Shown piece after piece: positions 1-64,000 of a DNA stretch of 64,000 nt. Each line of letters opens with the position of its first letter. Position 1 is the first letter of the stretch. The stretch covers positions 2,542,001-2,606,000 of the forward strand of contig MU004183.1 of the NCBI GenBank assembly GCA_010093605.1, read 5' to 3'. Source of the stretch: Lophium mytilinum (Eukaryota). The notes under the pieces were generated by a model. It had not been told where the DNA came from. It ran no database searches and saw only the letters and a program-made list of their open reading frames with translations. The translations under genes and the position numbers were made by a program.

Positions 1-209
1 CTTCAGGGTCGTTAAAGGTAATAGACACAAGATGCATGTCAGTTTTCGCAAGATTTCGGGCTTAGTCGCAGTTGCAGTCTCAAATTCTGGCTAAATTTGT
101 TTCTTAGCTCTCCGGCCGCATTCTTCGCACGTTGTCGCATACCAGTGTCTCAACCCTCCAAATCTCTTTAACGACTCGACTCTTTCGGTTGTTGTTGGGG
201 TCACTATCA

Positions 210-1120
210 TTACGCAAATCCCGGAGTCGCTTCCGTTCTCCCTTGATTCGCGAGATGAAAGCCCCCCCGGCTAGCCAACCAGTCCGCCTGAGGATTCTGA
301 TCGAAGATTTCCTTGTACAGCTCCTTTAGAAGATCCATGTCTTTCCGAGCATAGTATGTTCCATGGATGGCCTCAATCGCCGAACGCTGGTCAAAACTAT
401 GCATCGTAGCCTCCGGCACCCGCGTTCGCCGTTCGCAGAGCTCGAGTCTGCAGTATGGACAGAAGTTGCTCGAGTTGCCAACTCCGTTCACATTCGTTCG
501 TAGGCAGGATCTATGGAACACGTGCTTGCAGATGGTCGTTACAGCATCCAGGGTGCCGGTGCTCTCTAGGCATACGCCTCAATCCTCGGGTGGGCCTGCG
601 TAACGGGTTGAGAAGGCCTGGATCTGGATCGGGGTAGAGTCTTCAGCTGGCTTGTAGGTCTCTTCGGCGGTGTAGCAGCCAACCAGCATCTCAACGCCCT
701 CATCCAGCTCGTCCCGGAGCGTCTGGCCAACTTTCCACATCCCCTCTAAAAGGTCCCCGAATTCCCAGCGGAGAAAAAAGTCTTTATCCTCTTCACGCTT
801 CCGCCTCGTGGCCTCCCCCCGCATCTCCTCGATCTGCCCGCGCAGCTCCTCGCTTCGTCGAAACGCAGTTGGATTGTTGATATATGGCCCGAGTGCGTCT
901 CTGCTGGTCTCGGGCCTTGCAGGATCCCGAGTACGCCGCATTGCCATCTGGAAGGTCATATAATCCGCTCTAAAGAATTGGACTCATGTGATTGCGTTGT
1001 GATGTACGCGAACATGTCGGCTGGAGACTGCTCGATCTCAGCGAGTTGCTCTAGAGTCTCGTCGAGGTAGCACCAGAATCGAAGAAGCTGCAAGGGTGAA
1101 GCAATGTAGTTAGGAGACAT
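210..1120 (-). pseudogene. RING-H2 zinc-finger protein, probable pseudogene (in-frame TGA at the first RING cysteine)
   Basis: ORFs 579..959 and 210..521 are in the same frame. Reading through TGA (579-581) gives PED*GVCLESTGTLDAVTTICKHVFHRSCLRTNVNGVGNSSNFCPYCR, a C3H2C3 RING-H2 lacking only Cys1. An upstream ATG at 1120 (MSPNYIASPLQLLRFW...) joins only through a weak 38-nt intron or a frameshift. Confidence 0.6.
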
Positions 1121-1851
1121 CTTGAGATGGGATCGGGTTGGGATGGTGGTGTGGTCTAGTGGAGGATTGTTGAGGTTGATAGAGCGAGGACGAGAGAATG
1201 GAAGAGAGGGTTTTATGGGGTCCTTGAGTTAAGTGATACGATGTGTCCATCCCTTCGAGGTGAATATGCGCAGAGAGTGTAAGTGGCGTGCGCTGTGAGT
1301 ATGTACAAACGGAACGCTGAAGTGAATGTATATAGGGCGACAATGGACGGTCTTACACGTGAATGTTATAGTGGGATTACATGGCCTGGTTGTACGCCAC
1401 TCTACGATCTCGATATATTGGAAATATACTATCAGCATACGAACGGCGCTGAGAACTAGCGACAGCAGGTGTGCTTATTAAGAGAAAGAGCGGTTTGATT
1501 ATGACCGAGTCGTCCGTCGTCGTGATGCGATATAACAATCGATGAAACAAGCAGGTGTGAGACAGCCACTATTACTTAGGGTAGCCCATAGTACGTACGT
1601 ACATACCTTCACAACGATCCGAACTCTACTAATCCTCTAGATAGCGGTTGTGCTTCTACATCTCTTCTAGTCAATACGCTTTCACAGTTATATCTGAGTC
1701 TACTTTCACAATGTCACATTTCGAGCCAGTTTCACGTTCACTCCATTTTTTCTTCAGATTCTTCCAAGCAGTTCCGCAGCAGGCGCTCTCAACTCCCCTT
1801 CCAACTCGACCTGCCCCACACACAAGCCCAGATCTACCGATTCCAACGAGA

Positions 1852-2523
1852 ATGGCTGACGACTCAAGCGTCTTCTTGCAGCGTGCTAGGGCATATCGTC
1901 ATTTCTCCGAGCTCTTAACTCTAATCGAACTACACAGCCTGGATATAACACCGGCCGACCACTTCGAATCTGTCACCTACAACGAGTTTCACATCACTCT
2001 CGGAGAGCTTAAAGCACTCAAGCTCCCACAGCTCACGAAGGCCTTCTTAGTTGGGCTGACGCACTTCCAAGCCAACATGCGCTATAGCTCTCCTACAATT
2101 GATGACCCAATTGGTGGTGAGTCTTGGGGGGATATGCTGGCCCCTTATCTCGAAGACCCCGGCGCCTTTCAGCGCGACGTACGGCCACGCGCCCGCATTT
2201 TCGAGCTGCAGCTTGAGCAAGTCAACGTGCTGCGCGGCGAGTTCGGTGAGAACTTCCTCTGGGTACCCCATAATAGTCTACCGTATCCTCGACCTTGGGC
2301 TAGTTATGGGAGCGACCTAGTTCGTGCGGTCGGCGGAGATAGAAAAGCCATTCTCGTGTCCATTCTTCCTGAACTCTACCCCAGACACCTCAAAGACATG
2401 AGACAGTATTTGGCGCATACCTCAACAATGCAGATAGATACATTCACTATTAACAATACCCACCAACGTTCACTTCGTCCCTTCACAATACAATCAACAT
2501 ATACATCCCCGCTCCCGCTCTAG
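1852..2523 (+). CDS. hypothetical protein (lineage-specific)
   Basis: Open frame from MADDSSVFLQR after a pyrimidine-rich leader, with protein-like composition. No family recognised. Confidence 0.4.
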   Translation: MADDSSVFLQRARAYRHFSELLTLIELHSLDITPADHFESVTYNEFHITLGELKALKLPQLTKAFLVGLTHFQANMRYSSPTIDDPIGGESWGDMLAPYLEDPGAFQRDVRPRARIFELQLEQVNVLRGEFGENFLWVPHNSLPYPRPWASYGSDLVRAVGGDRKAILVSILPELYPRHLKDMRQYLAHTSTMQIDTFTINNTHQRSLRPFTIQSTYTSPLPL

Positions 2524-3166
2524 TTTCTCAAGCATCCTGCGGTGACCGTGACACTTCCATCCGTGACGTGACCACACCAAACCCAGCAACGCGACTACAC
2601 CTAACCCAGCAGCGTGACTACACCCGTACACGTGTGACGCCACTGAGACCCATTCTCTTACTCTGTGAAATCTGCTTCGATGCACCTCCTCAAACTCGTG
2701 CTGGAGTACCTCCGCTTCTTCGCTAAGATAGATAAGTTTAGATATCCCCCTGCCCCGCCCACGCCGGCGCATAGAGCACTGAGTGCTGAGCAGGGGCCAG
2801 GGAGTTGTAGTTTAAACAATGCGAACACTGTGTTTACTTGTTGATGGAAGTAAGGCGTGAGGGGTGGGAGGTGTGGTACGCTATGATATGGCACTCTGAG
2901 GATGCGTTGTACCCCCTCTAGGAGAATATTTCACCTTCTGAACTGGGGCGGAGGTTCTGGGAGCCTTCACTTTGGCTGTCTGATAGTCCTGTCTTGACGG
3001 TGTGCTTGGGTCGTTGAGAGAGGCTTGGATGTAGGAAGAGGGGGAAAGGAATAGTAGAGAATCGAAGGAATATCCGAAGTGTTTTAGTTTGAGTTGTGCT
3101 TTGTGATGTCTATATGCCGATGTGATTCTGGTTAGAGTGGCCTGCTTGCTTTTTAGTGTCGTACTT

Positions 3167-3550
3167 GTGACATCGAACCCTGATGTTTCGCAGCTAGCTG
3201 AGGCCAGACAGACATCGGCAAAACGATAGAAAACGGACGCGTTCCACGCTTCAATTCTTGAAGCTGGGGTGTAGATACGCTGATATAATACTGATGGGAT
3301 TGGTCTGCTCAATTCCTAGTGCTGTAATTTGACATTGTGATTTCATATTCGTGACTAGCTGAAGACAGGCAAACATCGGCAAGGCTATAGTAAATTACCT
3401 CATTCCGCCAGTTAATTCCTAGATGTGTGCTTATCAAACAAAGGGTATTCCCAAACTGCCGCCCACCTAACTCGCAGATATGTGCCTGTGACATCGAGTC
3501 TTGATTTCATACAGCCACTTGAAGACGGCCAAACGTTGTCAAGACCTCCT
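3167..3550. repeat. degenerate tandem repeat, about 160-bp unit, about 2.4 copies
   Basis: Units start at 3167 (gtgacatcgaacc), 3329 (ttgacattgtg) and 3488 (gtgacatcgagtc). They share blocks such as ctagctga(g/a)g.cag.ca.acatcggcaa and aattc.t. Confidence 0.6.
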
Positions 3551-3576
3551 CAAATCACTACTCCCTACCTCCTAAT

Positions 3577-4401
3577 TCACACCACGAACGAAGTCTTCTC
3601 TCTCTGGCCTTTCTTTCCCTTTACTACTTCTAAAATAGCGCCGACAGCGTCAACCCACGTATTCTCCTCCTGAGTCCACTCGACTCCATATAGGAGTGAA
3701 TCCCAAGAGGCTCCGTGTTGATAGATTTCCACCTTCACCCCCTTCTTCGCCAGGTCGCTCAAGCCATGCAGCAGCACGAAGTCTTCAGGCTTCATGGTGG
3801 TAGGAGCACCTCCACGTGGAGGTAAGGCAATCGTGATCTTCTCTAACCTTACGTACTGCGCTAGCAAGGCTCTGACAGTTAGCTTCCGACGACGAAGCGC
3901 GGATTCTGTGTCGGCCCTGTCCGCCCAGCTGATTTGTAGGTGAGTCAAGTTCGCTAGACCGAATTCGCCGAGTTGCCGCGTTAATTTTCGCAGGCAGATG
4001 TGGGTGTGGACACTGATGTTGATGTGGTGCCGGTAGATCATTTCGGCGCATTCAGCGCGAATATGGCGGCAGACGGCGGGAAGCGCGATATCGGAGGGGT
4101 GGAAGAGCGTCGGCATGTCAGTCTTCGAGAAGCGTAGGAAGGGCTTCGTAGGCCACACAGAGAGCTGGCGAGGAGGGTCAGAGTCGAGGACGTGTTTGTA
4201 AATTATAAGGCGAAGCTCGGTGGGAAGAGCGAGAAGCAGGGACGTTTCGGTATTAATTTTGGAGCTGCTTGGTGAAGCTGAGGACAGCTCGAGCTTGCAG
4301 CGCTTCGGTGACGGTTGCTCGATCTCAGCCTCGATATTGACGCGCTTGAGCGAGGTCTGCTCGTTTCGCGTATTGGCCATGGTAGAGAAGGTGAAAGACA
4401 T
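3577..4401 (-). CDS. F-box-like (LPxELRxxIY) domain protein
   Basis: SLLLALPTELRLIIYKHVL motif, then LPAVCRHIRAECAEMIY, typical of fungal F-box-like proteins. Likely start is ATG 4401 or 4380. Confidence 0.7.
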   Translation of the reverse strand: MSFTFSTMANTRNEQTSLKRVNIEAEIEQPSPKRCKLELSSASPSSSKINTETSLLLALPTELRLIIYKHVLDSDPPRQLSVWPTKPFLRFSKTDMPTLFHPSDIALPAVCRHIRAECAEMIYRHHINISVHTHICLRKLTRQLGEFGLANLTHLQISWADRADTESALRRRKLTVRALLAQYVRLEKITIALPPRGGAPTTMKPEDFVLLHGLSDLAKKGVKVEIYQHGASWDSLLYGVEWTQEENTWVDAVGAILEVVKGKKGQREKTSFVV

Positions 4402-5396
4402 CGATCTAGAAGGTTTGTTTATGGTGAAGGGCTGGTGAGTTGGCTGGTTGAAGTCGAGAAGGTGGTTGTGTGGGCGCGAGAATGTTGTGGAAGGTGAAGT
4501 AAAGAAGATGCCGAGACTCGTGACCAAGGCGGAGGCTGGTTCCAAGGTTCAGTTCCAAAGTTGCCACATCTCCCAAAATTTCCTCTCCGCTTATGTCACA
4601 TCATTCACCAATAGGACTAGTGGAAGGCGGTCTCTTTATCAGCTATAGTGATATGCCAAAAGGCTTGATACTCGGATATAGCACTCATCGGGGTCCGCTT
4701 TTGCTCCTGTGCTACCACTGTGAGGAGAAGCTCGACGAGTACATGAATGCTGTGTCAATATGCATCCTAATTCATACTACATCATCATCTACATCATGTC
4801 CGAAGCTGCAAAAGCTAGTTAGGGTTCCCTCAGCAGTAGCCAACAGATGATAGATTGTGGAGGAGGTATGAAGAGGGCACGTGATTTGATTATATGTGTC
4901 AAACTCACCTTGCATATCAGTGAATTAATTCAACGCCCTCAACATAACGCCATGATTTAGGCTGGTATGATATGCCTCTCTGCGGGTGTCGATGAATTCA
5001 CGAAGGCCTGCCTAAGAGACGCAAAAATACCGGAGTAGGTATCCGACCTACAACACTGAACACTGGGAATGTTTGCGGCGCCTTCTCGTACGGCGCGGGC
5101 ACTCCTGGAAGACCTTTTGGGGCTTCAAATTCTCATACAATATACCGATATCTGTAAGCCGAAGATAGACGTCGTACATTCGGGATGCCTGAGAAGGGAG
5201 GAGGTTAGAAACGGGACGGAAGGCTCACGTTCCGATGCCAAGGATCACTGCCAAGCTCGATGCCTTAGGCGGGCACTCACTGGCACACCATTTGTAAGAC
5301 CGCAATCATCAGATCGGTAGATCCGGAGTACATATACTCTCCTCTACGCGCTTTGATCGCCGAAGTGTACGAAGACATCCAGCATAGTCTATCGCC

Positions 5397-6132
5397 ATGG
5401 CCCCCAAAACATTCTGCCTACTCGGAGGAACTGGATCCACTGGGCTTATTTTCATCGAAAAAGCCGTTGCAAATGGACACCATGTTCGTGTATTCGCCAG
5501 GACTCCATCCAAGATACCAGAAAAGTTGCACAACCATGACCAAGTCACAGTAGGTTTGACGGTGCCCATGTTGCACACGTGACCGGCGACTAAACACTAT
5601 CCAGATTATCGAAGGCTACCTCTGGGATGAGGATCTCCTATCTACGGCTATCAAAGGAACTGATGCTGTCGTCTCTATTCTCGGCCCGTCTAGCCTCCGC
5701 ATCACGCCTGGCACGTTTGTAACGCCTTACAAGCTCATCATGAAGTTCATGCGCGAGCACGGCGTAAAGCGCATCTTTGTCATGGGCACGCTCAGCATTA
5801 CGGATCCCAAGGACAAGCCCTCCTTTCTTGTGCGCGCGATGGTGTTCTTCATCTGGCTTTTTGGTCGTCCCACCTGGACCGAAATTATTAACATAGGGAA
5901 GACGTTTGATGAGGACGCTAAGGACCTGGATTGGACCATCTATCGACTTGGTTTGGTGACTAATGGCCCGGATGGGGAGGTTGCGACGACGTATGCGGGC
6001 GAGAGCGACTTTGTTTCGTTTGTATATCGTAATGAGCTGGCTGGGTGGTTGCTTGAGCAGGCGGAGAAGACGGTGCCTGAGTTCGTTCATGAGAAGCCTG
6101 CGGTGTGCTCAGCAGGCAAGAAGAAGGTGTAG
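5397..6132 (+). CDS. NAD(P)-binding Rossmann protein (flavin reductase/BLVRB-like atypical SDR)
   Basis: LLGGTGSTG glycine motif and HVRVFARTPSK. Intron 5550-5604 (GTAGGT...CTAAAC...CAG) joins in frame to IIEGYLWDED...DAVVSILGP...LDWTIYR. Confidence 0.9.
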
Positions 6133-6684
6133 ACGGCAGTGTTATACGGATTGGCCGTAGTGACTGAACAGATCGAACGACGTTTGGTGGATACGAAATT
6201 ATACCCTGCCTCTTTGTCATATATTCTGAGTATCAACTGTTGCGAGTGTGTATCTTGGCGGAGAGACCTATTACAGAAGACTTCCAACTTTTCTACCTTG
6301 CTCCAAAATAGCGGTTCGGTGTTAAGTGAAATATAGAGTCGTAATAAAGGTACGCATTCTCGCGGACGAGGAAATCAATGCAGCTATGAGGAGAGTGTGG
6401 ACTTTGTGGGTCAAGCAGCTTTGCCTCTGCGTACGTACTGAACAAACCAAACCATCTAGGACTACCCAATCATAGAACATATGTAGGACATTTTGAGTCA
6501 GGTTGAAAATTCGATCGATCGCCAATAACGGAATAATATGATTGGCCGAAGCACATAATTCACGCGCATCTGTCGCCGAGAGGTCAAAGCTCGTCTGTTT
6601 ACTCGCATCTAACAACAAAAACATCAACAGCATCCACCTCCAACAACCACCCCATTCTTCAATTGCAACACAACCACAACCACC

Positions 6685-9170
6685 ATGTCTACCGCGCTCG
6701 AGGCCCATAGCCCGCCCCGTACGAGCACCAACATTATGGACGAGGACGTAATCGACTGGAGCGATCCACCAAGCTCGCCTTTCATAGAACATGTCGAGCT
6801 CGACCAGGAGAATGTTGCGCCACGCGACACCGCCTCTACTCCCACCAAGAAAACGCCTCTAGACGACAACAATTTTGCCTCGGCAATCAAGCGTTTGTCG
6901 CCACAGAAAGGGTTTGGTTTCAAGGACAGGTCCTCCCCAGCCAAGCCACTGGATTCGCCGAGTAAACAACTGTTTGGAGAATTGGAGAAAACTACGCCCA
7001 CCAACTCCCCACCTATCCCGGAGAGACTTTCCTCGAAGAAGACTTCTCCGATCAAATTCAGTGTGGTGGAGGAGGAAGAACACGTTCTTCGAGAATCCAG
7101 TCATAATCGCACGTCGCCATTGAAGTTATCACCTAGCAAGCGCAGCTCTGTGGAGAGATCAGAATCGCCTCTACGCAGATCTACTCACGACGAGCCGACG
7201 ATACTTTCGAGATCGTCTACAAGATCGTCAGCCACAAAACGTATGTCCCTCGAACATGAAGACCAACCCGAACCAAAGCTCCGAAAGTCCAGCCAGGAGC
7301 ACCAAGAATCAGCCAGGCCGTCTCCAACAAAGCGCACATCATCTGAGCGGGTAGAACAGACTCTACGAGAGAATGAGGGTCTCACGATTGCTATGAAGAT
7401 CTTAGAGGAGACACGCAGTGAGAGCCACTACGAGACACACCACAAGGAAAACTCCTCAGAGGCCCGGTCAGACAGCCATGGGTCTGCTGAGTTTGACAGC
7501 TTTTCGGAGTTCAGCCCAGACGGCCCAGACGGCCCTTCGACGATGGTCGACGATACGTGCTTCAGCAATTTCTCGGAAATGCCTGATATGACCAAGTTTG
7601 CAAACTCTATGATGAGGAGCCCTGCGAAGTCTGTCTTGAACCAGGTATGATCTATTATCTCCTACACGCATTTTCAAATACTGACAGGTTATAGGGCATG
7701 AGCACCCCACGAGCAAACCTCCTCATGACACCAGCAACTGCAAGAAAACACCAAAGCCAGTCTCCTTCACCAACGCCTCGTCGCAATGCGAACCCTATTT
7801 ACTCGGATAATGATACGACGAACCTACTTCTCGACTTCACGCAGCAAATTGAGGCCTTCTCCACGGCAACCCACCGTTCGCCAACGCGCGGCCGTAACTC
7901 CCCTACAAAATCTGCCACGGAATCTAATCTGCTCTCGTTCATCCAAAACCAGCGAAGCCCTGCCAAATCGAGCTTTGTACCTTCAACGCCAGCAGAGAAA
8001 CGTCATCTCCTAAATCTCCTCGACTTCGAACTTCCTCCACCACCAACACCTCGCTCGATACCTAGCATAACAATCCGCGAACTTGAGTCACTCAAGTCTG
8101 GATTCCAGTCCCAAGTCTCTTCCCTCACCGCCTCGCTCTCCGGCAAAGAAGCCGAGGTCAGCAGTCTCAAGAAAGCCGTCAGCAGTGCCGAGCGCCGTGT
8201 AGGCGAAGCACAAGAGCAAGTACGTGAGGAACGCAGCGCGCGCGAACATGCTGAGAAGCAGAAGGCCGAGTGGGAAAAGAAAGGCACTGAAGTCGAGGCG
8301 GTTCTCAAGAGTATCAAAGAAGAGGTCATGAAGAGCGACCAAGAGCGCGAGGAGCTCTTCCGCAAACTCGACGAAGCCGAACGACGAGCTGAAGACGCCG
8401 AATTACGCGCCAACGACGCCGAAAGCCGCGCTGTCGAGGCAGAGGGCAAGTGCGTGGATACCACCGTCTTCGTGGAAGCGGATACGGATAAGCCGACCAA
8501 GGGCCCTGTCTACACAGCCGAGGAAGTCCAGAAGCAGATCGACGAGAAAGTAGCGACGCTGTGCAAGGAGCTCCATGTCATCTACAAGAAGAAACACGAG
8601 AGCAAAGTGTCTGCGCTGAAACGCTCGTACGAGGAGAAGATGGCACGGAAGACAAAGGAGCTGCAAACCAACGTCAAGGACCTCAAGAAGAAGTGCGAAG
8701 AACTCCAGCACGCTCGTGATGCTACGTTTTCCACAGTTTTGCCGACTGATATTCCTTCGAATTCTTCGGCAGCTATCAACGCCGCCGATCTGCAGAAGCT
8801 CGAGACCCAACAGGCAGAGATCGAGGAACAGAAAGCTAGACTCGCGGGTTTGGAGTCTGAGATCCAGTCTGTGCGGGATAACCACGCGCAAGTCCTCAAG
8901 GAGCTTGAGGCCGAGCGCGTCGAGAAGGGCGAGCTGGTTGCCGCGGCAGAGCAGATGCTCTCGCTTCAGATGGAGTTCCAGGCGCAACAAGCAGCACAGG
9001 AGGAGATGCGACGGAGCGTTGGGCCCGCTGGAGGTAACGCGGTGAGGCCAAGTGGATTGACGAGACCTGGTTTCGCAGGTAGTGGAATTGGCGGTAGGAG
9101 TACGAGTGGGAAGAGCAGAATAATGAGCAACATCGAGAAGATGGGTGGGCGGAGTGCGAGCTCCGAGTAG
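6685..9170 (+). CDS. Slk19/TACC-like central kinetochore-associated coiled-coil protein
   Basis: SP-rich disordered N-terminus. Intron 7645-7694 (GTATGA...CTGAC...TAG) is in frame. Long coiled coil with the conserved LHVIYKKKHESKVSALKRSYE block. Confidence 0.8.
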
Positions 9171-9420
9171 ACACGCGGCTGAGATGTGATGACTGATTGA
9201 TTGATATGGGCGTTGGGTATTCTTTGGAGTATGGATGGGCTTTGGCTAAGATTTTGGCCTGTCTTTCTCTGATGTCTCTCATTGCAAGGTACTGTCTATA
9301 GTTTACTCCTAGACTGAAATACAACCTTGTGTTGTTGTCTACAGCATGCTCACGTTGGAATGACGATTGAAGTCAAGTGCTTCTCATATCCAGAAATACC
9401 CCCATCTATACTTCCCTAAT

Positions 9421-9986
9421 CTACAACCTCCTTCCACTCAGCAAGTCCCACATCGGCACTCTCCCACTTGCATCTCCTTCCCGGTTCTCACACCACTGTC
9501 CTTCCCCTTTCTTCCTCTCCACAAAACTCACCGCCGCCCCTTGACAGTCGTCCTACTCTCTCAACCCGGCCACCAACCCCTTCGTCTCCAACTCTAAAAG
9601 CCCATCTCTCAGCCACGTCCGACAAGAGAAATCGCCCTCATGCATGTTCCCTACATCCGGGCGCTCATCGCCAACCTGATACACCGGTACGCCCGCGACG
9701 ATTCCCTCGACATCTTCGATCGAAGCGGTTAATTTGCCAATGAATACCCGCGCAAGCAGCCGCTGTTCAAGGCCAACATCTGGCAACTCGACGTGTTCGT
9801 AGCGCCATAGCTAAGTAGTCTCGCTAGAGGTGTCGAGGGGGGTATTTTTCACGTGGTGCTTAGTTGCTGTGGTGGGTGGTTGGTCCTTGGTACCTTTAGG
9901 GGAGATGTATGCGCGTAGTAGTAGCTTTCCGGGTGTTTGGGGCGGGCGTAGAGGGCGAGTTGGAGGCGGGGCTTATTGCTGGGCAT
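9421..9986 (-). pseudogene. pseudogene paralogous to the 11143-11688 gene (conserved fungal family, tentatively DUF6914)
   Basis: Manual translation: MPSNKPRLQLALYARPKHPESYYYA [frameshift] YISPK...TKHHVKNT...*LWRYEHVELPD...LLARVFIGKL...FSCRTWLRDGLLELE...RE*DD...FVERKK...VPMWDLL. Collinear with the intact neighbour, with one frameshift and two TAG stops. Confidence 0.8.
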
Positions 9987-10084
9987 GGCTTACGGTTTGA
10001 ATTTGAGGTAGAGACGAATGGGGGCGGTATGTTTGGTTGTATGTTTGGTCGCGAGGCGATGAGGGTGGAGGGACGTGGTGGCTC

Positions 10085-10615
10085 CAAGGGCGCGTCTTTT
10101 AAAAAGCAATTTACACGGTTAGAAATGTTACTCTTTGTAACTGAAGAAGGCAAGAGGTGCCCCGACAACCTCCTTCGAACCTAATATCGCAAGCTCGATT
10201 CAGGCGGTCGCGGAAAACAGGTCCAAAAGACAGCTATAATAGGTGCACGCTGCGTGCCCTCCGCGTCGCTTAAAAATTCGATTCACGCGGTCAGAAATGT
10301 AACTCTTTGTAACCAGAGGAGGCAGGATCTCGACCGACACACTCTAACGACCTTTTCTACACCTAGTCCTGTGGACTTGATTTAGGAGGTCGTGCAAACG
10401 GTTAGAAAATTAGCTACTGAATGAGCACGCCACGTGCCCTCCGCGTCTAGCAAAAAATGAGTTGCGCGGTTAGAAATGTGAATTCTTGTAACCAGGGGGG
10501 CAAGCTCTCTACAGATACACCCCCAGCGCCTTCTTTTAAACCTATTACTGCGAGCTTGATTCAGAGGGTCGTGCAAACGGTTGGAAAAGTGACTATGATA
10601 TGTGCACGCCGCGTA
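10085..10615. repeat. degenerate tandem repeat, about 172-180-bp unit x3
   Basis: cggt(t/c)agaaatgt...ttgtaac at 10116, 10288 and 10467. Each unit also repeats gatt(c/t)ag..ggtcg and gcacgc..cgt blocks. Confidence 0.75.
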
Positions 10616-11142
10616 TATACAAGGCACAGTTGGGTCTGTGGCGCGGTTTTCGGAGGCGTGTGCTGATAGGCTGTCGCGCAGTATCAATGATACGAATTTT
10701 ACGGATTCAGAGTGTGGAAGAGTGCAAAGATTGTGAAGGAGCGGGGTGTTGCGGTCTCCGTGTATTCTTGCGGCACAGCTGGCAGGTGCTTCGTGGAACA
10801 AGCGAATCGCCAGCAACCTCGTCATTCTGAAAATGACATGAAGAAGTAAAGCGACACGGAACGATGCATGTTTCGTGAAGTAGAAATGTAGATGTTGTGT
10901 TCAAAACAAGCTGGTCCAAACTTTACAAGCTCAGTGATTTCCAAGACACGCAAAGATTAGGACGTAATCAGAGGAAGAGAAAATCAGTGCTGAAACAACA
11001 TCACGGAGGAAAAGAAAGCGCCGAGAGCTAGAGCATCATCGCAGCCTGGAATTCGGATTATCAGTCCCTTGGTAAATGAAAGATTCTCGCGCGAAGAAAA
11101 CATGCTAACCGCATAAAAAGATATCTACGCCCACCTCCCTGT

Positions 11143-11688
11143 ATGCGTACAACACTGGTTTCCTCTAACAAAGACCGAATCTACATCGCCTTGTATGATC
11201 GTCCCGGGGAAAACCCCAACACCTACCACTGGGCGATTATCGTAGGGCCCAAGAACGAAGTCGAAGGTGGACGAGGTCATCGATATCACGTCAGAGAGCG
11301 GCTCGGTCTTGACAGACCGGGAATATTCAGATGGCAATACGAAGCCGTGGAGATTCCACTGGCACAGACTAATATGCTCCTTGCGCGGGTGATGATCGGT
11401 AAGGTTGCGAATGGAGCCCAGTTGCCCACGACGCTCGCAACAGTGCCCCTCGTGCAAGACAATCCAGCGTGGAGATGCCGTCATTGGGTTAGAGACGCGA
11501 TTGCGGCGTTGGAAGCCGATCGGAGGAGCTTAGGAACAAGGGTGACAGACTGGTCGAAAATTGAGCGCGCGTCGACGGCCTATGTTGAACGGAAGAGGCA
11601 GCAGAAGAGATATGATGGGTCGGGGACATGGAAGGCGGGCACAGTTCCTACCTACGATCTGCTGGAGGAAATGGAAGTCATTCCGTGA
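11143..11688 (+). CDS. conserved fungal hypothetical protein (tentatively DUF6914 family)
   Basis: Motifs SNKDRIYIALY, YHWAIIVGPK, RYHV, WQYE, LLARVMIGKV, CRHWVRDA and VPTYDLL in an intact 181-aa ORF. Confidence 0.8.
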   Translation: MRTTLVSSNKDRIYIALYDRPGENPNTYHWAIIVGPKNEVEGGRGHRYHVRERLGLDRPGIFRWQYEAVEIPLAQTNMLLARVMIGKVANGAQLPTTLATVPLVQDNPAWRCRHWVRDAIAALEADRRSLGTRVTDWSKIERASTAYVERKRQQKRYDGSGTWKAGTVPTYDLLEEMEVIP

Positions 11689-12656
11689 AAGCCAACGACC
11701 TGAAGTCGGTGCGAGAGACGCATATCATAAAGCTTGCCACAGGCTACACTTTCAACAACGCTCGTATGGGGAGGCTGACACAATCTCAACTCGGCCTTAT
11801 ATGATCTCAACTCCTTAAGTCCCTGTTCTTTCGACTCTTTCGTCCTTTGTTCCTATTCATGGCTAATTGGCGAGCCCGCATTCGTGACATACCGATGTAC
11901 GTTGTTCCTGTCCTCTCAAAAGCGCAGTATACTTTGGGAACGGGTACAGAGGTATGAGGGCGATATATTGCTCGGTGGCGGTATCGAAAAGGTGTTGGAA
12001 CGGGCCGTATTTGATACATATGCGATCTATAAGGAAGAGTACGATCGAGGCATGTGGGCGGAAGCGCGTCAGAGTCGCGGTGGCGATGAACGGAGTGACA
12101 CCTAATCTATGAGGCCTCAACAGGAGCACTGTGGGATTGCTGCTTGGACATTAGGTTCGGGATTGGGAATGATGAAGGTTGTCCATGTCGCGGGAGCTGG
12201 AGACCTTTGTTTGCCGAGACGTGACGCACGGTCCACTCTACCCATACTTGAACGTCCCCTGCGTCCCTAAGCTCTATCCCCTTTCCATCACACATCATCA
12301 ACACATGTCACTCCGCATACGATACTACTCACAACCTCAGCCATGTCAAGCCCACAGAGCTAAGATTCCTAACATATCAATGAATATGCTAGCCTACATA
12401 CCGTAAGCTAAGTCTTTCAAAGAACTTCCTAACATGTCTGGACCGTTCCAAGAAGAGTGGAAGAAAGTCTCCAGAAAAAAGCTTTCTTTTTGAGTTTCAT
12501 CTATATCTAAGTCCTCAGCATGCGTACATGTATGTACATCTCGATCCCTGTACAACTATCTCAATCGCCTAGTTCCAAATAGAACTATCTCAACGAGTGA
12601 CTAGAATCGAATCGACGCTCACCATACCAATAAAGCCATCTCATAGGCTAGCTAGC

Positions 12657-13912
12657 TCAAATGTACACAACGGTATAATCGCCCAAAAGTGTGTCACCAC
12701 TTCCATCCGTCGCCGGGTTACAGAACTCAAGTCCCTCGGCAATACCATTCCCACAATCCACATCCGCGGTATAGCAGTTATATGTCGGCGTGAAAGTTAC
12801 GAACGCGGTCGTCCCGAGCGCCTGTCCAAGATTGTTCGAAACAGACACAGTGGTCCCGTTCTCGACCCCGGTGCCAGTGGATTCTCCAATTGCGATAGCG
12901 AACTCATAGCTGCCCGTAACTGTGGTTTCGAAACCAAACAGCTCGGACCCTGCGGTCGCAGCTACGCTAACACCGGCACTGTTGGTGATGGTCTGGTCTT
13001 TGGTGGAGGTTAGGCTTGTGGACACGGAGACGCCGTGGTTGACAATGAAGGAGCAGGCGCCCGTCGTGCAAGTTTGGGTGTTGGCGACGAGAGTTTGGTA
13101 GCCGGCGACGGGGTAGGGTCCGTCTTTTACGGTGGATTTGCACTTTTTGTCGTCGCGAGCGTGAACTGCGGCAACAGCGCGGGCCGCAGGAGAGAGGGCT
13201 TCTCTTGCTTCGAGAGCCTGATGAGGGTCAACTTTATTTCTGTTTACTAGTACGCTAGAGAGAAGGCGGCCTTACTTCAGGTTCAATTACTGTCTTTGCC
13301 TTGGGCTTCTCCACCGCGTCGACATCATCCAAGCCTCGCCGAGTCAAGGCCGTATTTCCAACAGCGAGAGACTTGCAGTCGCCACCTCCACAGCAAAAGG
13401 TACCTGCGATGTTCGCACCGACCTAGAAACTCATCTATTAGAGAAGCTACGACGTAGCACAGTCCTTCAGCTTGACTCACGGGAATATTCGAATAGAAAC
13501 ACCCATCCCTCCCGGCATTTACAATCACATTCCCAGGTGGCTGAACTGGATCAACTCCCAATCTCCCATACGTCGTCTGCGAGTACTCCGTCAACAGCGC
13601 TAATCGACAGCTCGGATCAAGTTCTTGGCCATTCTTCCACCAGACATTATACGCTGAGCTGCCTGAAGGAGTTTGGGCTCCTGGGAAGTCAGTATCCATG
13701 AACCAGTAGGCACCGGACCAGGAACTAATGCCCCCGCCAAGGTCGAAGTATCCGGTGTCGCCGTTTTTGTGCGGGTTGTCATTGTATGAGGCGTCGATGG
13801 GATTTTTGCAGCTAGAGTCGGAGTAGGGAATTAGGCTGTATCTAGCGAAGGTGTCGTGGGCGTTTAAAAAAGTGGCGAGGGCTGCCAGCTTTACAAACTG
13901 CATGGTGTACAT
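12657..13912 (-). CDS. secreted Cys-containing protein with a C-terminal aerolysin/ETX-MTX2-like beta domain (about 376-379 aa, 3 exons)
   Basis: Signal-peptide-like MQFVKLAALATFLNAHDTFA. Introns 13423-13480 and 13218-13275 (58 nt each, GT-AG, phase 0) join exons 13912-13481, 13422-13276 and 13217-12657 into one frame. The C-terminus has Ser/Thr-alternating strands and TAFVTFTPTYNC. Confidence 0.8.
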
Positions 13913-15620
13913 CTTGAGCAAATGGTTCTCAGAATCTTGGGGAGATTGAATAGGTGCGATCTGATCGCTGAAAGAGAAATGGACTGCGGAGGAAGAGATG
14001 GAACGGTGATCGAACTGTATGCTGCAACATTTACATCTCGTCCTTCTAGTACTTACACGTCATGGGCGTGTCGTCATTGCCATTACCAAGAAGGTACGTC
14101 CAAGCCGCATCCTCATCCTCCTCTTAGGTAGTGACGTTGCCGTAGGAAGGCCCAATCTTCTGCCACTAAGCTGGCTCTGGGCATCGTGAAGCCAGTTAAT
14201 ATGGAACGAAACCGCTCCGAGATTTTGGGTGGAGACTACACTCCACTGCATGGCCACCGAGAAGGAGGATCGAAAAAACCAACTCCGGCGAGGTCTGTAT
14301 GAGGATTCTTATGCTTGAACGTTCACTCAAGACAGAACCTTGTGCCAAGGGGACAAATGAGGATCTTCTTTTTCTATGGCCCGGGTGTCTAGTGTGGTTT
14401 TTTGCTCGTCCACCAAAGCGGAGGCGCTAAGATTTCGAGGTGGTACGTTGCGTGTAGTGCTAGACTTTCGGCTATCTGATCCGACGTTGGAGCACTACAA
14501 CACCGCGGCCCGTCGTTGATGGGAGATCTCGGAGCCGTAGAGCCAGAATCTCCATTAGGTGCTGCGATGTTGCAGGACGACTTGTGGCATGTTCAGGTTT
14601 GTAAAGAGTATCCCTAGTGCCCTACTCACTAAAAAATCTCTTTGAATCAGCTAAACCCTAGGTCTCGAAAACGCAGGTCCTCAGATCACGAGCTAATGGA
14701 AGGATCAGCAAAGAGCTTTCAGCCTTACACACATCCTTGTGAAGTGCGGAGTAGATGAAACGCGTCCTCTTATAGTACGGACACGGATTTTTAATTTCCG
14801 ATCGGTATATGACGCAATGCTTATTCCTATAACGCTACGATCAGCAAAGAGGATTGGAGTTCCTTACAGCGATGTCTGGGCTAGTTGGCTGTTCTTGGTA
14901 TGTGCAGCCATATCTACTTCCTAGATGATTGAGGATTTCGTTAGCGTCAGAACGGGCGGATAGTGACCCGAAAGTGTCATCTGTCCTCGTCCTTTCAGCC
15001 CCACTCTAGGTCATTATAAGGTCTGAAGGAAGCAAACGGTCTGTCGGCGATGCCGGACGGGGGACTTCAATACCTCAAATTTGGCTGGGGACTATTGCCT
15101 ATGTCGACGGCGCCGCCAAGTCTTTGCTGGCATGGATGTAAGGTAGTAGGGGTGTCTCTTGCTAATTGTCAGCGCTTTCGGGCACTCAGCCAGGGCTGTG
15201 TTCTTGGTGTTGCGGGAGCCTCCCAAAACGGTGTCACAAACGTCCATTTTCGGAGGGGTTTTTACCGGAAACCTAGGTACGCTGGCGTGTAAAACGCCAC
15301 CCGTCAAAAGTTTCCTCTGCGAAGTGGCTGAGTCAACTGAGATAAAAACGTTAGTGGGAACAGCCTGTTATCGCCTTAGACTACGCCCATTTCTACCTCT
15401 GCATGTGTGATCTCCGATCATACAAAACTCGTCGCCTCATCATATTCCTTTCATAGGGCAAATCTCGCTTCCAGCTCACTTGCAGACCTTATCAACGAGT
15501 CGTGAGGAGTTCACATCGCAAGGCTACGGCAGGTTTCTGCCTGGTGACCAAAGCTGCTAGGCTCCTACGCGAGATCTGGAGCTGATTCCAACGTGCTTCC
15601 GCGAAGCTATATAGCGCGAG

Positions 15621-17588
15621 ATGCCCTCGTACGAATTACTGCCGCTGAATGCTGCAATTGAGCAGCCCGTACCGACAGAGGCCGGTGTACAACCTGGAAA
15701 GGCCCAAGACAATCTAAGTGGTGTCAATGAAGACCAGTATTTCTATGAAGGTACTGCGAAAACAACTCCTGAGATAGAAGCAACGATCTCTTCAGTCTTT
15801 GACCCCCAAGGTGTGCAGTCTGGGAGACTTTCGGAGCGAAAGGGGGCCGATGGCACAATCGCAGCAGGGACAGAGGAGGATAAAGACCGTCACGAAGGTA
15901 CAACAACTGGCCAGATCAACTCTACCTGGAAACGTCTCTCGACCTCTATGACAGACAGCTGGATACCTGAAATAGCAAGCCTGGCGACTTCCATCGCTTT
16001 GCTGATCGGTTTAGCTGTTCTCTTCATTACCTGGGATGGCAAGTTTACATCGAAGTGGACAGCATGGCTATCGTTTCCCACCGTGGTCGCCGTCATGACG
16101 AAGGCATCGCAAGCGGCACTAGCAGTCCCGGTCGCGAGCTCCTTGAGCCAAATGGGATGGATGCATTTCCATGAACAGAATGCCGTGCTCGACTTCCAGC
16201 GCTTCGACGCGGCGACGAGAAGTCCGTGGGGGGCATTTATCCTTATGTTTACTGTTCCTACCGGTATGGTTTTCCTGGGCATTTTGATCGTCATACCTGG
16301 CCTCGGATTCGAGGCAGCCGCACAGCAATGTCTGGAGGTGAAAGTGCCAACGACGATACCTATCCTGGTACAACTGGATCGCTTCGGCAACTTTACAGGC
16401 AACAATGTTATTGTATCCGATGGTCTGAAGGACGCCGCAACGAGGGCTTTGGCGTCGAGAAATCAGAATTATGCTCGAAACGTGCCTCTTATCGAGATGG
16501 TTCCAAATGGGAACGCAAGGACCCAAGTCAACCTTCCAAGTTCACTAGATTATGCGTGCACGACGGCGCATTGTGAGCCGCCGCCGTATGCGACACTCAG
16601 CTTGTGTTCAACCTGCGAAGATATTAGCCAGGAGCTTGTGGCGGAATCGTCCATCGCATCTTTACCAAGCGGTGGTAGCGTCGACAGTCATGGCAAAATC
16701 CTGAGCATCACTCCCCATCGCGTCGGTTACGACTATGATCTTTCCTGGACGGGAATATTGACACTTGCTAACTTTAGTATGATTGAGTCTCTATTCCTGT
16801 GGCCTGACGACACTACGCAGGTGCAGACGTTTGCAGCCCAGCGCTGCGTCATCAACCTCTGCACGAATATCTACCAATTAGACATCTCCGTGGGCAGCAC
16901 AGGTACGAGCGGAGCTAATGAAATACTGCTCGCTAGTGTCACGCAATGTTCAAGAGGCAGCAGGGACGGCGCTTCTGATGCCGCAGACTGGAGTCTTCCA
17001 GTTCCGCAGGGGACAGTCTTGAGGTACCCAGACCAGCGCACGCGGAAATGGCGAAGCGGTCCCTCGGAGTACCTCGACAGCAATTCGCCGGGCTTTGGTA
17101 CATTCACAACACCCTACGGAATTGACAATAGTAGCCTGGCCTTCTTGTCAGACTACTTCGCATCTCTCTTCAACGGCAGCGATTCTCAATCATGGTCGGA
17201 AGGCTTTCCAGTCCCCCAGAATGCATTGTTTTATGCGCAACAGCCAGCTGGAATTGGATTCTGGCACTCGTTGTCATACGCATTTACAACGTATAATTAC
17301 GTTGATCTGGACCATGCCACCCTTCAGATCAGCGGTGCAATTTCCAACATTGTTACGAGCATGGGCAATTGGCTTCGAGATTATACTTTTGCATTGACTC
17401 CTGGCATTAACGATAATCCGTACTACGTGGGAGTACGTGAAAACACATATCACATTCGTTGGGGCTGGTTTGCGCTACCAGCGGCTGTTGAGCTACTGGC
17501 AATGCTTCTCCTCATTTTGACTATCCTGAAAACCCGGCAAACGAAGCTGCCAGTGTGGAAGACAAGCACGACGTACCTATATACCTGA
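15621..17588 (+). CDS. DUF3176-family membrane protein
   Basis: SWIPEIASL...WDGK...LSQMGWMHF...LDFQRFDAATRSPWGA signature, Cys-containing luminal region, C-terminal HIRWGW-TM-LPVWKTS. Confidence 0.85.
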   Translation: MPSYELLPLNAAIEQPVPTEAGVQPGKAQDNLSGVNEDQYFYEGTAKTTPEIEATISSVFDPQGVQSGRLSERKGADGTIAAGTEEDKDRHEGTTTGQINSTWKRLSTSMTDSWIPEIASLATSIALLIGLAVLFITWDGKFTSKWTAWLSFPTVVAVMTKASQAALAVPVASSLSQMGWMHFHEQNAVLDFQRFDAATRSPWGAFILMFTVPTGMVFLGILIVIPGLGFEAAAQQCLEVKVPTTIPILVQLDRFGNFTGNNVIVSDGLKDAATRALASRNQNYARNVPLIEMVPNGNARTQVNLPSSLDYACTTAHCEPPPYATLSLCSTCEDISQELVAESSIASLPSGGSVDSHGKILSITPHRVGYDYDLSWTGILTLANFSMIESLFLWPDDTTQVQTFAAQRCVINLCTNIYQLDISVGSTGTSGANEILLASVTQCSRGSRDGASDAADWSLPVPQGTVLRYPDQRTRKWRSGPSEYLDSNSPGFGTFTTPYGIDNSSLAFLSDYFASLFNGSDSQSWSEGFPVPQNALFYAQQPAGIGFWHSLSYAFTTYNYVDLDHATLQISGAISNIVTSMGNWLRDYTFALTPGINDNPYYVGVRENTYHIRWGWFALPAAVELLAMLLLILTILKTRQTKLPVWKTSTTYLYT

Positions 17589-18245
17589 GTATCTATGTGT
17601 TGGCAAAGGAGGCGTAAATTTGCCTTAAAAAGCCACCCGGTCAGCATTGCATGCGAACAGTCCCGCCTTAGTGTGACCATGACTTTCCTGGCGAGCTGCA
17701 GGAGTAAAGAAACTCAAACTGGTCTTATCGTAGGTGTGCCAGCTTGGTTGGATAGGATGCTGAGATAGCAGCGGCGAGGACCGTTACACAGCGTCTTTTG
17801 AGGGAAGTGGATCAGACAGATCCAGTAGAACCGATGGACATTGGCGAAGGCTGAAAGACTTTGGCACATGTGCATGACAATGCCACGTACCTAAAGAAGG
17901 CAACGCGGGGTAAGGCTGAGGTTCTGGTGAAGTTGACCGTCAAGCATCCGCACCAGCCCAAACTTCCACAGATCGTCACTCCTCATCGCAAAGTGCTCAA
18001 ATAGTGTCTTTCGAGGCCTAGAAGAAGTGGGAGATACTCTTATCTAGTGGACATCCTTAGACTGATTCGACGGTAACTCGATTTGTTCCCGGAAACGCCG
18101 CTCGGCGCTTCGTCAAAGGAATCCCATCTCCAACATGTGCATTCAGGTCCCGAGCCCTAGGAAATGTCTGCTCAGCTCGCTGATGTAAATTTAGCACACC
18201 TTGACTTATCTACGAGCACGATCCTGCGATTGAAACGAGGAAAGC

Positions 18246-20381
18246 ATGGCCAACTCCAGCAGCACAAACACACCTCACAATCTAGGTCCTCTTTGCGAGA
18301 ATTGTCTGCATATATTTAAAGGGCATAAGCGCCTTTACCGGGAAATGATGCTTACGGCCTCCCCTGCGATCAGCTCGCTCGAGCCGCCGCGGTGTCGTGT
18401 CTGTTTGATCATATGGGCACGCCACAAGCGCGCTGTCGAGAAGGCTGAGAGACTAGGAAAGAGGTTCGAAGTCTTCGAAATACTCTATAGGTTCGATCTC
18501 AGTAATGCAGTTGGAAGAAAACTATTTGGATTGGACCGTGGTGATCCATTCAAATTGGAGGAACTGAACCTGAACATCACACTATACGAAGCAGATGGCT
18601 CGTACGAAGTACCTGGCTCGTATGAGCGGTTTAGCCTTGCTATGATTCGTGCTGATGGTAAATACTCATAAAATAGTTCAGCACTCACACATGCTAACAT
18701 ACTACTCTCTCAAGTTGCACAAGACCTCTATGTGGCAGAGCGCCTACCGCCTAGTACAGAATCTGAGGACTCGATAGATTTCTTGAGGTCTCAATTAAGA
18801 ACATGTCGTGAGAACCACCAAGCTTGTCGCCAGAAATCCGATCTAGGAAAGGGGTGGCAGCCAAGCCGTCTACTCGAAATTGGCGGAGCAGAGCATGATA
18901 CAGTATATCTTCGGAATGGGGACAGAGTAACGTCCCAGCCCTACTTCACATTGAGCCATTGTTGGGGGAACATGAAGCCAATACAGCTTACAAGGGAGAC
19001 TGAAGTCTCTCTTCGCACAGGCATCTTGGTCGAAAATCTCCCCAAAACTTTCCGCGACGCGATTTTGATTACGAGGAAACTCTTGGTTCATTGGCTCTGG
19101 ATTGACTCAATGTGTATCTTTCAGGACGATCTTCAGGACTGGAACCGCGAAGCAGTTGCGATGGGCGATGTCTACTCCTACGCGCTTTGCAACATAGCTG
19201 CAACCGGAGCGTTTGATGGGTCCGTTGGATTGTTCTTTGAACGAGAACCGACTGCAGAGTGTGCTTTCTGGGTCGACACGAGCGGTTGTATCTTTTACGA
19301 GGAAGATGGCACCGAATTCCTCCCGAATCCTGCTGGAATCTATCAGCTGTTCCCCATAGATCGATGGGAGTTCGACTTGGAACTAGGCCCTTTGAATAGA
19401 AGAGCCTGGGTCATGCAAGAGCGGTTTCTTTCGACAAGAGTCCTGCACTTCTCAGCCTCTCAGGTGTTCTGGGAGTGCTTGGAGAAAAGCTGTAGTGAGG
19501 TTTTCCCAGATGATATTCCTGAAGTAGCCCAGCCATTCTGGAGTGTAGATGGCCAGCGAGCCTTGAAACAGAACTTTTTTGGGACCCAGAGAGACGATGA
19601 ATGGCAAGAGCGTCTGTATCGGTCATGGCAAGTTTTCGCTAGAGCATACTCCAGATGTGGGCTCACTAAAGCGAGCGATAAGCTTATCGCGATGAACGGC
19701 ATCCGACAGCTACTATCGAGGGTTACTGGAGATAGGCTTATCGGGGGATTATGGAACAGCCACCTAGTTGAGGAACTTTGCTGGATAGCACGTTCCACTC
19801 GTGGTGATGGCGACGCGCAAACGCTTGAGGCTTTCTATCCACAAGAATGGCGCGCCCCGACTTGGAGCTGGGCAAGTACCAATGTGAGAATGCACCCAGG
19901 CAGCATCCGTCATCACATATCGTGCCCAACCTTCCAACAAAAGGTTACTATCGAATCAATCAACGCCGACGCATTTGACTCAGGTGAGCTCAAGCATGCT
20001 TCGCTGAGATTGCGAGGGAAGCTTCTTTACGCGACTGTCGTCATACGAGGGCCTCCATTCGACCTATCGTATACCCATGAGTTTACCTGTGGAAACTCAA
20101 GTATTACGAGGACGTATCACGGTAGCCCCTCGTTCGACTTCACTCTAGACAGTCCAGTCACTCAGCTTCATTCTCGGGAAGCTTTAGTCTGCCTAGGGAT
20201 GTATGCTTGCACTTGCCCAAACCGTGAGCTCGGGGCACTTCTTTTAAGACTTCATGACGCGGGAAAAAACCAGTATGTTCGAGTCGGAACACTCACCGTG
20301 GGAGACGGCTTGGGAGGCGATTACTACGACTTTTACACTGCAAACGAAACGGATATCGAGCACAGTATAGTGATAGTCTAG
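18246..20381 (+). CDS. HET-domain (PF06985-type) heterokaryon incompatibility protein
   Basis: N-terminal CENC...CRVC exon. Intron 18658-18714 (GTAAAT...GCTAAC...AAG) is in frame. Motifs YFTLSHCWG, LPKTFRDAI, WLWIDSMCIFQDD, MGDVYS, PLNRRAWVMQER, DKLIAM, APTWSWAS. Confidence 0.92.
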
Positions 20382-20665
20382 TAGAGAGAACTGCCCTTAT
20401 GCCTCTACTCTAGTATTCATACCATCCTTCGCTGCGCGACTCATTGTTTCGTCCTAGTCTTTCGCTCGTAGCTTTGCTTCCTCGCCGCCCCACCATGACA
20501 TTCTCTTCAATCTTAGCTATATCTCTCCATAGTCATACGTATCCAGTAAGGGCTTCTTCTTCTAGAGGTATGTCTTGTTCGCCTTAACTATAGCCGACTC
20601 TCAACTAACATTCCAGCTAGAAAGTCAGATCCCCTAAAGTCAGATTCCCTAAAGTCCGAGCCACG

Positions 20666-21760
20666 ATGGCGCCGCCATCGAACCAGCAGTCGGCCGCAGC
20701 TGCTAGACGCGCCGCGGTAAGAGAACGAAACAGAGCCAAGCAAGACACCACCCTGGAGGCTCGACAAGCTGCTCGCCTAGTAGATGAGCGAATACCACAG
20801 CTGGCACAGGCTTTAGAGGATGGCATACAATTTGTAGTATCCGCAAGTAGGCTCAATACGTTCATCGAGTCGAAGAATCAATTTATAGAGTGGAGCGAAA
20901 GCGCCGCTCGCATATCCAGCACCGACGCAAATTGCATCTTCCTGCTAGGAGGGCCACCGCTAATGCTAAATGACTGTCATCAGTTCCTTTACTAGTACGC
21001 CCAGAGTTAGTCCGAAAAGATAAAGACTCTAGTAGCTAATGCGTCGGGCAAATTTATATATAGTACTATAACTAAGCCCAGTGTTATTACTATTATAGAA
21101 ACGGCATCTAATCTTAAATATACACACGCATACTTTACCGGGCAACGTCTAAATTAGGACTTAGGCACCCGGCTTTATTAGTAGTTTAAGGGTAAACTGG
21201 CAACATCCTTAGTTCTACCTAGGGATGTAAAAGAGAAGCTTATAGTTTCCCACGCGGATTTTACTCTACTAACTAAGATTCTTTACTCGCCGAAATTCCA
21301 AGCTTTCCACATTTAATACCTAAGGCAGACTCTCCATGTAAATTTGTATATAAATCTCTTAGTCGACCTTACCTACCTATCGCACGAGATTCTAGGTAGA
21401 AGAATCGACGAATCTTTATCTTTCTACTTTACTGCTGTTTCTTACCACTTCCTTATCGTCCCTTACTATTGCACGGAGACTAGGCTGAAACCTATACTCC
21501 ACGGGCGACTAAAGCAACGCGTGGCGGTTAACTAGCTATTTTTTCTAGCTCTAGAGGTACCGAACCCATACTAGGAATGGCTGTAGAATAATTAAAGTTG
21601 TAAGGCTAATAAGCGCTACTTTAGAACGCTTTAACTATAGTTTAAGCCACTACTATATAGCCCTAAATAAATTAAATTAATACTTAAATATGCCCGATCG
21701 GGAAATACTCTAGCGCCTAATAACTACTTTTATATACTTGCATTAACTCTAGAATTATAT
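20666..21760 (+). pseudogene. RIP-degraded tyrosine recombinase resembling a Starship captain (DUF3435); 5' part recognisable
   Basis: One frame from ATG 20666, broken by TAG/TAA stops mostly explicable as RIP of TGG/CAG/CAA: FLY(W)YAQS...KPSVIT...FTGQRL...L..(W)F...L...KEKL.VSHADFTLL..ILY...LRQTLHVNLY.NLLVDLT..SHEI. This matches the recalled captain N-terminal and first catalytic-helix layout. The C-terminal catalytic motifs could not be recovered. Confidence 0.6.
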
Positions 21761-23299
21761 TCTTAGTAAAACTATAATATATACATTACTATATTAGATA
21801 AAGAATAGTTATCCCTTTTTTCTCTTACTATAAAAATTAGTAACGCAGGATAGTAGAGCCTTAAGCTTAACTATAATTATTTCTATATATAGTTTTTATA
21901 ATAGCTATACTATAAATAGCATATTCTCTATATATAATAATAAGCTATCTAGATAAAATAAAGTTCTAAATAGTCTAAATACAACGGAAGTACTTAAGCG
22001 TAAAAAATAGGGCTAGAACTATTAGTTATAGTATAGCAACCGCTATAGAGTTTATAGGGCTAATACCTTAATAATAGCGGAAATACCTTACTATACTAAG
22101 CCTATACGCGAGCATAATACTATAATAATATAGAAATAATATTAAGATATAAAATATATTAAAGTTTAATTACCTTTACTAGTAATATCTTATAAAATAT
22201 ATACTATAAAAAGATAATTTTATTAATTTAATATTCTTTTATACTAAATATTATTTTTACCCTAAATATTATTTTTCTAGTAAATATACTTTTCTACCTT
22301 ACTTATATAAGCTATATTCTTTTCTATTACTTAAGCTTAAAGTTTAGTACCCTATCTACTATACTCTACTATATATTACTACTCTATTATCTATTATACT
22401 ATAGATACTAGACTAGTCTAGAGTAAACTTTCTAAAATAAAAATTATTAAGAAAGATTTAGCCTTATAGTATTAGTATAGTAGTAGATATAGTATTACTA
22501 AAAGAGTAAAAAAGAGATATTTAGAGGTATCTAGAAAATAATACTATAGAATATAGTTCTAGGGGTAAATATAATTTTACTATAAATATTATTTTCTTAT
22601 AGAAAATATATTTCTACTAAAGTATTATAGCTATAACCCGTATAGTTATACTTTCTATTATATAAGCTCTAGAGGAATATTAGCCCGGCCTATAGTCTCT
22701 ACGCCTATATTATAGTATAGCCTCTATTTCTCTTTCTCTAGCTTATAATATCTAGTTACCTCTATATCTACTATTTCTTATAAACTAATATAGATTTATA
22801 ATATAAAGCTCTCTTATAATAGTAATAATATAGTACTATAGTAGATATAAAATAATATAATCTTTTTAAAAGAGGCTTAAGCTATAATACTCTATAGAAT
22901 ATACTTACTAAGATTATTTTAATATTATATTAGTACGCTACTTATACTATAATTATTATAATATAATACTTAAGTATAGGCTTAGTATAGTAAAGTACTA
23001 TATTATGCTAGTAATATAGCTTTAGAGCCTTTATATAGCGGGCCTTCCCTTAAGAAAAATTAAAATTTTTTAATAGCTAGCTAAACCTTAGAGGCTTATA
23101 TAAGTAAGCTTAACTAAATTAGGCTATATTAATCTTAAAGCTTTTAGTACTTCCCTACTAATTTAATTTACTCTATTTAAATTATATAAATACTATAACT
23201 ATATAATATTAATAATATTAAGTAGGGTAATTAATGCGCTATATCTAATAGCTATATATATACTTATTTAGCGCCGCATAACTAAAATTTAACGCTAGG

Positions 23300-23499
23300 T
23301 ATTAGGGCTTAAGGTTAGAACGTTAGAATTATTAAATTAAATAGTATTAATATTAATAAAAAATAAATATAAGAGAGAAAGAGGTTTCTAGAATAGATGT
23401 TATAATAACCTAAAGAGTAGAGTAATATTTACCTATTCTATAGAGCCTCTATTATATAACCTCTAGTTATATATTATGCGCAATTATATAGCTATAATA
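23300..23499 (-). repeat. 3' LTR of element A
   Basis: tattagggcttaagg...gctataata, a direct repeat of 31682-31881 and 61830-62029, adjacent to the PPT. Confidence 0.93.
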
Positions 23500-26400
23500 C
23501 GTCTCCCCCCTCTAAAGAAGCCCCCTAGTTAAAGCTTTTATAAGAGAGAGTTCTTTCTATACTAGAGTATCTATAATTACTTAAATATCTATTAAAGAAA
23601 GTACCTAATTATATTTTTAGCCGTAAGTAAATAAAGGAAATAAATTAATTTATAGAGGATTACTTATTCTTTCTATTTTTATGCAGCCTACTATAGCCTT
23701 ACTATTTTAGTATAGTAGTATTACTATATATAGTATTACTATGCGCAGTATTTATTATGCGTAGTATTACTATATGTAGTATTACTATATATAGTATTAC
23801 TATAAGTAGCCTTATTTATTTAAACTAGGGCCGGCTATAATAGAGCTATAAGAAGCTATATAGCCTTTATAGCTACTATCCCGCTACTAGGTACTTATAA
23901 TAATCTATATTATTATATTACATTAATTATTATATATATCCGCAGTTAGGCCTTCTTAATAAATTAATTTAACCGCTAGTCTAGTAATTAAATTATATAG
24001 CTTCTGCAACGTTAGTTATATAGAGGTTTATAGCAGTAAGAATAGTAGCTAAGGTTAGCTTCTAGTCTAATAGTAGTTAAAATAATAAATAAAGGCCTAG
24101 TTTCTTAGAGTATTAGTAGTAGAAATCTATAATAAGGTGCAGGCAGCTATTAATGTAATTATAGTTATTCTATTAGGGCTTATTATTCTATCTAATAAAC
24201 TTAATCTTATATTATAGTATGCCCCTTTTATCTATAGTAGAGTTAAGTTATCTTCTATTAAAATAGTAGTTAATAACCTTCTTAGCGTTATCTTTCTAAT
24301 ATATTAGCGTTATTTATATAGGCGGAGGCTTAGAATTATACTATTCTTTTATAGGGACTATATTAGCTAGGTATAGTAGCTATAGATAGAAGATAGAATA
24401 TAGATTTTCTATACCCTTAGATAGTTTAAGCTTATATATACTACTATTTTTATAGCTTTCTAGAATCTTAAAGGGGCCTAGCTTTTTAAAGTTAAGTTTC
24501 TTATTTAGGCGGTTTATTTTAATAAACCGTCTATTAAGTATAACTAGTTACCTAGGTAATATATATAAGCTAGTTATTGTTCTATATTAGTATATTTCTT
24601 TTACTTAGCTTAGGCCTATTTAATTTCTATATAGAGAAACGCGCGTAACTTATCTATTCTAGTAATAAATTTATCTATAAGTTTTATAAGATAAATAGTT
24701 AGCGTGTTTATATTTATATTCTTAGGTAATTATATAGCTAGCGTGGTGCCCGCACTAGAAATATAGCTCTTAGTAGCTATAAAGGGTGCTACTCTAGTAA
24801 AGGCGTTCTTTACTAAGTTAGCCTTAAATTTAGTAACGGCGAGAAAGTTATACTAGTTATCTTACTAGTAGTTAATATATACTCTAAGGTACTACTTTAG
24901 GCCTATATTTACTATTTTAGTCTATCTATCTATCTTAGAGTAGAAGGTAGTAGAAAGCTTTAGCTTTATTTTAATACACTTATATAGGCGGGACTAGAAG
25001 GTTAATATAAACTATAACCTATAATTAGATATAATAGATTCTAGATATTCTTTAGTGCGCTAGACCTATTCTAGAAAGGCCTAGGCTACTTCTTTAGCGT
25101 CTATTATTACTATTAAAATAAACTTATGCATTTTAGAGAGTCTATCTATAACTACTATAATATATTAGTAGTCTTATCTAAATTATATATACCTAGGCAG
25201 GGGCCTAATAAAGTTAACTATAAGGTTAGTCTAGTATTACTCTAGAATAGAAAGTAGTTTAAAGAAGCCTTATTTTATATTATATACGTACTTAATATAA
25301 TTATATAGCTAGTAAGCTTTAATATAATAGTTAATATTATAGGTTATCTATAGCTAGAAGTAATATATTAAAACCTAGTTATATATAGATGTAGTTCTAC
25401 TATAGCTAATAGAGGGAGGTTTATATAGACTCTTAATAATAGCTAATTAGAGTTTCTCTTTAGTAGAAATATATAAATAGTTCTTCTAAATAAAGATAAG
25501 GCTATTATAAATTATATAGTTATAGAGCTTAAGCTTAACGCTGTAATTTTTAACTATATTAGTAGGTAGGCGGCGTAGCTTAGCTCTAATAGTATCTTTA
25601 ATAGCGTTACTAATAGTATTATTAATAAGGGCTTCTTATATATAATTTACTATATCTTACTCTATAGTACTATTAGTAGAGTTACTCTATAACTCCCTCT
25701 ATCTTAGTAACTTCTATAGTTCTTTATTAAGGTTACTCTAAGACTCCCCCTAATTAAGTTCTACTTTACTAAGGTTATATATTATTACTATAAGAGAGGT
25801 AATATTATAAGTAACACTATTAGTTATAATATAGGCTAGTTTAATAGCGTAGCGCATACTAGATTTAAGATTATAGTTCTTAAGAATAGTTTATTACTAG
25901 ATTTTATAGCGCTTATTATTCTAATTTAGTATATTACCTAGGCGCCTAGTTAGTAAATTAGCCTTACTATTATTCTTACCTAGCCTGTAAGTAATCTAGA
26001 AGTTAAACTTAGAGAGAAATTTAGCCTATCTAGCTTATCTATAATTAAGCTACTTAGTTTCTATAAAGTACTATAGCGTCTAGTAGTCTAAAAGAACTTT
26101 ATTAGAGTTACTATAGCTATAACTAGTAAGTTCTATATACTATTCTTTAAAGGCGCGGATAATTGCTAGAAGTTCTTTATTATAAATTTAATAATTTAGT
26201 TAGGCTGCGCTTATTTAGTAAGATATAAACGCAATAGAATAAAAAACACTATTAGCTTATATTTAAGATAGTATAGTAGCTATAATAGTATTAAATGCAT
26301 TATATTCTACCTAAGTCTCTAGATCTAGATTAAAGTGGGCCATCTAAAAAGTATTAATAAACGCTTATTTTATCTACTTAAAGAAGAAGTTCTTTAAGCT

Positions 26401-29400
26401 ACCTTTCTACTATAGGAAGATAAACTACTTATAAACCTCTACTCTAGTAAGTCTAGTAAGCGGCCCTATAATATTAGAATAGGTAATAATAAATTATTAG
26501 TAGAAGTTATAGAAGCCTAGAAAAGCTTATATATTATAGAGGTTCTATAGTTATAGCTAGTTAATAACTATCTTAACTTTAGCTAGGTCTATCTTAAGGC
26601 CGTTAACGCTAATAATAACGCCTAGGTATTTAACCTTCTATTTATAGAACTTACATTTTATAATATTAAAAAATAGGCTAGCTTTATAAAGTTATTAGAG
26701 GACTTTCTTAATATAACTAATATATTCTTTAAGCGTTTTACTAAAGATAAGAATATTATTAAGGTAGGCTATATAGAAGGTATCTAAATATTCTAAAAAG
26801 ATATTATTAATAAAGGCTTAAAATATCGCTAGGGCATTATATAAGCTAAAGGGTAGGACAGTAAATTTAAATAGGCCGTATCTAGTAAAAAAGGCCGTGT
26901 ATTTCTTATCTTCTTTACGCATTCTAATCGCGTTAAAGGCAGTAATAATATTAAATTTAGTATAGTAGCAAGCATATTTTAGTAATACTAAAGTGTTCTT
27001 TATAGCTAGTAGAATATTACAGGCCTTAATAGTAATAGCGTTAAGGCTATAGTAGTTAATATAAATATAGAGGCCTCCTCTAGATTTATAGATAATAATA
27101 ACTAGAGTAGTATACTAACTATTACTTTTTCTAATATAGCCTTTACTATACATCTTATTAATAAATATTTTAATAACTAGTATCTTGTTCTATAAGAGTC
27201 TATAGACTTTATACGCTAGTGCCTTTATTTCTAGTTTAATATTAATATAATAGTTAATATCTATACTATCTTTTACTTTTTAATATAGTAGTAGCTTATT
27301 AGCTTCCTTTAGGTCCTATATATTAAGGAAGCTATAGTATTTTATAGATACTAATACTTTAAGTTTATTATAGGTTATTAGTTTACACTCTATCTTCTTA
27401 AAGAATTTCTATTAGTTATCTTTTAATATTGCGTAGAGACTAATAGCTACTAGGTTATTTATAAAATTAGCTAGACCTAAAATAATATTGCTAGATTTAT
27501 ATAGGCGTCTATTAGCGCGCGCCTAAGCTTTAGCTTTCTTATTAGTAAGTACTAGTTTAAAGTATTTAGGCTATATATAGATAGTATCTTTCTCTAGTAA
27601 CTACTAGAAGTTATATAAATATTTATTACTAGATACTATATTAATATTAAGTGCTTTAAAGGTAGTAAGCTAAGCGTTAAGTTTCTATTAGAATAGGCGC
27701 TTACTAGTATAGGTAATAGAGTTCTTAGACTAGATATAGACCGGTTTATAATTAACTAGATACTAAGAATAGTAGTAGTCTAAATCTAGCTATATTATTT
27801 ATATACTAAACTTTATATAGGCGTTGTATATTATAAGCTAGCCTATGCCTAAAATAATATTATAGCCCTTAAAATTATAGATTAGGGCCTAGAACTTATT
27901 ATAGTAGCCTTTAATCTATATAGTAACTTTAGCTGCCTTATTAATAACTAATATAGAACTATTTAGTAGTTTAATATTACGTAGAGTAGCTTTATAGATA
28001 TTAAGCTTATATTATTTTATAAAGCTTATAGAAATAAATATAAAGCCGCTATATCTAGAATCTATAAGAATAGTTAATTTAACTATTCTAGTTAAAGTAA
28101 TAATTTTATAGTTAAAGTCTATTTACTTACTAGAGAGAGGAGTAAGACTAATAGCGTATATAGATAGCTTAATATTAGGTAGTTTTAGAGGAGGTAGCTT
28201 AAGTTCTTAAATATATATAAAACCTTAAGCTAGCGTATCTTCTAACTATCTCTAATAATAACTTTTATTAGAGATTAAGTATTTTCTAACTTATTAGAAT
28301 AGACGGCTTTATTATTACTATCTTAGTCTTAGTTATTCTTATATTTATACTTATACTAGCACTCCTAATTACTACTATAGTTAAACGCGTTAAGTTCTAT
28401 ACTATTAATACTAGTAGTAGTAAGGCGCTTATTATACTAAGCCTCTAATATAGTCTTTCTAGCTATAGTGCATTTAGAGTTGCTAGCGCGGTAATTCTTC
28501 TTAAAGTAGCTAAAGCAGCGTCCTTTCTTACTTAGGCGTAGATAAATATATAGTAGAACGCTTAGCAATAGAACTATAGTAGTCTTCTTAACTATAATAT
28601 AGTTATTAGTCTTACTAATAAACTGCTCGCGTTAGATATAGTTTATATTGCGCTAGCTATTCTATATATATATATTATTTAAGCGGCGTACTAAGATCTA
28701 TATAGTAAAAAGCTCTTTATTAGCTTATTTTTCGCGTTAAATATAATAATAGTCCTTATATAGAATATTATCTTTTACCTAGTACTAGGTTAATAGACTA
28801 AAGTTAATATATTTAGTAAGATCTATATATAGTATTTCCTTAAGGTAATAGTATTAAGTTATAAGGCTATTATTAATTTTACTATATTTAAGTCTATTAA
28901 GAATAATATTAAGATATTATAGAAAGTTAGACGTCTTTTTATTATATTACTATTTTATACCCTTACTATTAAGTTAGTTAAGAAGGTAATTATAATAAAT
29001 AGCGTTACTTTCTTAAAATATAGTATCTAGGTTCTAGATAAGTTTCTTAAGTAAATAATATAGGTTTATAGATGTAAAAAGACTATAGTCTTTAATAACT
29101 TTATATGCGCGTCCTTTATAATAACTAATAGTAAGTTAAATTTAAGTTATAGTAGTAGAGTAAGTCTACTAGTTTACTTAGATTAGGTAGATTAGATAGT
29201 TCTTCTAGGCTATATATACTATAGCTTCTAATTTAAAATCCTAAAAATATATATATTTAAAATAAGGGCCTTATTATCTAAATTAAGAATAGACGGGCCT
29301 ATAGACTTATAGCTAGGTAAAACCTTTTAGTTAGCTTAAATCTAGGTTACCCCCTCCTTCTCTAGCTATAAAGTATTAGCCTAGAACGCAGTTATATTAG

Positions 29401-31681
29401 AAGTTATCTAGGTTAAGAGTATATAGACCTACTAGTAGTAGAGAAGAAGTATTATTAGTAGAATTATAATTAGAGTATTTATCCGCGTATAGATTATTAG
29501 ATTATCCCGCTAATATATTCTATTAGGCTTAAGTTTTAAGCTAGGTAATTTATATTAAGGCCTATTAGTGTCTAGCTTAGAGGTTATTAAGCTAATAGAT
29601 TTAGGCTTAGAAGTTAGCGTGCTTTTTATTACGTAGGCGATATATATAGGCTAACTCTATCTATTTAGACTTAAGTTTATAGTTAAGGGTATAGACTTAG
29701 GTCTAAAGCTTAGTAAGTTTACTATTAGTAAGTAAATACTTTTTATTTAGCTCTTTAATATTAGCGTTAGTAGTATTCTATTCTTAGGTAGTAATATTTA
29801 TTCTATACTTATAATTACTACTATTTTAGTAAGCTAGTATAATATAGTTCTACTACTATTCTAGTATAAGTTAAATGTCTTTAATAAGATTCTATAGACC
29901 TTATAGTTTATATTATTAGTAGACGCCGTCTCTATAGTATATCTTAAAGATAGAGCTATTAGCGCGCTATATAATTATAAGATATAACTACTATTAGTCC
30001 TCTATATATATTATAGTATAGTATCTATTACTCTATTCTATACCCGCTGCTTACTAGGCTAGGTTAGAAGTATTAAGTCTAGTAATAGATTTAACGCAGG
30101 TAGATTAGTATTATAATAGAGATATATTAGGTAAGAAAATACTATAAATAGGTAGTATTCTTAGATACTTAGAATTACGGGACTAATATAGCTTAGAAAT
30201 AGTATTATAGTACACTATAGCTTCTAGAGTATTAATAGTAACGCCTTAATAGGCTATTTTAAGCTTATTAACTTTATTATCCGCGTTATTACTAAACTAA
30301 TATTCCTCCTTCTAACGGTTATATTTATTAGCGGAATTAAAGTTAGAGGAGAAGTCCTTATTATAGGCGGCAGTTATATTATTAAGGCCGGCAGTTATAT
30401 TATTAAGAATAGGTAAATTAAAGTCGCCTAGTATATAGCTACTAATATAAGAGAGTAGAAGTATAGTTTTCTCTACTATAGTTACTACTAGAGGAGCTAG
30501 AGTAATTAGTATAGATTTACCTATAGTACTAAACTTAGTCTAATAATATTATAAGTCTACGGGTATTACTAGAGAAACTAGTCTAATAGATAGAGTTAGT
30601 TAAGAAGTAGTAGCTAGTATCTATAACTAGAATTAAGTCGCGCCTTAAAAGGGTTAGTTTACTAGCTAAATAAGAGAAGGCTATAGCCTATAATTAATCT
30701 ATATTATATTATTATTATTATCTTCTATAAGTAGGTAGTATAAGTTTAGGGCGCCTTTCTATTATAATATAATGCGGCGGGGGTTAATAGAAATACTATT
30801 AGTATTACTTAATAGGCGTCTAGTAGTAAATTATCTACTAGAGATAGAGTTGCTAAACTATAGAGCTTTAGCGCGGTTAAAAGTATAGTAGTTAGAGTTA
30901 GCTATATAAGTAGAAAAGGTTAGTATAGAAGAAAAAAAACTTAAAGAGGTAAGGTATTAAATTTATATATAAGGGCCTATTAAATTTAAATTATTTACTA
31001 TATACGCCGGGCGCCTAGAAGGTTTAAAAGGGGCGCTAGTTATACTTAGTAGCGGGACTACCTAGAGGGTTATAGTAAATAGTAATATTAGGTAGTCTAT
31101 TTATAAAACGGGTAGTATATAGAAAATAGGTAGTATATAGAAAATAGATAGTCTATAGATATTTATTCTATAATACTAAGTATATATATAGGCTAGCTAT
31201 TATTAATACTAAGCTTTCCGGGCGTTAGTCTCTATATAGTAATAGTAATTAATTAGTAATACTAGGCGCGCGTATATACTATTATCTATACTAAGCTTTC
31301 TAGGCGTTAGTCTCTATATAGTAATAGTAAATAGAAGAAGAAGTTATAGAGCTATTAAAGTAATTAATAATTAGTAGGGACTTTCTAGAGTACTACTACT
31401 ACCCCTCTATTATAGGGGCTTATTATAGAGTATCTACTATAGTTATAAGGTCTATTACCTAATATTACGCATAATAGTTAAATTACTTTATTAGAGGCCT
31501 GCGGCGCTACTAATAGAATACTATATTAGTATAGTCTTTATTAGGGGTCTATAACTCTACTAATAGTTACTATATAGAAAGGTATAGATATTCTATAGCT
31601 TATTATAAAAGCGCACTCTATTATAGAAAATTTCTAGGGGTGCTTCTATTGCTTCTAGAAGCTAGAAGGGTATTTATTTTA

Positions 31682-31881
31682 TATTAGGGCTTAAGGTTAG
31701 AACATTAGAATTATTAAATTAAATAGTATTAATATTAATAAAAGATAAATATAAAAGAGAAAGAGGTTTCTAGAACGGACGTTATAATAACCTAAAGGGT
31801 AGAGTAATATTTACCTAATCTATAGAGCCTCTATTATATAACCTCTAGTTATATATTATGCGCAATTATATAGCTATAATA
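31682..31881 (-). repeat. 5' LTR of element A
   Basis: 200-bp copy that differs from 23300-23499 mainly by transitions. Confidence 0.93.
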
Positions 31882-32133
31882 CTAGAGGCTCTAAAGAATC
31901 TATTACTATATTTTATTCTTTTAGATACTTAATATAGTGCCGGATAATAATATTAAGAAATAATACTAGTGCGCTATAGAGCCTAGATCTTCTATATTTC
32001 TATAGATATAGCTACTAACTAGCTAATAGCTTTATATATAAATAACTCTATTACTTAATACTACTTCTTAATCTCTATTTTATTTAATAGCGCGGCTATT
32101 AAATATCTATAGCTAAGTTTACTATATATATAT

Positions 32134-32335
32134 TATAACGGATCTAGCTCTATATATATTACGTGCCCTTAGCTACATTATATAAGCCTGTACGCTAGCG
32201 CGGTTTTACACCTCTAGCCTATATTTAGCCTGCACCGCGTAGAACCTCTACCTTTATATAACTTTATCTTTATAAATACACCCTATTTCTTATTTAATAC
32301 TATACTCCGTGCCTTACCTCTTATAGTCTATAATA
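32134..32335 (+). repeat. 5' LTR of element B
   Basis: tataacggatctagc...gtctataata, repeated at 39809-40010. Confidence 0.92.
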
Positions 32336-35300
32336 CTATAAAGTTGCTCTATCTAGCTACTATCTACTAGGTTCTTAAACTATAATCTACTACTAGTAAA
32401 CTATAATACTCTATAATTACCCCGCGCGGCTATTAATACTATAGCTAACAACCCCCTTAGTATAACTAGTATATAAAAGCTTTAAGACCTTCTTTTATAG
32501 CGCACTATTCTTATACCCTTAGACTTCTAGGCCTTAACTTAGAACTTCTAGAACACTAACACTACTAAGAAATCCTAGATAATTACTAGAAACTTATAGC
32601 GCGCGCGCAGCTATAATAATAATACCTAAGACAACCTTACTAAAGGCCTTACTAAAGGCAATACTATTCTTAAAGATAATAAGCTTTAGAAACACCCTAA
32701 TTAACCTAACTCTAGTAGCTATATCTACTACTCTAAGATACCTAGCGCCTTTAAGACTTCTATCTTTAAAGTAAATAAGCTTATTAATTATTCTACTATT
32801 AATAAGTAAAATACTAATAAAGCTCCCGTTATATATAAAGTTCTAGACGCTAAAGCCTTTATAGACTTTATTACTAAAAATAAGGTAATAGCCTTTAAAT
32901 TAACCCGTTTATATAAAGCTAAGATCTATTAACTATATAACTATCTTAAGCGTAATAAGGCCTCTATAGAGGCTTAGGCTAAGCTTAATAAGTAAGCTTA
33001 TAATATAATTAAGTAATAAGATAACTACCTCTAGGCCGTAAAAGATAATATTAAGTAGCTAGAAAAGACTATTACTAATATAAAATTTAAATACTAGTCT
33101 AACCTTTCTAACCTCTATAATAACCGCAATAATACTATCTAAGATAAAGATAACGCTATCTACGCTAGAAACGCTAAAGATAAAATTATATATAAATACG
33201 TTACTAATATAGTAGTATTTACCGCCTAGATAGATACTATTAACGCAATAGTAGTAAAGTGTATTACTAAGCTTAAGGCCTATAGTAAAGCTTTAGCTAA
33301 GCGTATTACTAAGCTTAAAGCCTATATTAAGAATATTAAAAAAGCCCTTACTACTACTAAAGTCTATATTAATAGTCTCTAGAATACTACTATCTATAGC
33401 TCTATAGCCCGCGCTAATAGCCCTCCCCCTAAAATTACTACGTAGCTTACTACTACTATAAGCTATTAATATAAGCTTATAGCCTATATTATAGCTAAAG
33501 AAGGCGCTAAGCCTATACTACGCCCTTCTATTCTACTAGCTAGCTGTAACTATTTACGCGGCTATAACTACTACTAACTAGAACCCTTACTACCCTGCCG
33601 CCCTAATAAGCCCCCCTATACTTAATAGAACTATCTATACTCTACCAGGGGTAGTAATAAACCCCCCTCTAATTCTAGTAATAGTAATAATAATAAGGAC
33701 TCCCGCAACTATAACCTAATTTACGCCTTTTAACTGCGTACGCTACCTTATATAGAACTAGATAGCGCTCTACTACCTCCGTATAATATTAACTGCGGAA
33801 CCCGCGCTAATTAGAATAAAGATAAGACTATACTATACCCTTCTAAGTATAATAGTAATAAAGCTAAATATATTACCTAGTATTACTAGGTTCTTAGTAA
33901 GTTTACTTATAGTAGCTGCCTCTACTAATATAATAAAGGCTTCTACCTCTACTTTCTTAGTATATATCTTACTAGCATACCTCTTAGTAACTATATAGCG
34001 TAGATAATAGGCTATTAGCCCTTTTACACTCTTAATAAAGCTATTAAGCGCCTTAATATTAAGAACCTACTATATAACCCTAAAGCTATTACTTTCTAGT
34101 AACTTAACTAACTAATCTAGGGTAATAATAACCTTAATATATTCTATATAAAATACTAAGTACTTATAGCATAACTATTAAACTAAAAACACTATTAGAA
34201 TATTACCGCGCTTAAGGTAAAGATCCGCCCTAGTATTACTAAGTCTACGGGCGTTCTAGGGAAACATTATAAGAAAGAATATAAAGTTATTAATACTTAC
34301 TACAACTAGCTTCTAGACTAAGCTATAGTTAACTATACCTAGCTATACTAACTATATAACTAGCCTAGATAGTATAGCTAATAGCCTAATAACTTCTAGA
34401 CTAATAATAGCTATTATAGTAGCTACTGCAGTAACTACCTATAGAACCCTTCTAATTAAAACCCCGCTAATTAGACCCTAATAGGTTAATTTTAAGCTAC
34501 TTAGAATTAGATCTCTTAGAATTAAGGCTACTAGAATAACTAGAGCTAAGAATAAGGCTAGAATATAATAAATACGCCTAGCTAGAATTACTAGATGTCC
34601 GCGCTATAGATATATAAAGCTATAAACTTCCCCGTTAATATTTCTACTAATTAGCAGCACCCTGCCCTAGGCCGCCTCTTAGATAATTAAAAGCGTTAGC
34701 TTATAAGTAAGAACTATTACTTCCGCTACTAACTTATAGGCTATACTTCTACTAACTAGTAGTACTCTATAGAGCGCTCTATACTTGCCCTATATAGTAT
34801 TAGCACGTATTCTAATAATATTATAACTCTAGCCCTATCTATATATACCCTATTTATATACACGCCCCTATTTATATATACTCTATCTATCTATATACCT
34901 ACTATATTTACTCTAGCTTCTACTAAAGTAGGTATTAATACTTCTATCTTATTTAGAGGCGCAGAAGGACTATTTATAGGCTATAGCTAACCCTAAAACT
35001 AGAGCTATTCCTACTTAAAAAATACTTAGTTCTAGATTATAGTCGCGATCTAGGGCGTATTATTACTTAAGTAGTCTAATACTATAAAAATAAAGAATCT
35101 ATACAGTTATAGTTAAGAAGGTTAGTTATTTTAGCTACCTCTCTTAGTAATAATATTTAAGCGGGTTAAACTAATAAAAAGACCCTCTATAGCTTTCTAG
35201 TTCTAGCTAAAGTCTAGCATTTCTATAAAGAATAACTACTAGATATAATTAAAGAATACCTTTATAGTAATACTAGAGTAACTAATAAATTTATAGATAC

Positions 35301-38300
35301 TACTTACGCGTACTAAATAAACTTTTCTACCCGCCCCTTACCTAAATTATATACTCTTAAACTAGTAGATAGATCTACTATTACTAAGAAGATTACCTAT
35401 AAAGCCCTTATTTCTATTACTATCTAAGAATACTAGAGCCGTAAATAGGCCTATATTATAGACCTAGGCGATTATAATATTATTTTAGAACTCTACTAGT
35501 TCTAATACTATAACCTAGCCGTTAACTAGGTTACTAGCTAGCTTAACTTTATAAAGGAAAAATATAATAGAGTCTTTTATAAATACTATTACTATTATAT
35601 TAATAACGCTAATATAGCTATTATATATACTAAAGAATTAGCTCCACCTAATTTTATATATAACTATAATTATATTCTAATATTCTTTAATTCTATATAC
35701 TCTATATAGAGAATAGGCGTTATAGCTTACCTTACTATGCGCCGCATAGCCGCTATTAAAGGAGATTAGCTTAATAACTTACCTTAATATATTACTGCCA
35801 ACCTTACTAATACTAGCAAAAACTTCTTACTCTATTCTAACTACCTCTAGGTTATAGCCCTATAAATAAGTAATATACCTATCTACCTCTATAAACTAGC
35901 TATATATAATATTAAGAAGTTTATAGAAATTAAGTAATATTACACTAAAGAGAAGATATTTATAAAACTTCCCTCTAGCCTATATAAATATATTTATATA
36001 TTTAACTAAGTTAATATAGATATACTTCCTCTATATAGACCCGGTATTAACTATAAAATTAACTAGGTTAATAGCATTAACCTTAGTAAGCTACCTAAAG
36101 CCCGCCTATACCCTATATCTACTAATAAACTCCGTATTATTAAGAAATAGCTTAATAATAATCTAGCTAAGAGCTATATTAGATAATTATAATTATAAGT
36201 CTCTTTACCTATCCTTCTTATACGCAAGCCGGGGGGCAGTATTTAGTTCTATATTAACTATAGAGCCGTTAACGCCCTTACTATTAAAACTTATTATTCT
36301 ATACCCCTTATATAAGAGATACTTTACTATTTTAGAAAAGCTAAGTAGTTTACTAAGCTTAATATTATTACCGCTTTTAATAAAGTCTATATAGCCCTAG
36401 GCTATAAATATAAAATAGCTTTTATAACCCGCTATAGTAAATATAAGTCCCTTATTATACTCTTTAGTGTTATAGGGGGGCCTAGAACTTTCTAGTTCTT
36501 TATTAACCGCACGCTATATAATTTCCTTAATAAATTCTATACTATATATCTAGATAATATTCTTATTTATATAGGGGGTTCTAAGAAAGATTATAAGGCC
36601 TATATAGCCGCTATTCTTAAATATTTAGAGGCCGTAGGCCTATATATTAACTTATCTAAGTACGCATTTAACTAGAAAGAAGTTACCTACTTAAGCCTAA
36701 TAATTTCTACTAATAGAATCCGCATAAATCTAGAAAAAGTTGCCGCTATTCTTAAATAGAATACTCTAACCTGTATTAAGAATATCTAAGCCTTTATTAG
36801 GCTATTTAATTTCTACTAGTAATTTATCTATAAATTCTCTTATATTATTAAACCGCTTACTAATATAATAAAGCTCTAAGAGGAATAGAAGAAAGCCCGC
36901 TTTTTATAGATAGAGGCCTATAAAAAGGCCTTCTACGCGCTTAAGAAAGTATTTATAGAAGTACCCGTCCTAATATACTTCTAATATAGTAAAAAGGTCT
37001 TTCTTAAAATAGACACTTCTAATTATATAATAGCCGGCGTTATATTCTAAATTAGACCTAATAGCCTTCTATATCTAGTTACCTTTTTCTCTTTTAAAAT
37101 ATTACTAGCTAAGTGCAACTATAAGATCTATAATAAGGAACTTCTTACTATAGTTAAGGCCTTTAAAAAATAGAGACCTAAGCTTATAAGCGCTAACTTT
37201 AAAGATCTAACTAACGTCCTTATAGATTACTATAATCTTAAGTAGTTTATAACTACTAAAAAACTTAACCGCCGCTAAGTATACTAGGTAGAGTTTCTTA
37301 CTAGATTTAATTTTAAAATTATATACTATTCTAGCGTACTAGAGGGTAAATCTAATAGCCTTATGCGCTATTTATAAGACCTACCTTATAGGCCTAATAA
37401 TCTATAAAATTAATTCTAATATTAAACTATACTTAAATCTTATAACCTTAGGCCTAGAGTTACGCTAAATAGTAAATTACCACTCTTACTAAATAACGCT
37501 AAGCTAAGTAAGCCTAGCTCTCTCGGGCTGTTCTACGCACTTTACTAAAATAGGCTACTTCCGTGCACTAAGAAACTTAAACCTCTTCTAATAACCTTAC
37601 TATAATCCTCTCTTAAAATATATTCTCTCTTCCTTTTACCTCTTTAACTCGCCCCCGCTAGGCTGCGCAGCTACAACTATGCTAGTAATAATAATAGTAA
37701 TAGTAATAGAAGCGCTAATAAGGCTTTTACGGCGCTACCTAGTAACGCTAATAAGATTTTTACAGCTCTATTAGCTAATAAGAATATTATAGCTGCTAAT
37801 AAGGATATTATAGTATAGCTAGTTTAAGGTAATAATAATAATATTAACTATAATAATAATAATCTATAATACCTTATTAATAAAGCCTATATATAACTAC
37901 TACCCTCTAAACTTCTATATAATTCTATACTATATAAGCTTATAGATATTATCTAAAGCGGCGCCTACTTCTTTCTAAAAGCCCTCTATAACCTTATTAG
38001 CAACCTTAATATTAATAGTTTTAAAATACGGGATAACTAACTATACTATTATAATTATCTATATATACTAGCCTATAACTAGCTATATACTAAGCTACTT
38101 AGCCTCTCTTATAATACTTCTATTACTAGCTACCCTAGTAAATATAGCTTCTATAAGTTACTCTAACGCTACTACTTTTAGCCTAACTTCTATAATAATA
38201 TTAAACGCTATATAGGCGCCTATTATAGCTACCGCTAAGCTAAAGCTTTTTAAGATAAATAGTAAGAACTACTCTATAGCCTTAATACACCTAATAAGTA

Positions 38301-39808
38301 ATAGATAGAAATTACTATAGATTTTATTACTAACCTACCTCCCTATATAAGAAACAGGTAAATATATACGCTTATTTTTATTATAGTTAACTAACTATCT
38401 AAGAAACGCTACTATATCCCTATAACGGGCGATATAGTAAAAGATATAACTAACGCCTTTATTTATAAGATATTCTAGTTATATAGTCTACCTAAGATTA
38501 TTATTAGTAACTGCGGCGTATAGTTTATATCTACTATATAGCGCCGCCTATATAAATACCTTAGTATTAAGCCTAAGTTTTCTACTACTTTCTATTCTAA
38601 AACTAATAGCTAGACTAAAAACGCTAACTCTATTATAAAAGCCTACCTACGTTAGTTTATTTTATATTACTAGGATAACTAGATTAACTATCTCCCCCTT
38701 AGTAAATTTACTATTAATAACTATAAATTAGCCTTAATAGGCTTTACTCCCTTCTTTACTACTTGCGGTTTCTACCTATAATTAGGTATTAAACCCTCTA
38801 TACTAGTAATAGGGCGCGCTATAGTATATAATAAGTAGCTACTAGCTAACTAACACGCTAATTAGATAAAAGAGATTCTTATAGAATGCCGCTAAGCTAT
38901 TACCTAGGCTATAGCTGCCTAAGCTTACTTTATAAATTAATATTATTAACTACTACCTTATCTTAAGGTAGATAATCTAGTCTAGCTAGATGCACGTAAT
39001 ATTAAAACCTAACGCCCTAATTACTTACTTAACTATAAGAATCTTAGCCTATTTTATATTACTAAAGTTATTAATTAGAGTTATATCTTTTATTTTAACT
39101 TTATAGAAATATTACTTAAAGAATATTATATATATAATATCTTCTATTCTTACCTACTCTATCTATTTAAACCTAGGCCTATACTAGATTAAAACCTACC
39201 GCTACCCCCGCCTATATAGGTTATTAACCCCTATAGAATAACTAATAATAAATAAGATTACGTTAATATATAGCTAATTAATTTTATTATAGATAGCTAC
39301 TAGCTGCAACGCGGCCGCTATAGATATAAACTATAATACCGCGCCTAGTATAAAGGTTATACTAAGCTATAAATATAGTAGAACTAGACTAACTTTAGTA
39401 AATATAGCGCTAATAAGCTTATTAGTAAATTCTATTACTATTACCCTAACGCCAACAGCCCTTATCTAGATTTTAGGCCTAACTCTAATTAGTAATAAGT
39501 CCTTAATAAGCGCGCGCTTATAATTTATAACGCGCGTGTTTATTAACTCTACTTATATATCTTATATAGTAATATTACAATATTATTTATAACCCTAAGA
39601 ACTAGATTCTCTACTATATCTAGCTAGCCGAGCTATCTTAATAGAAACGCCTACCTTTATAACGCCGTAAGCACGCCCCTTTCTTATGCGGTCCTTATTT
39701 AATTACTTATAACTATATTTTCTTAGTATTTTATTTTAGTCTCTCTTTATAGCTTTACTATATAGCCTTTTCTTTCTATAGCCTTTCTTCTTTATTTTAG
39801 GGGGGTAG

Positions 39809-40010
39809 TATAATAGATCTAGCTCTATATATATTATATACCCTTAGCTATATTATATAAGCCCGTGCGCTAGCGCAGTTTTACACCTCTAGCCTATATT
39901 TAGCCTGCGCCGTGTAGAACCTCTACCTCTACGCAACTTTATCTTTATAAATACACCCTATTTCTTATTTAATACCGTGCTCTATATCTTACCTCTTATA
40001 GTCTATAATA
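39809..40010 (+). repeat. 3' LTR of element B
   Basis: Follows the polypurine tract and matches 32134-32335 apart from transitions. Confidence 0.92.
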
Positions 40011-43000
40011 TATATTTCTCTATTACCTTTTATAGCTAAATAAACTTACCTCTCTATATAAAATATATAGGTAGAATATTAGCTACTTATTATAGGTTAT
40101 AAATAATATTATAATATACCTAGCTACGCGTTTTATAGAGGTACTCTAGTAGTATAAGAGCCTTAATAATTACTATATACTTAAGACCTTCTTAGATACT
40201 ATATATAAACTTAAAGGCGGCTATTTAATTTAGGGCTTTATTAATAGTATATTTTAGTACTTCTATAGGCCTATAGAGCTATAGTAGAAGTACTACTCTA
40301 GCTATAAAAAAAGTATAGAAGTAAATTAGTAGGTAATTATAATATTTAATAGTATAGTCTTATTCTTCTATAGCCTATATTATAGCCTAATAAATAACTA
40401 AATAATAGTAAAGAATTCTAAGTAAATAGAGAGATTAAAAGCTATTATAGGTAGCTAGTATACTCTCTATCTCTATAGTAATTACGTTTATTATTACTTC
40501 TTTAGTATATAGGGCCCGTAGAATATAGTAGAAGAGTATACTAGCCTTAGCTATAAATAGAAAAAGTTTAATAGAAAGCTATCTAGAGTATATATTATAG
40601 TAGAGTAATTCTTTAGTCTTAATTAAAATCTATAGATAAAAATAGCCTTCTATAAGGCTATATAGTTAGCTATATTACCTATAGTAGTATATATATAATA
40701 TATAATTCTTCTTATAAATATATATATATATTTTAATAGAAATATAGATAGTAAATAGTTTAGTATTACACTACTAATACTAGAAGACTATTTAAGGTAT
40801 AGAAGATAAAAACTAAAGCTTTTTCTTTACTTTTAAGTATAGATATATTTATTCTATATATAAAATATATAGCTATAGAGTTTAGAGTTAATTAGATATT
40901 ATTATAGTAGTTAGATAGGTAGTAATTAATTATATAGTATTAAGCTATTTACCCCTTTTCTTCTATAACTCGCGAAAATTATTTAAAATTATAATATTAT
41001 TATAATTAGATATTTAATTAAGCTTAGCTAGACTATAATAACTATTACCCGCTACTATACCTACTTTAACTACTACCTAAATTAATAGGTTATTACTATT
41101 TCCTCTACCTTCTATACTACCTTCTCTACCTTTTCTACCTTTTCTACTACCTCTATTTACTACTTCTACTACCTTATACTAGCTATAGTAGCTAGAATAG
41201 TATCTATTTAAATCTCTAACTTCTTTTTACTCTTCTCTAGTAACTATTAGAAGCTCTATTAGCTCTTCTATATTACCTTTTTAATCTAATTAAAATAAGT
41301 TAATATTAGCTAGGTATTATCTTAGCGTACCTTTTTAAGCTCTAGTAAGGCTACCTATACCTCTATTATTATACTTATTATCTTTATTAGCTAACTATCT
41401 ATAGATTCTTTTATATTCTCTTATAATATTCTTTTTCTTTCTTCTCTTAGTATTAAGGTTTATACAGGTATTATAGAAGGGCGTATAGAAGTATATATAG
41501 AGAAGCTATATATATTACTATTATTACTCTTATTATTTAATTTCTTATTAGTATACTTATTACTACTTCTACTACTACTCTTACTATTCTTATATATTAA
41601 TTTAACTCTTAGTATATACTATAGATTCTTTTAAAATATAATTTCTTTTCTTAGAATATACTCTATATTCTTCTTTACCTCTCTTTTAATACGCCGGCGC
41701 GCATTAACTATAAGAATCTATTTATCTATTATAGAGGTATACTTATTAGTATTTTAATTAACTATAGTTCTAGTTTTTAACTCCTCTAGCTAAGCTTAAT
41801 ATTTCTTTATTATCTTAGGTATAAATTTCTTTATATTCTTAAAGAATATACCTATTTTTTCTAGTAACTTCTTCTATACTATTTTCTATATAGTTTTCTT
41901 TTAAGCTTTACTCTAGATATTACTTAAGATATAGAGGATTTTAAAGAGCTTTATAGCCTATAGCTAAGTAAGTAGAGTATTTCTTTTAGCCTAATTCTTC
42001 TCTTTCTTCTACTTCTTTATAGCCTTCTTAGCGGTATTAGCTACTGCCTTTTTATTAGCCTTTTTCTTATTCTTAGTAGCCTTAGCCTTTAATTTAGCCT
42101 CTTTCTTCTACTTTTTAATAGCTATATTATATATATAGAGGTCCTCTATATACTACTAATTCTTAGTATAGAAGCGCCTCTTTATTTTCTTATCTATATA
42201 CTTTTTCTACTTTAGAAATTATCTTTTTTTAGTAGGTTTTATAAGAGAGGGCGCCTTAATTATAGCTATAGTAGAATTACTAGGCGTAGAGAATTTAGTA
42301 AGCTCTAGCGTAAAAAGTAGAGAAACTCTAGCTAATAGTATAGTAGTAAGCTCTATAGTAGGTTATATAGTAGGCTATATAGTCTTACTATTTTACTTAG
42401 CTTATCTATTTAGCTTCTTAGCCCTTTTATTTTATATTATCTAATATATAGGCAGGTATTATATAGGCTAAGTAATTATCTAATATATAGATAGATATAT
42501 AGGCTAAGTAAAATAGTAAGGCTATATAAAATAAGAAGAAAAATAGTAAGTATATATAGATTTATTAGCTAATAGCCCTATAGAAAATTCTATTATATTT
42601 AAGTTACCTAGTATCTAACGCTATTATATAGAGCTTTTAATTTAGTATAGAATAGCCTAATCTATTAATTACTAAGATATTAGGAAATAGCTAGTAAAAT
42701 TAACGCCTAGAGTTAATATATATAAGGGCGTATTTCTATATATAATAGCTAGTATACTACCTTACTCTCTTTAAGCTATAGCCTATTATTTAGTAAGCCT
42801 CTTAGTATAGTATTATTTAAGAAAGTCCTCTATTTACTATAAAATTTATATATAGTATAAATAATAGCATGCCTAGAATTAATATATAAGAAATTTAATA
42901 AGCCTATAGATATATAAATAAGGCTAGCTATCTAACTATTTAAAATATTTAAATAATAGTAGCTTATTTATATATAGGCGTATAGTATAGGGTATAGTAT

Positions 43001-44070
43001 TAAAAGAAAGAGAATTATAGAGATTAGCTATAAGTATAGCCTAAAGAAGCTATATTATATTAAAGTTATAGGCTAATATTTCTCTAGCTATATATAGTTA
43101 AAATAGTAAAAATTTTAATAAGAAACCTTAAGTTTTTATAAAGAACTTAAGGTTTCTTAGTAATCTTACTCTCTTACTATATACAGTTAGGTACGCTTAA
43201 AATAGCTAATCTAATTACTAAGATTAAGCGATTTTCAGACGGAAGGCCCGCTGTACAAAGGCTCTTTTTACCGCGCCCGAGCTACGCCAGAACTAGAGAA
43301 GCTGGGTATGCACGTACTTCACCAAGTTGACTTGGTGGTTTCGTTCAGCACCGTTCTGCTGATTAATGCATACTAGGTCGATCTAAAATGCAAGACTTGA
43401 ACGGCCTTCTCAAGTCCGGTTCGTGGAAGATTGCTTGGCACTTGCCTGTAAAGAATATGACGAAGCCAAATCACTTATAATACTTTGCTCGCGACTTCCT
43501 TCCATTTCCAAAGCCCTCCCCCATCATGCTAGACAGGCACCATGTCGCCATCCTTGCCGCTGCTGCTGAGCTATTGCATTCGTGAAAGTATGGCGATGCC
43601 GGCGTGAGCACTGCCAACGCCGGCCGTTTGTCTCCCGCTTAGCTGGTTGTTGTTAGGGGTCCTGAGCTGTGGCTGAGCTGGGGTGAATGGGTTCCGAGGC
43701 GAGGGTGAGCAACCCGGGCGGGGGTTAGGGCCTATATCTACAAGGGGAAGGCGCAAGGCTCCAGTCGCACGTGGCGCCGCGGAGGTCGGCAAGGCGCGAA
43801 GTCTTGCCCTAACAACTTTTTATCTCGTGCACGCCTTTGAAACTGGAGGATTCCCGACTGTGAACTCTACTGAAATCTGTCTCTGACTTCCCCTCGACTT
43901 TCAAATATGGCATATTATGCACCAAAAGTTTTGGAAACGATCAGCATTGACCCTATTGGTCAACAGGCACTGCACAGCCACGTCTGTGCGGTGACCGAGA
44001 TCATAAAGTTCTGCATCCCCCTCAGCCTGATTCCTTGAAGCAAATTCCCAACCGACTCGTTTGCTCCAAG

Positions 44071-45615
44071 ATGCTACCATACGACTGGGAGACTGATCCC
44101 TGGAACTGGCTGGAGCATCGATCAGGATACAGTTGTCTCAGACTGGACTATTCCTCGCTCGACTGGAACCGCGCATATGGAGAGCGCCGACGAGCTGGCC
44201 TCCGGCTGGTCAGAATCGAACCGGGTGCTGCTCAAGATCCTCTACGATGCAGCTTGATATCGCTAGATTTCGAATCCATAGTAGCCGAAGGTCCAGACAA
44301 GGAGAAGGAAAATGCTTACGAGGCCATTTCCTATGTATGGGGTTCTACCGACGACCTCGTGCCGGTTCGCTGCAAAACGGACGGACTGGAGCTCGATTTT
44401 AGCTACAGTTGGATTGCCATCACCAAGAACTGTGCGGAAGTGATCAGACATCTCAGACTTTTGAACAAACCTCGTCAGGTGTGGATTGACGCCATATGCA
44501 TCGACCAAGCCGACGCAGCTGACCGCGCTCATTACGTTCGCCGGATGCACCACATCTACCGCGATGCTGAAAGAGTGACTATTGTCCTTCCCAACTATAT
44601 GAAAGCTTTTGGGCAGTACTGGGCTGAGTCGGAACCCGGTCTCTGGATATTCACGCATCCCTACTTTACCAGAATATGGATACTTCAGGAAGTGTTCTGG
44701 GGACGGAATCCAGTTATCTATGCTGGCCAGCACGAGCTCCAATGGTCAGAAGTATGCAGTCTTTATCATCCAAGACTACAGAGAATACAGAGAGATTCAT
44801 TCCTGTCTAAGGAAGCACAAATATCGGTAGAACTTGTGCTTGCAATGGGAACGGCTACAACCAAGTCAATATCTAGAGATAGCAAGCGGAATTCGCTATT
44901 GGAACTCTACCGGATGAGCAAGGCTTTTGAGGCGACCGACCAGCGCGATAAGCTCATTGCCTTAATATCGATGGCGACGGACGTCACACCGCAGATGGAA
45001 GCCATTCTGGTCGACTATACGGTAGCATACGACGTTCTTCTTCGCAGGTTTGCAGCGGCGATATGTTTTCGCTCTCTGAAAATTATGCCTGGAATCGAAA
45101 GGGGCATTGACATGCGAGAGCGTCGCCAAGACTGCATGAACAAGATTGACAAATTCATGGCACTCTCAACGATCGAGTCATCCGATCTCATCAAAATGCT
45201 ATGCCTGCGGACTGCCGAACGATATGTTTGCGGTCTCGAAAACGATGAGGCCAGTATTCGACAAAACATTAGTGCCTTCTTCAGTGAAGAATTCTCGCTC
45301 TCGCTTCGACGGCCTTTGCGTTCGATATTTGCTTTAGGTGTTGGTGTATTAGCGTTCGGGGCAGTCATGTGTTTCGGGATTGATCGATTGGATAGTCATC
45401 GCTCTCCCGGCTCACAGTCTCGAAAGATGACTGTATCTGAACTCCTGGGTATCATTGAAGAATCGAAGGCTCTTGTACAAGCAGCAAGTTCAGATGACCA
45501 GGTCAGTAAATTTCTCGACGCACCACCTTATGACAGCTCTGACTATCCTAGACCTTCAGCCAGCTGCAGCGTAAAGGCCAGACCGCAAATCCTACAGCAA
45601 GAGATGAAAGAATAG
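44071..45615 (+). CDS. HET-domain protein (HET-6-like)
   Basis: Motifs YEAISYVWG, ITKNC...LR, VWIDAICIDQ, MHHIYRDAERV, YFTRIWILQE, ATDQRDKLIAL. First ATG at 44071. The 3' exon structure is uncertain. Confidence 0.88.
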   Translation: MLPYDWETDPWNWLEHRSGYSCLRLDYSSLDWNRAYGERRRAGLRLVRIEPGAAQDPLRCSLISLDFESIVAEGPDKEKENAYEAISYVWGSTDDLVPVRCKTDGLELDFSYSWIAITKNCAEVIRHLRLLNKPRQVWIDAICIDQADAADRAHYVRRMHHIYRDAERVTIVLPNYMKAFGQYWAESEPGLWIFTHPYFTRIWILQEVFWGRNPVIYAGQHELQWSEVCSLYHPRLQRIQRDSFLSKEAQISVELVLAMGTATTKSISRDSKRNSLLELYRMSKAFEATDQRDKLIALISMATDVTPQMEAILVDYTVAYDVLLRRFAAAICFRSLKIMPGIERGIDMRERRQDCMNKIDKFMALSTIESSDLIKMLCLRTAERYVCGLENDEASIRQNISAFFSEEFSLSLRRPLRSIFALGVGVLAFGAVMCFGIDRLDSHRSPGSQSRKMTVSELLGIIEESKALVQAASSDDQVSKFLDAPPYDSSDYPRPSASCSVKARPQILQQEMKE

Positions 45616-47033
45616 AAGATAAGACAACCGTCAGAGTCGTTATTATGACCGACCAGCATTTAGACCTGTACCTGGTGCCCGGTGATGTCAATGCTTTCCA
45701 CCGTCGTTGTAAAAGAGCCTGGGTCGACTTCAACTATGACCCTAGAAATCACCAGAGTGATCCAATTCCGCTTCTGCTCCGCGAGTCATGGACAGGGCTC
45801 GGTCGAGATAAGGTCCTTGGGCCGTTCTACGATATTGAACCTTTGTCCAGATGCTGGCATGTACCACTAGTCAAACATATTGATTCGAAACCCTCCAGGG
45901 CTTCGAGACCCCCTAACACTATCTCAATAGTCCGTGAGTAGTATCAATGAAAGGATGGTCTATACTAGTAGAGCTAATAACATCTTCTAGACTGGGATGG
46001 CCAAACAACGAGCTTTGTACCCCAAGCCCAGAGCATTTGACCGTCATGACGCACTGACGAGCAGACCAAACGCAAACACATATTTCTGGGGCCCTCTCCC
46101 ACCACTGCATCTTTTCAGCACTCCATGGTTCCACTGTACCGAGACGGCGAAGAGCTCGAGACAGCGCGATATCATGTTCATGCCACGACCTCATACATTA
46201 CTACGCAGCGGGTCGCCTCATCAAAACTCGTCACCGGGACTCCGATCGCGAAGTTGATAATTATCGGCCATTTTCTATGCTTTTCCGCTCTTAGAATACC
46301 CCTCTTGCACCCTCCCAACGAACGGGCATAATGCTACAAAACAGTGGCATGATTACGGCACCAACACATGCGCAACTTTCACCGTCAGCCGGGATCATAC
46401 GTGAAGGGAAAATCAACGCAAATGTTTCCACGCCACCATGATACTTCAGAGAGCACAGTTGCGTCCCCAATCGGTATGTAAGCCTTGGAATGAAAGAAAA
46501 CCCCTTGCAGATCTCCCCGCCGGCCCGTCGCCAAGTGTCTGAACGATACGTTCGTGCGACTTTCCAAGAAGGCCAAGAGCGGAAATGCGAACCTGCCACG
46601 ATCCTGTGGGGTATGTTTCTAGCCTAAGGCGCACTATAACTGCTCAAGTGGTAAGCTTGAGGTGGGTCGTGTTTCATTCTTCGCTTCCGATGAGCCTTTG
46701 CCAGTTACGTTGGACGCGCAATGGTGAAAGCTGGAGATGAGTTCGGTCTCCATCTCGTGACAAGAAAGTTGCTTGCAGTCTCGATGGGTGAATAATAACG
46801 GTAAAGCGAAGCAGACGTCTTGGAGTTTGGGAAGTGGCTATGCTAAAGGCCAAGATAGGCGAAAATACGAGAGAATATGTTGGCTTCTTCGCTGAGGTGT
46901 GGGGGCCAGAAGCCCGCATATGCAACCTGATGCGGGTCGATATGCAACACATAGATGGACCGATGGCACCTGACACCTTGATGTTTCAGGCCTTTCAAAG
47001 TTGGATTGGCCAATCTCATAGCTAACTTGAGCT

Positions 47034-48692
47034 TCAAATGTTCCTCAGCCCGCGAATCTCCCTCCTTTCCCGACGCTTGACCTCCAAGCCTATACGTCGC
47101 CTTTCCTCATCCTCCTTGCTTCGTACGCGCCATCTGCTTTCGAACTTCGAGTTTGCTGCAATACGGTCTTCCCATATCGAAGTCCTCCGCTTACCGAGTT
47201 CTTGTATCTTGAAGAGTTTCATTCTTATAGCCCGTCTAGTCAATCTTCTGATCCCCTCAACTTCGCTCACATAGGCTTCTCTTTCTGCCCCACTCAATGA
47301 GGCCTCAATGGTGTCCCGTGAACGCTCTGTCGCTTCGAGCTGGTCTACGTCGGCTCGAATTTGGAGAAATTTTCTCGCTAAATCACTCACATCTCTCGCT
47401 AATACCCCCGCATCTGTATGTAGAATTAGTATTTCATTTGCCCACTCCACCTCCTTTAGCCCTTCCTGAGCCCTCTCCGTCTCTTGGTGGAATGTCCTAT
47501 CGCAAATTTTACGCCATTCGTCGCGGCTCATAGTGTCTGGGGATAGCTGGATGTCTTGCGTGCATAGTTCCCGGCTACGCATCTTCTTGTACATCGCATA
47601 ATGGTCATGCAAGTGGACGCGGTACCAATATTCGAGACGCTCAAGGTTCGAGACCACGAATTGCTGAGTGTATATCAGGCCTAGAACATGTTGCCGCTCA
47701 ATATCAGTCGGCGGTTCCAGGAAAGATGTTACGTCTTGAGTTGTTTGCTCTCCTGACACTCGCCCACTGCAAGCGAGGTTGATCTTCCATCCTTTTTCGC
47801 GAAGCTCAAATAACATAGGCGACATGTGTCTTAGCTCTGGAAATTCCGGCATGTGTGGACATGCGATTTCCACTGTGAGCTCTCTCTTCTCAGGCTGGTG
47901 CAACGTGCTTAGGTTCCCAAGGAGATATCGTATGTGGTTACGGAGTTTCCATTCCGTCTCCAACTCTCTTATACATTTTCTCTCGTAGTAAAGGTCTGGT
48001 CCCCACCATCTTGGCAACTCATATAATGTCGTGCTACAGGCGTTGCCCAACCCGTACCCTTCCTGGATCCAAAGGCGCCGAACGAGGGTCCTCGCAACGA
48101 TTCCTAGTCCAAATACATCCTCGTGGAGGAAGGCCCATATCTCCGTGCGCGAGATGTGTTCAAATCGGAATAAGACAGCCTTATAGAACTCTTCCAAGGC
48201 CTCTGTCGCAATTTGTCTTCCGACATACGCGGGAAACAGATAGCGGGGTCGACCCATCATTTGCGCTGTCTCTATTCGCTTGGGATAAAAGCCGGATTGA
48301 ATTCGAACACTTTCGGGGAACACTGCTTTGTATATGAGGTCTCGGAGCTCACGGGGCAAGACTTCGAGAAACCTCTTTGCGAGATGTAGGGAGGCAGCTC
48401 GATCTGAAGCGTATGCGTTCCTGAGTAGCTTTCTGTAGCGTATTAGGAGTGAAGATTTGGGAGGGGAGGGATGGAGAATGTTGCGGGATTCTATACAAGT
48501 TGTTTTCGTGAGTGAACTGCCCCTCTGGTCTATTTTCTGATAGACTGCTGGTATTCGCACTATCGCTTTGCGGGCTATATGGCGTTAAATCGATGGTAAA
48601 TCGAGCGCCTGAGGACTAAATTCTCACCTAGCTACCCTCTTTCTTGAGGGCTGCAGCTTCTTTTCTTCTTTAAATTCATGTGGCCGCTTCAT
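47034..48692 (-). CDS. F-box-like (LPRELRD) family protein with C-terminal coiled coil, 3 exons
   Basis: ATG 48692. Introns 48575-48627 and 48433-48496 give ...HENNL|KLLRNAY...LPRELRDLIY...FPAYVG...EALEEFY...DVFGLG. Paralog at 59914. Confidence 0.75.
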
Positions 48693-49388
48693 CTTGAAAG
48701 TGGTGTTGTGTGAAGATGAAATTTAAGAGTGCGAGGTGGGATGCTAAAAGGTGTGAAAAGAACACGTAGGCTTGAATAAATGTCCCGTGGATGAGCTATC
48801 TCGTTCTGTGGTTCGCTACCAGATTCTGTTTTCCGCAACCTCCAACCTTATTTCTAGAACTACAGGTCATGCGCACTATTTTATCAATATGCCAGGGGCG
48901 TCTCCAAGGTATAATAGGATGCGCAATCAAACAATCATAGAGTTCAGATGTCGCATTGATAGTCAAACAATGGACCAAAAGACCTGTCTGATGTCGTCGG
49001 CCTAAATCGCAGGCCCAAAGCAGTTACATCACCTAAATCTACTTGCAGACCTTGCCTGAGGCGCCAGCCTGGTCTTTCGGCGTCCGCAATGCGACAACGA
49101 AACTGAAGCGATTCTAAAGGTCAGCCAAATTCAGGGGATTTATGCTAGCTCTTACCGTAGTTCTGATATACACTTTCAAGAACTTTACATCATGTAGATC
49201 TTCTGATCAACCGTGTTGGGGGTGTCTTTAACCTATATCAGAGTGCGCAATCTAATCACGAGGCAGCTCCGATTACAAACACTAGTCACATCGCACTAAT
49301 GTATGGGTCGTGATCTCATTGCATTGGAGCACAGCTAGATATTAACCCGATCGTTCAACCATTCTGACACCAGTGATCACCTTCACGC

Positions 49389-50295
49389 CTACTCCGACTC
49401 GGCGATCTCGCTGCCAGAAACCTCCCAAACACCGCCCGAAAGCCGACGGTCACGTCCAGTGAAGACGTCTATGACCCGCTGTACGAGCTCTCCTGGGTCT
49501 CGGTCGTTGTGGAGGTCGAAATCGCGGCTGACTTCGATCGTTAGTGCCACCAGGTTCGCCGCCTCGACGCTCCCCAGACCGTTGATGTAGTCTTGGGTTA
49601 TATTGGCGCGGATGAGGTGGACGATTCCGCCTCGGAATATCAGAGCTGTAATCTGGGCCTGAATCAGCTTGTGCTCCAACGAGTTGGATTTGTGAGTATG
49701 ACGTACCAGGTAAGATGGCTTCGCCTTACCCATCGCGCGGAGTTGTGCGTGGTGCGCGCACGCCGCGGAGACGAGGAGCTGGGCCTCAGACGGAGGAACG
49801 GTGCCGGACGTGTGCTCGCTGTTGGAGGAGGCTAGGCACTTTGTATCGAGTTAGCTACAGGTTCTGTAAGGTCGCGAACATGGAAGGACCGTACCTGAAC
49901 GGGTAGTAGCTTGCCGCTGACCTGTCTCTCCATCACGATGTGTGTGCCGCCGGTGAAGACCGTCGCGTTCTGGTTCCATTTCCGGCTGATTTCTGGACCC
50001 AAGCTAAAGCGTCGGTCAGCCAAGGTCTAGATAGAGTACTTCGTGTATAAGAGTTGACTTACTGGACCTCAAGGTCGCCATTCAAGTTGTCGATGATGAT
50101 TTTGGCAGCCTTTAGGAGTAGCTCTTCGGCAAATTCGAGCACCTCGGGGTGGGCTTCTGGTGGGATCATGACTCCGCCGGAATCGTCGTCTTCGGCTGCG
50201 GACGTGAGGTCGGTAGATGTCTGAGCCTGATTGCGCATGTTGTTAGTTGACTGCATCTGAGCCTTTTTCTGGCGACGACGCGCGGGACCGGCCAT
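49389..50295 (-). CDS. multi-exon hypothetical protein, possibly degenerate PD-(D/E)XK-like fold
   Basis: Canonical introns 50004-50062 (GTAAGT...GCTGAC...TAG) and 49839-49894 (GTACGG...GCTAAC...AAG) join three short ORFs in frame: ...SEAQLLVSAACAHH...ITALIFRGGIVHLIRANITQDYINGL...SRDFDL. Confidence 0.55.
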
Positions 50296-52558
50296 TGTGA
50301 GGCAGGCGAGGCGATGTGGTGATGGCGGACGACGGTGCTGAACGAGCTTCGCGCTGGGTTGTTGTGTTTGAAATAGAGAACACGTGGTGTGGGCGCGGAA
50401 GAAGTCGGCCCGTGGAGAAGGAAAGAGAAGATGAGTTGTCGCATTTCACCTTCACCCATTCACTGCCTGATCAGCCACAGGCCTGCTAGCTCCTGGTAAA
50501 ATCAGGTCTCGTACCAGAATTGATGATCACCTTGTTTGGTCTACAAGCGTCTTCTCAGGCTAATCAACTGGGCCTACCGATGTGTATCTAGCCAGCGGTT
50601 GGCCCCTAATCCCGTCCTTCACGGCCTTCTGTGCCTTGTCCACCATAGTCTTCATCCAGAGCCGAAGCATCATGCGAGTGAAGATGACTTGGAGGACGTG
50701 GCCGATTACTCGGTCGCCCTCCCGCAGAAGGTGAGATAGACAGCGACTGTTAGATGAGAGTTTGAGGCTGATGGGGGTTTGACACGCCCATGCCATATGG
50801 CCATTTGGCCGGAGGGTTAGTGGATCGTATGTGGTGGACTCTGATGTAGAGGCAGACGTCGTTCCTTAGACAAGTACTATTACTAGGTGTTAGTGGATGG
50901 AAAGGTAGGAGAGTGTCAACATAGATTAAATAAAGTAGGAGGTTGTGAACGGCGAGATAGACGAGCAGGTAAATGCGGGTTGACGAGCTACAAAAAACAG
51001 GAACGCCCTCATTGGGCCGTTCGATCTGCACCTACTTCGTCCTACTATATTTTCCAGCTGATAGAAAGCTATCTTGGCCGCGACACAACTTCCCCACGCA
51101 TTAAGTATATGAGGGCCCGCAAGAGAGCGGGATTCGGGAGCAGGCTGCGCATTGTCAGTGCTCCTACAACTCCTATTTCTCGTTCATCGGGGTTGTGCTC
51201 GATCTTGAGGTTTCTGCAGTTTTCTTGAGCATGCAGGTGAACTCACGAAGCATGATGTATGCGCAAGAATGGTGTTGATGAGATGAGACGAAAGGAACGA
51301 CGTTGGTGTCGCGCTCGGGCCACTCCGACATCGGAATTGGCCCTGCTAGACCCTTTGGGATTAGACCTGCCAAGGCCGCTCCTATTGTTTCGACTTCGCC
51401 TCCAACCACCACCATCCACCTTCGTTTCCCAGCATCTCGAACAAAGCGAGTGAAATCCCTTCATGCAGGGGGTATCCCTCCCACAGGCTCTCGATGCTGC
51501 TTAGCCTGCGGAAGTCCTTGGTTGCCAAATTCCCGTCTCCCCTGAGTTGTCCTACTTGTCCACGAAGCTTTGCTACAACGACTTCATTTCAGTTCGATCA
51601 TACTGGGCACCACGGGGAGACTACTTCGTGGAACGCTCGTCAAAATGGCGTTGTTTGTCTCTGGAAGGATGTCCTAGGGTCTATATGCTGGAAACTACTC
51701 TGCTGCGCCGCAGTGACGCTTTAAATATGCGATGGCAATGTGAGTCCGTCGCATCGACGCTCATTGTCCGGGAAATGCCTACTTCTACGCTAGGTCATTC
51801 GCTTGTATGGACCAAACCCGGTCGGCCTCCACCGCAGAAGTTTCTGTCCACCTCGTATCTTCACACGCAAGGACCAAGCTCTTGAATACCCAACATGCAT
51901 TTAGTATTGTTGCCACGTGCTGAAGTTATTTCCCTCTTTTAAAGATTGATGAGGTTCTAAGTTGCGGCGTCGTCGTGGCCGCACGCCTTCTGCCCCCTTC
52001 ATTGTTAATACCTTTGTCCAGCGACGATCACCAACGAGCGGGGATGCTAGCCAATGTTTGCCAAAATTTCCTTTTCCAATAGACTATGCCGTCGAAGGCG
52101 CAACTAGCACATCCCAGCATTTCTAGTCCGATGCTGGCGTATTATAAATGACCTATGGAAGCAACCCTGACTTCGCTGCCAAAACGGGTAAAGTCATCAC
52201 TGAACAACGAAGCGTCTCCATCCAATCTTTATTTTGAGCTCTTCTCTTCATTCCCTCATTCATTTCCTAGGACCCTTTTGCCATTTCACTTTCTTGATGC
52301 GTCTCATGATGCAAGGACTTGCAATTTTGAACCCCGTTCCGCACCCGACAAAGTCCGGGCATGACCGCGATACTACGGTAGTCTATATTGAAGACACGAA
52401 GCATCGAAATGGCGTTAGTATCACGACAGGTGGCTTGGGTGAGTGTCCAGTGCGATTGCCCTCGCCAACGCTATGACTCCTCACGTCTTTCGACCGCCCC
52501 CAAGCACCACACTCGTACGAAGACATCGACTTCATCAACACTCTTACTTCCACGAAAC

Positions 52559-53318
52559 ATGCAGCATGCGTTTAACTATCAAGCACTAAGATAAGAGGCA
52601 GAGCGTATCGAAGCAGCTACGGAGCAGTTCAGCAAAGCTTTCGAATCAGATCCGACCATCGCATACTGTCTCGCAAACCTCACAAGGGAGCAACGCGATA
52701 ATTGCCGGCCACGAGTTATCAGCGCTATCATCACGGCCGCTATATTGAATGCCGGCACAATCGATGAAGTCAATGGTTGGAAATGCTGCGGTGCCGTCTT
52801 GACCCCGGGCCATATGATGGACGACATTATGAGCCTAATTCGGGCTGGTATGCCTGCTGCAATGTGGTCCATGGGTTTCAAAGGCTGCTATGTGAGTGAA
52901 GGGCTCCCAAGAACCTCGTCGCAACCCTCGCTCATGGTTTCATTTTCAGCGTGCGATAATGGAGATGGGACCGTTGTCAATGGCCTGCAAAGAAAAGGTA
53001 TTACCAGGCAAAGGGAAATGCTACTATATCCTATACGTTGCCACTGCTCCCTCCGGTCGACGCCAAGGACTCTGCTCCGCACTAGTCAAGAACTACCAAC
53101 AGCTAGCAGAGCGGGATAAGGTACCCATATACCTAGAGGCTACCTCTAAGTACTCCTGCTGCCTATACCAGAAGCTTGGATTTTCGGTCGTGGACGAAAT
53201 GATAGTTGGAAAAGGAAAACACGCGGCGGATGGGAGGCTCGAAGGCGGCGGCCCAGGTGTCAAAATATGGGGCATGATCTGGAGACCAGAAATTCGCGCG
53301 AAAGAATGGATTTATTGA
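52559..53318 (+). pseudogene. GNAT acetyltransferase with premature TAA at codon 12
   Basis: MQHAFNYQALR*EAERI...KAFESDP..., intron 52892-52949, then YYILYVATAPSGRRQGLCSALV...PIYLEAT...LYQKLGF...WGMIWRP (GNAT motifs A and B). Confidence 0.75.
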
Positions 53319-53367
53319 AAGTGCTACATGACGATACTTCGAAGCCAGTTCGAACTCGTTGCAAATA

Positions 53368-55182
53368 CTACCGCGCCCAATACCCCATCCTCTTCACAGG
53401 ACTTTTTATCACCTGCATCCCTCCACCCGACCTGGTCACATCAACAGAAGGACGCTTTTGAGCCCGTACCGTTGGATCGAATTTCCCGGGCTGAGACTGC
53501 AGCTGAGCCCGCTTCCCATTGCTGGGTGCTCTCGTCAACGTGGTTGTTGATTGTGGTTCTTCGCGTGGGGTTGGAGGCAGCGGACGCGATGTCGATGCAG
53601 CTGCTTGATGAGTCGGGCTGGGTGAGCCTATACCATCTTTCACGAAGTCTGGCTGGCAGGATACCTCGCTTTTCAAAATCGTGGTGAAATATTCGTACCC
53701 TTCGCCGGAAGAGCTTCCAGACTTTACCAAAGCCGGCGATATCACCAAAGTAACTTCGCGGGAGCCGCTGTTCTGATCGATCTCTTCGTATACTTCCATG
53801 GATTCCGGATCTAGCTCAGTCGGATACCCTACTTTGGAGTACGGCATGGCAGGATGCCAAAATGCCCTTTGTTTCCACATATCGGCGTCAAGATGTACAG
53901 CTTTTCGCAGAATCGCCTTCAGTTCATCTCCAAAGATCTGATCAAGCGACTCGCCGTTTGTAGCCCACGGGGATACGACTTCCCGGATCTTCATGACTAT
54001 CGAAGGGATAAACATGTCGAAACACTTGTCCTTGTTGGATCCTTGATTGCGCTCGACAAGGATTGTGGTATTGGCTCGCCATGAGAAGTAGTCCTTGACA
54101 TACCCCTCCACAACTGGATTGAGTCTTGGGATGCTTTTCATGTTCCGAATCCCTTCATGAATCAGTCTATTTTCTCTACGGTGGTGTTCTCTCTTACCTG
54201 GCCTTAGTCGCGAAGTCAGTTCCTGGAGCGATTTCTGATCATCAGCTGCCCAGCACACGCCCTGACTAGGCTGGCCCTTGACAGGAACTTGGCTAGTTGG
54301 TGCGAATATCTCCACACGTAGGATTGTCCATATGTAAGCCTGGATCAACATTGGCCGGTGCTCCTCGGACTTCAAGTATGATTTCCAGTACTTTGACAAT
54401 CCAGTCAGCTCAGCCCTTATGAATTGATTGCCTTTCCATTTGGCGAATGAGCCTAGCTTTCCGCTGAAGTGTTGATTTGCCCAACCTCTGATCCGATACC
54501 GCAGTTCCTGCCATACGGAGATGAAGTGCTGGTCCTCGATTGTATGAGTAACAGTCGCTTTGGTTTGAGCTAGATGTGCTGCTGTTTCCCTCCACTCCTG
54601 GCGGAGGCTCTCATTCTGAGCTTTGAGTCGTTGGATTTCCTCGTCCTTTTCTTTCTTTTCATCCTCGCACAACGCTAGGGCCGTTGCTAACTCCTGTTGG
54701 GTAGGTGGATGTTTAGGCTTAGATGCGCCAACCTGTCGTCGCTGAATACCCGAGCCGGAAGTAGATCCGGTAATCTTTCCGGAAACCTCATTCTGAGGCA
54801 TGTCACTGTCGGATGCTGCAGTCGTAACTTGCTCGTACGACTTCGGTTTGTATACTGGGTCTGACTGCTGGTCGTAGATCAAGTTTTGGAGCGGATTCAC
54901 AGATTTGATTGGTGATGATCGTCCTCGAACGATGATACTATCGCTATTCTTTCTGGCAGGCGTAGGGTATGGCGATGTTGTTACAAGAGTACTGGCGGAT
55001 GAGAATTTGGTGTCGTTACGAGGCAGCTCAGGTCTCTTCATTGGTACTTCTATCAACAGGAGATCAGTCTTTGTTCGGGTCACCAACGCAAAAGTATAGG
55101 TATTCTTCTTACCATACTCATTGTATATTGCAATACTCGATTGCGCGTTGGCTTCAGCGCTGGTAACGACCTGGGTAGCCAT
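53368..55182 (-). CDS. coiled-coil protein with helical domain and GrpE-like C-terminal beta domain
   Basis: 604-codon ORF with two probable in-frame introns (55050-55112, 54153-54197). Disordered N-terminus, coiled coil, WQELRYRIRGWA, LIQAYIW..L...IF, WRANT, then LDPESME...VTLVISPALVKSG...ILKSEV. Confidence 0.8.
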   Translation of the reverse strand: MATQVVTSAEANAQSSIAIYNEYGKKNTYTFALVTRTKTDLLLIEVPMKRPELPRNDTKFSSASTLVTTSPYPTPARKNSDSIIVRGRSSPIKSVNPLQNLIYDQQSDPVYKPKSYEQVTTAASDSDMPQNEVSGKITGSTSGSGIQRRQVGASKPKHPPTQQELATALALCEDEKKEKDEEIQRLKAQNESLRQEWRETAAHLAQTKATVTHTIEDQHFISVWQELRYRIRGWANQHFSGKLGSFAKWKGNQFIRAELTGLSKYWKSYLKSEEHRPMLIQAYIWTILRVEIFAPTSQVPVKGQPSQGVCWAADDQKSLQELTSRLRPGKREHHRRENRLIHEGIRNMKSIPRLNPVVEGYVKDYFSWRANTTILVERNQGSNKDKCFDMFIPSIVMKIREVVSPWATNGESLDQIFGDELKAILRKAVHLDADMWKQRAFWHPAMPYSKVGYPTELDPESMEVYEEIDQNSGSREVTLVISPALVKSGSSSGEGYEYFTTILKSEVSCQPDFVKDGIGSPSPTHQAAASTSRPLPPTPREEPQSTTTLTRAPSNGKRAQLQSQPGKFDPTVRAQKRPSVDVTRSGGGMQVIKSPVKRMGYWAR

Positions 55183-55458
55183 TCTTACACGTAGATTCTA
55201 GAGTGTCTAGGAAACACGCAGTGGGAAGTGGATGGATGAACGATATCGACTCGGAATGCTCCATGCGGCTCTGCATTTACTATTGGCTACCTGGATACGG
55301 CTGGTGGCTGTGATCTAGAAGCTGATGCCTATCAGCGGGACATGGTGATAATGCAAGGCTGAGCAAAAGCAATGTTCTCGGCCCCCACAAAGTTTCACCG
55401 GAACAGCAGACCCATGATACATATACGCCCCGTTTCCCAGCAGCCTTCTACATACCGA

Positions 55459-56599
55459 CTAAAACACGCCAACCAGCGGGAGAATTGCGAATACCAAGTT
55501 GACGGTCAAGCCCAGAAAAGAAGCAAACATGGCGATCTTGTCTGCACCCGGCCGCTTTTTCACAGCCGGGTCGTCGTGCACACCCACCTCCACCTCACGC
55601 TTGGTCTCCCAACCAACACGTCTCTTCAGCTTCTCCCGCCTCCGCTTATGCACCACCACTTCGGCTGCAGCACGATCCCGCTCTCTCCGCAGCCCCGAGA
55701 CTCTAGAATCGTTTCCGGCGACGGCGCGGCGCGCAAGTTCTCTTTCCAATTCGTCAGCCTCGCGGGTCGCCTGATGTAGTTTCACTTCCACTGATGAAGC
55801 CACCAGCTTGCCTGCAGACGTCTCCTCCAGGGACTGGTTACCTTCAACGAGTTCTACCTGGATGTCAAGGGTGACGGGCTGCTTGCCGAGCAGTCGAAGC
55901 ACAATGCTCTCAGCCATCTCGTGGCTGCCGTCGAACATCCCAATGTAGGACCCTTTCTCTTCCATCATGTTCCAGTAGTCTTGCCGGAGCTCCTGGTCTC
56001 GCTCGTAACCCACAGCCTCGTCCTTCAGCTGATCCCACATGGTGGTGAGCAGCACAACGTTCTGGAAAGCGTGCTCGCCGCATAGCCGTTGGAACATCTT
56101 GAAGTAGCGATATGCGTTGCCTTGCATCTTATTGTCAGTGATCCGGTGAAGGTAGATGATGCCTTTGAGTTCGATGCCAAGAATGTATTGCAATGCCAGG
56201 AACCGGGAGATCTCGTCGAGGATTTCACCATCTGGCCTAGCTGAGTCGTCGAATCCCGGAGTATCAACCAGAGCTACCTCTGGACCATGAGCATCACCGA
56301 TCGTTGCTTTGACGATTTCTGGACGCTGCGTCTCTAGATATTTCATCAGCATGCTTTTTCCGCACTGAAGTAGTGCGGGTGTGTGGATACTTACGAGACT
56401 TCAATCCCGGACCCTCCTGTACCATTCCCTCCGCCAGCTTGTTGATAAAGAAGCTCTTCCCCACCCCAGTCACTCCCATCACCAGTATCATCGATTGTGG
56501 CTCCGGTGGCTCGTCCGCTGCGTATGTGTCGTACTTTTCGTGCGCTTGAAACCCCTCGTTTCGATCGTACGGATCGTACCTCGCGTATGATGTATACAT
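55459..56599 (-). CDS. P-loop GTPase (MMR_HSR1/AIG1-like G domain) with coiled coil and C-terminal transmembrane anchor, about 359 aa
   Basis: ATG 56599 and intron 56334-56394. G1 GVTGVGKS, G2 Thr (SQT), G3 LVDTPGFDD, IIYLHRITD, G4-like TTMWD. Tail IAMFASFLGLTVNLVFAILPLVGVF. Confidence 0.9.
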
Positions 56600-57438
56600 C
56601 TTTAAGGAGTGGAGATTTTGAGTCTTGTGTGGACATGAGAGATGAAGACGAAAACGATCCAACGAGTATCGCGATTTGAGCAGGAAGATACGGCACGATT
56701 GTAACTCTCTTGTGGAGCTTGGAGATATAGCACTTCGCCCATGTCCAAGAAGACTCTTAGATACCCGAGAACTCAGCCTTATTCGAGAACGTAAGCTGAG
56801 CACAAACGCCGAGATAGGCCGCAGACCTCAGGCGACTAGAGCCCATGCAACCGTATGCAGAGGTGTGAAGGTGGCTCTCATGCATACATTTCAGCGCCTA
56901 ATGTTAGACGGATAACTCCACTCGTGCATGAAGTGGCTCCAGGCTTCACCACCTCGCGGAGGGCCTCCGTCCAACCTCAGCGTCTGAACCACAGCCTTGT
57001 GCGCCACCAGACGGGGTGGTAAGAAAGGAGAAACCCGCAATCCATCCATGATTCAGCCTTTCCAATGCTGGTGGGATGATGGCTGAATCTAGAATCGACC
57101 CTGTCCATTGATATGCTTTCTTGCAGCTTCCGTCTCGTTGGGGCGCTGCATGCATGCGCTGATGCCTTTGGCCTGGTGGTCAAGCCTAGAAAGAGATTAC
57201 GAGACGAAGCGAACAGACTCAGCCCGGATAACAAACGAGGTAGCCATCCGGTGAGATGGTGGGGGGCGGAATGTGGATCAACATCGCGCAAGGCTGAGCT
57301 CATGGCATGAAGGAGCTCCTCTCCCGAGCCTCCCCATCATTTCCAGGAAGCCCTCTTCCCTCCTATCAGGCCATTCAAACACTCATTTACATCACCATCA
57401 CTTGCTTCGGAAGCCATCACGTCCCTGTCTGGTTCAAC
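56600..57438. promoter_or_regulatory. putative bidirectional promoter between the GTPase and Hsp70-like genes
   Basis: 839 bp between divergent start codons. Inferred from geometry only; no binding site identified. Confidence 0.45.
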
Positions 57439-59707
57439 ATGGGAGACTGCTTGTACATAGGCATCGACTTTGGCACCACGTTCGTCACACATACCTCTCT
57501 TGTTAGCGAGATATTAACGCCACGTAGATTTTCAGGCGTAGCATGGGCCTTCTCCCGGCGTCCAGAAGACATCAGAATCGTAACCCGCTGGCGCGCCGAC
57601 CTCGCGCATAACGTCGACGATGCCAAAGCGCCCACGGAGCTGGTCTACGGGGCCGGCAAATCACTCCTGAGTTGGGGATACGATATCAACTCGACTCAGA
57701 CTCCTCTCCGATGGTTCAAGCTACTTCTCGCCGATCCGAAAGACCTGGACGCTGATGTGCAAAACTCCCCTCAGCTCAAGCAGGCCAAAGAGATGCTTAG
57801 CGTGCGGAGCATCAGCGCCGTTGACGCAGCAGCTGACTACCTGCGAGAGCTATGGAAGCATACGATTGCGGAAATGGAGCGGGAGTTTGGGAAACAGGCG
57901 GTCAAGGGTCTGCCGTTCAAGGTCGCGGTCACATTTCCAGCCATTTGGAAGCTTGATGCGCGTCGGAGGACGGAAGAGGCCGTACGCAAGGCTGGAATCC
58001 TCGACTCCCGGCTTTGCGGCGCCACCACTCTGGTGCTTGTTCCTGAGCCTGAGGCGGCTGCATTGTCAACATTAGCGGAGTTCAAGGGGAGACCAGGCGT
58101 CCGGGTGAGAATGCCTGTCTGCCAAAAGTTTCGCAAGTCAAGGAAAGACTGACACATGACAGCCTGGAGATGTCTTTGTGGTTTGCGATGCAGGTGGTGG
58201 AACTGTAGTATGTGCCATAGCGTCGCTTATGTGAATGCACTCAAGATCGCTGACGGACATTAGGATCTCACTAGCTATAAGGTGCAGATGACGGATCCAG
58301 CAGTAGTTGTGAAAGAGTCTGTGGAGCCAGATGGTACGTGGACACTTCGATATGTCCACGAATGAATATATTGACAGGCCTTTCGCCAGGGAAAATGTGC
58401 GGTGCTATTTTTGTAGATCAGGAGTTTCAGAACTTCCTCCGAGGCACACTCTCTCCAAGAAAATACGACAAAATGACACCGACTCAGCTAAAGAAAGTCA
58501 TGAACGACGAATGGGAGCATGGCGTCAAACGCGGATTTGATGACTCGGAAAAGGAGTGGGAGGTGCGGCTTCCAGCAGATGCAGTCAAAGGTGGACTTTT
58601 TGCGGGAAGACGTGAGAGGGAGAGTCGAGCTGGATTGAAATTGGGGAGGTCCGTACTTCATACCTTTATTACTGATCATCTGCAGTACTGACATGACCAA
58701 ACCTTGAAGGGGCCACGTCCGAGGTATCTTTCAGCCTGTAATGAATCAGATTCGCGGCCTTGTTAAGAAGCAAGTCGATGAAATCCGAAGTAAGGAGGGA
58801 AAGAAACCCAAGGTACCCGTTCTCTTCGCAAACGGGGTCCCAATGGCTGACTTCATTCAGTGCATAATGCTTGTGGGCGGGTTTGGACGATGCTCTTACC
58901 TGTACAAAGTTTTCAAGGCTGAGTACAGTAACCAAGATATCGAGATCCTGCAATCCAGTGGGAACAACCCGTAAGAATCTGACTCTGCGCGTGTTTCTTT
59001 TCTACATCCTAATAAAGATACAGATGGACAGCAATCTGCCGAGGCGCTGTCATGAAAGCGCAAAGTTCAACCGGCCAGGCTGGCCCCGTCAGCATCACCT
59101 CCCGCGTCTCAAAGTGCAACTATGGACTAGCATGTTATGAACCATTCAAAGAAGTGCGTAAATCATCAACCGCTATCCCTCTGTTCTCGTTTGGTACTGA
59201 TTCCATACAAGGGCTACCATAATCCCATTGACAAAATCTTTCTCCACACCGAGGGTGGGTATTTTGCCGACAATCAAATGCGATGGTATTTGCGGAGAGT
59301 AAGATATATAACTCCTGCAGCCTTGTTTGCGCTCGTCACCAATGAACTAACATTTGGGCTAGGGCATGGACATCGAAATTCAGCAACCCCTTCGGTTCAG
59401 CTTCTATAATCTCTATCAGTATGCGTCGGAACTCCCGCAGAATCAGCTTCCTGTTTCTATCTTGTACTCCGAGACTCGGAGTGCTACGAATCGGAAGGAG
59501 ACCGAGGTGGCACGCCTCTGTGAGATCAGGATACGGCTAGAAACGCCGTTCGATACCCTGCCTCTGTTCTTCAATAAGCAGGGAATTGAGTATAGAAAGA
59601 TGAGTTATGATGTCGAGATGACGAGTCAAGGCGGTTTGCTGAAATTCAGCGCATATATCAATGGCCGGCGGCAGGGAGAGCAGAATGTTGAAGTCAAGTA
59701 CGAGTAG
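57439..59707 (+). CDS. atypical Hsp70-family ATPase (HSPA12-like), 10 exons, about 588 aa
   Basis: Motifs IGIDFGTT|FSGVAWA, WFKLLL, TFPAIW, PEPEAAAL, VVCDAGGGTV|DL, CGAIFVD, LVGGFG.CSYL, WTAICRGAV. GT-AG introns 57480-57527, 58105-58162, 58208-58263, 58334-58389, 58649-58709, 58813-58860, 58971-59023, 59154-59211 and 59299-59362 keep one frame. Confidence 0.93.
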
Positions 59708-59913
59708 AAGGGTGGGGCGTGTAACTGGTTAGAGGCTGTAATAATGCAAGTTTCCGAAGGCCGTGATGCTCATTGGATGGTGAAGTGTGATACCGTTTGC
59801 TTCTTCCTGTACGATGTAACACAGACGCGACCTATTGTCGTCTTCCCCCACTCGCCTTGCTAATCTCCTTCGTGCTCCTTCTCACCAGGCCCAGGACGCA
59901 GATTTCCTGCAAC

Positions 59914-61000
59914 ATGAGCCACAAACGCTCGCTGGAAGAATTTCTTGCATTCTTTCCGGTCCAGAACGAAGCTTCTAGCAGGTGATTGCTCGTTCCCTCC
60001 TAGATTTGCATACACCTAACGCTTCTAGCATGCCAAACTCCGATGGTGATCTTAGGGTGCAGCCAGACGAAGCAACCCTCGATCATGACACCAACTTGTA
60101 TGGAGACAACCACTCCCTTCATCTGCTTTGACATCTTTCATGCTAACATAGGGCTTAGGAAGTTGCTGAAGCAAGCGTACGCTGCCGACCGACATGCCTC
60201 CCTCGAAATCGCACGAAATATTCGAGACTACCTACCTCGCGAAATCCGCGACCAAGTTTACGAGTCACTCATGCCTGACCGAGTGAGCTTAACCTTGGAC
60301 GACCAAATAATGCAACGCAATGACCAGACCACACGAGAGAGCCTGGCGAGAAGGATGGGTCAACGGTGCTTCTACCCTGCGTACGTTGGCGAAGAGATCG
60401 CTAGCGAGGCCCTGCAAACTTTCTACAATGTGGTTGAGCTCGAGTTCAGCACCCAAGCCCAAATGTGGGGTACTATACATAACGACGTCTTTGGACTAGG
60501 TGTTGTACCTGCAGACCATGTCAGACGGATTCGACTGCTTCCTGGCTGTGGATTGCAAATTCAAGTAGCACCGAGAACTTGATTGAAAAATCCCATTATT
60601 ATCGCCTACCCTTTATGGCATCGTGATTTCCTACTAGACGAGCTTGCGAAGCCTTCCACGCTCCTCCGGCATAGTAGGACGCTTCAAGCATCCGGAAGTT
60701 GCAGATTACCTTAGTGCAAACCCTCAGTAATCTGCCGCGATCCCGTGTGAGGTATCCTTCGCGTGTACCATTTGAGCTACTCGGCCAAGGATTCAAGATC
60801 ACGCTTTTCTGGCAGCCAGAAGGTTGGAATTGCGACATAAACATCATCTCTTGTCCCGCTGAGCCATCGGATGAAGATCGATCTTATCTTCCAATAGCCC
60901 ACAAGCCCAGGCAAAATGTAGGAGACGCACTTTAGCACCGTATTAGGATGCACGATTATCACCATGTTTACAAGATGCTGTGGGACGGGAGGGCAGATTG
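59914..61000 (+). pseudogene. frameshifted paralog of the 47034-48692 gene
   Basis: Same intron position (HDTNL|KLLKQAY) and LPREIRDQVY...FYPAYVG..IASEAL..FY...DVFGLG. Stop at 60582; further homologous blocks (FELLGQGFKITL; RIRMHDYHHVYKM) lie in other frames. Confidence 0.7.
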
Positions 61001-61083
61001 GAGGCCGTCTAAGGTTAATGATGCGAAATGGGAGCAATTCTGCAATGGCCTCGTCCTGGCAGAGATACTAAAGATGCGGTAAG

Positions 61084-61829
61084 CAGGGCTGCCGTTCAGT
61101 CGGTTGATTAATCAGTTGAGTTGAATCAATTGACAGTTTTATTAATTAATTCAATTAATTAGCTATCTAAGAAAAGGTTTAATTAATTAATATAAAGAGG
61201 CCTAAGTAGTTAAACTAATTAATTAATTAATAGTATAAAGTTATATAAGTTTTAGTATTATTAGAGGCCTAGAGGTCTATAATACTTAGCCTTCTATTAG
61301 TTAGCTAACTAACTAGCTATAATACTATACTTACTATACTTAGCCTTACTATTCTTATACTTACTATTCTTATACTTACTATCTATATACTTACTATCTT
61401 TTATATACTTTCTATTTTATATAGCCTTAATTTATTACTAAAATATAGAGTTTTTATAATAGCTTCTATAAAATAGCACTACTACTACTATTCTTATTAC
61501 TATCGCCCCTATACTTATCGCCGCCGCCATCCTTATTACTACCGCTATTCTTATTGCCGCTATGCCTTCTACTACACGCGGCTGCTGTACTTAACATTCT
61601 TAGTATTATAATGCACGCCGTACTAACCCTTCTATTACTACTGCCGCTATAAATAAATATAATATTCCTCTATATTCTACCTACTTTTCTATAAATATAT
61701 CTACTAATAATAATATAGCCCTTTAAGAATCTAATACTAGTGCTAATACTAATACTACTACTATATAGAAGGCGCACTAGTAATAGTAGTAGAAGGTAGC
61801 TATATAGATTAACTATACTATAATATATA
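61084..61829. mobile_element. probable terminus of a RIP-mutated DNA transposon (CAGGG-start TIR, hAT-like), interrupted by LTR element C
   Basis: Composition switches just after CAGGGCTGCCGTTCAGTCGGTTG at 61084, followed by clustered GTTGA/TCAA subterminal repeats. The other end is not in the window. Confidence 0.4.
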
Positions 61830-64000
61830 TATTAGGGCTTAAGGTTAGAATATTAGAATTATTAGATTAAATAGTATTAATATTAATAAAAGATAAATAT
61901 AAGAGAGAAAGAGGTTCCTAGAATAGACGTTATAATAACCTAAAGGGCGGAGTAACATTTACCTATTTTATAGAGCCTCTATTACGTAACCTCTAGTTAT
62001 ATATTATGCGCAATTATATAGCTATAACACGTCTCCCCCCTCTAAAGAAGCCCCTTAATTAAAGCGTCCTTATTGCAAGAGAGTTCTTTTTATACTAGAG
62101 TATCTATAATCGCCTAAATATCTATTAAATAAAGTGCCTAATTATACTTAGGTAGGCTGTAAGTAAAGAAAGAAAATAAATTAATTTATAGAGAATTATT
62201 TATTCTTTCTATTTTTATGCAGCCTTCTATAGCCTTACTATTTTAGTATAGTAATATTACTATACGCAGTATTACTATACATAGTATTACTCTATATAGT
62301 ATTACTATACGCAGTATTACTATATATAGTATTACTATGCGCAGTATTACTATAAGTAGCCTTATTTATTTAAACTAGGGCCGGCTATAATAGGGCTGTA
62401 AGGAGCTATATAGCCTTTATAGCTACTAGCCTACTACTAGGTACTTATAATAATCTATATTATTATATTATATTAATTATTATACATGTCTATAGTTAGG
62501 TCTTCTTAATAAATTAATTTAACCGCCGGTCCAGTAATTAAATTATATAGCTTCCGCAACGTTAGTTATATAGAGGTCTATAGCAGTAAGAATAGTAGCT
62601 AAGATTAGCTTCTAGTCTAATAGTAGTTAAAATAATAAATAAGGTTCTAGTTTCTTAGGGTATTAGTAGTAGAAATCTATAATAAGGTGCGGGTAACTAT
62701 TAGCGTAATTATAATTATCCTATTAGGGCTTATTATTCTATCTAATAAACTTAATCTTATATTATAGTATGCCTCTTTTTCTAATAGTAGGATTAAGACG
62801 TCTTCTATCTAGACAGCTATCTATAACTTTCTTAGCGTTGCCTTCCTAGTATATAGGGGTTATTTTAATAGAGGGAGGCTTAGAATTACATTATTCTTTT
62901 ATAGGGATAGCGTCGGCTAGATAGAGAAGCTATAGGTAGAATATAGAATAGATATTTACTATACCCTTAGGTAAGTTAAGCTTATATACGCTTCTATTTT
63001 TATAGCTTTCTAGAATCTTAAAGGGACCTAGCTTCTTAAAGTTAAGCTTCTTATTTAGTCGCGTTATTTTAATAAAGCGTCTATCTAGTATAACTTAATT
63101 GCCTGGATAATACGTCTAAGCTAGTTATTATCCGGCGTTAGTATATTTCTTTTACTTAGCCTAGGCCCATTTAATTTCTATGCAGAGAAACGCGCGTAGC
63201 TTATCTAGCTTATTAACGAGTTTATCCGCCAGCTTAGTAAGTTAAATTGTTAGTATAGTCGCGTTCTCTAGTAAACGCGCAGCTAGTGTAGTACCTACGC
63301 TAGAAATATAGCCTTTAGTAGCTATAAAGGGCGCTACTCTAGTAGAAGCATTTCTTAATAAGTTAGCTTTAAATTTAGCTATAGCAAGGAAATTATACTA
63401 GTTATTTTACTAGTAGTTAATATATACTCTAAGGTACTATTTTAGGCCTATATTAGTAATCTCTATCTATCTATCTATTTTAGAGTAAAAGGTAGTAGAG
63501 AGCTTTAGCTTTATACTAATACACTTATATAGATAAGACTAGAAGGTTAAGATAAATTATATTTCTCTATTAGAAATAATAGACTATAGATATTCTTTAG
63601 TGCGCTATACCTATTTAAGAAAGGCTTAGGCTACTTCTTCGGCGTCTATAGTAATTATAGAGATAAACTTACATATTTTAAAGAGTCTATTAATAACTAC
63701 TATAATATATTAGTAGTCCTATCTAAATTATAAGTATTTTAGTAGAGGGCTAATAAAATCCACTATTAGATTAGTCTAATACTATTTAGAAATAGAGAGT
63801 AGCTTAAGAAAGCCCTGCTTTATATTACATGCGTGCTTAATACGGTTGCATAGTTAGTAGGCCTTAATATAATAGTTAATATTAGAAGTTATCTATAGCT
63901 AGAAGTAGTATATTAAGACTCTATTATAAGTAGATATAGTTCTACTATACCCGACTAGTAGTGGCTTATAAAGGCTCTTAATAATAGCTAACTAGAGTTT
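61830..64000 (-). mobile_element. Ty3/Gypsy chromovirus C (3' part), same LTR family as element A
   Basis: LTR 61830-62029 (ends ...taaca on the plus strand), PPT, 15-bp gtagtattactatat-type tandem array, chromodomain and integrase remnants collinear with 23300-25460. Runs off the window. Confidence 0.92.

Follow-up and report, generated by a model that had tools for sequence, protein, structure and literature searches.

A RIP-decayed, transposon-interrupted candidate recombinase pseudogene in a subtelomeric accessory region of Lophium mytilinum

A decayed gene in a subtelomeric accessory region of Lophium mytilinum, at positions 20666-22085 of a 64,000-nucleotide stretch of DNA, may best be read as the pseudogene of a solo DUF3435-type tyrosine recombinase, or as a stranded 5′ remnant of an element that was lost long ago. 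We place the probability of this reading at roughly 0.47. The whole stretch (hereafter the window) corresponds to positions 2542001-2606000 of contig C3 in a genome of 43.4 Mb in 49 contigs, and telomere repeats close this contig at 2,719,435, which puts the locus about 157 kb from the telomere. When alive, the enzyme would have excised and re-integrated DNA through a tyrosine-DNA intermediate, as is established for the family, and its death would have come through RIP and the insertion of a TA-flanked transposon and a second TIR element (element C) into its 3′ part. RIP-killed, transposon-interrupted recombinase-like relics have been described for many ascomycetes; the decayed gene would be one more such relic, and its significance is correspondingly low.

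The decayed reading frame and its dispersed paralogues

The upstream neighbour of the decayed gene is an intact HET-domain ORF on the forward strand (18672-20381; PF06985, E=1.5e-27). Its stop at 20381 had been placed correctly in an earlier note on this DNA, and the ATG of the decayed frame lies 284 bp further on, at 20666. The TA fraction rises directly after the HET stop and is 0.50 in the forward-strand spacer of 284 bp between the two (20382-20665), a value matched by one of 750 non-RIP windows; either mild RIP or an AT-rich UTR may account for it. Neither a terminal repeat nor a TTAC site was found in this spacer. It also contains, on the forward strand, a 49-nt GT..AG segment (20568-20616) with consensus donor, branch site and acceptor, of a pattern that occurs twice in 38,000 nt of non-RIP host DNA. 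The earlier note had called this segment a likely 5′-UTR intron; its signals bear this out as far as a prediction can, and make such an intron probable. With the predicted intron spliced out, an ATG further upstream (20495) is not in frame with the one at 20666.

The decayed frame has a coding origin. Its first part (20666-21765, forward strand) is nearly untouched over codons 1-109, and its 13 in-frame stops, all TAG or TAA among 365 codons, fall within codons 110-335, whereas 2000 dinucleotide shuffles gave an expectation of 25.6 ± 4.5 (P=0.003 for the observed 13). For the damaged part alone, 12 stops compare with 20.3 expected from shuffles (P=0.025). The absence of TGA is unspecific, since the other five frames of 20996-21763 hold 0-1 TGA. 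These counts, together with a jump in the TA index near 20980, confirm the RIP-type decay that had been proposed for the frame from 20666.

The remnant had been taken to end at 21760. It probably continues, likely in another frame, to a transposon insertion at 22086. In its RIP-saturated second part on the same strand (21766-22085), the +1 frame holds 3 stops in 80 codons, against 16 in 81 for the original frame and 10 in 81 for the third, and when RIP was simulated on eight host ORFs, +1 came out as the likelier coding frame past 21765 by a factor of about e^6. Because the stop counts favour this frame, the reading is probably shifted near 21765, either by an indel or by an intron that may span 21766-21808. 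With the transposons removed there is room for 473 codons between the ATG and the first insertion, and no C-terminal continuation was found in the un-mutated host DNA at 43269-43950.

Two further copies are present on contigs C10 and C17. C10:129181-129930, within a remnant at C10:129178-130551 (region 129.0-130.6 kb), matches residues 142-245 of the window frame; in searches of the 43-Mb genome, the E values were 2-6e-4 each way. The Smith-Waterman score of this pair is 92, compared with 32 ± 4.8 and a maximum of 63 in 3000 shuffles, and RIP-aware scoring gives 118 against a null of 32. The C10 remnant, which directly follows a DUF6604 gene, carries frameshifts and TGA stops at near-normal GC and lies outside any RIP block. 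Its 3′ part identified a truncated fragment at C17:423839-424435, with 76% DNA identity over 316 bp. The DNA of the window remnant is single-copy in the genome, no similarity of the window frame to C10 or C17 is detectable after 21400, and no second remnant was found in the 237 kb to the telomere.

These comparisons support assigning the window frame to a dispersed, dead, RIP-killed gene family. All three copies (C3, C10 and C17) are broken or truncated and no intact one was found in the genome, which is the pattern expected of a mobile-element gene. Alternatively, the decayed gene may never have been a recombinase: it would then be an unrelated, dispensable gene from a small family specific to the lineage, and RIP that leaked out of neighbouring transposons would have killed it. 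Single-copy remnant DNA suits such a gene, but the death or truncation of all three known copies does not, and on balance we consider this origin rather unlikely.

A HET stop on the same strand precedes two of the three copies, by 284 bp in one and about 340 bp in the other, and the third is situated about 2.3 kb ahead of a HET ORF. The remnants could represent a divergent lineage of tyrosine recombinases that favours sites beside HET genes and has no relative detectable among 1.84 billion representatives; with three copies in a HET-rich genome to judge the adjacency by, we regard this as very unlikely. If it were true, such a HET-adjacent recombinase element could have helped to spread the HET genes of this genome, and an adjacency that reflected targeting would offer a mechanism for their expansion.

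Transposon insertions and the extent of RIP

AT-rich DNA with strong RIP indices forms two blocks in the window, at about 21-43.3 kb and from 61.1 kb onward. The remnant is interrupted by a TA-flanked TIR element (22086-22995), which is Tc1/mariner-like by its TA duplication and has copies on several contigs. Separated from it by 26 bp of host DNA is element C (23024-43265), a TIR element with TTT on both sides that carries two nested, RIP-degraded LTR elements, A (23300-31882, with LTRs of about 200 bp) and B (32131-40023). The second block opens with an apparent hAT-type element (61084-73369, where positions past 64000 are extended coordinates), recognised as such by its short TIRs and exact 8-bp target-site duplication; within it, at 61830-70438, LTR element A occurs a second time, with 85% identity to the first copy. 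Both AT-rich RIP blocks are self-contained, ordinary insertions, and neither is retained as the end of an element.

Element C has further copies at C14:445925-489399 and C11:1361699-1362266. The C14 insertion is 43.5 kb long and has both ends and about 3.5 kb in common with element C; it has the appearance of a TIR transposon enlarged by insertions nested within it. The C11 copy is internally deleted to 570 bp.

Within the remnant, TA/(TA+CA+TG) lies at 0.2-0.3 up to about 20980, where it jumps to 0.7-0.8, and beside 22085 it is as high as 0.94, against a background of 0.25 ± 0.09. RIP covers about 1.1 kb of the remnant, whereas it ends within 200 bp at the seven other transposon edges tabulated and at three block edges. 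Because those edges show no leakage and the remnant is nevertheless covered, the pattern suggests that the gene was once repeated by itself. The gradient would also fit one-sided leakage from the adjacent repeats, such as the available portion of a report on Leptosphaeria describes (PMC2973834). A fall in RIP with distance from repeats is the leakage signature published there, and it would suit an unrelated gene as well, although the other transposon edges measured show no leakage. Whether the remnant was repeated or RIP leaked, the genes at 43-61 kb lie outside the RIP event, which stops abruptly at about 43.3 kb (43265) and leaves these genes, the putative cargo discussed below, un-RIPed.

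Recombinase identity and candidate catalytic sites

Among the possible origins of the decayed gene, a DUF3435-type tyrosine recombinase ranks first and is, in our judgment, a probable one. We infer this identity, and the former mobility of the gene, from the dispersed dead paralogues, from motif positions and from a catalytic-box pattern defined post hoc. The earlier note had reported a match of the RIP-reverted frame to the DUF3435 captain N-terminus, which searches with the unreverted frame did not confirm: read with X at its stops, the window frame has no match in Pfam, NCBIfam, PHROGs or PDB, and phmmer against 1,835,955,588 representatives found none. Three word searches with the window frame and the C10 remnant returned no relatives, nor did plasmid, metagenome and viral collections yield any for the remnants, and the C10 and C17 remnants have no match in Pfam or, searched as two stop-free paralogue pieces, in the atlas. 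The PF11917 profile matched nothing in the genome itself at E<=0.001, with controls silent, and both this and the Pfam search, having X at stops, are of low sensitivity on RIP-damaged sequence. Two AlphaFold models (pLDDT 34.9 and 31.5) were too poor to use, and Foldseek gave no meaningful match. The uniformly blank database, fold and atlas searches favour an unrelated gene.

Some individual matches were dismissed as chance. These are the sub-threshold PF11917 candidates L028 and L029, candidate L009, a weak DUF3435 match (E=0.023) on a coiled-coil ORF at 53371-55197, and a tblastn match at about 96.7 kb.

At 21362-21388 on the forward strand, the frame contains the arrangement V-D-x3-[238]-x2-E, a shape that we take to be the first catalytic box. 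The earlier note was right that codon 238 (21377), where it expected Arg, reads CTA. Under C>T/G>A changes, CTA derives only from Leu or Pro codons, so RIP cannot account for the lost Arg at this codon; codon 237 is TAC, which is Arg-compatible under the same changes. Site 1 reads Tyr/Leu (237/238), and Lys is found at 275 and 283. The aligned first-Arg position is Ser in C10 and is Arg in neither aligned copy, as would be expected if the gene were unrelated. Against that origin stands the positional fit to the spacing of tyrosine-recombinase sites: codons 237/238 of the putative box agree with column 247 of the alignment whose sites are given, in the accessible part of Table S5 of PMC11162782, as columns 247, 303, 428, 431, 456 and 466.

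A box-II-like, RIP-compatible pattern lies further along the forward strand (21929-22046), beginning at codon 422, which corresponds to column 428. Defined after the sequence had been seen, as Y..R(+3)..[M/L]G-site5(+28)..Y(+38) with one slip allowed, it was found a single time in the candidate (codon 422), compared with 5 times in 142,094 positions of RIP-saturated DNA and in 16 of 3000 shuffles; the corresponding chance probabilities, which share this post hoc definition, are about 0.001 in frame and 0.011 in any frame. The M/L-G term is an assumption on our part, and when it is dropped these values rise to 0.09 and 0.5, respectively. The pattern also needs sites 3-4 in the frame that the stop counts disfavour (likelihood ratio of about e^6), and a one-frame alternative with spacing 3/27/37 requires non-canonical transitions. 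The C10 remnant has no match to the box-II template. Judged by eye, all three remnants presumably resemble captain sequences; neither a zinc finger nor a chromodomain is recognisable in the window remnant.

The subtelomeric position would also suit the relic of a telomere-linked helicase (OrsD/DUF3505) recombinase-fold gene. However, the N-terminus has no zinc finger, and when both remnants were compared by tblastn with 3 kb at each of the five OrsD loci, no match reached E<=1, which leaves this origin extremely unlikely. The five OrsD (DUF3505) loci of the genome have open frames of 156-858 aa.

The Starship question and known systems

The decayed gene had further been proposed to be a Starship captain inserted just after the HET stop, at the left edge of an accessory region, with the genes at 43-61 kb (up to about 74 kb) as cargo of a giant element. 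We consider this distinctly unlikely. The un-RIPed host genes at 43269-61083 comprise a HET gene at 43951, a DUF7730-like gene, a GNAT gene at 52896 and a GTPase module with a P-loop GTPase-like ORF at 55-56 kb. The HET, GNAT and GTPase-like genes named as cargo are thus present, but the ORF named as Hsp70 has no Pfam match.

The proposal agrees with some features of the locus. The decayed gene points toward the 44-61 kb genes, an inward orientation like that of a captain, and the raised TA content begins where such an insertion would. Published distances between direct repeat and captain are about 350-960 bp in three paired rows, so that 284 bp would be tight yet possible. HET domains occur in Starship cargo according to the part of 10.1101/2021.12.13.472469 at hand, and nested transposons gather just behind the captain in Starships described in the available text of PMC13486527. 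Moreover, a GYF-domain gene at 76-79 kb (extended window coordinates) would give a natural right limit, and an element bounded by it would measure no more than about 54 kb, 33 kb of which are later insertions.

Other evidence argues against the proposal. Direct and inverted repeats of 11-14 nt between 20341-20665 and 82 kb of host DNA to the right are not above chance (at 11 nt, 9 were found and 12.3 expected), and this search, in a size range above the 2-6-bp repeats that are callable only with an empty site, leaves the element ends undefined. DUF3723, ferric reductase, patatin and NACHT/NLR companions, which typify Starship cargo though they are not obligatory, are absent from the ORFs scanned to 137 kb (21, 83 and 61 ORFs), a scan from which RIP blocks could hide degraded copies, and DUF3723 was not found genome-wide, with a silent control. 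The sharp end of RIP at 43265 shows that the putative cargo was not duplicated along with the remnant. No Rfam match was found in the window, and hence no 5S rDNA target.

GC is 0.51 on both sides of the supposed left edge near 20382. A Pfam scan found DUF7730, DUF6914, DUF3176 and HET genes to the left of 20381 as well, and genes of a conserved type are interspersed with them, for example a fungal TACC gene and ribosomal L13e, the latter 7 kb upstream of the window. The two sides of 20381 are equally accessory-like. HET-domain matches number at least 152 genome-wide (with 150 of 274 candidates scored), a large expansion that likewise counts against reading a HET gene here as cargo. A Starship that begins near 20382 and carries the 44-61 kb genes is unsupported, and in our estimation improbable; we do not class the locus as a Starship, and the decayed gene cannot be linked to any cargo, ends or element. 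If an empty site were to prove the cargo, the result would be one more derelict Starship, with an Hsp70-GTPase module.

Other features of the surroundings may be recorded here. The DUF6914 genes form a divergent pair at 9556-11688, in which about 350 bp around 10091-10614 match each other at 69%. Just upstream of the HET ORF at 43951, a 10-bp inverted repeat encloses about 170 bp of GC-rich sequence (approximately 43648-43817), and no copies of this unit were seen in the genome comparison. The subtelomeric stretch at 94-137 kb in extended coordinates holds an LGFP-repeat gene, a Dyp peroxidase, a HET gene and a PepX-like peptidase, a histidinol-dehydrogenase/cupin/SDR/Zn-cluster group, a haem peroxidase-P450 and a Tle1-like phospholipase domain.

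The preferred reading, that of a solo or stranded recombinase gene, can be set beside several known systems. Its RIP gradient resembles that at AvrLm6 of Leptosphaeria maculans, where the portion of PMC2973834 available describes a one-sided TpA excess over about 1 kb beside a heavily mutated repeat; unlike that case, no leakage is seen at the other transposon edges that were measured here. With the solo and pseudogenised DUF3435 (PF11917) genes of Pezizomycotina the remnant would share its nature as a single gene of about captain size, its dispersed and diverged paralogues, its accessory region and element ends that are not detectable. It differs from them in having no PF11917 or other sequence match, and its membership among them is our inference. 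Solo DUF3435 genes outnumber captains (PMC12134995), and sequences in the accessible part of PMC11162782 average 464 aa at the clade level and 588 aa at the family level.

Captains, the DUF3435 recombinases with which Starships begin at their 5′ end, have been shown to mobilise these elements, and Starships are RIP targets, according to the available parts of 10.1101/2022.08.04.502770 and PMC11162782. The remnant differs from the captains HhpA (Hephaestus) and Kirc (Enterprise) in that no direct repeats, TIRs or companion genes were found with it and in its catalytic residues, which do not read as intact. It is like them in its sensitivity to RIP and in candidate site positions that roughly fit the captain alignment. 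In its fate it may be likened to genes in the consulted portion of PMC8092012, which describes a pseudogenised solo homologue in Podospora and a Kirc captain that, in one strain, is degraded and broken by several transposons, much as the remnant here is degraded and transposon-interrupted.
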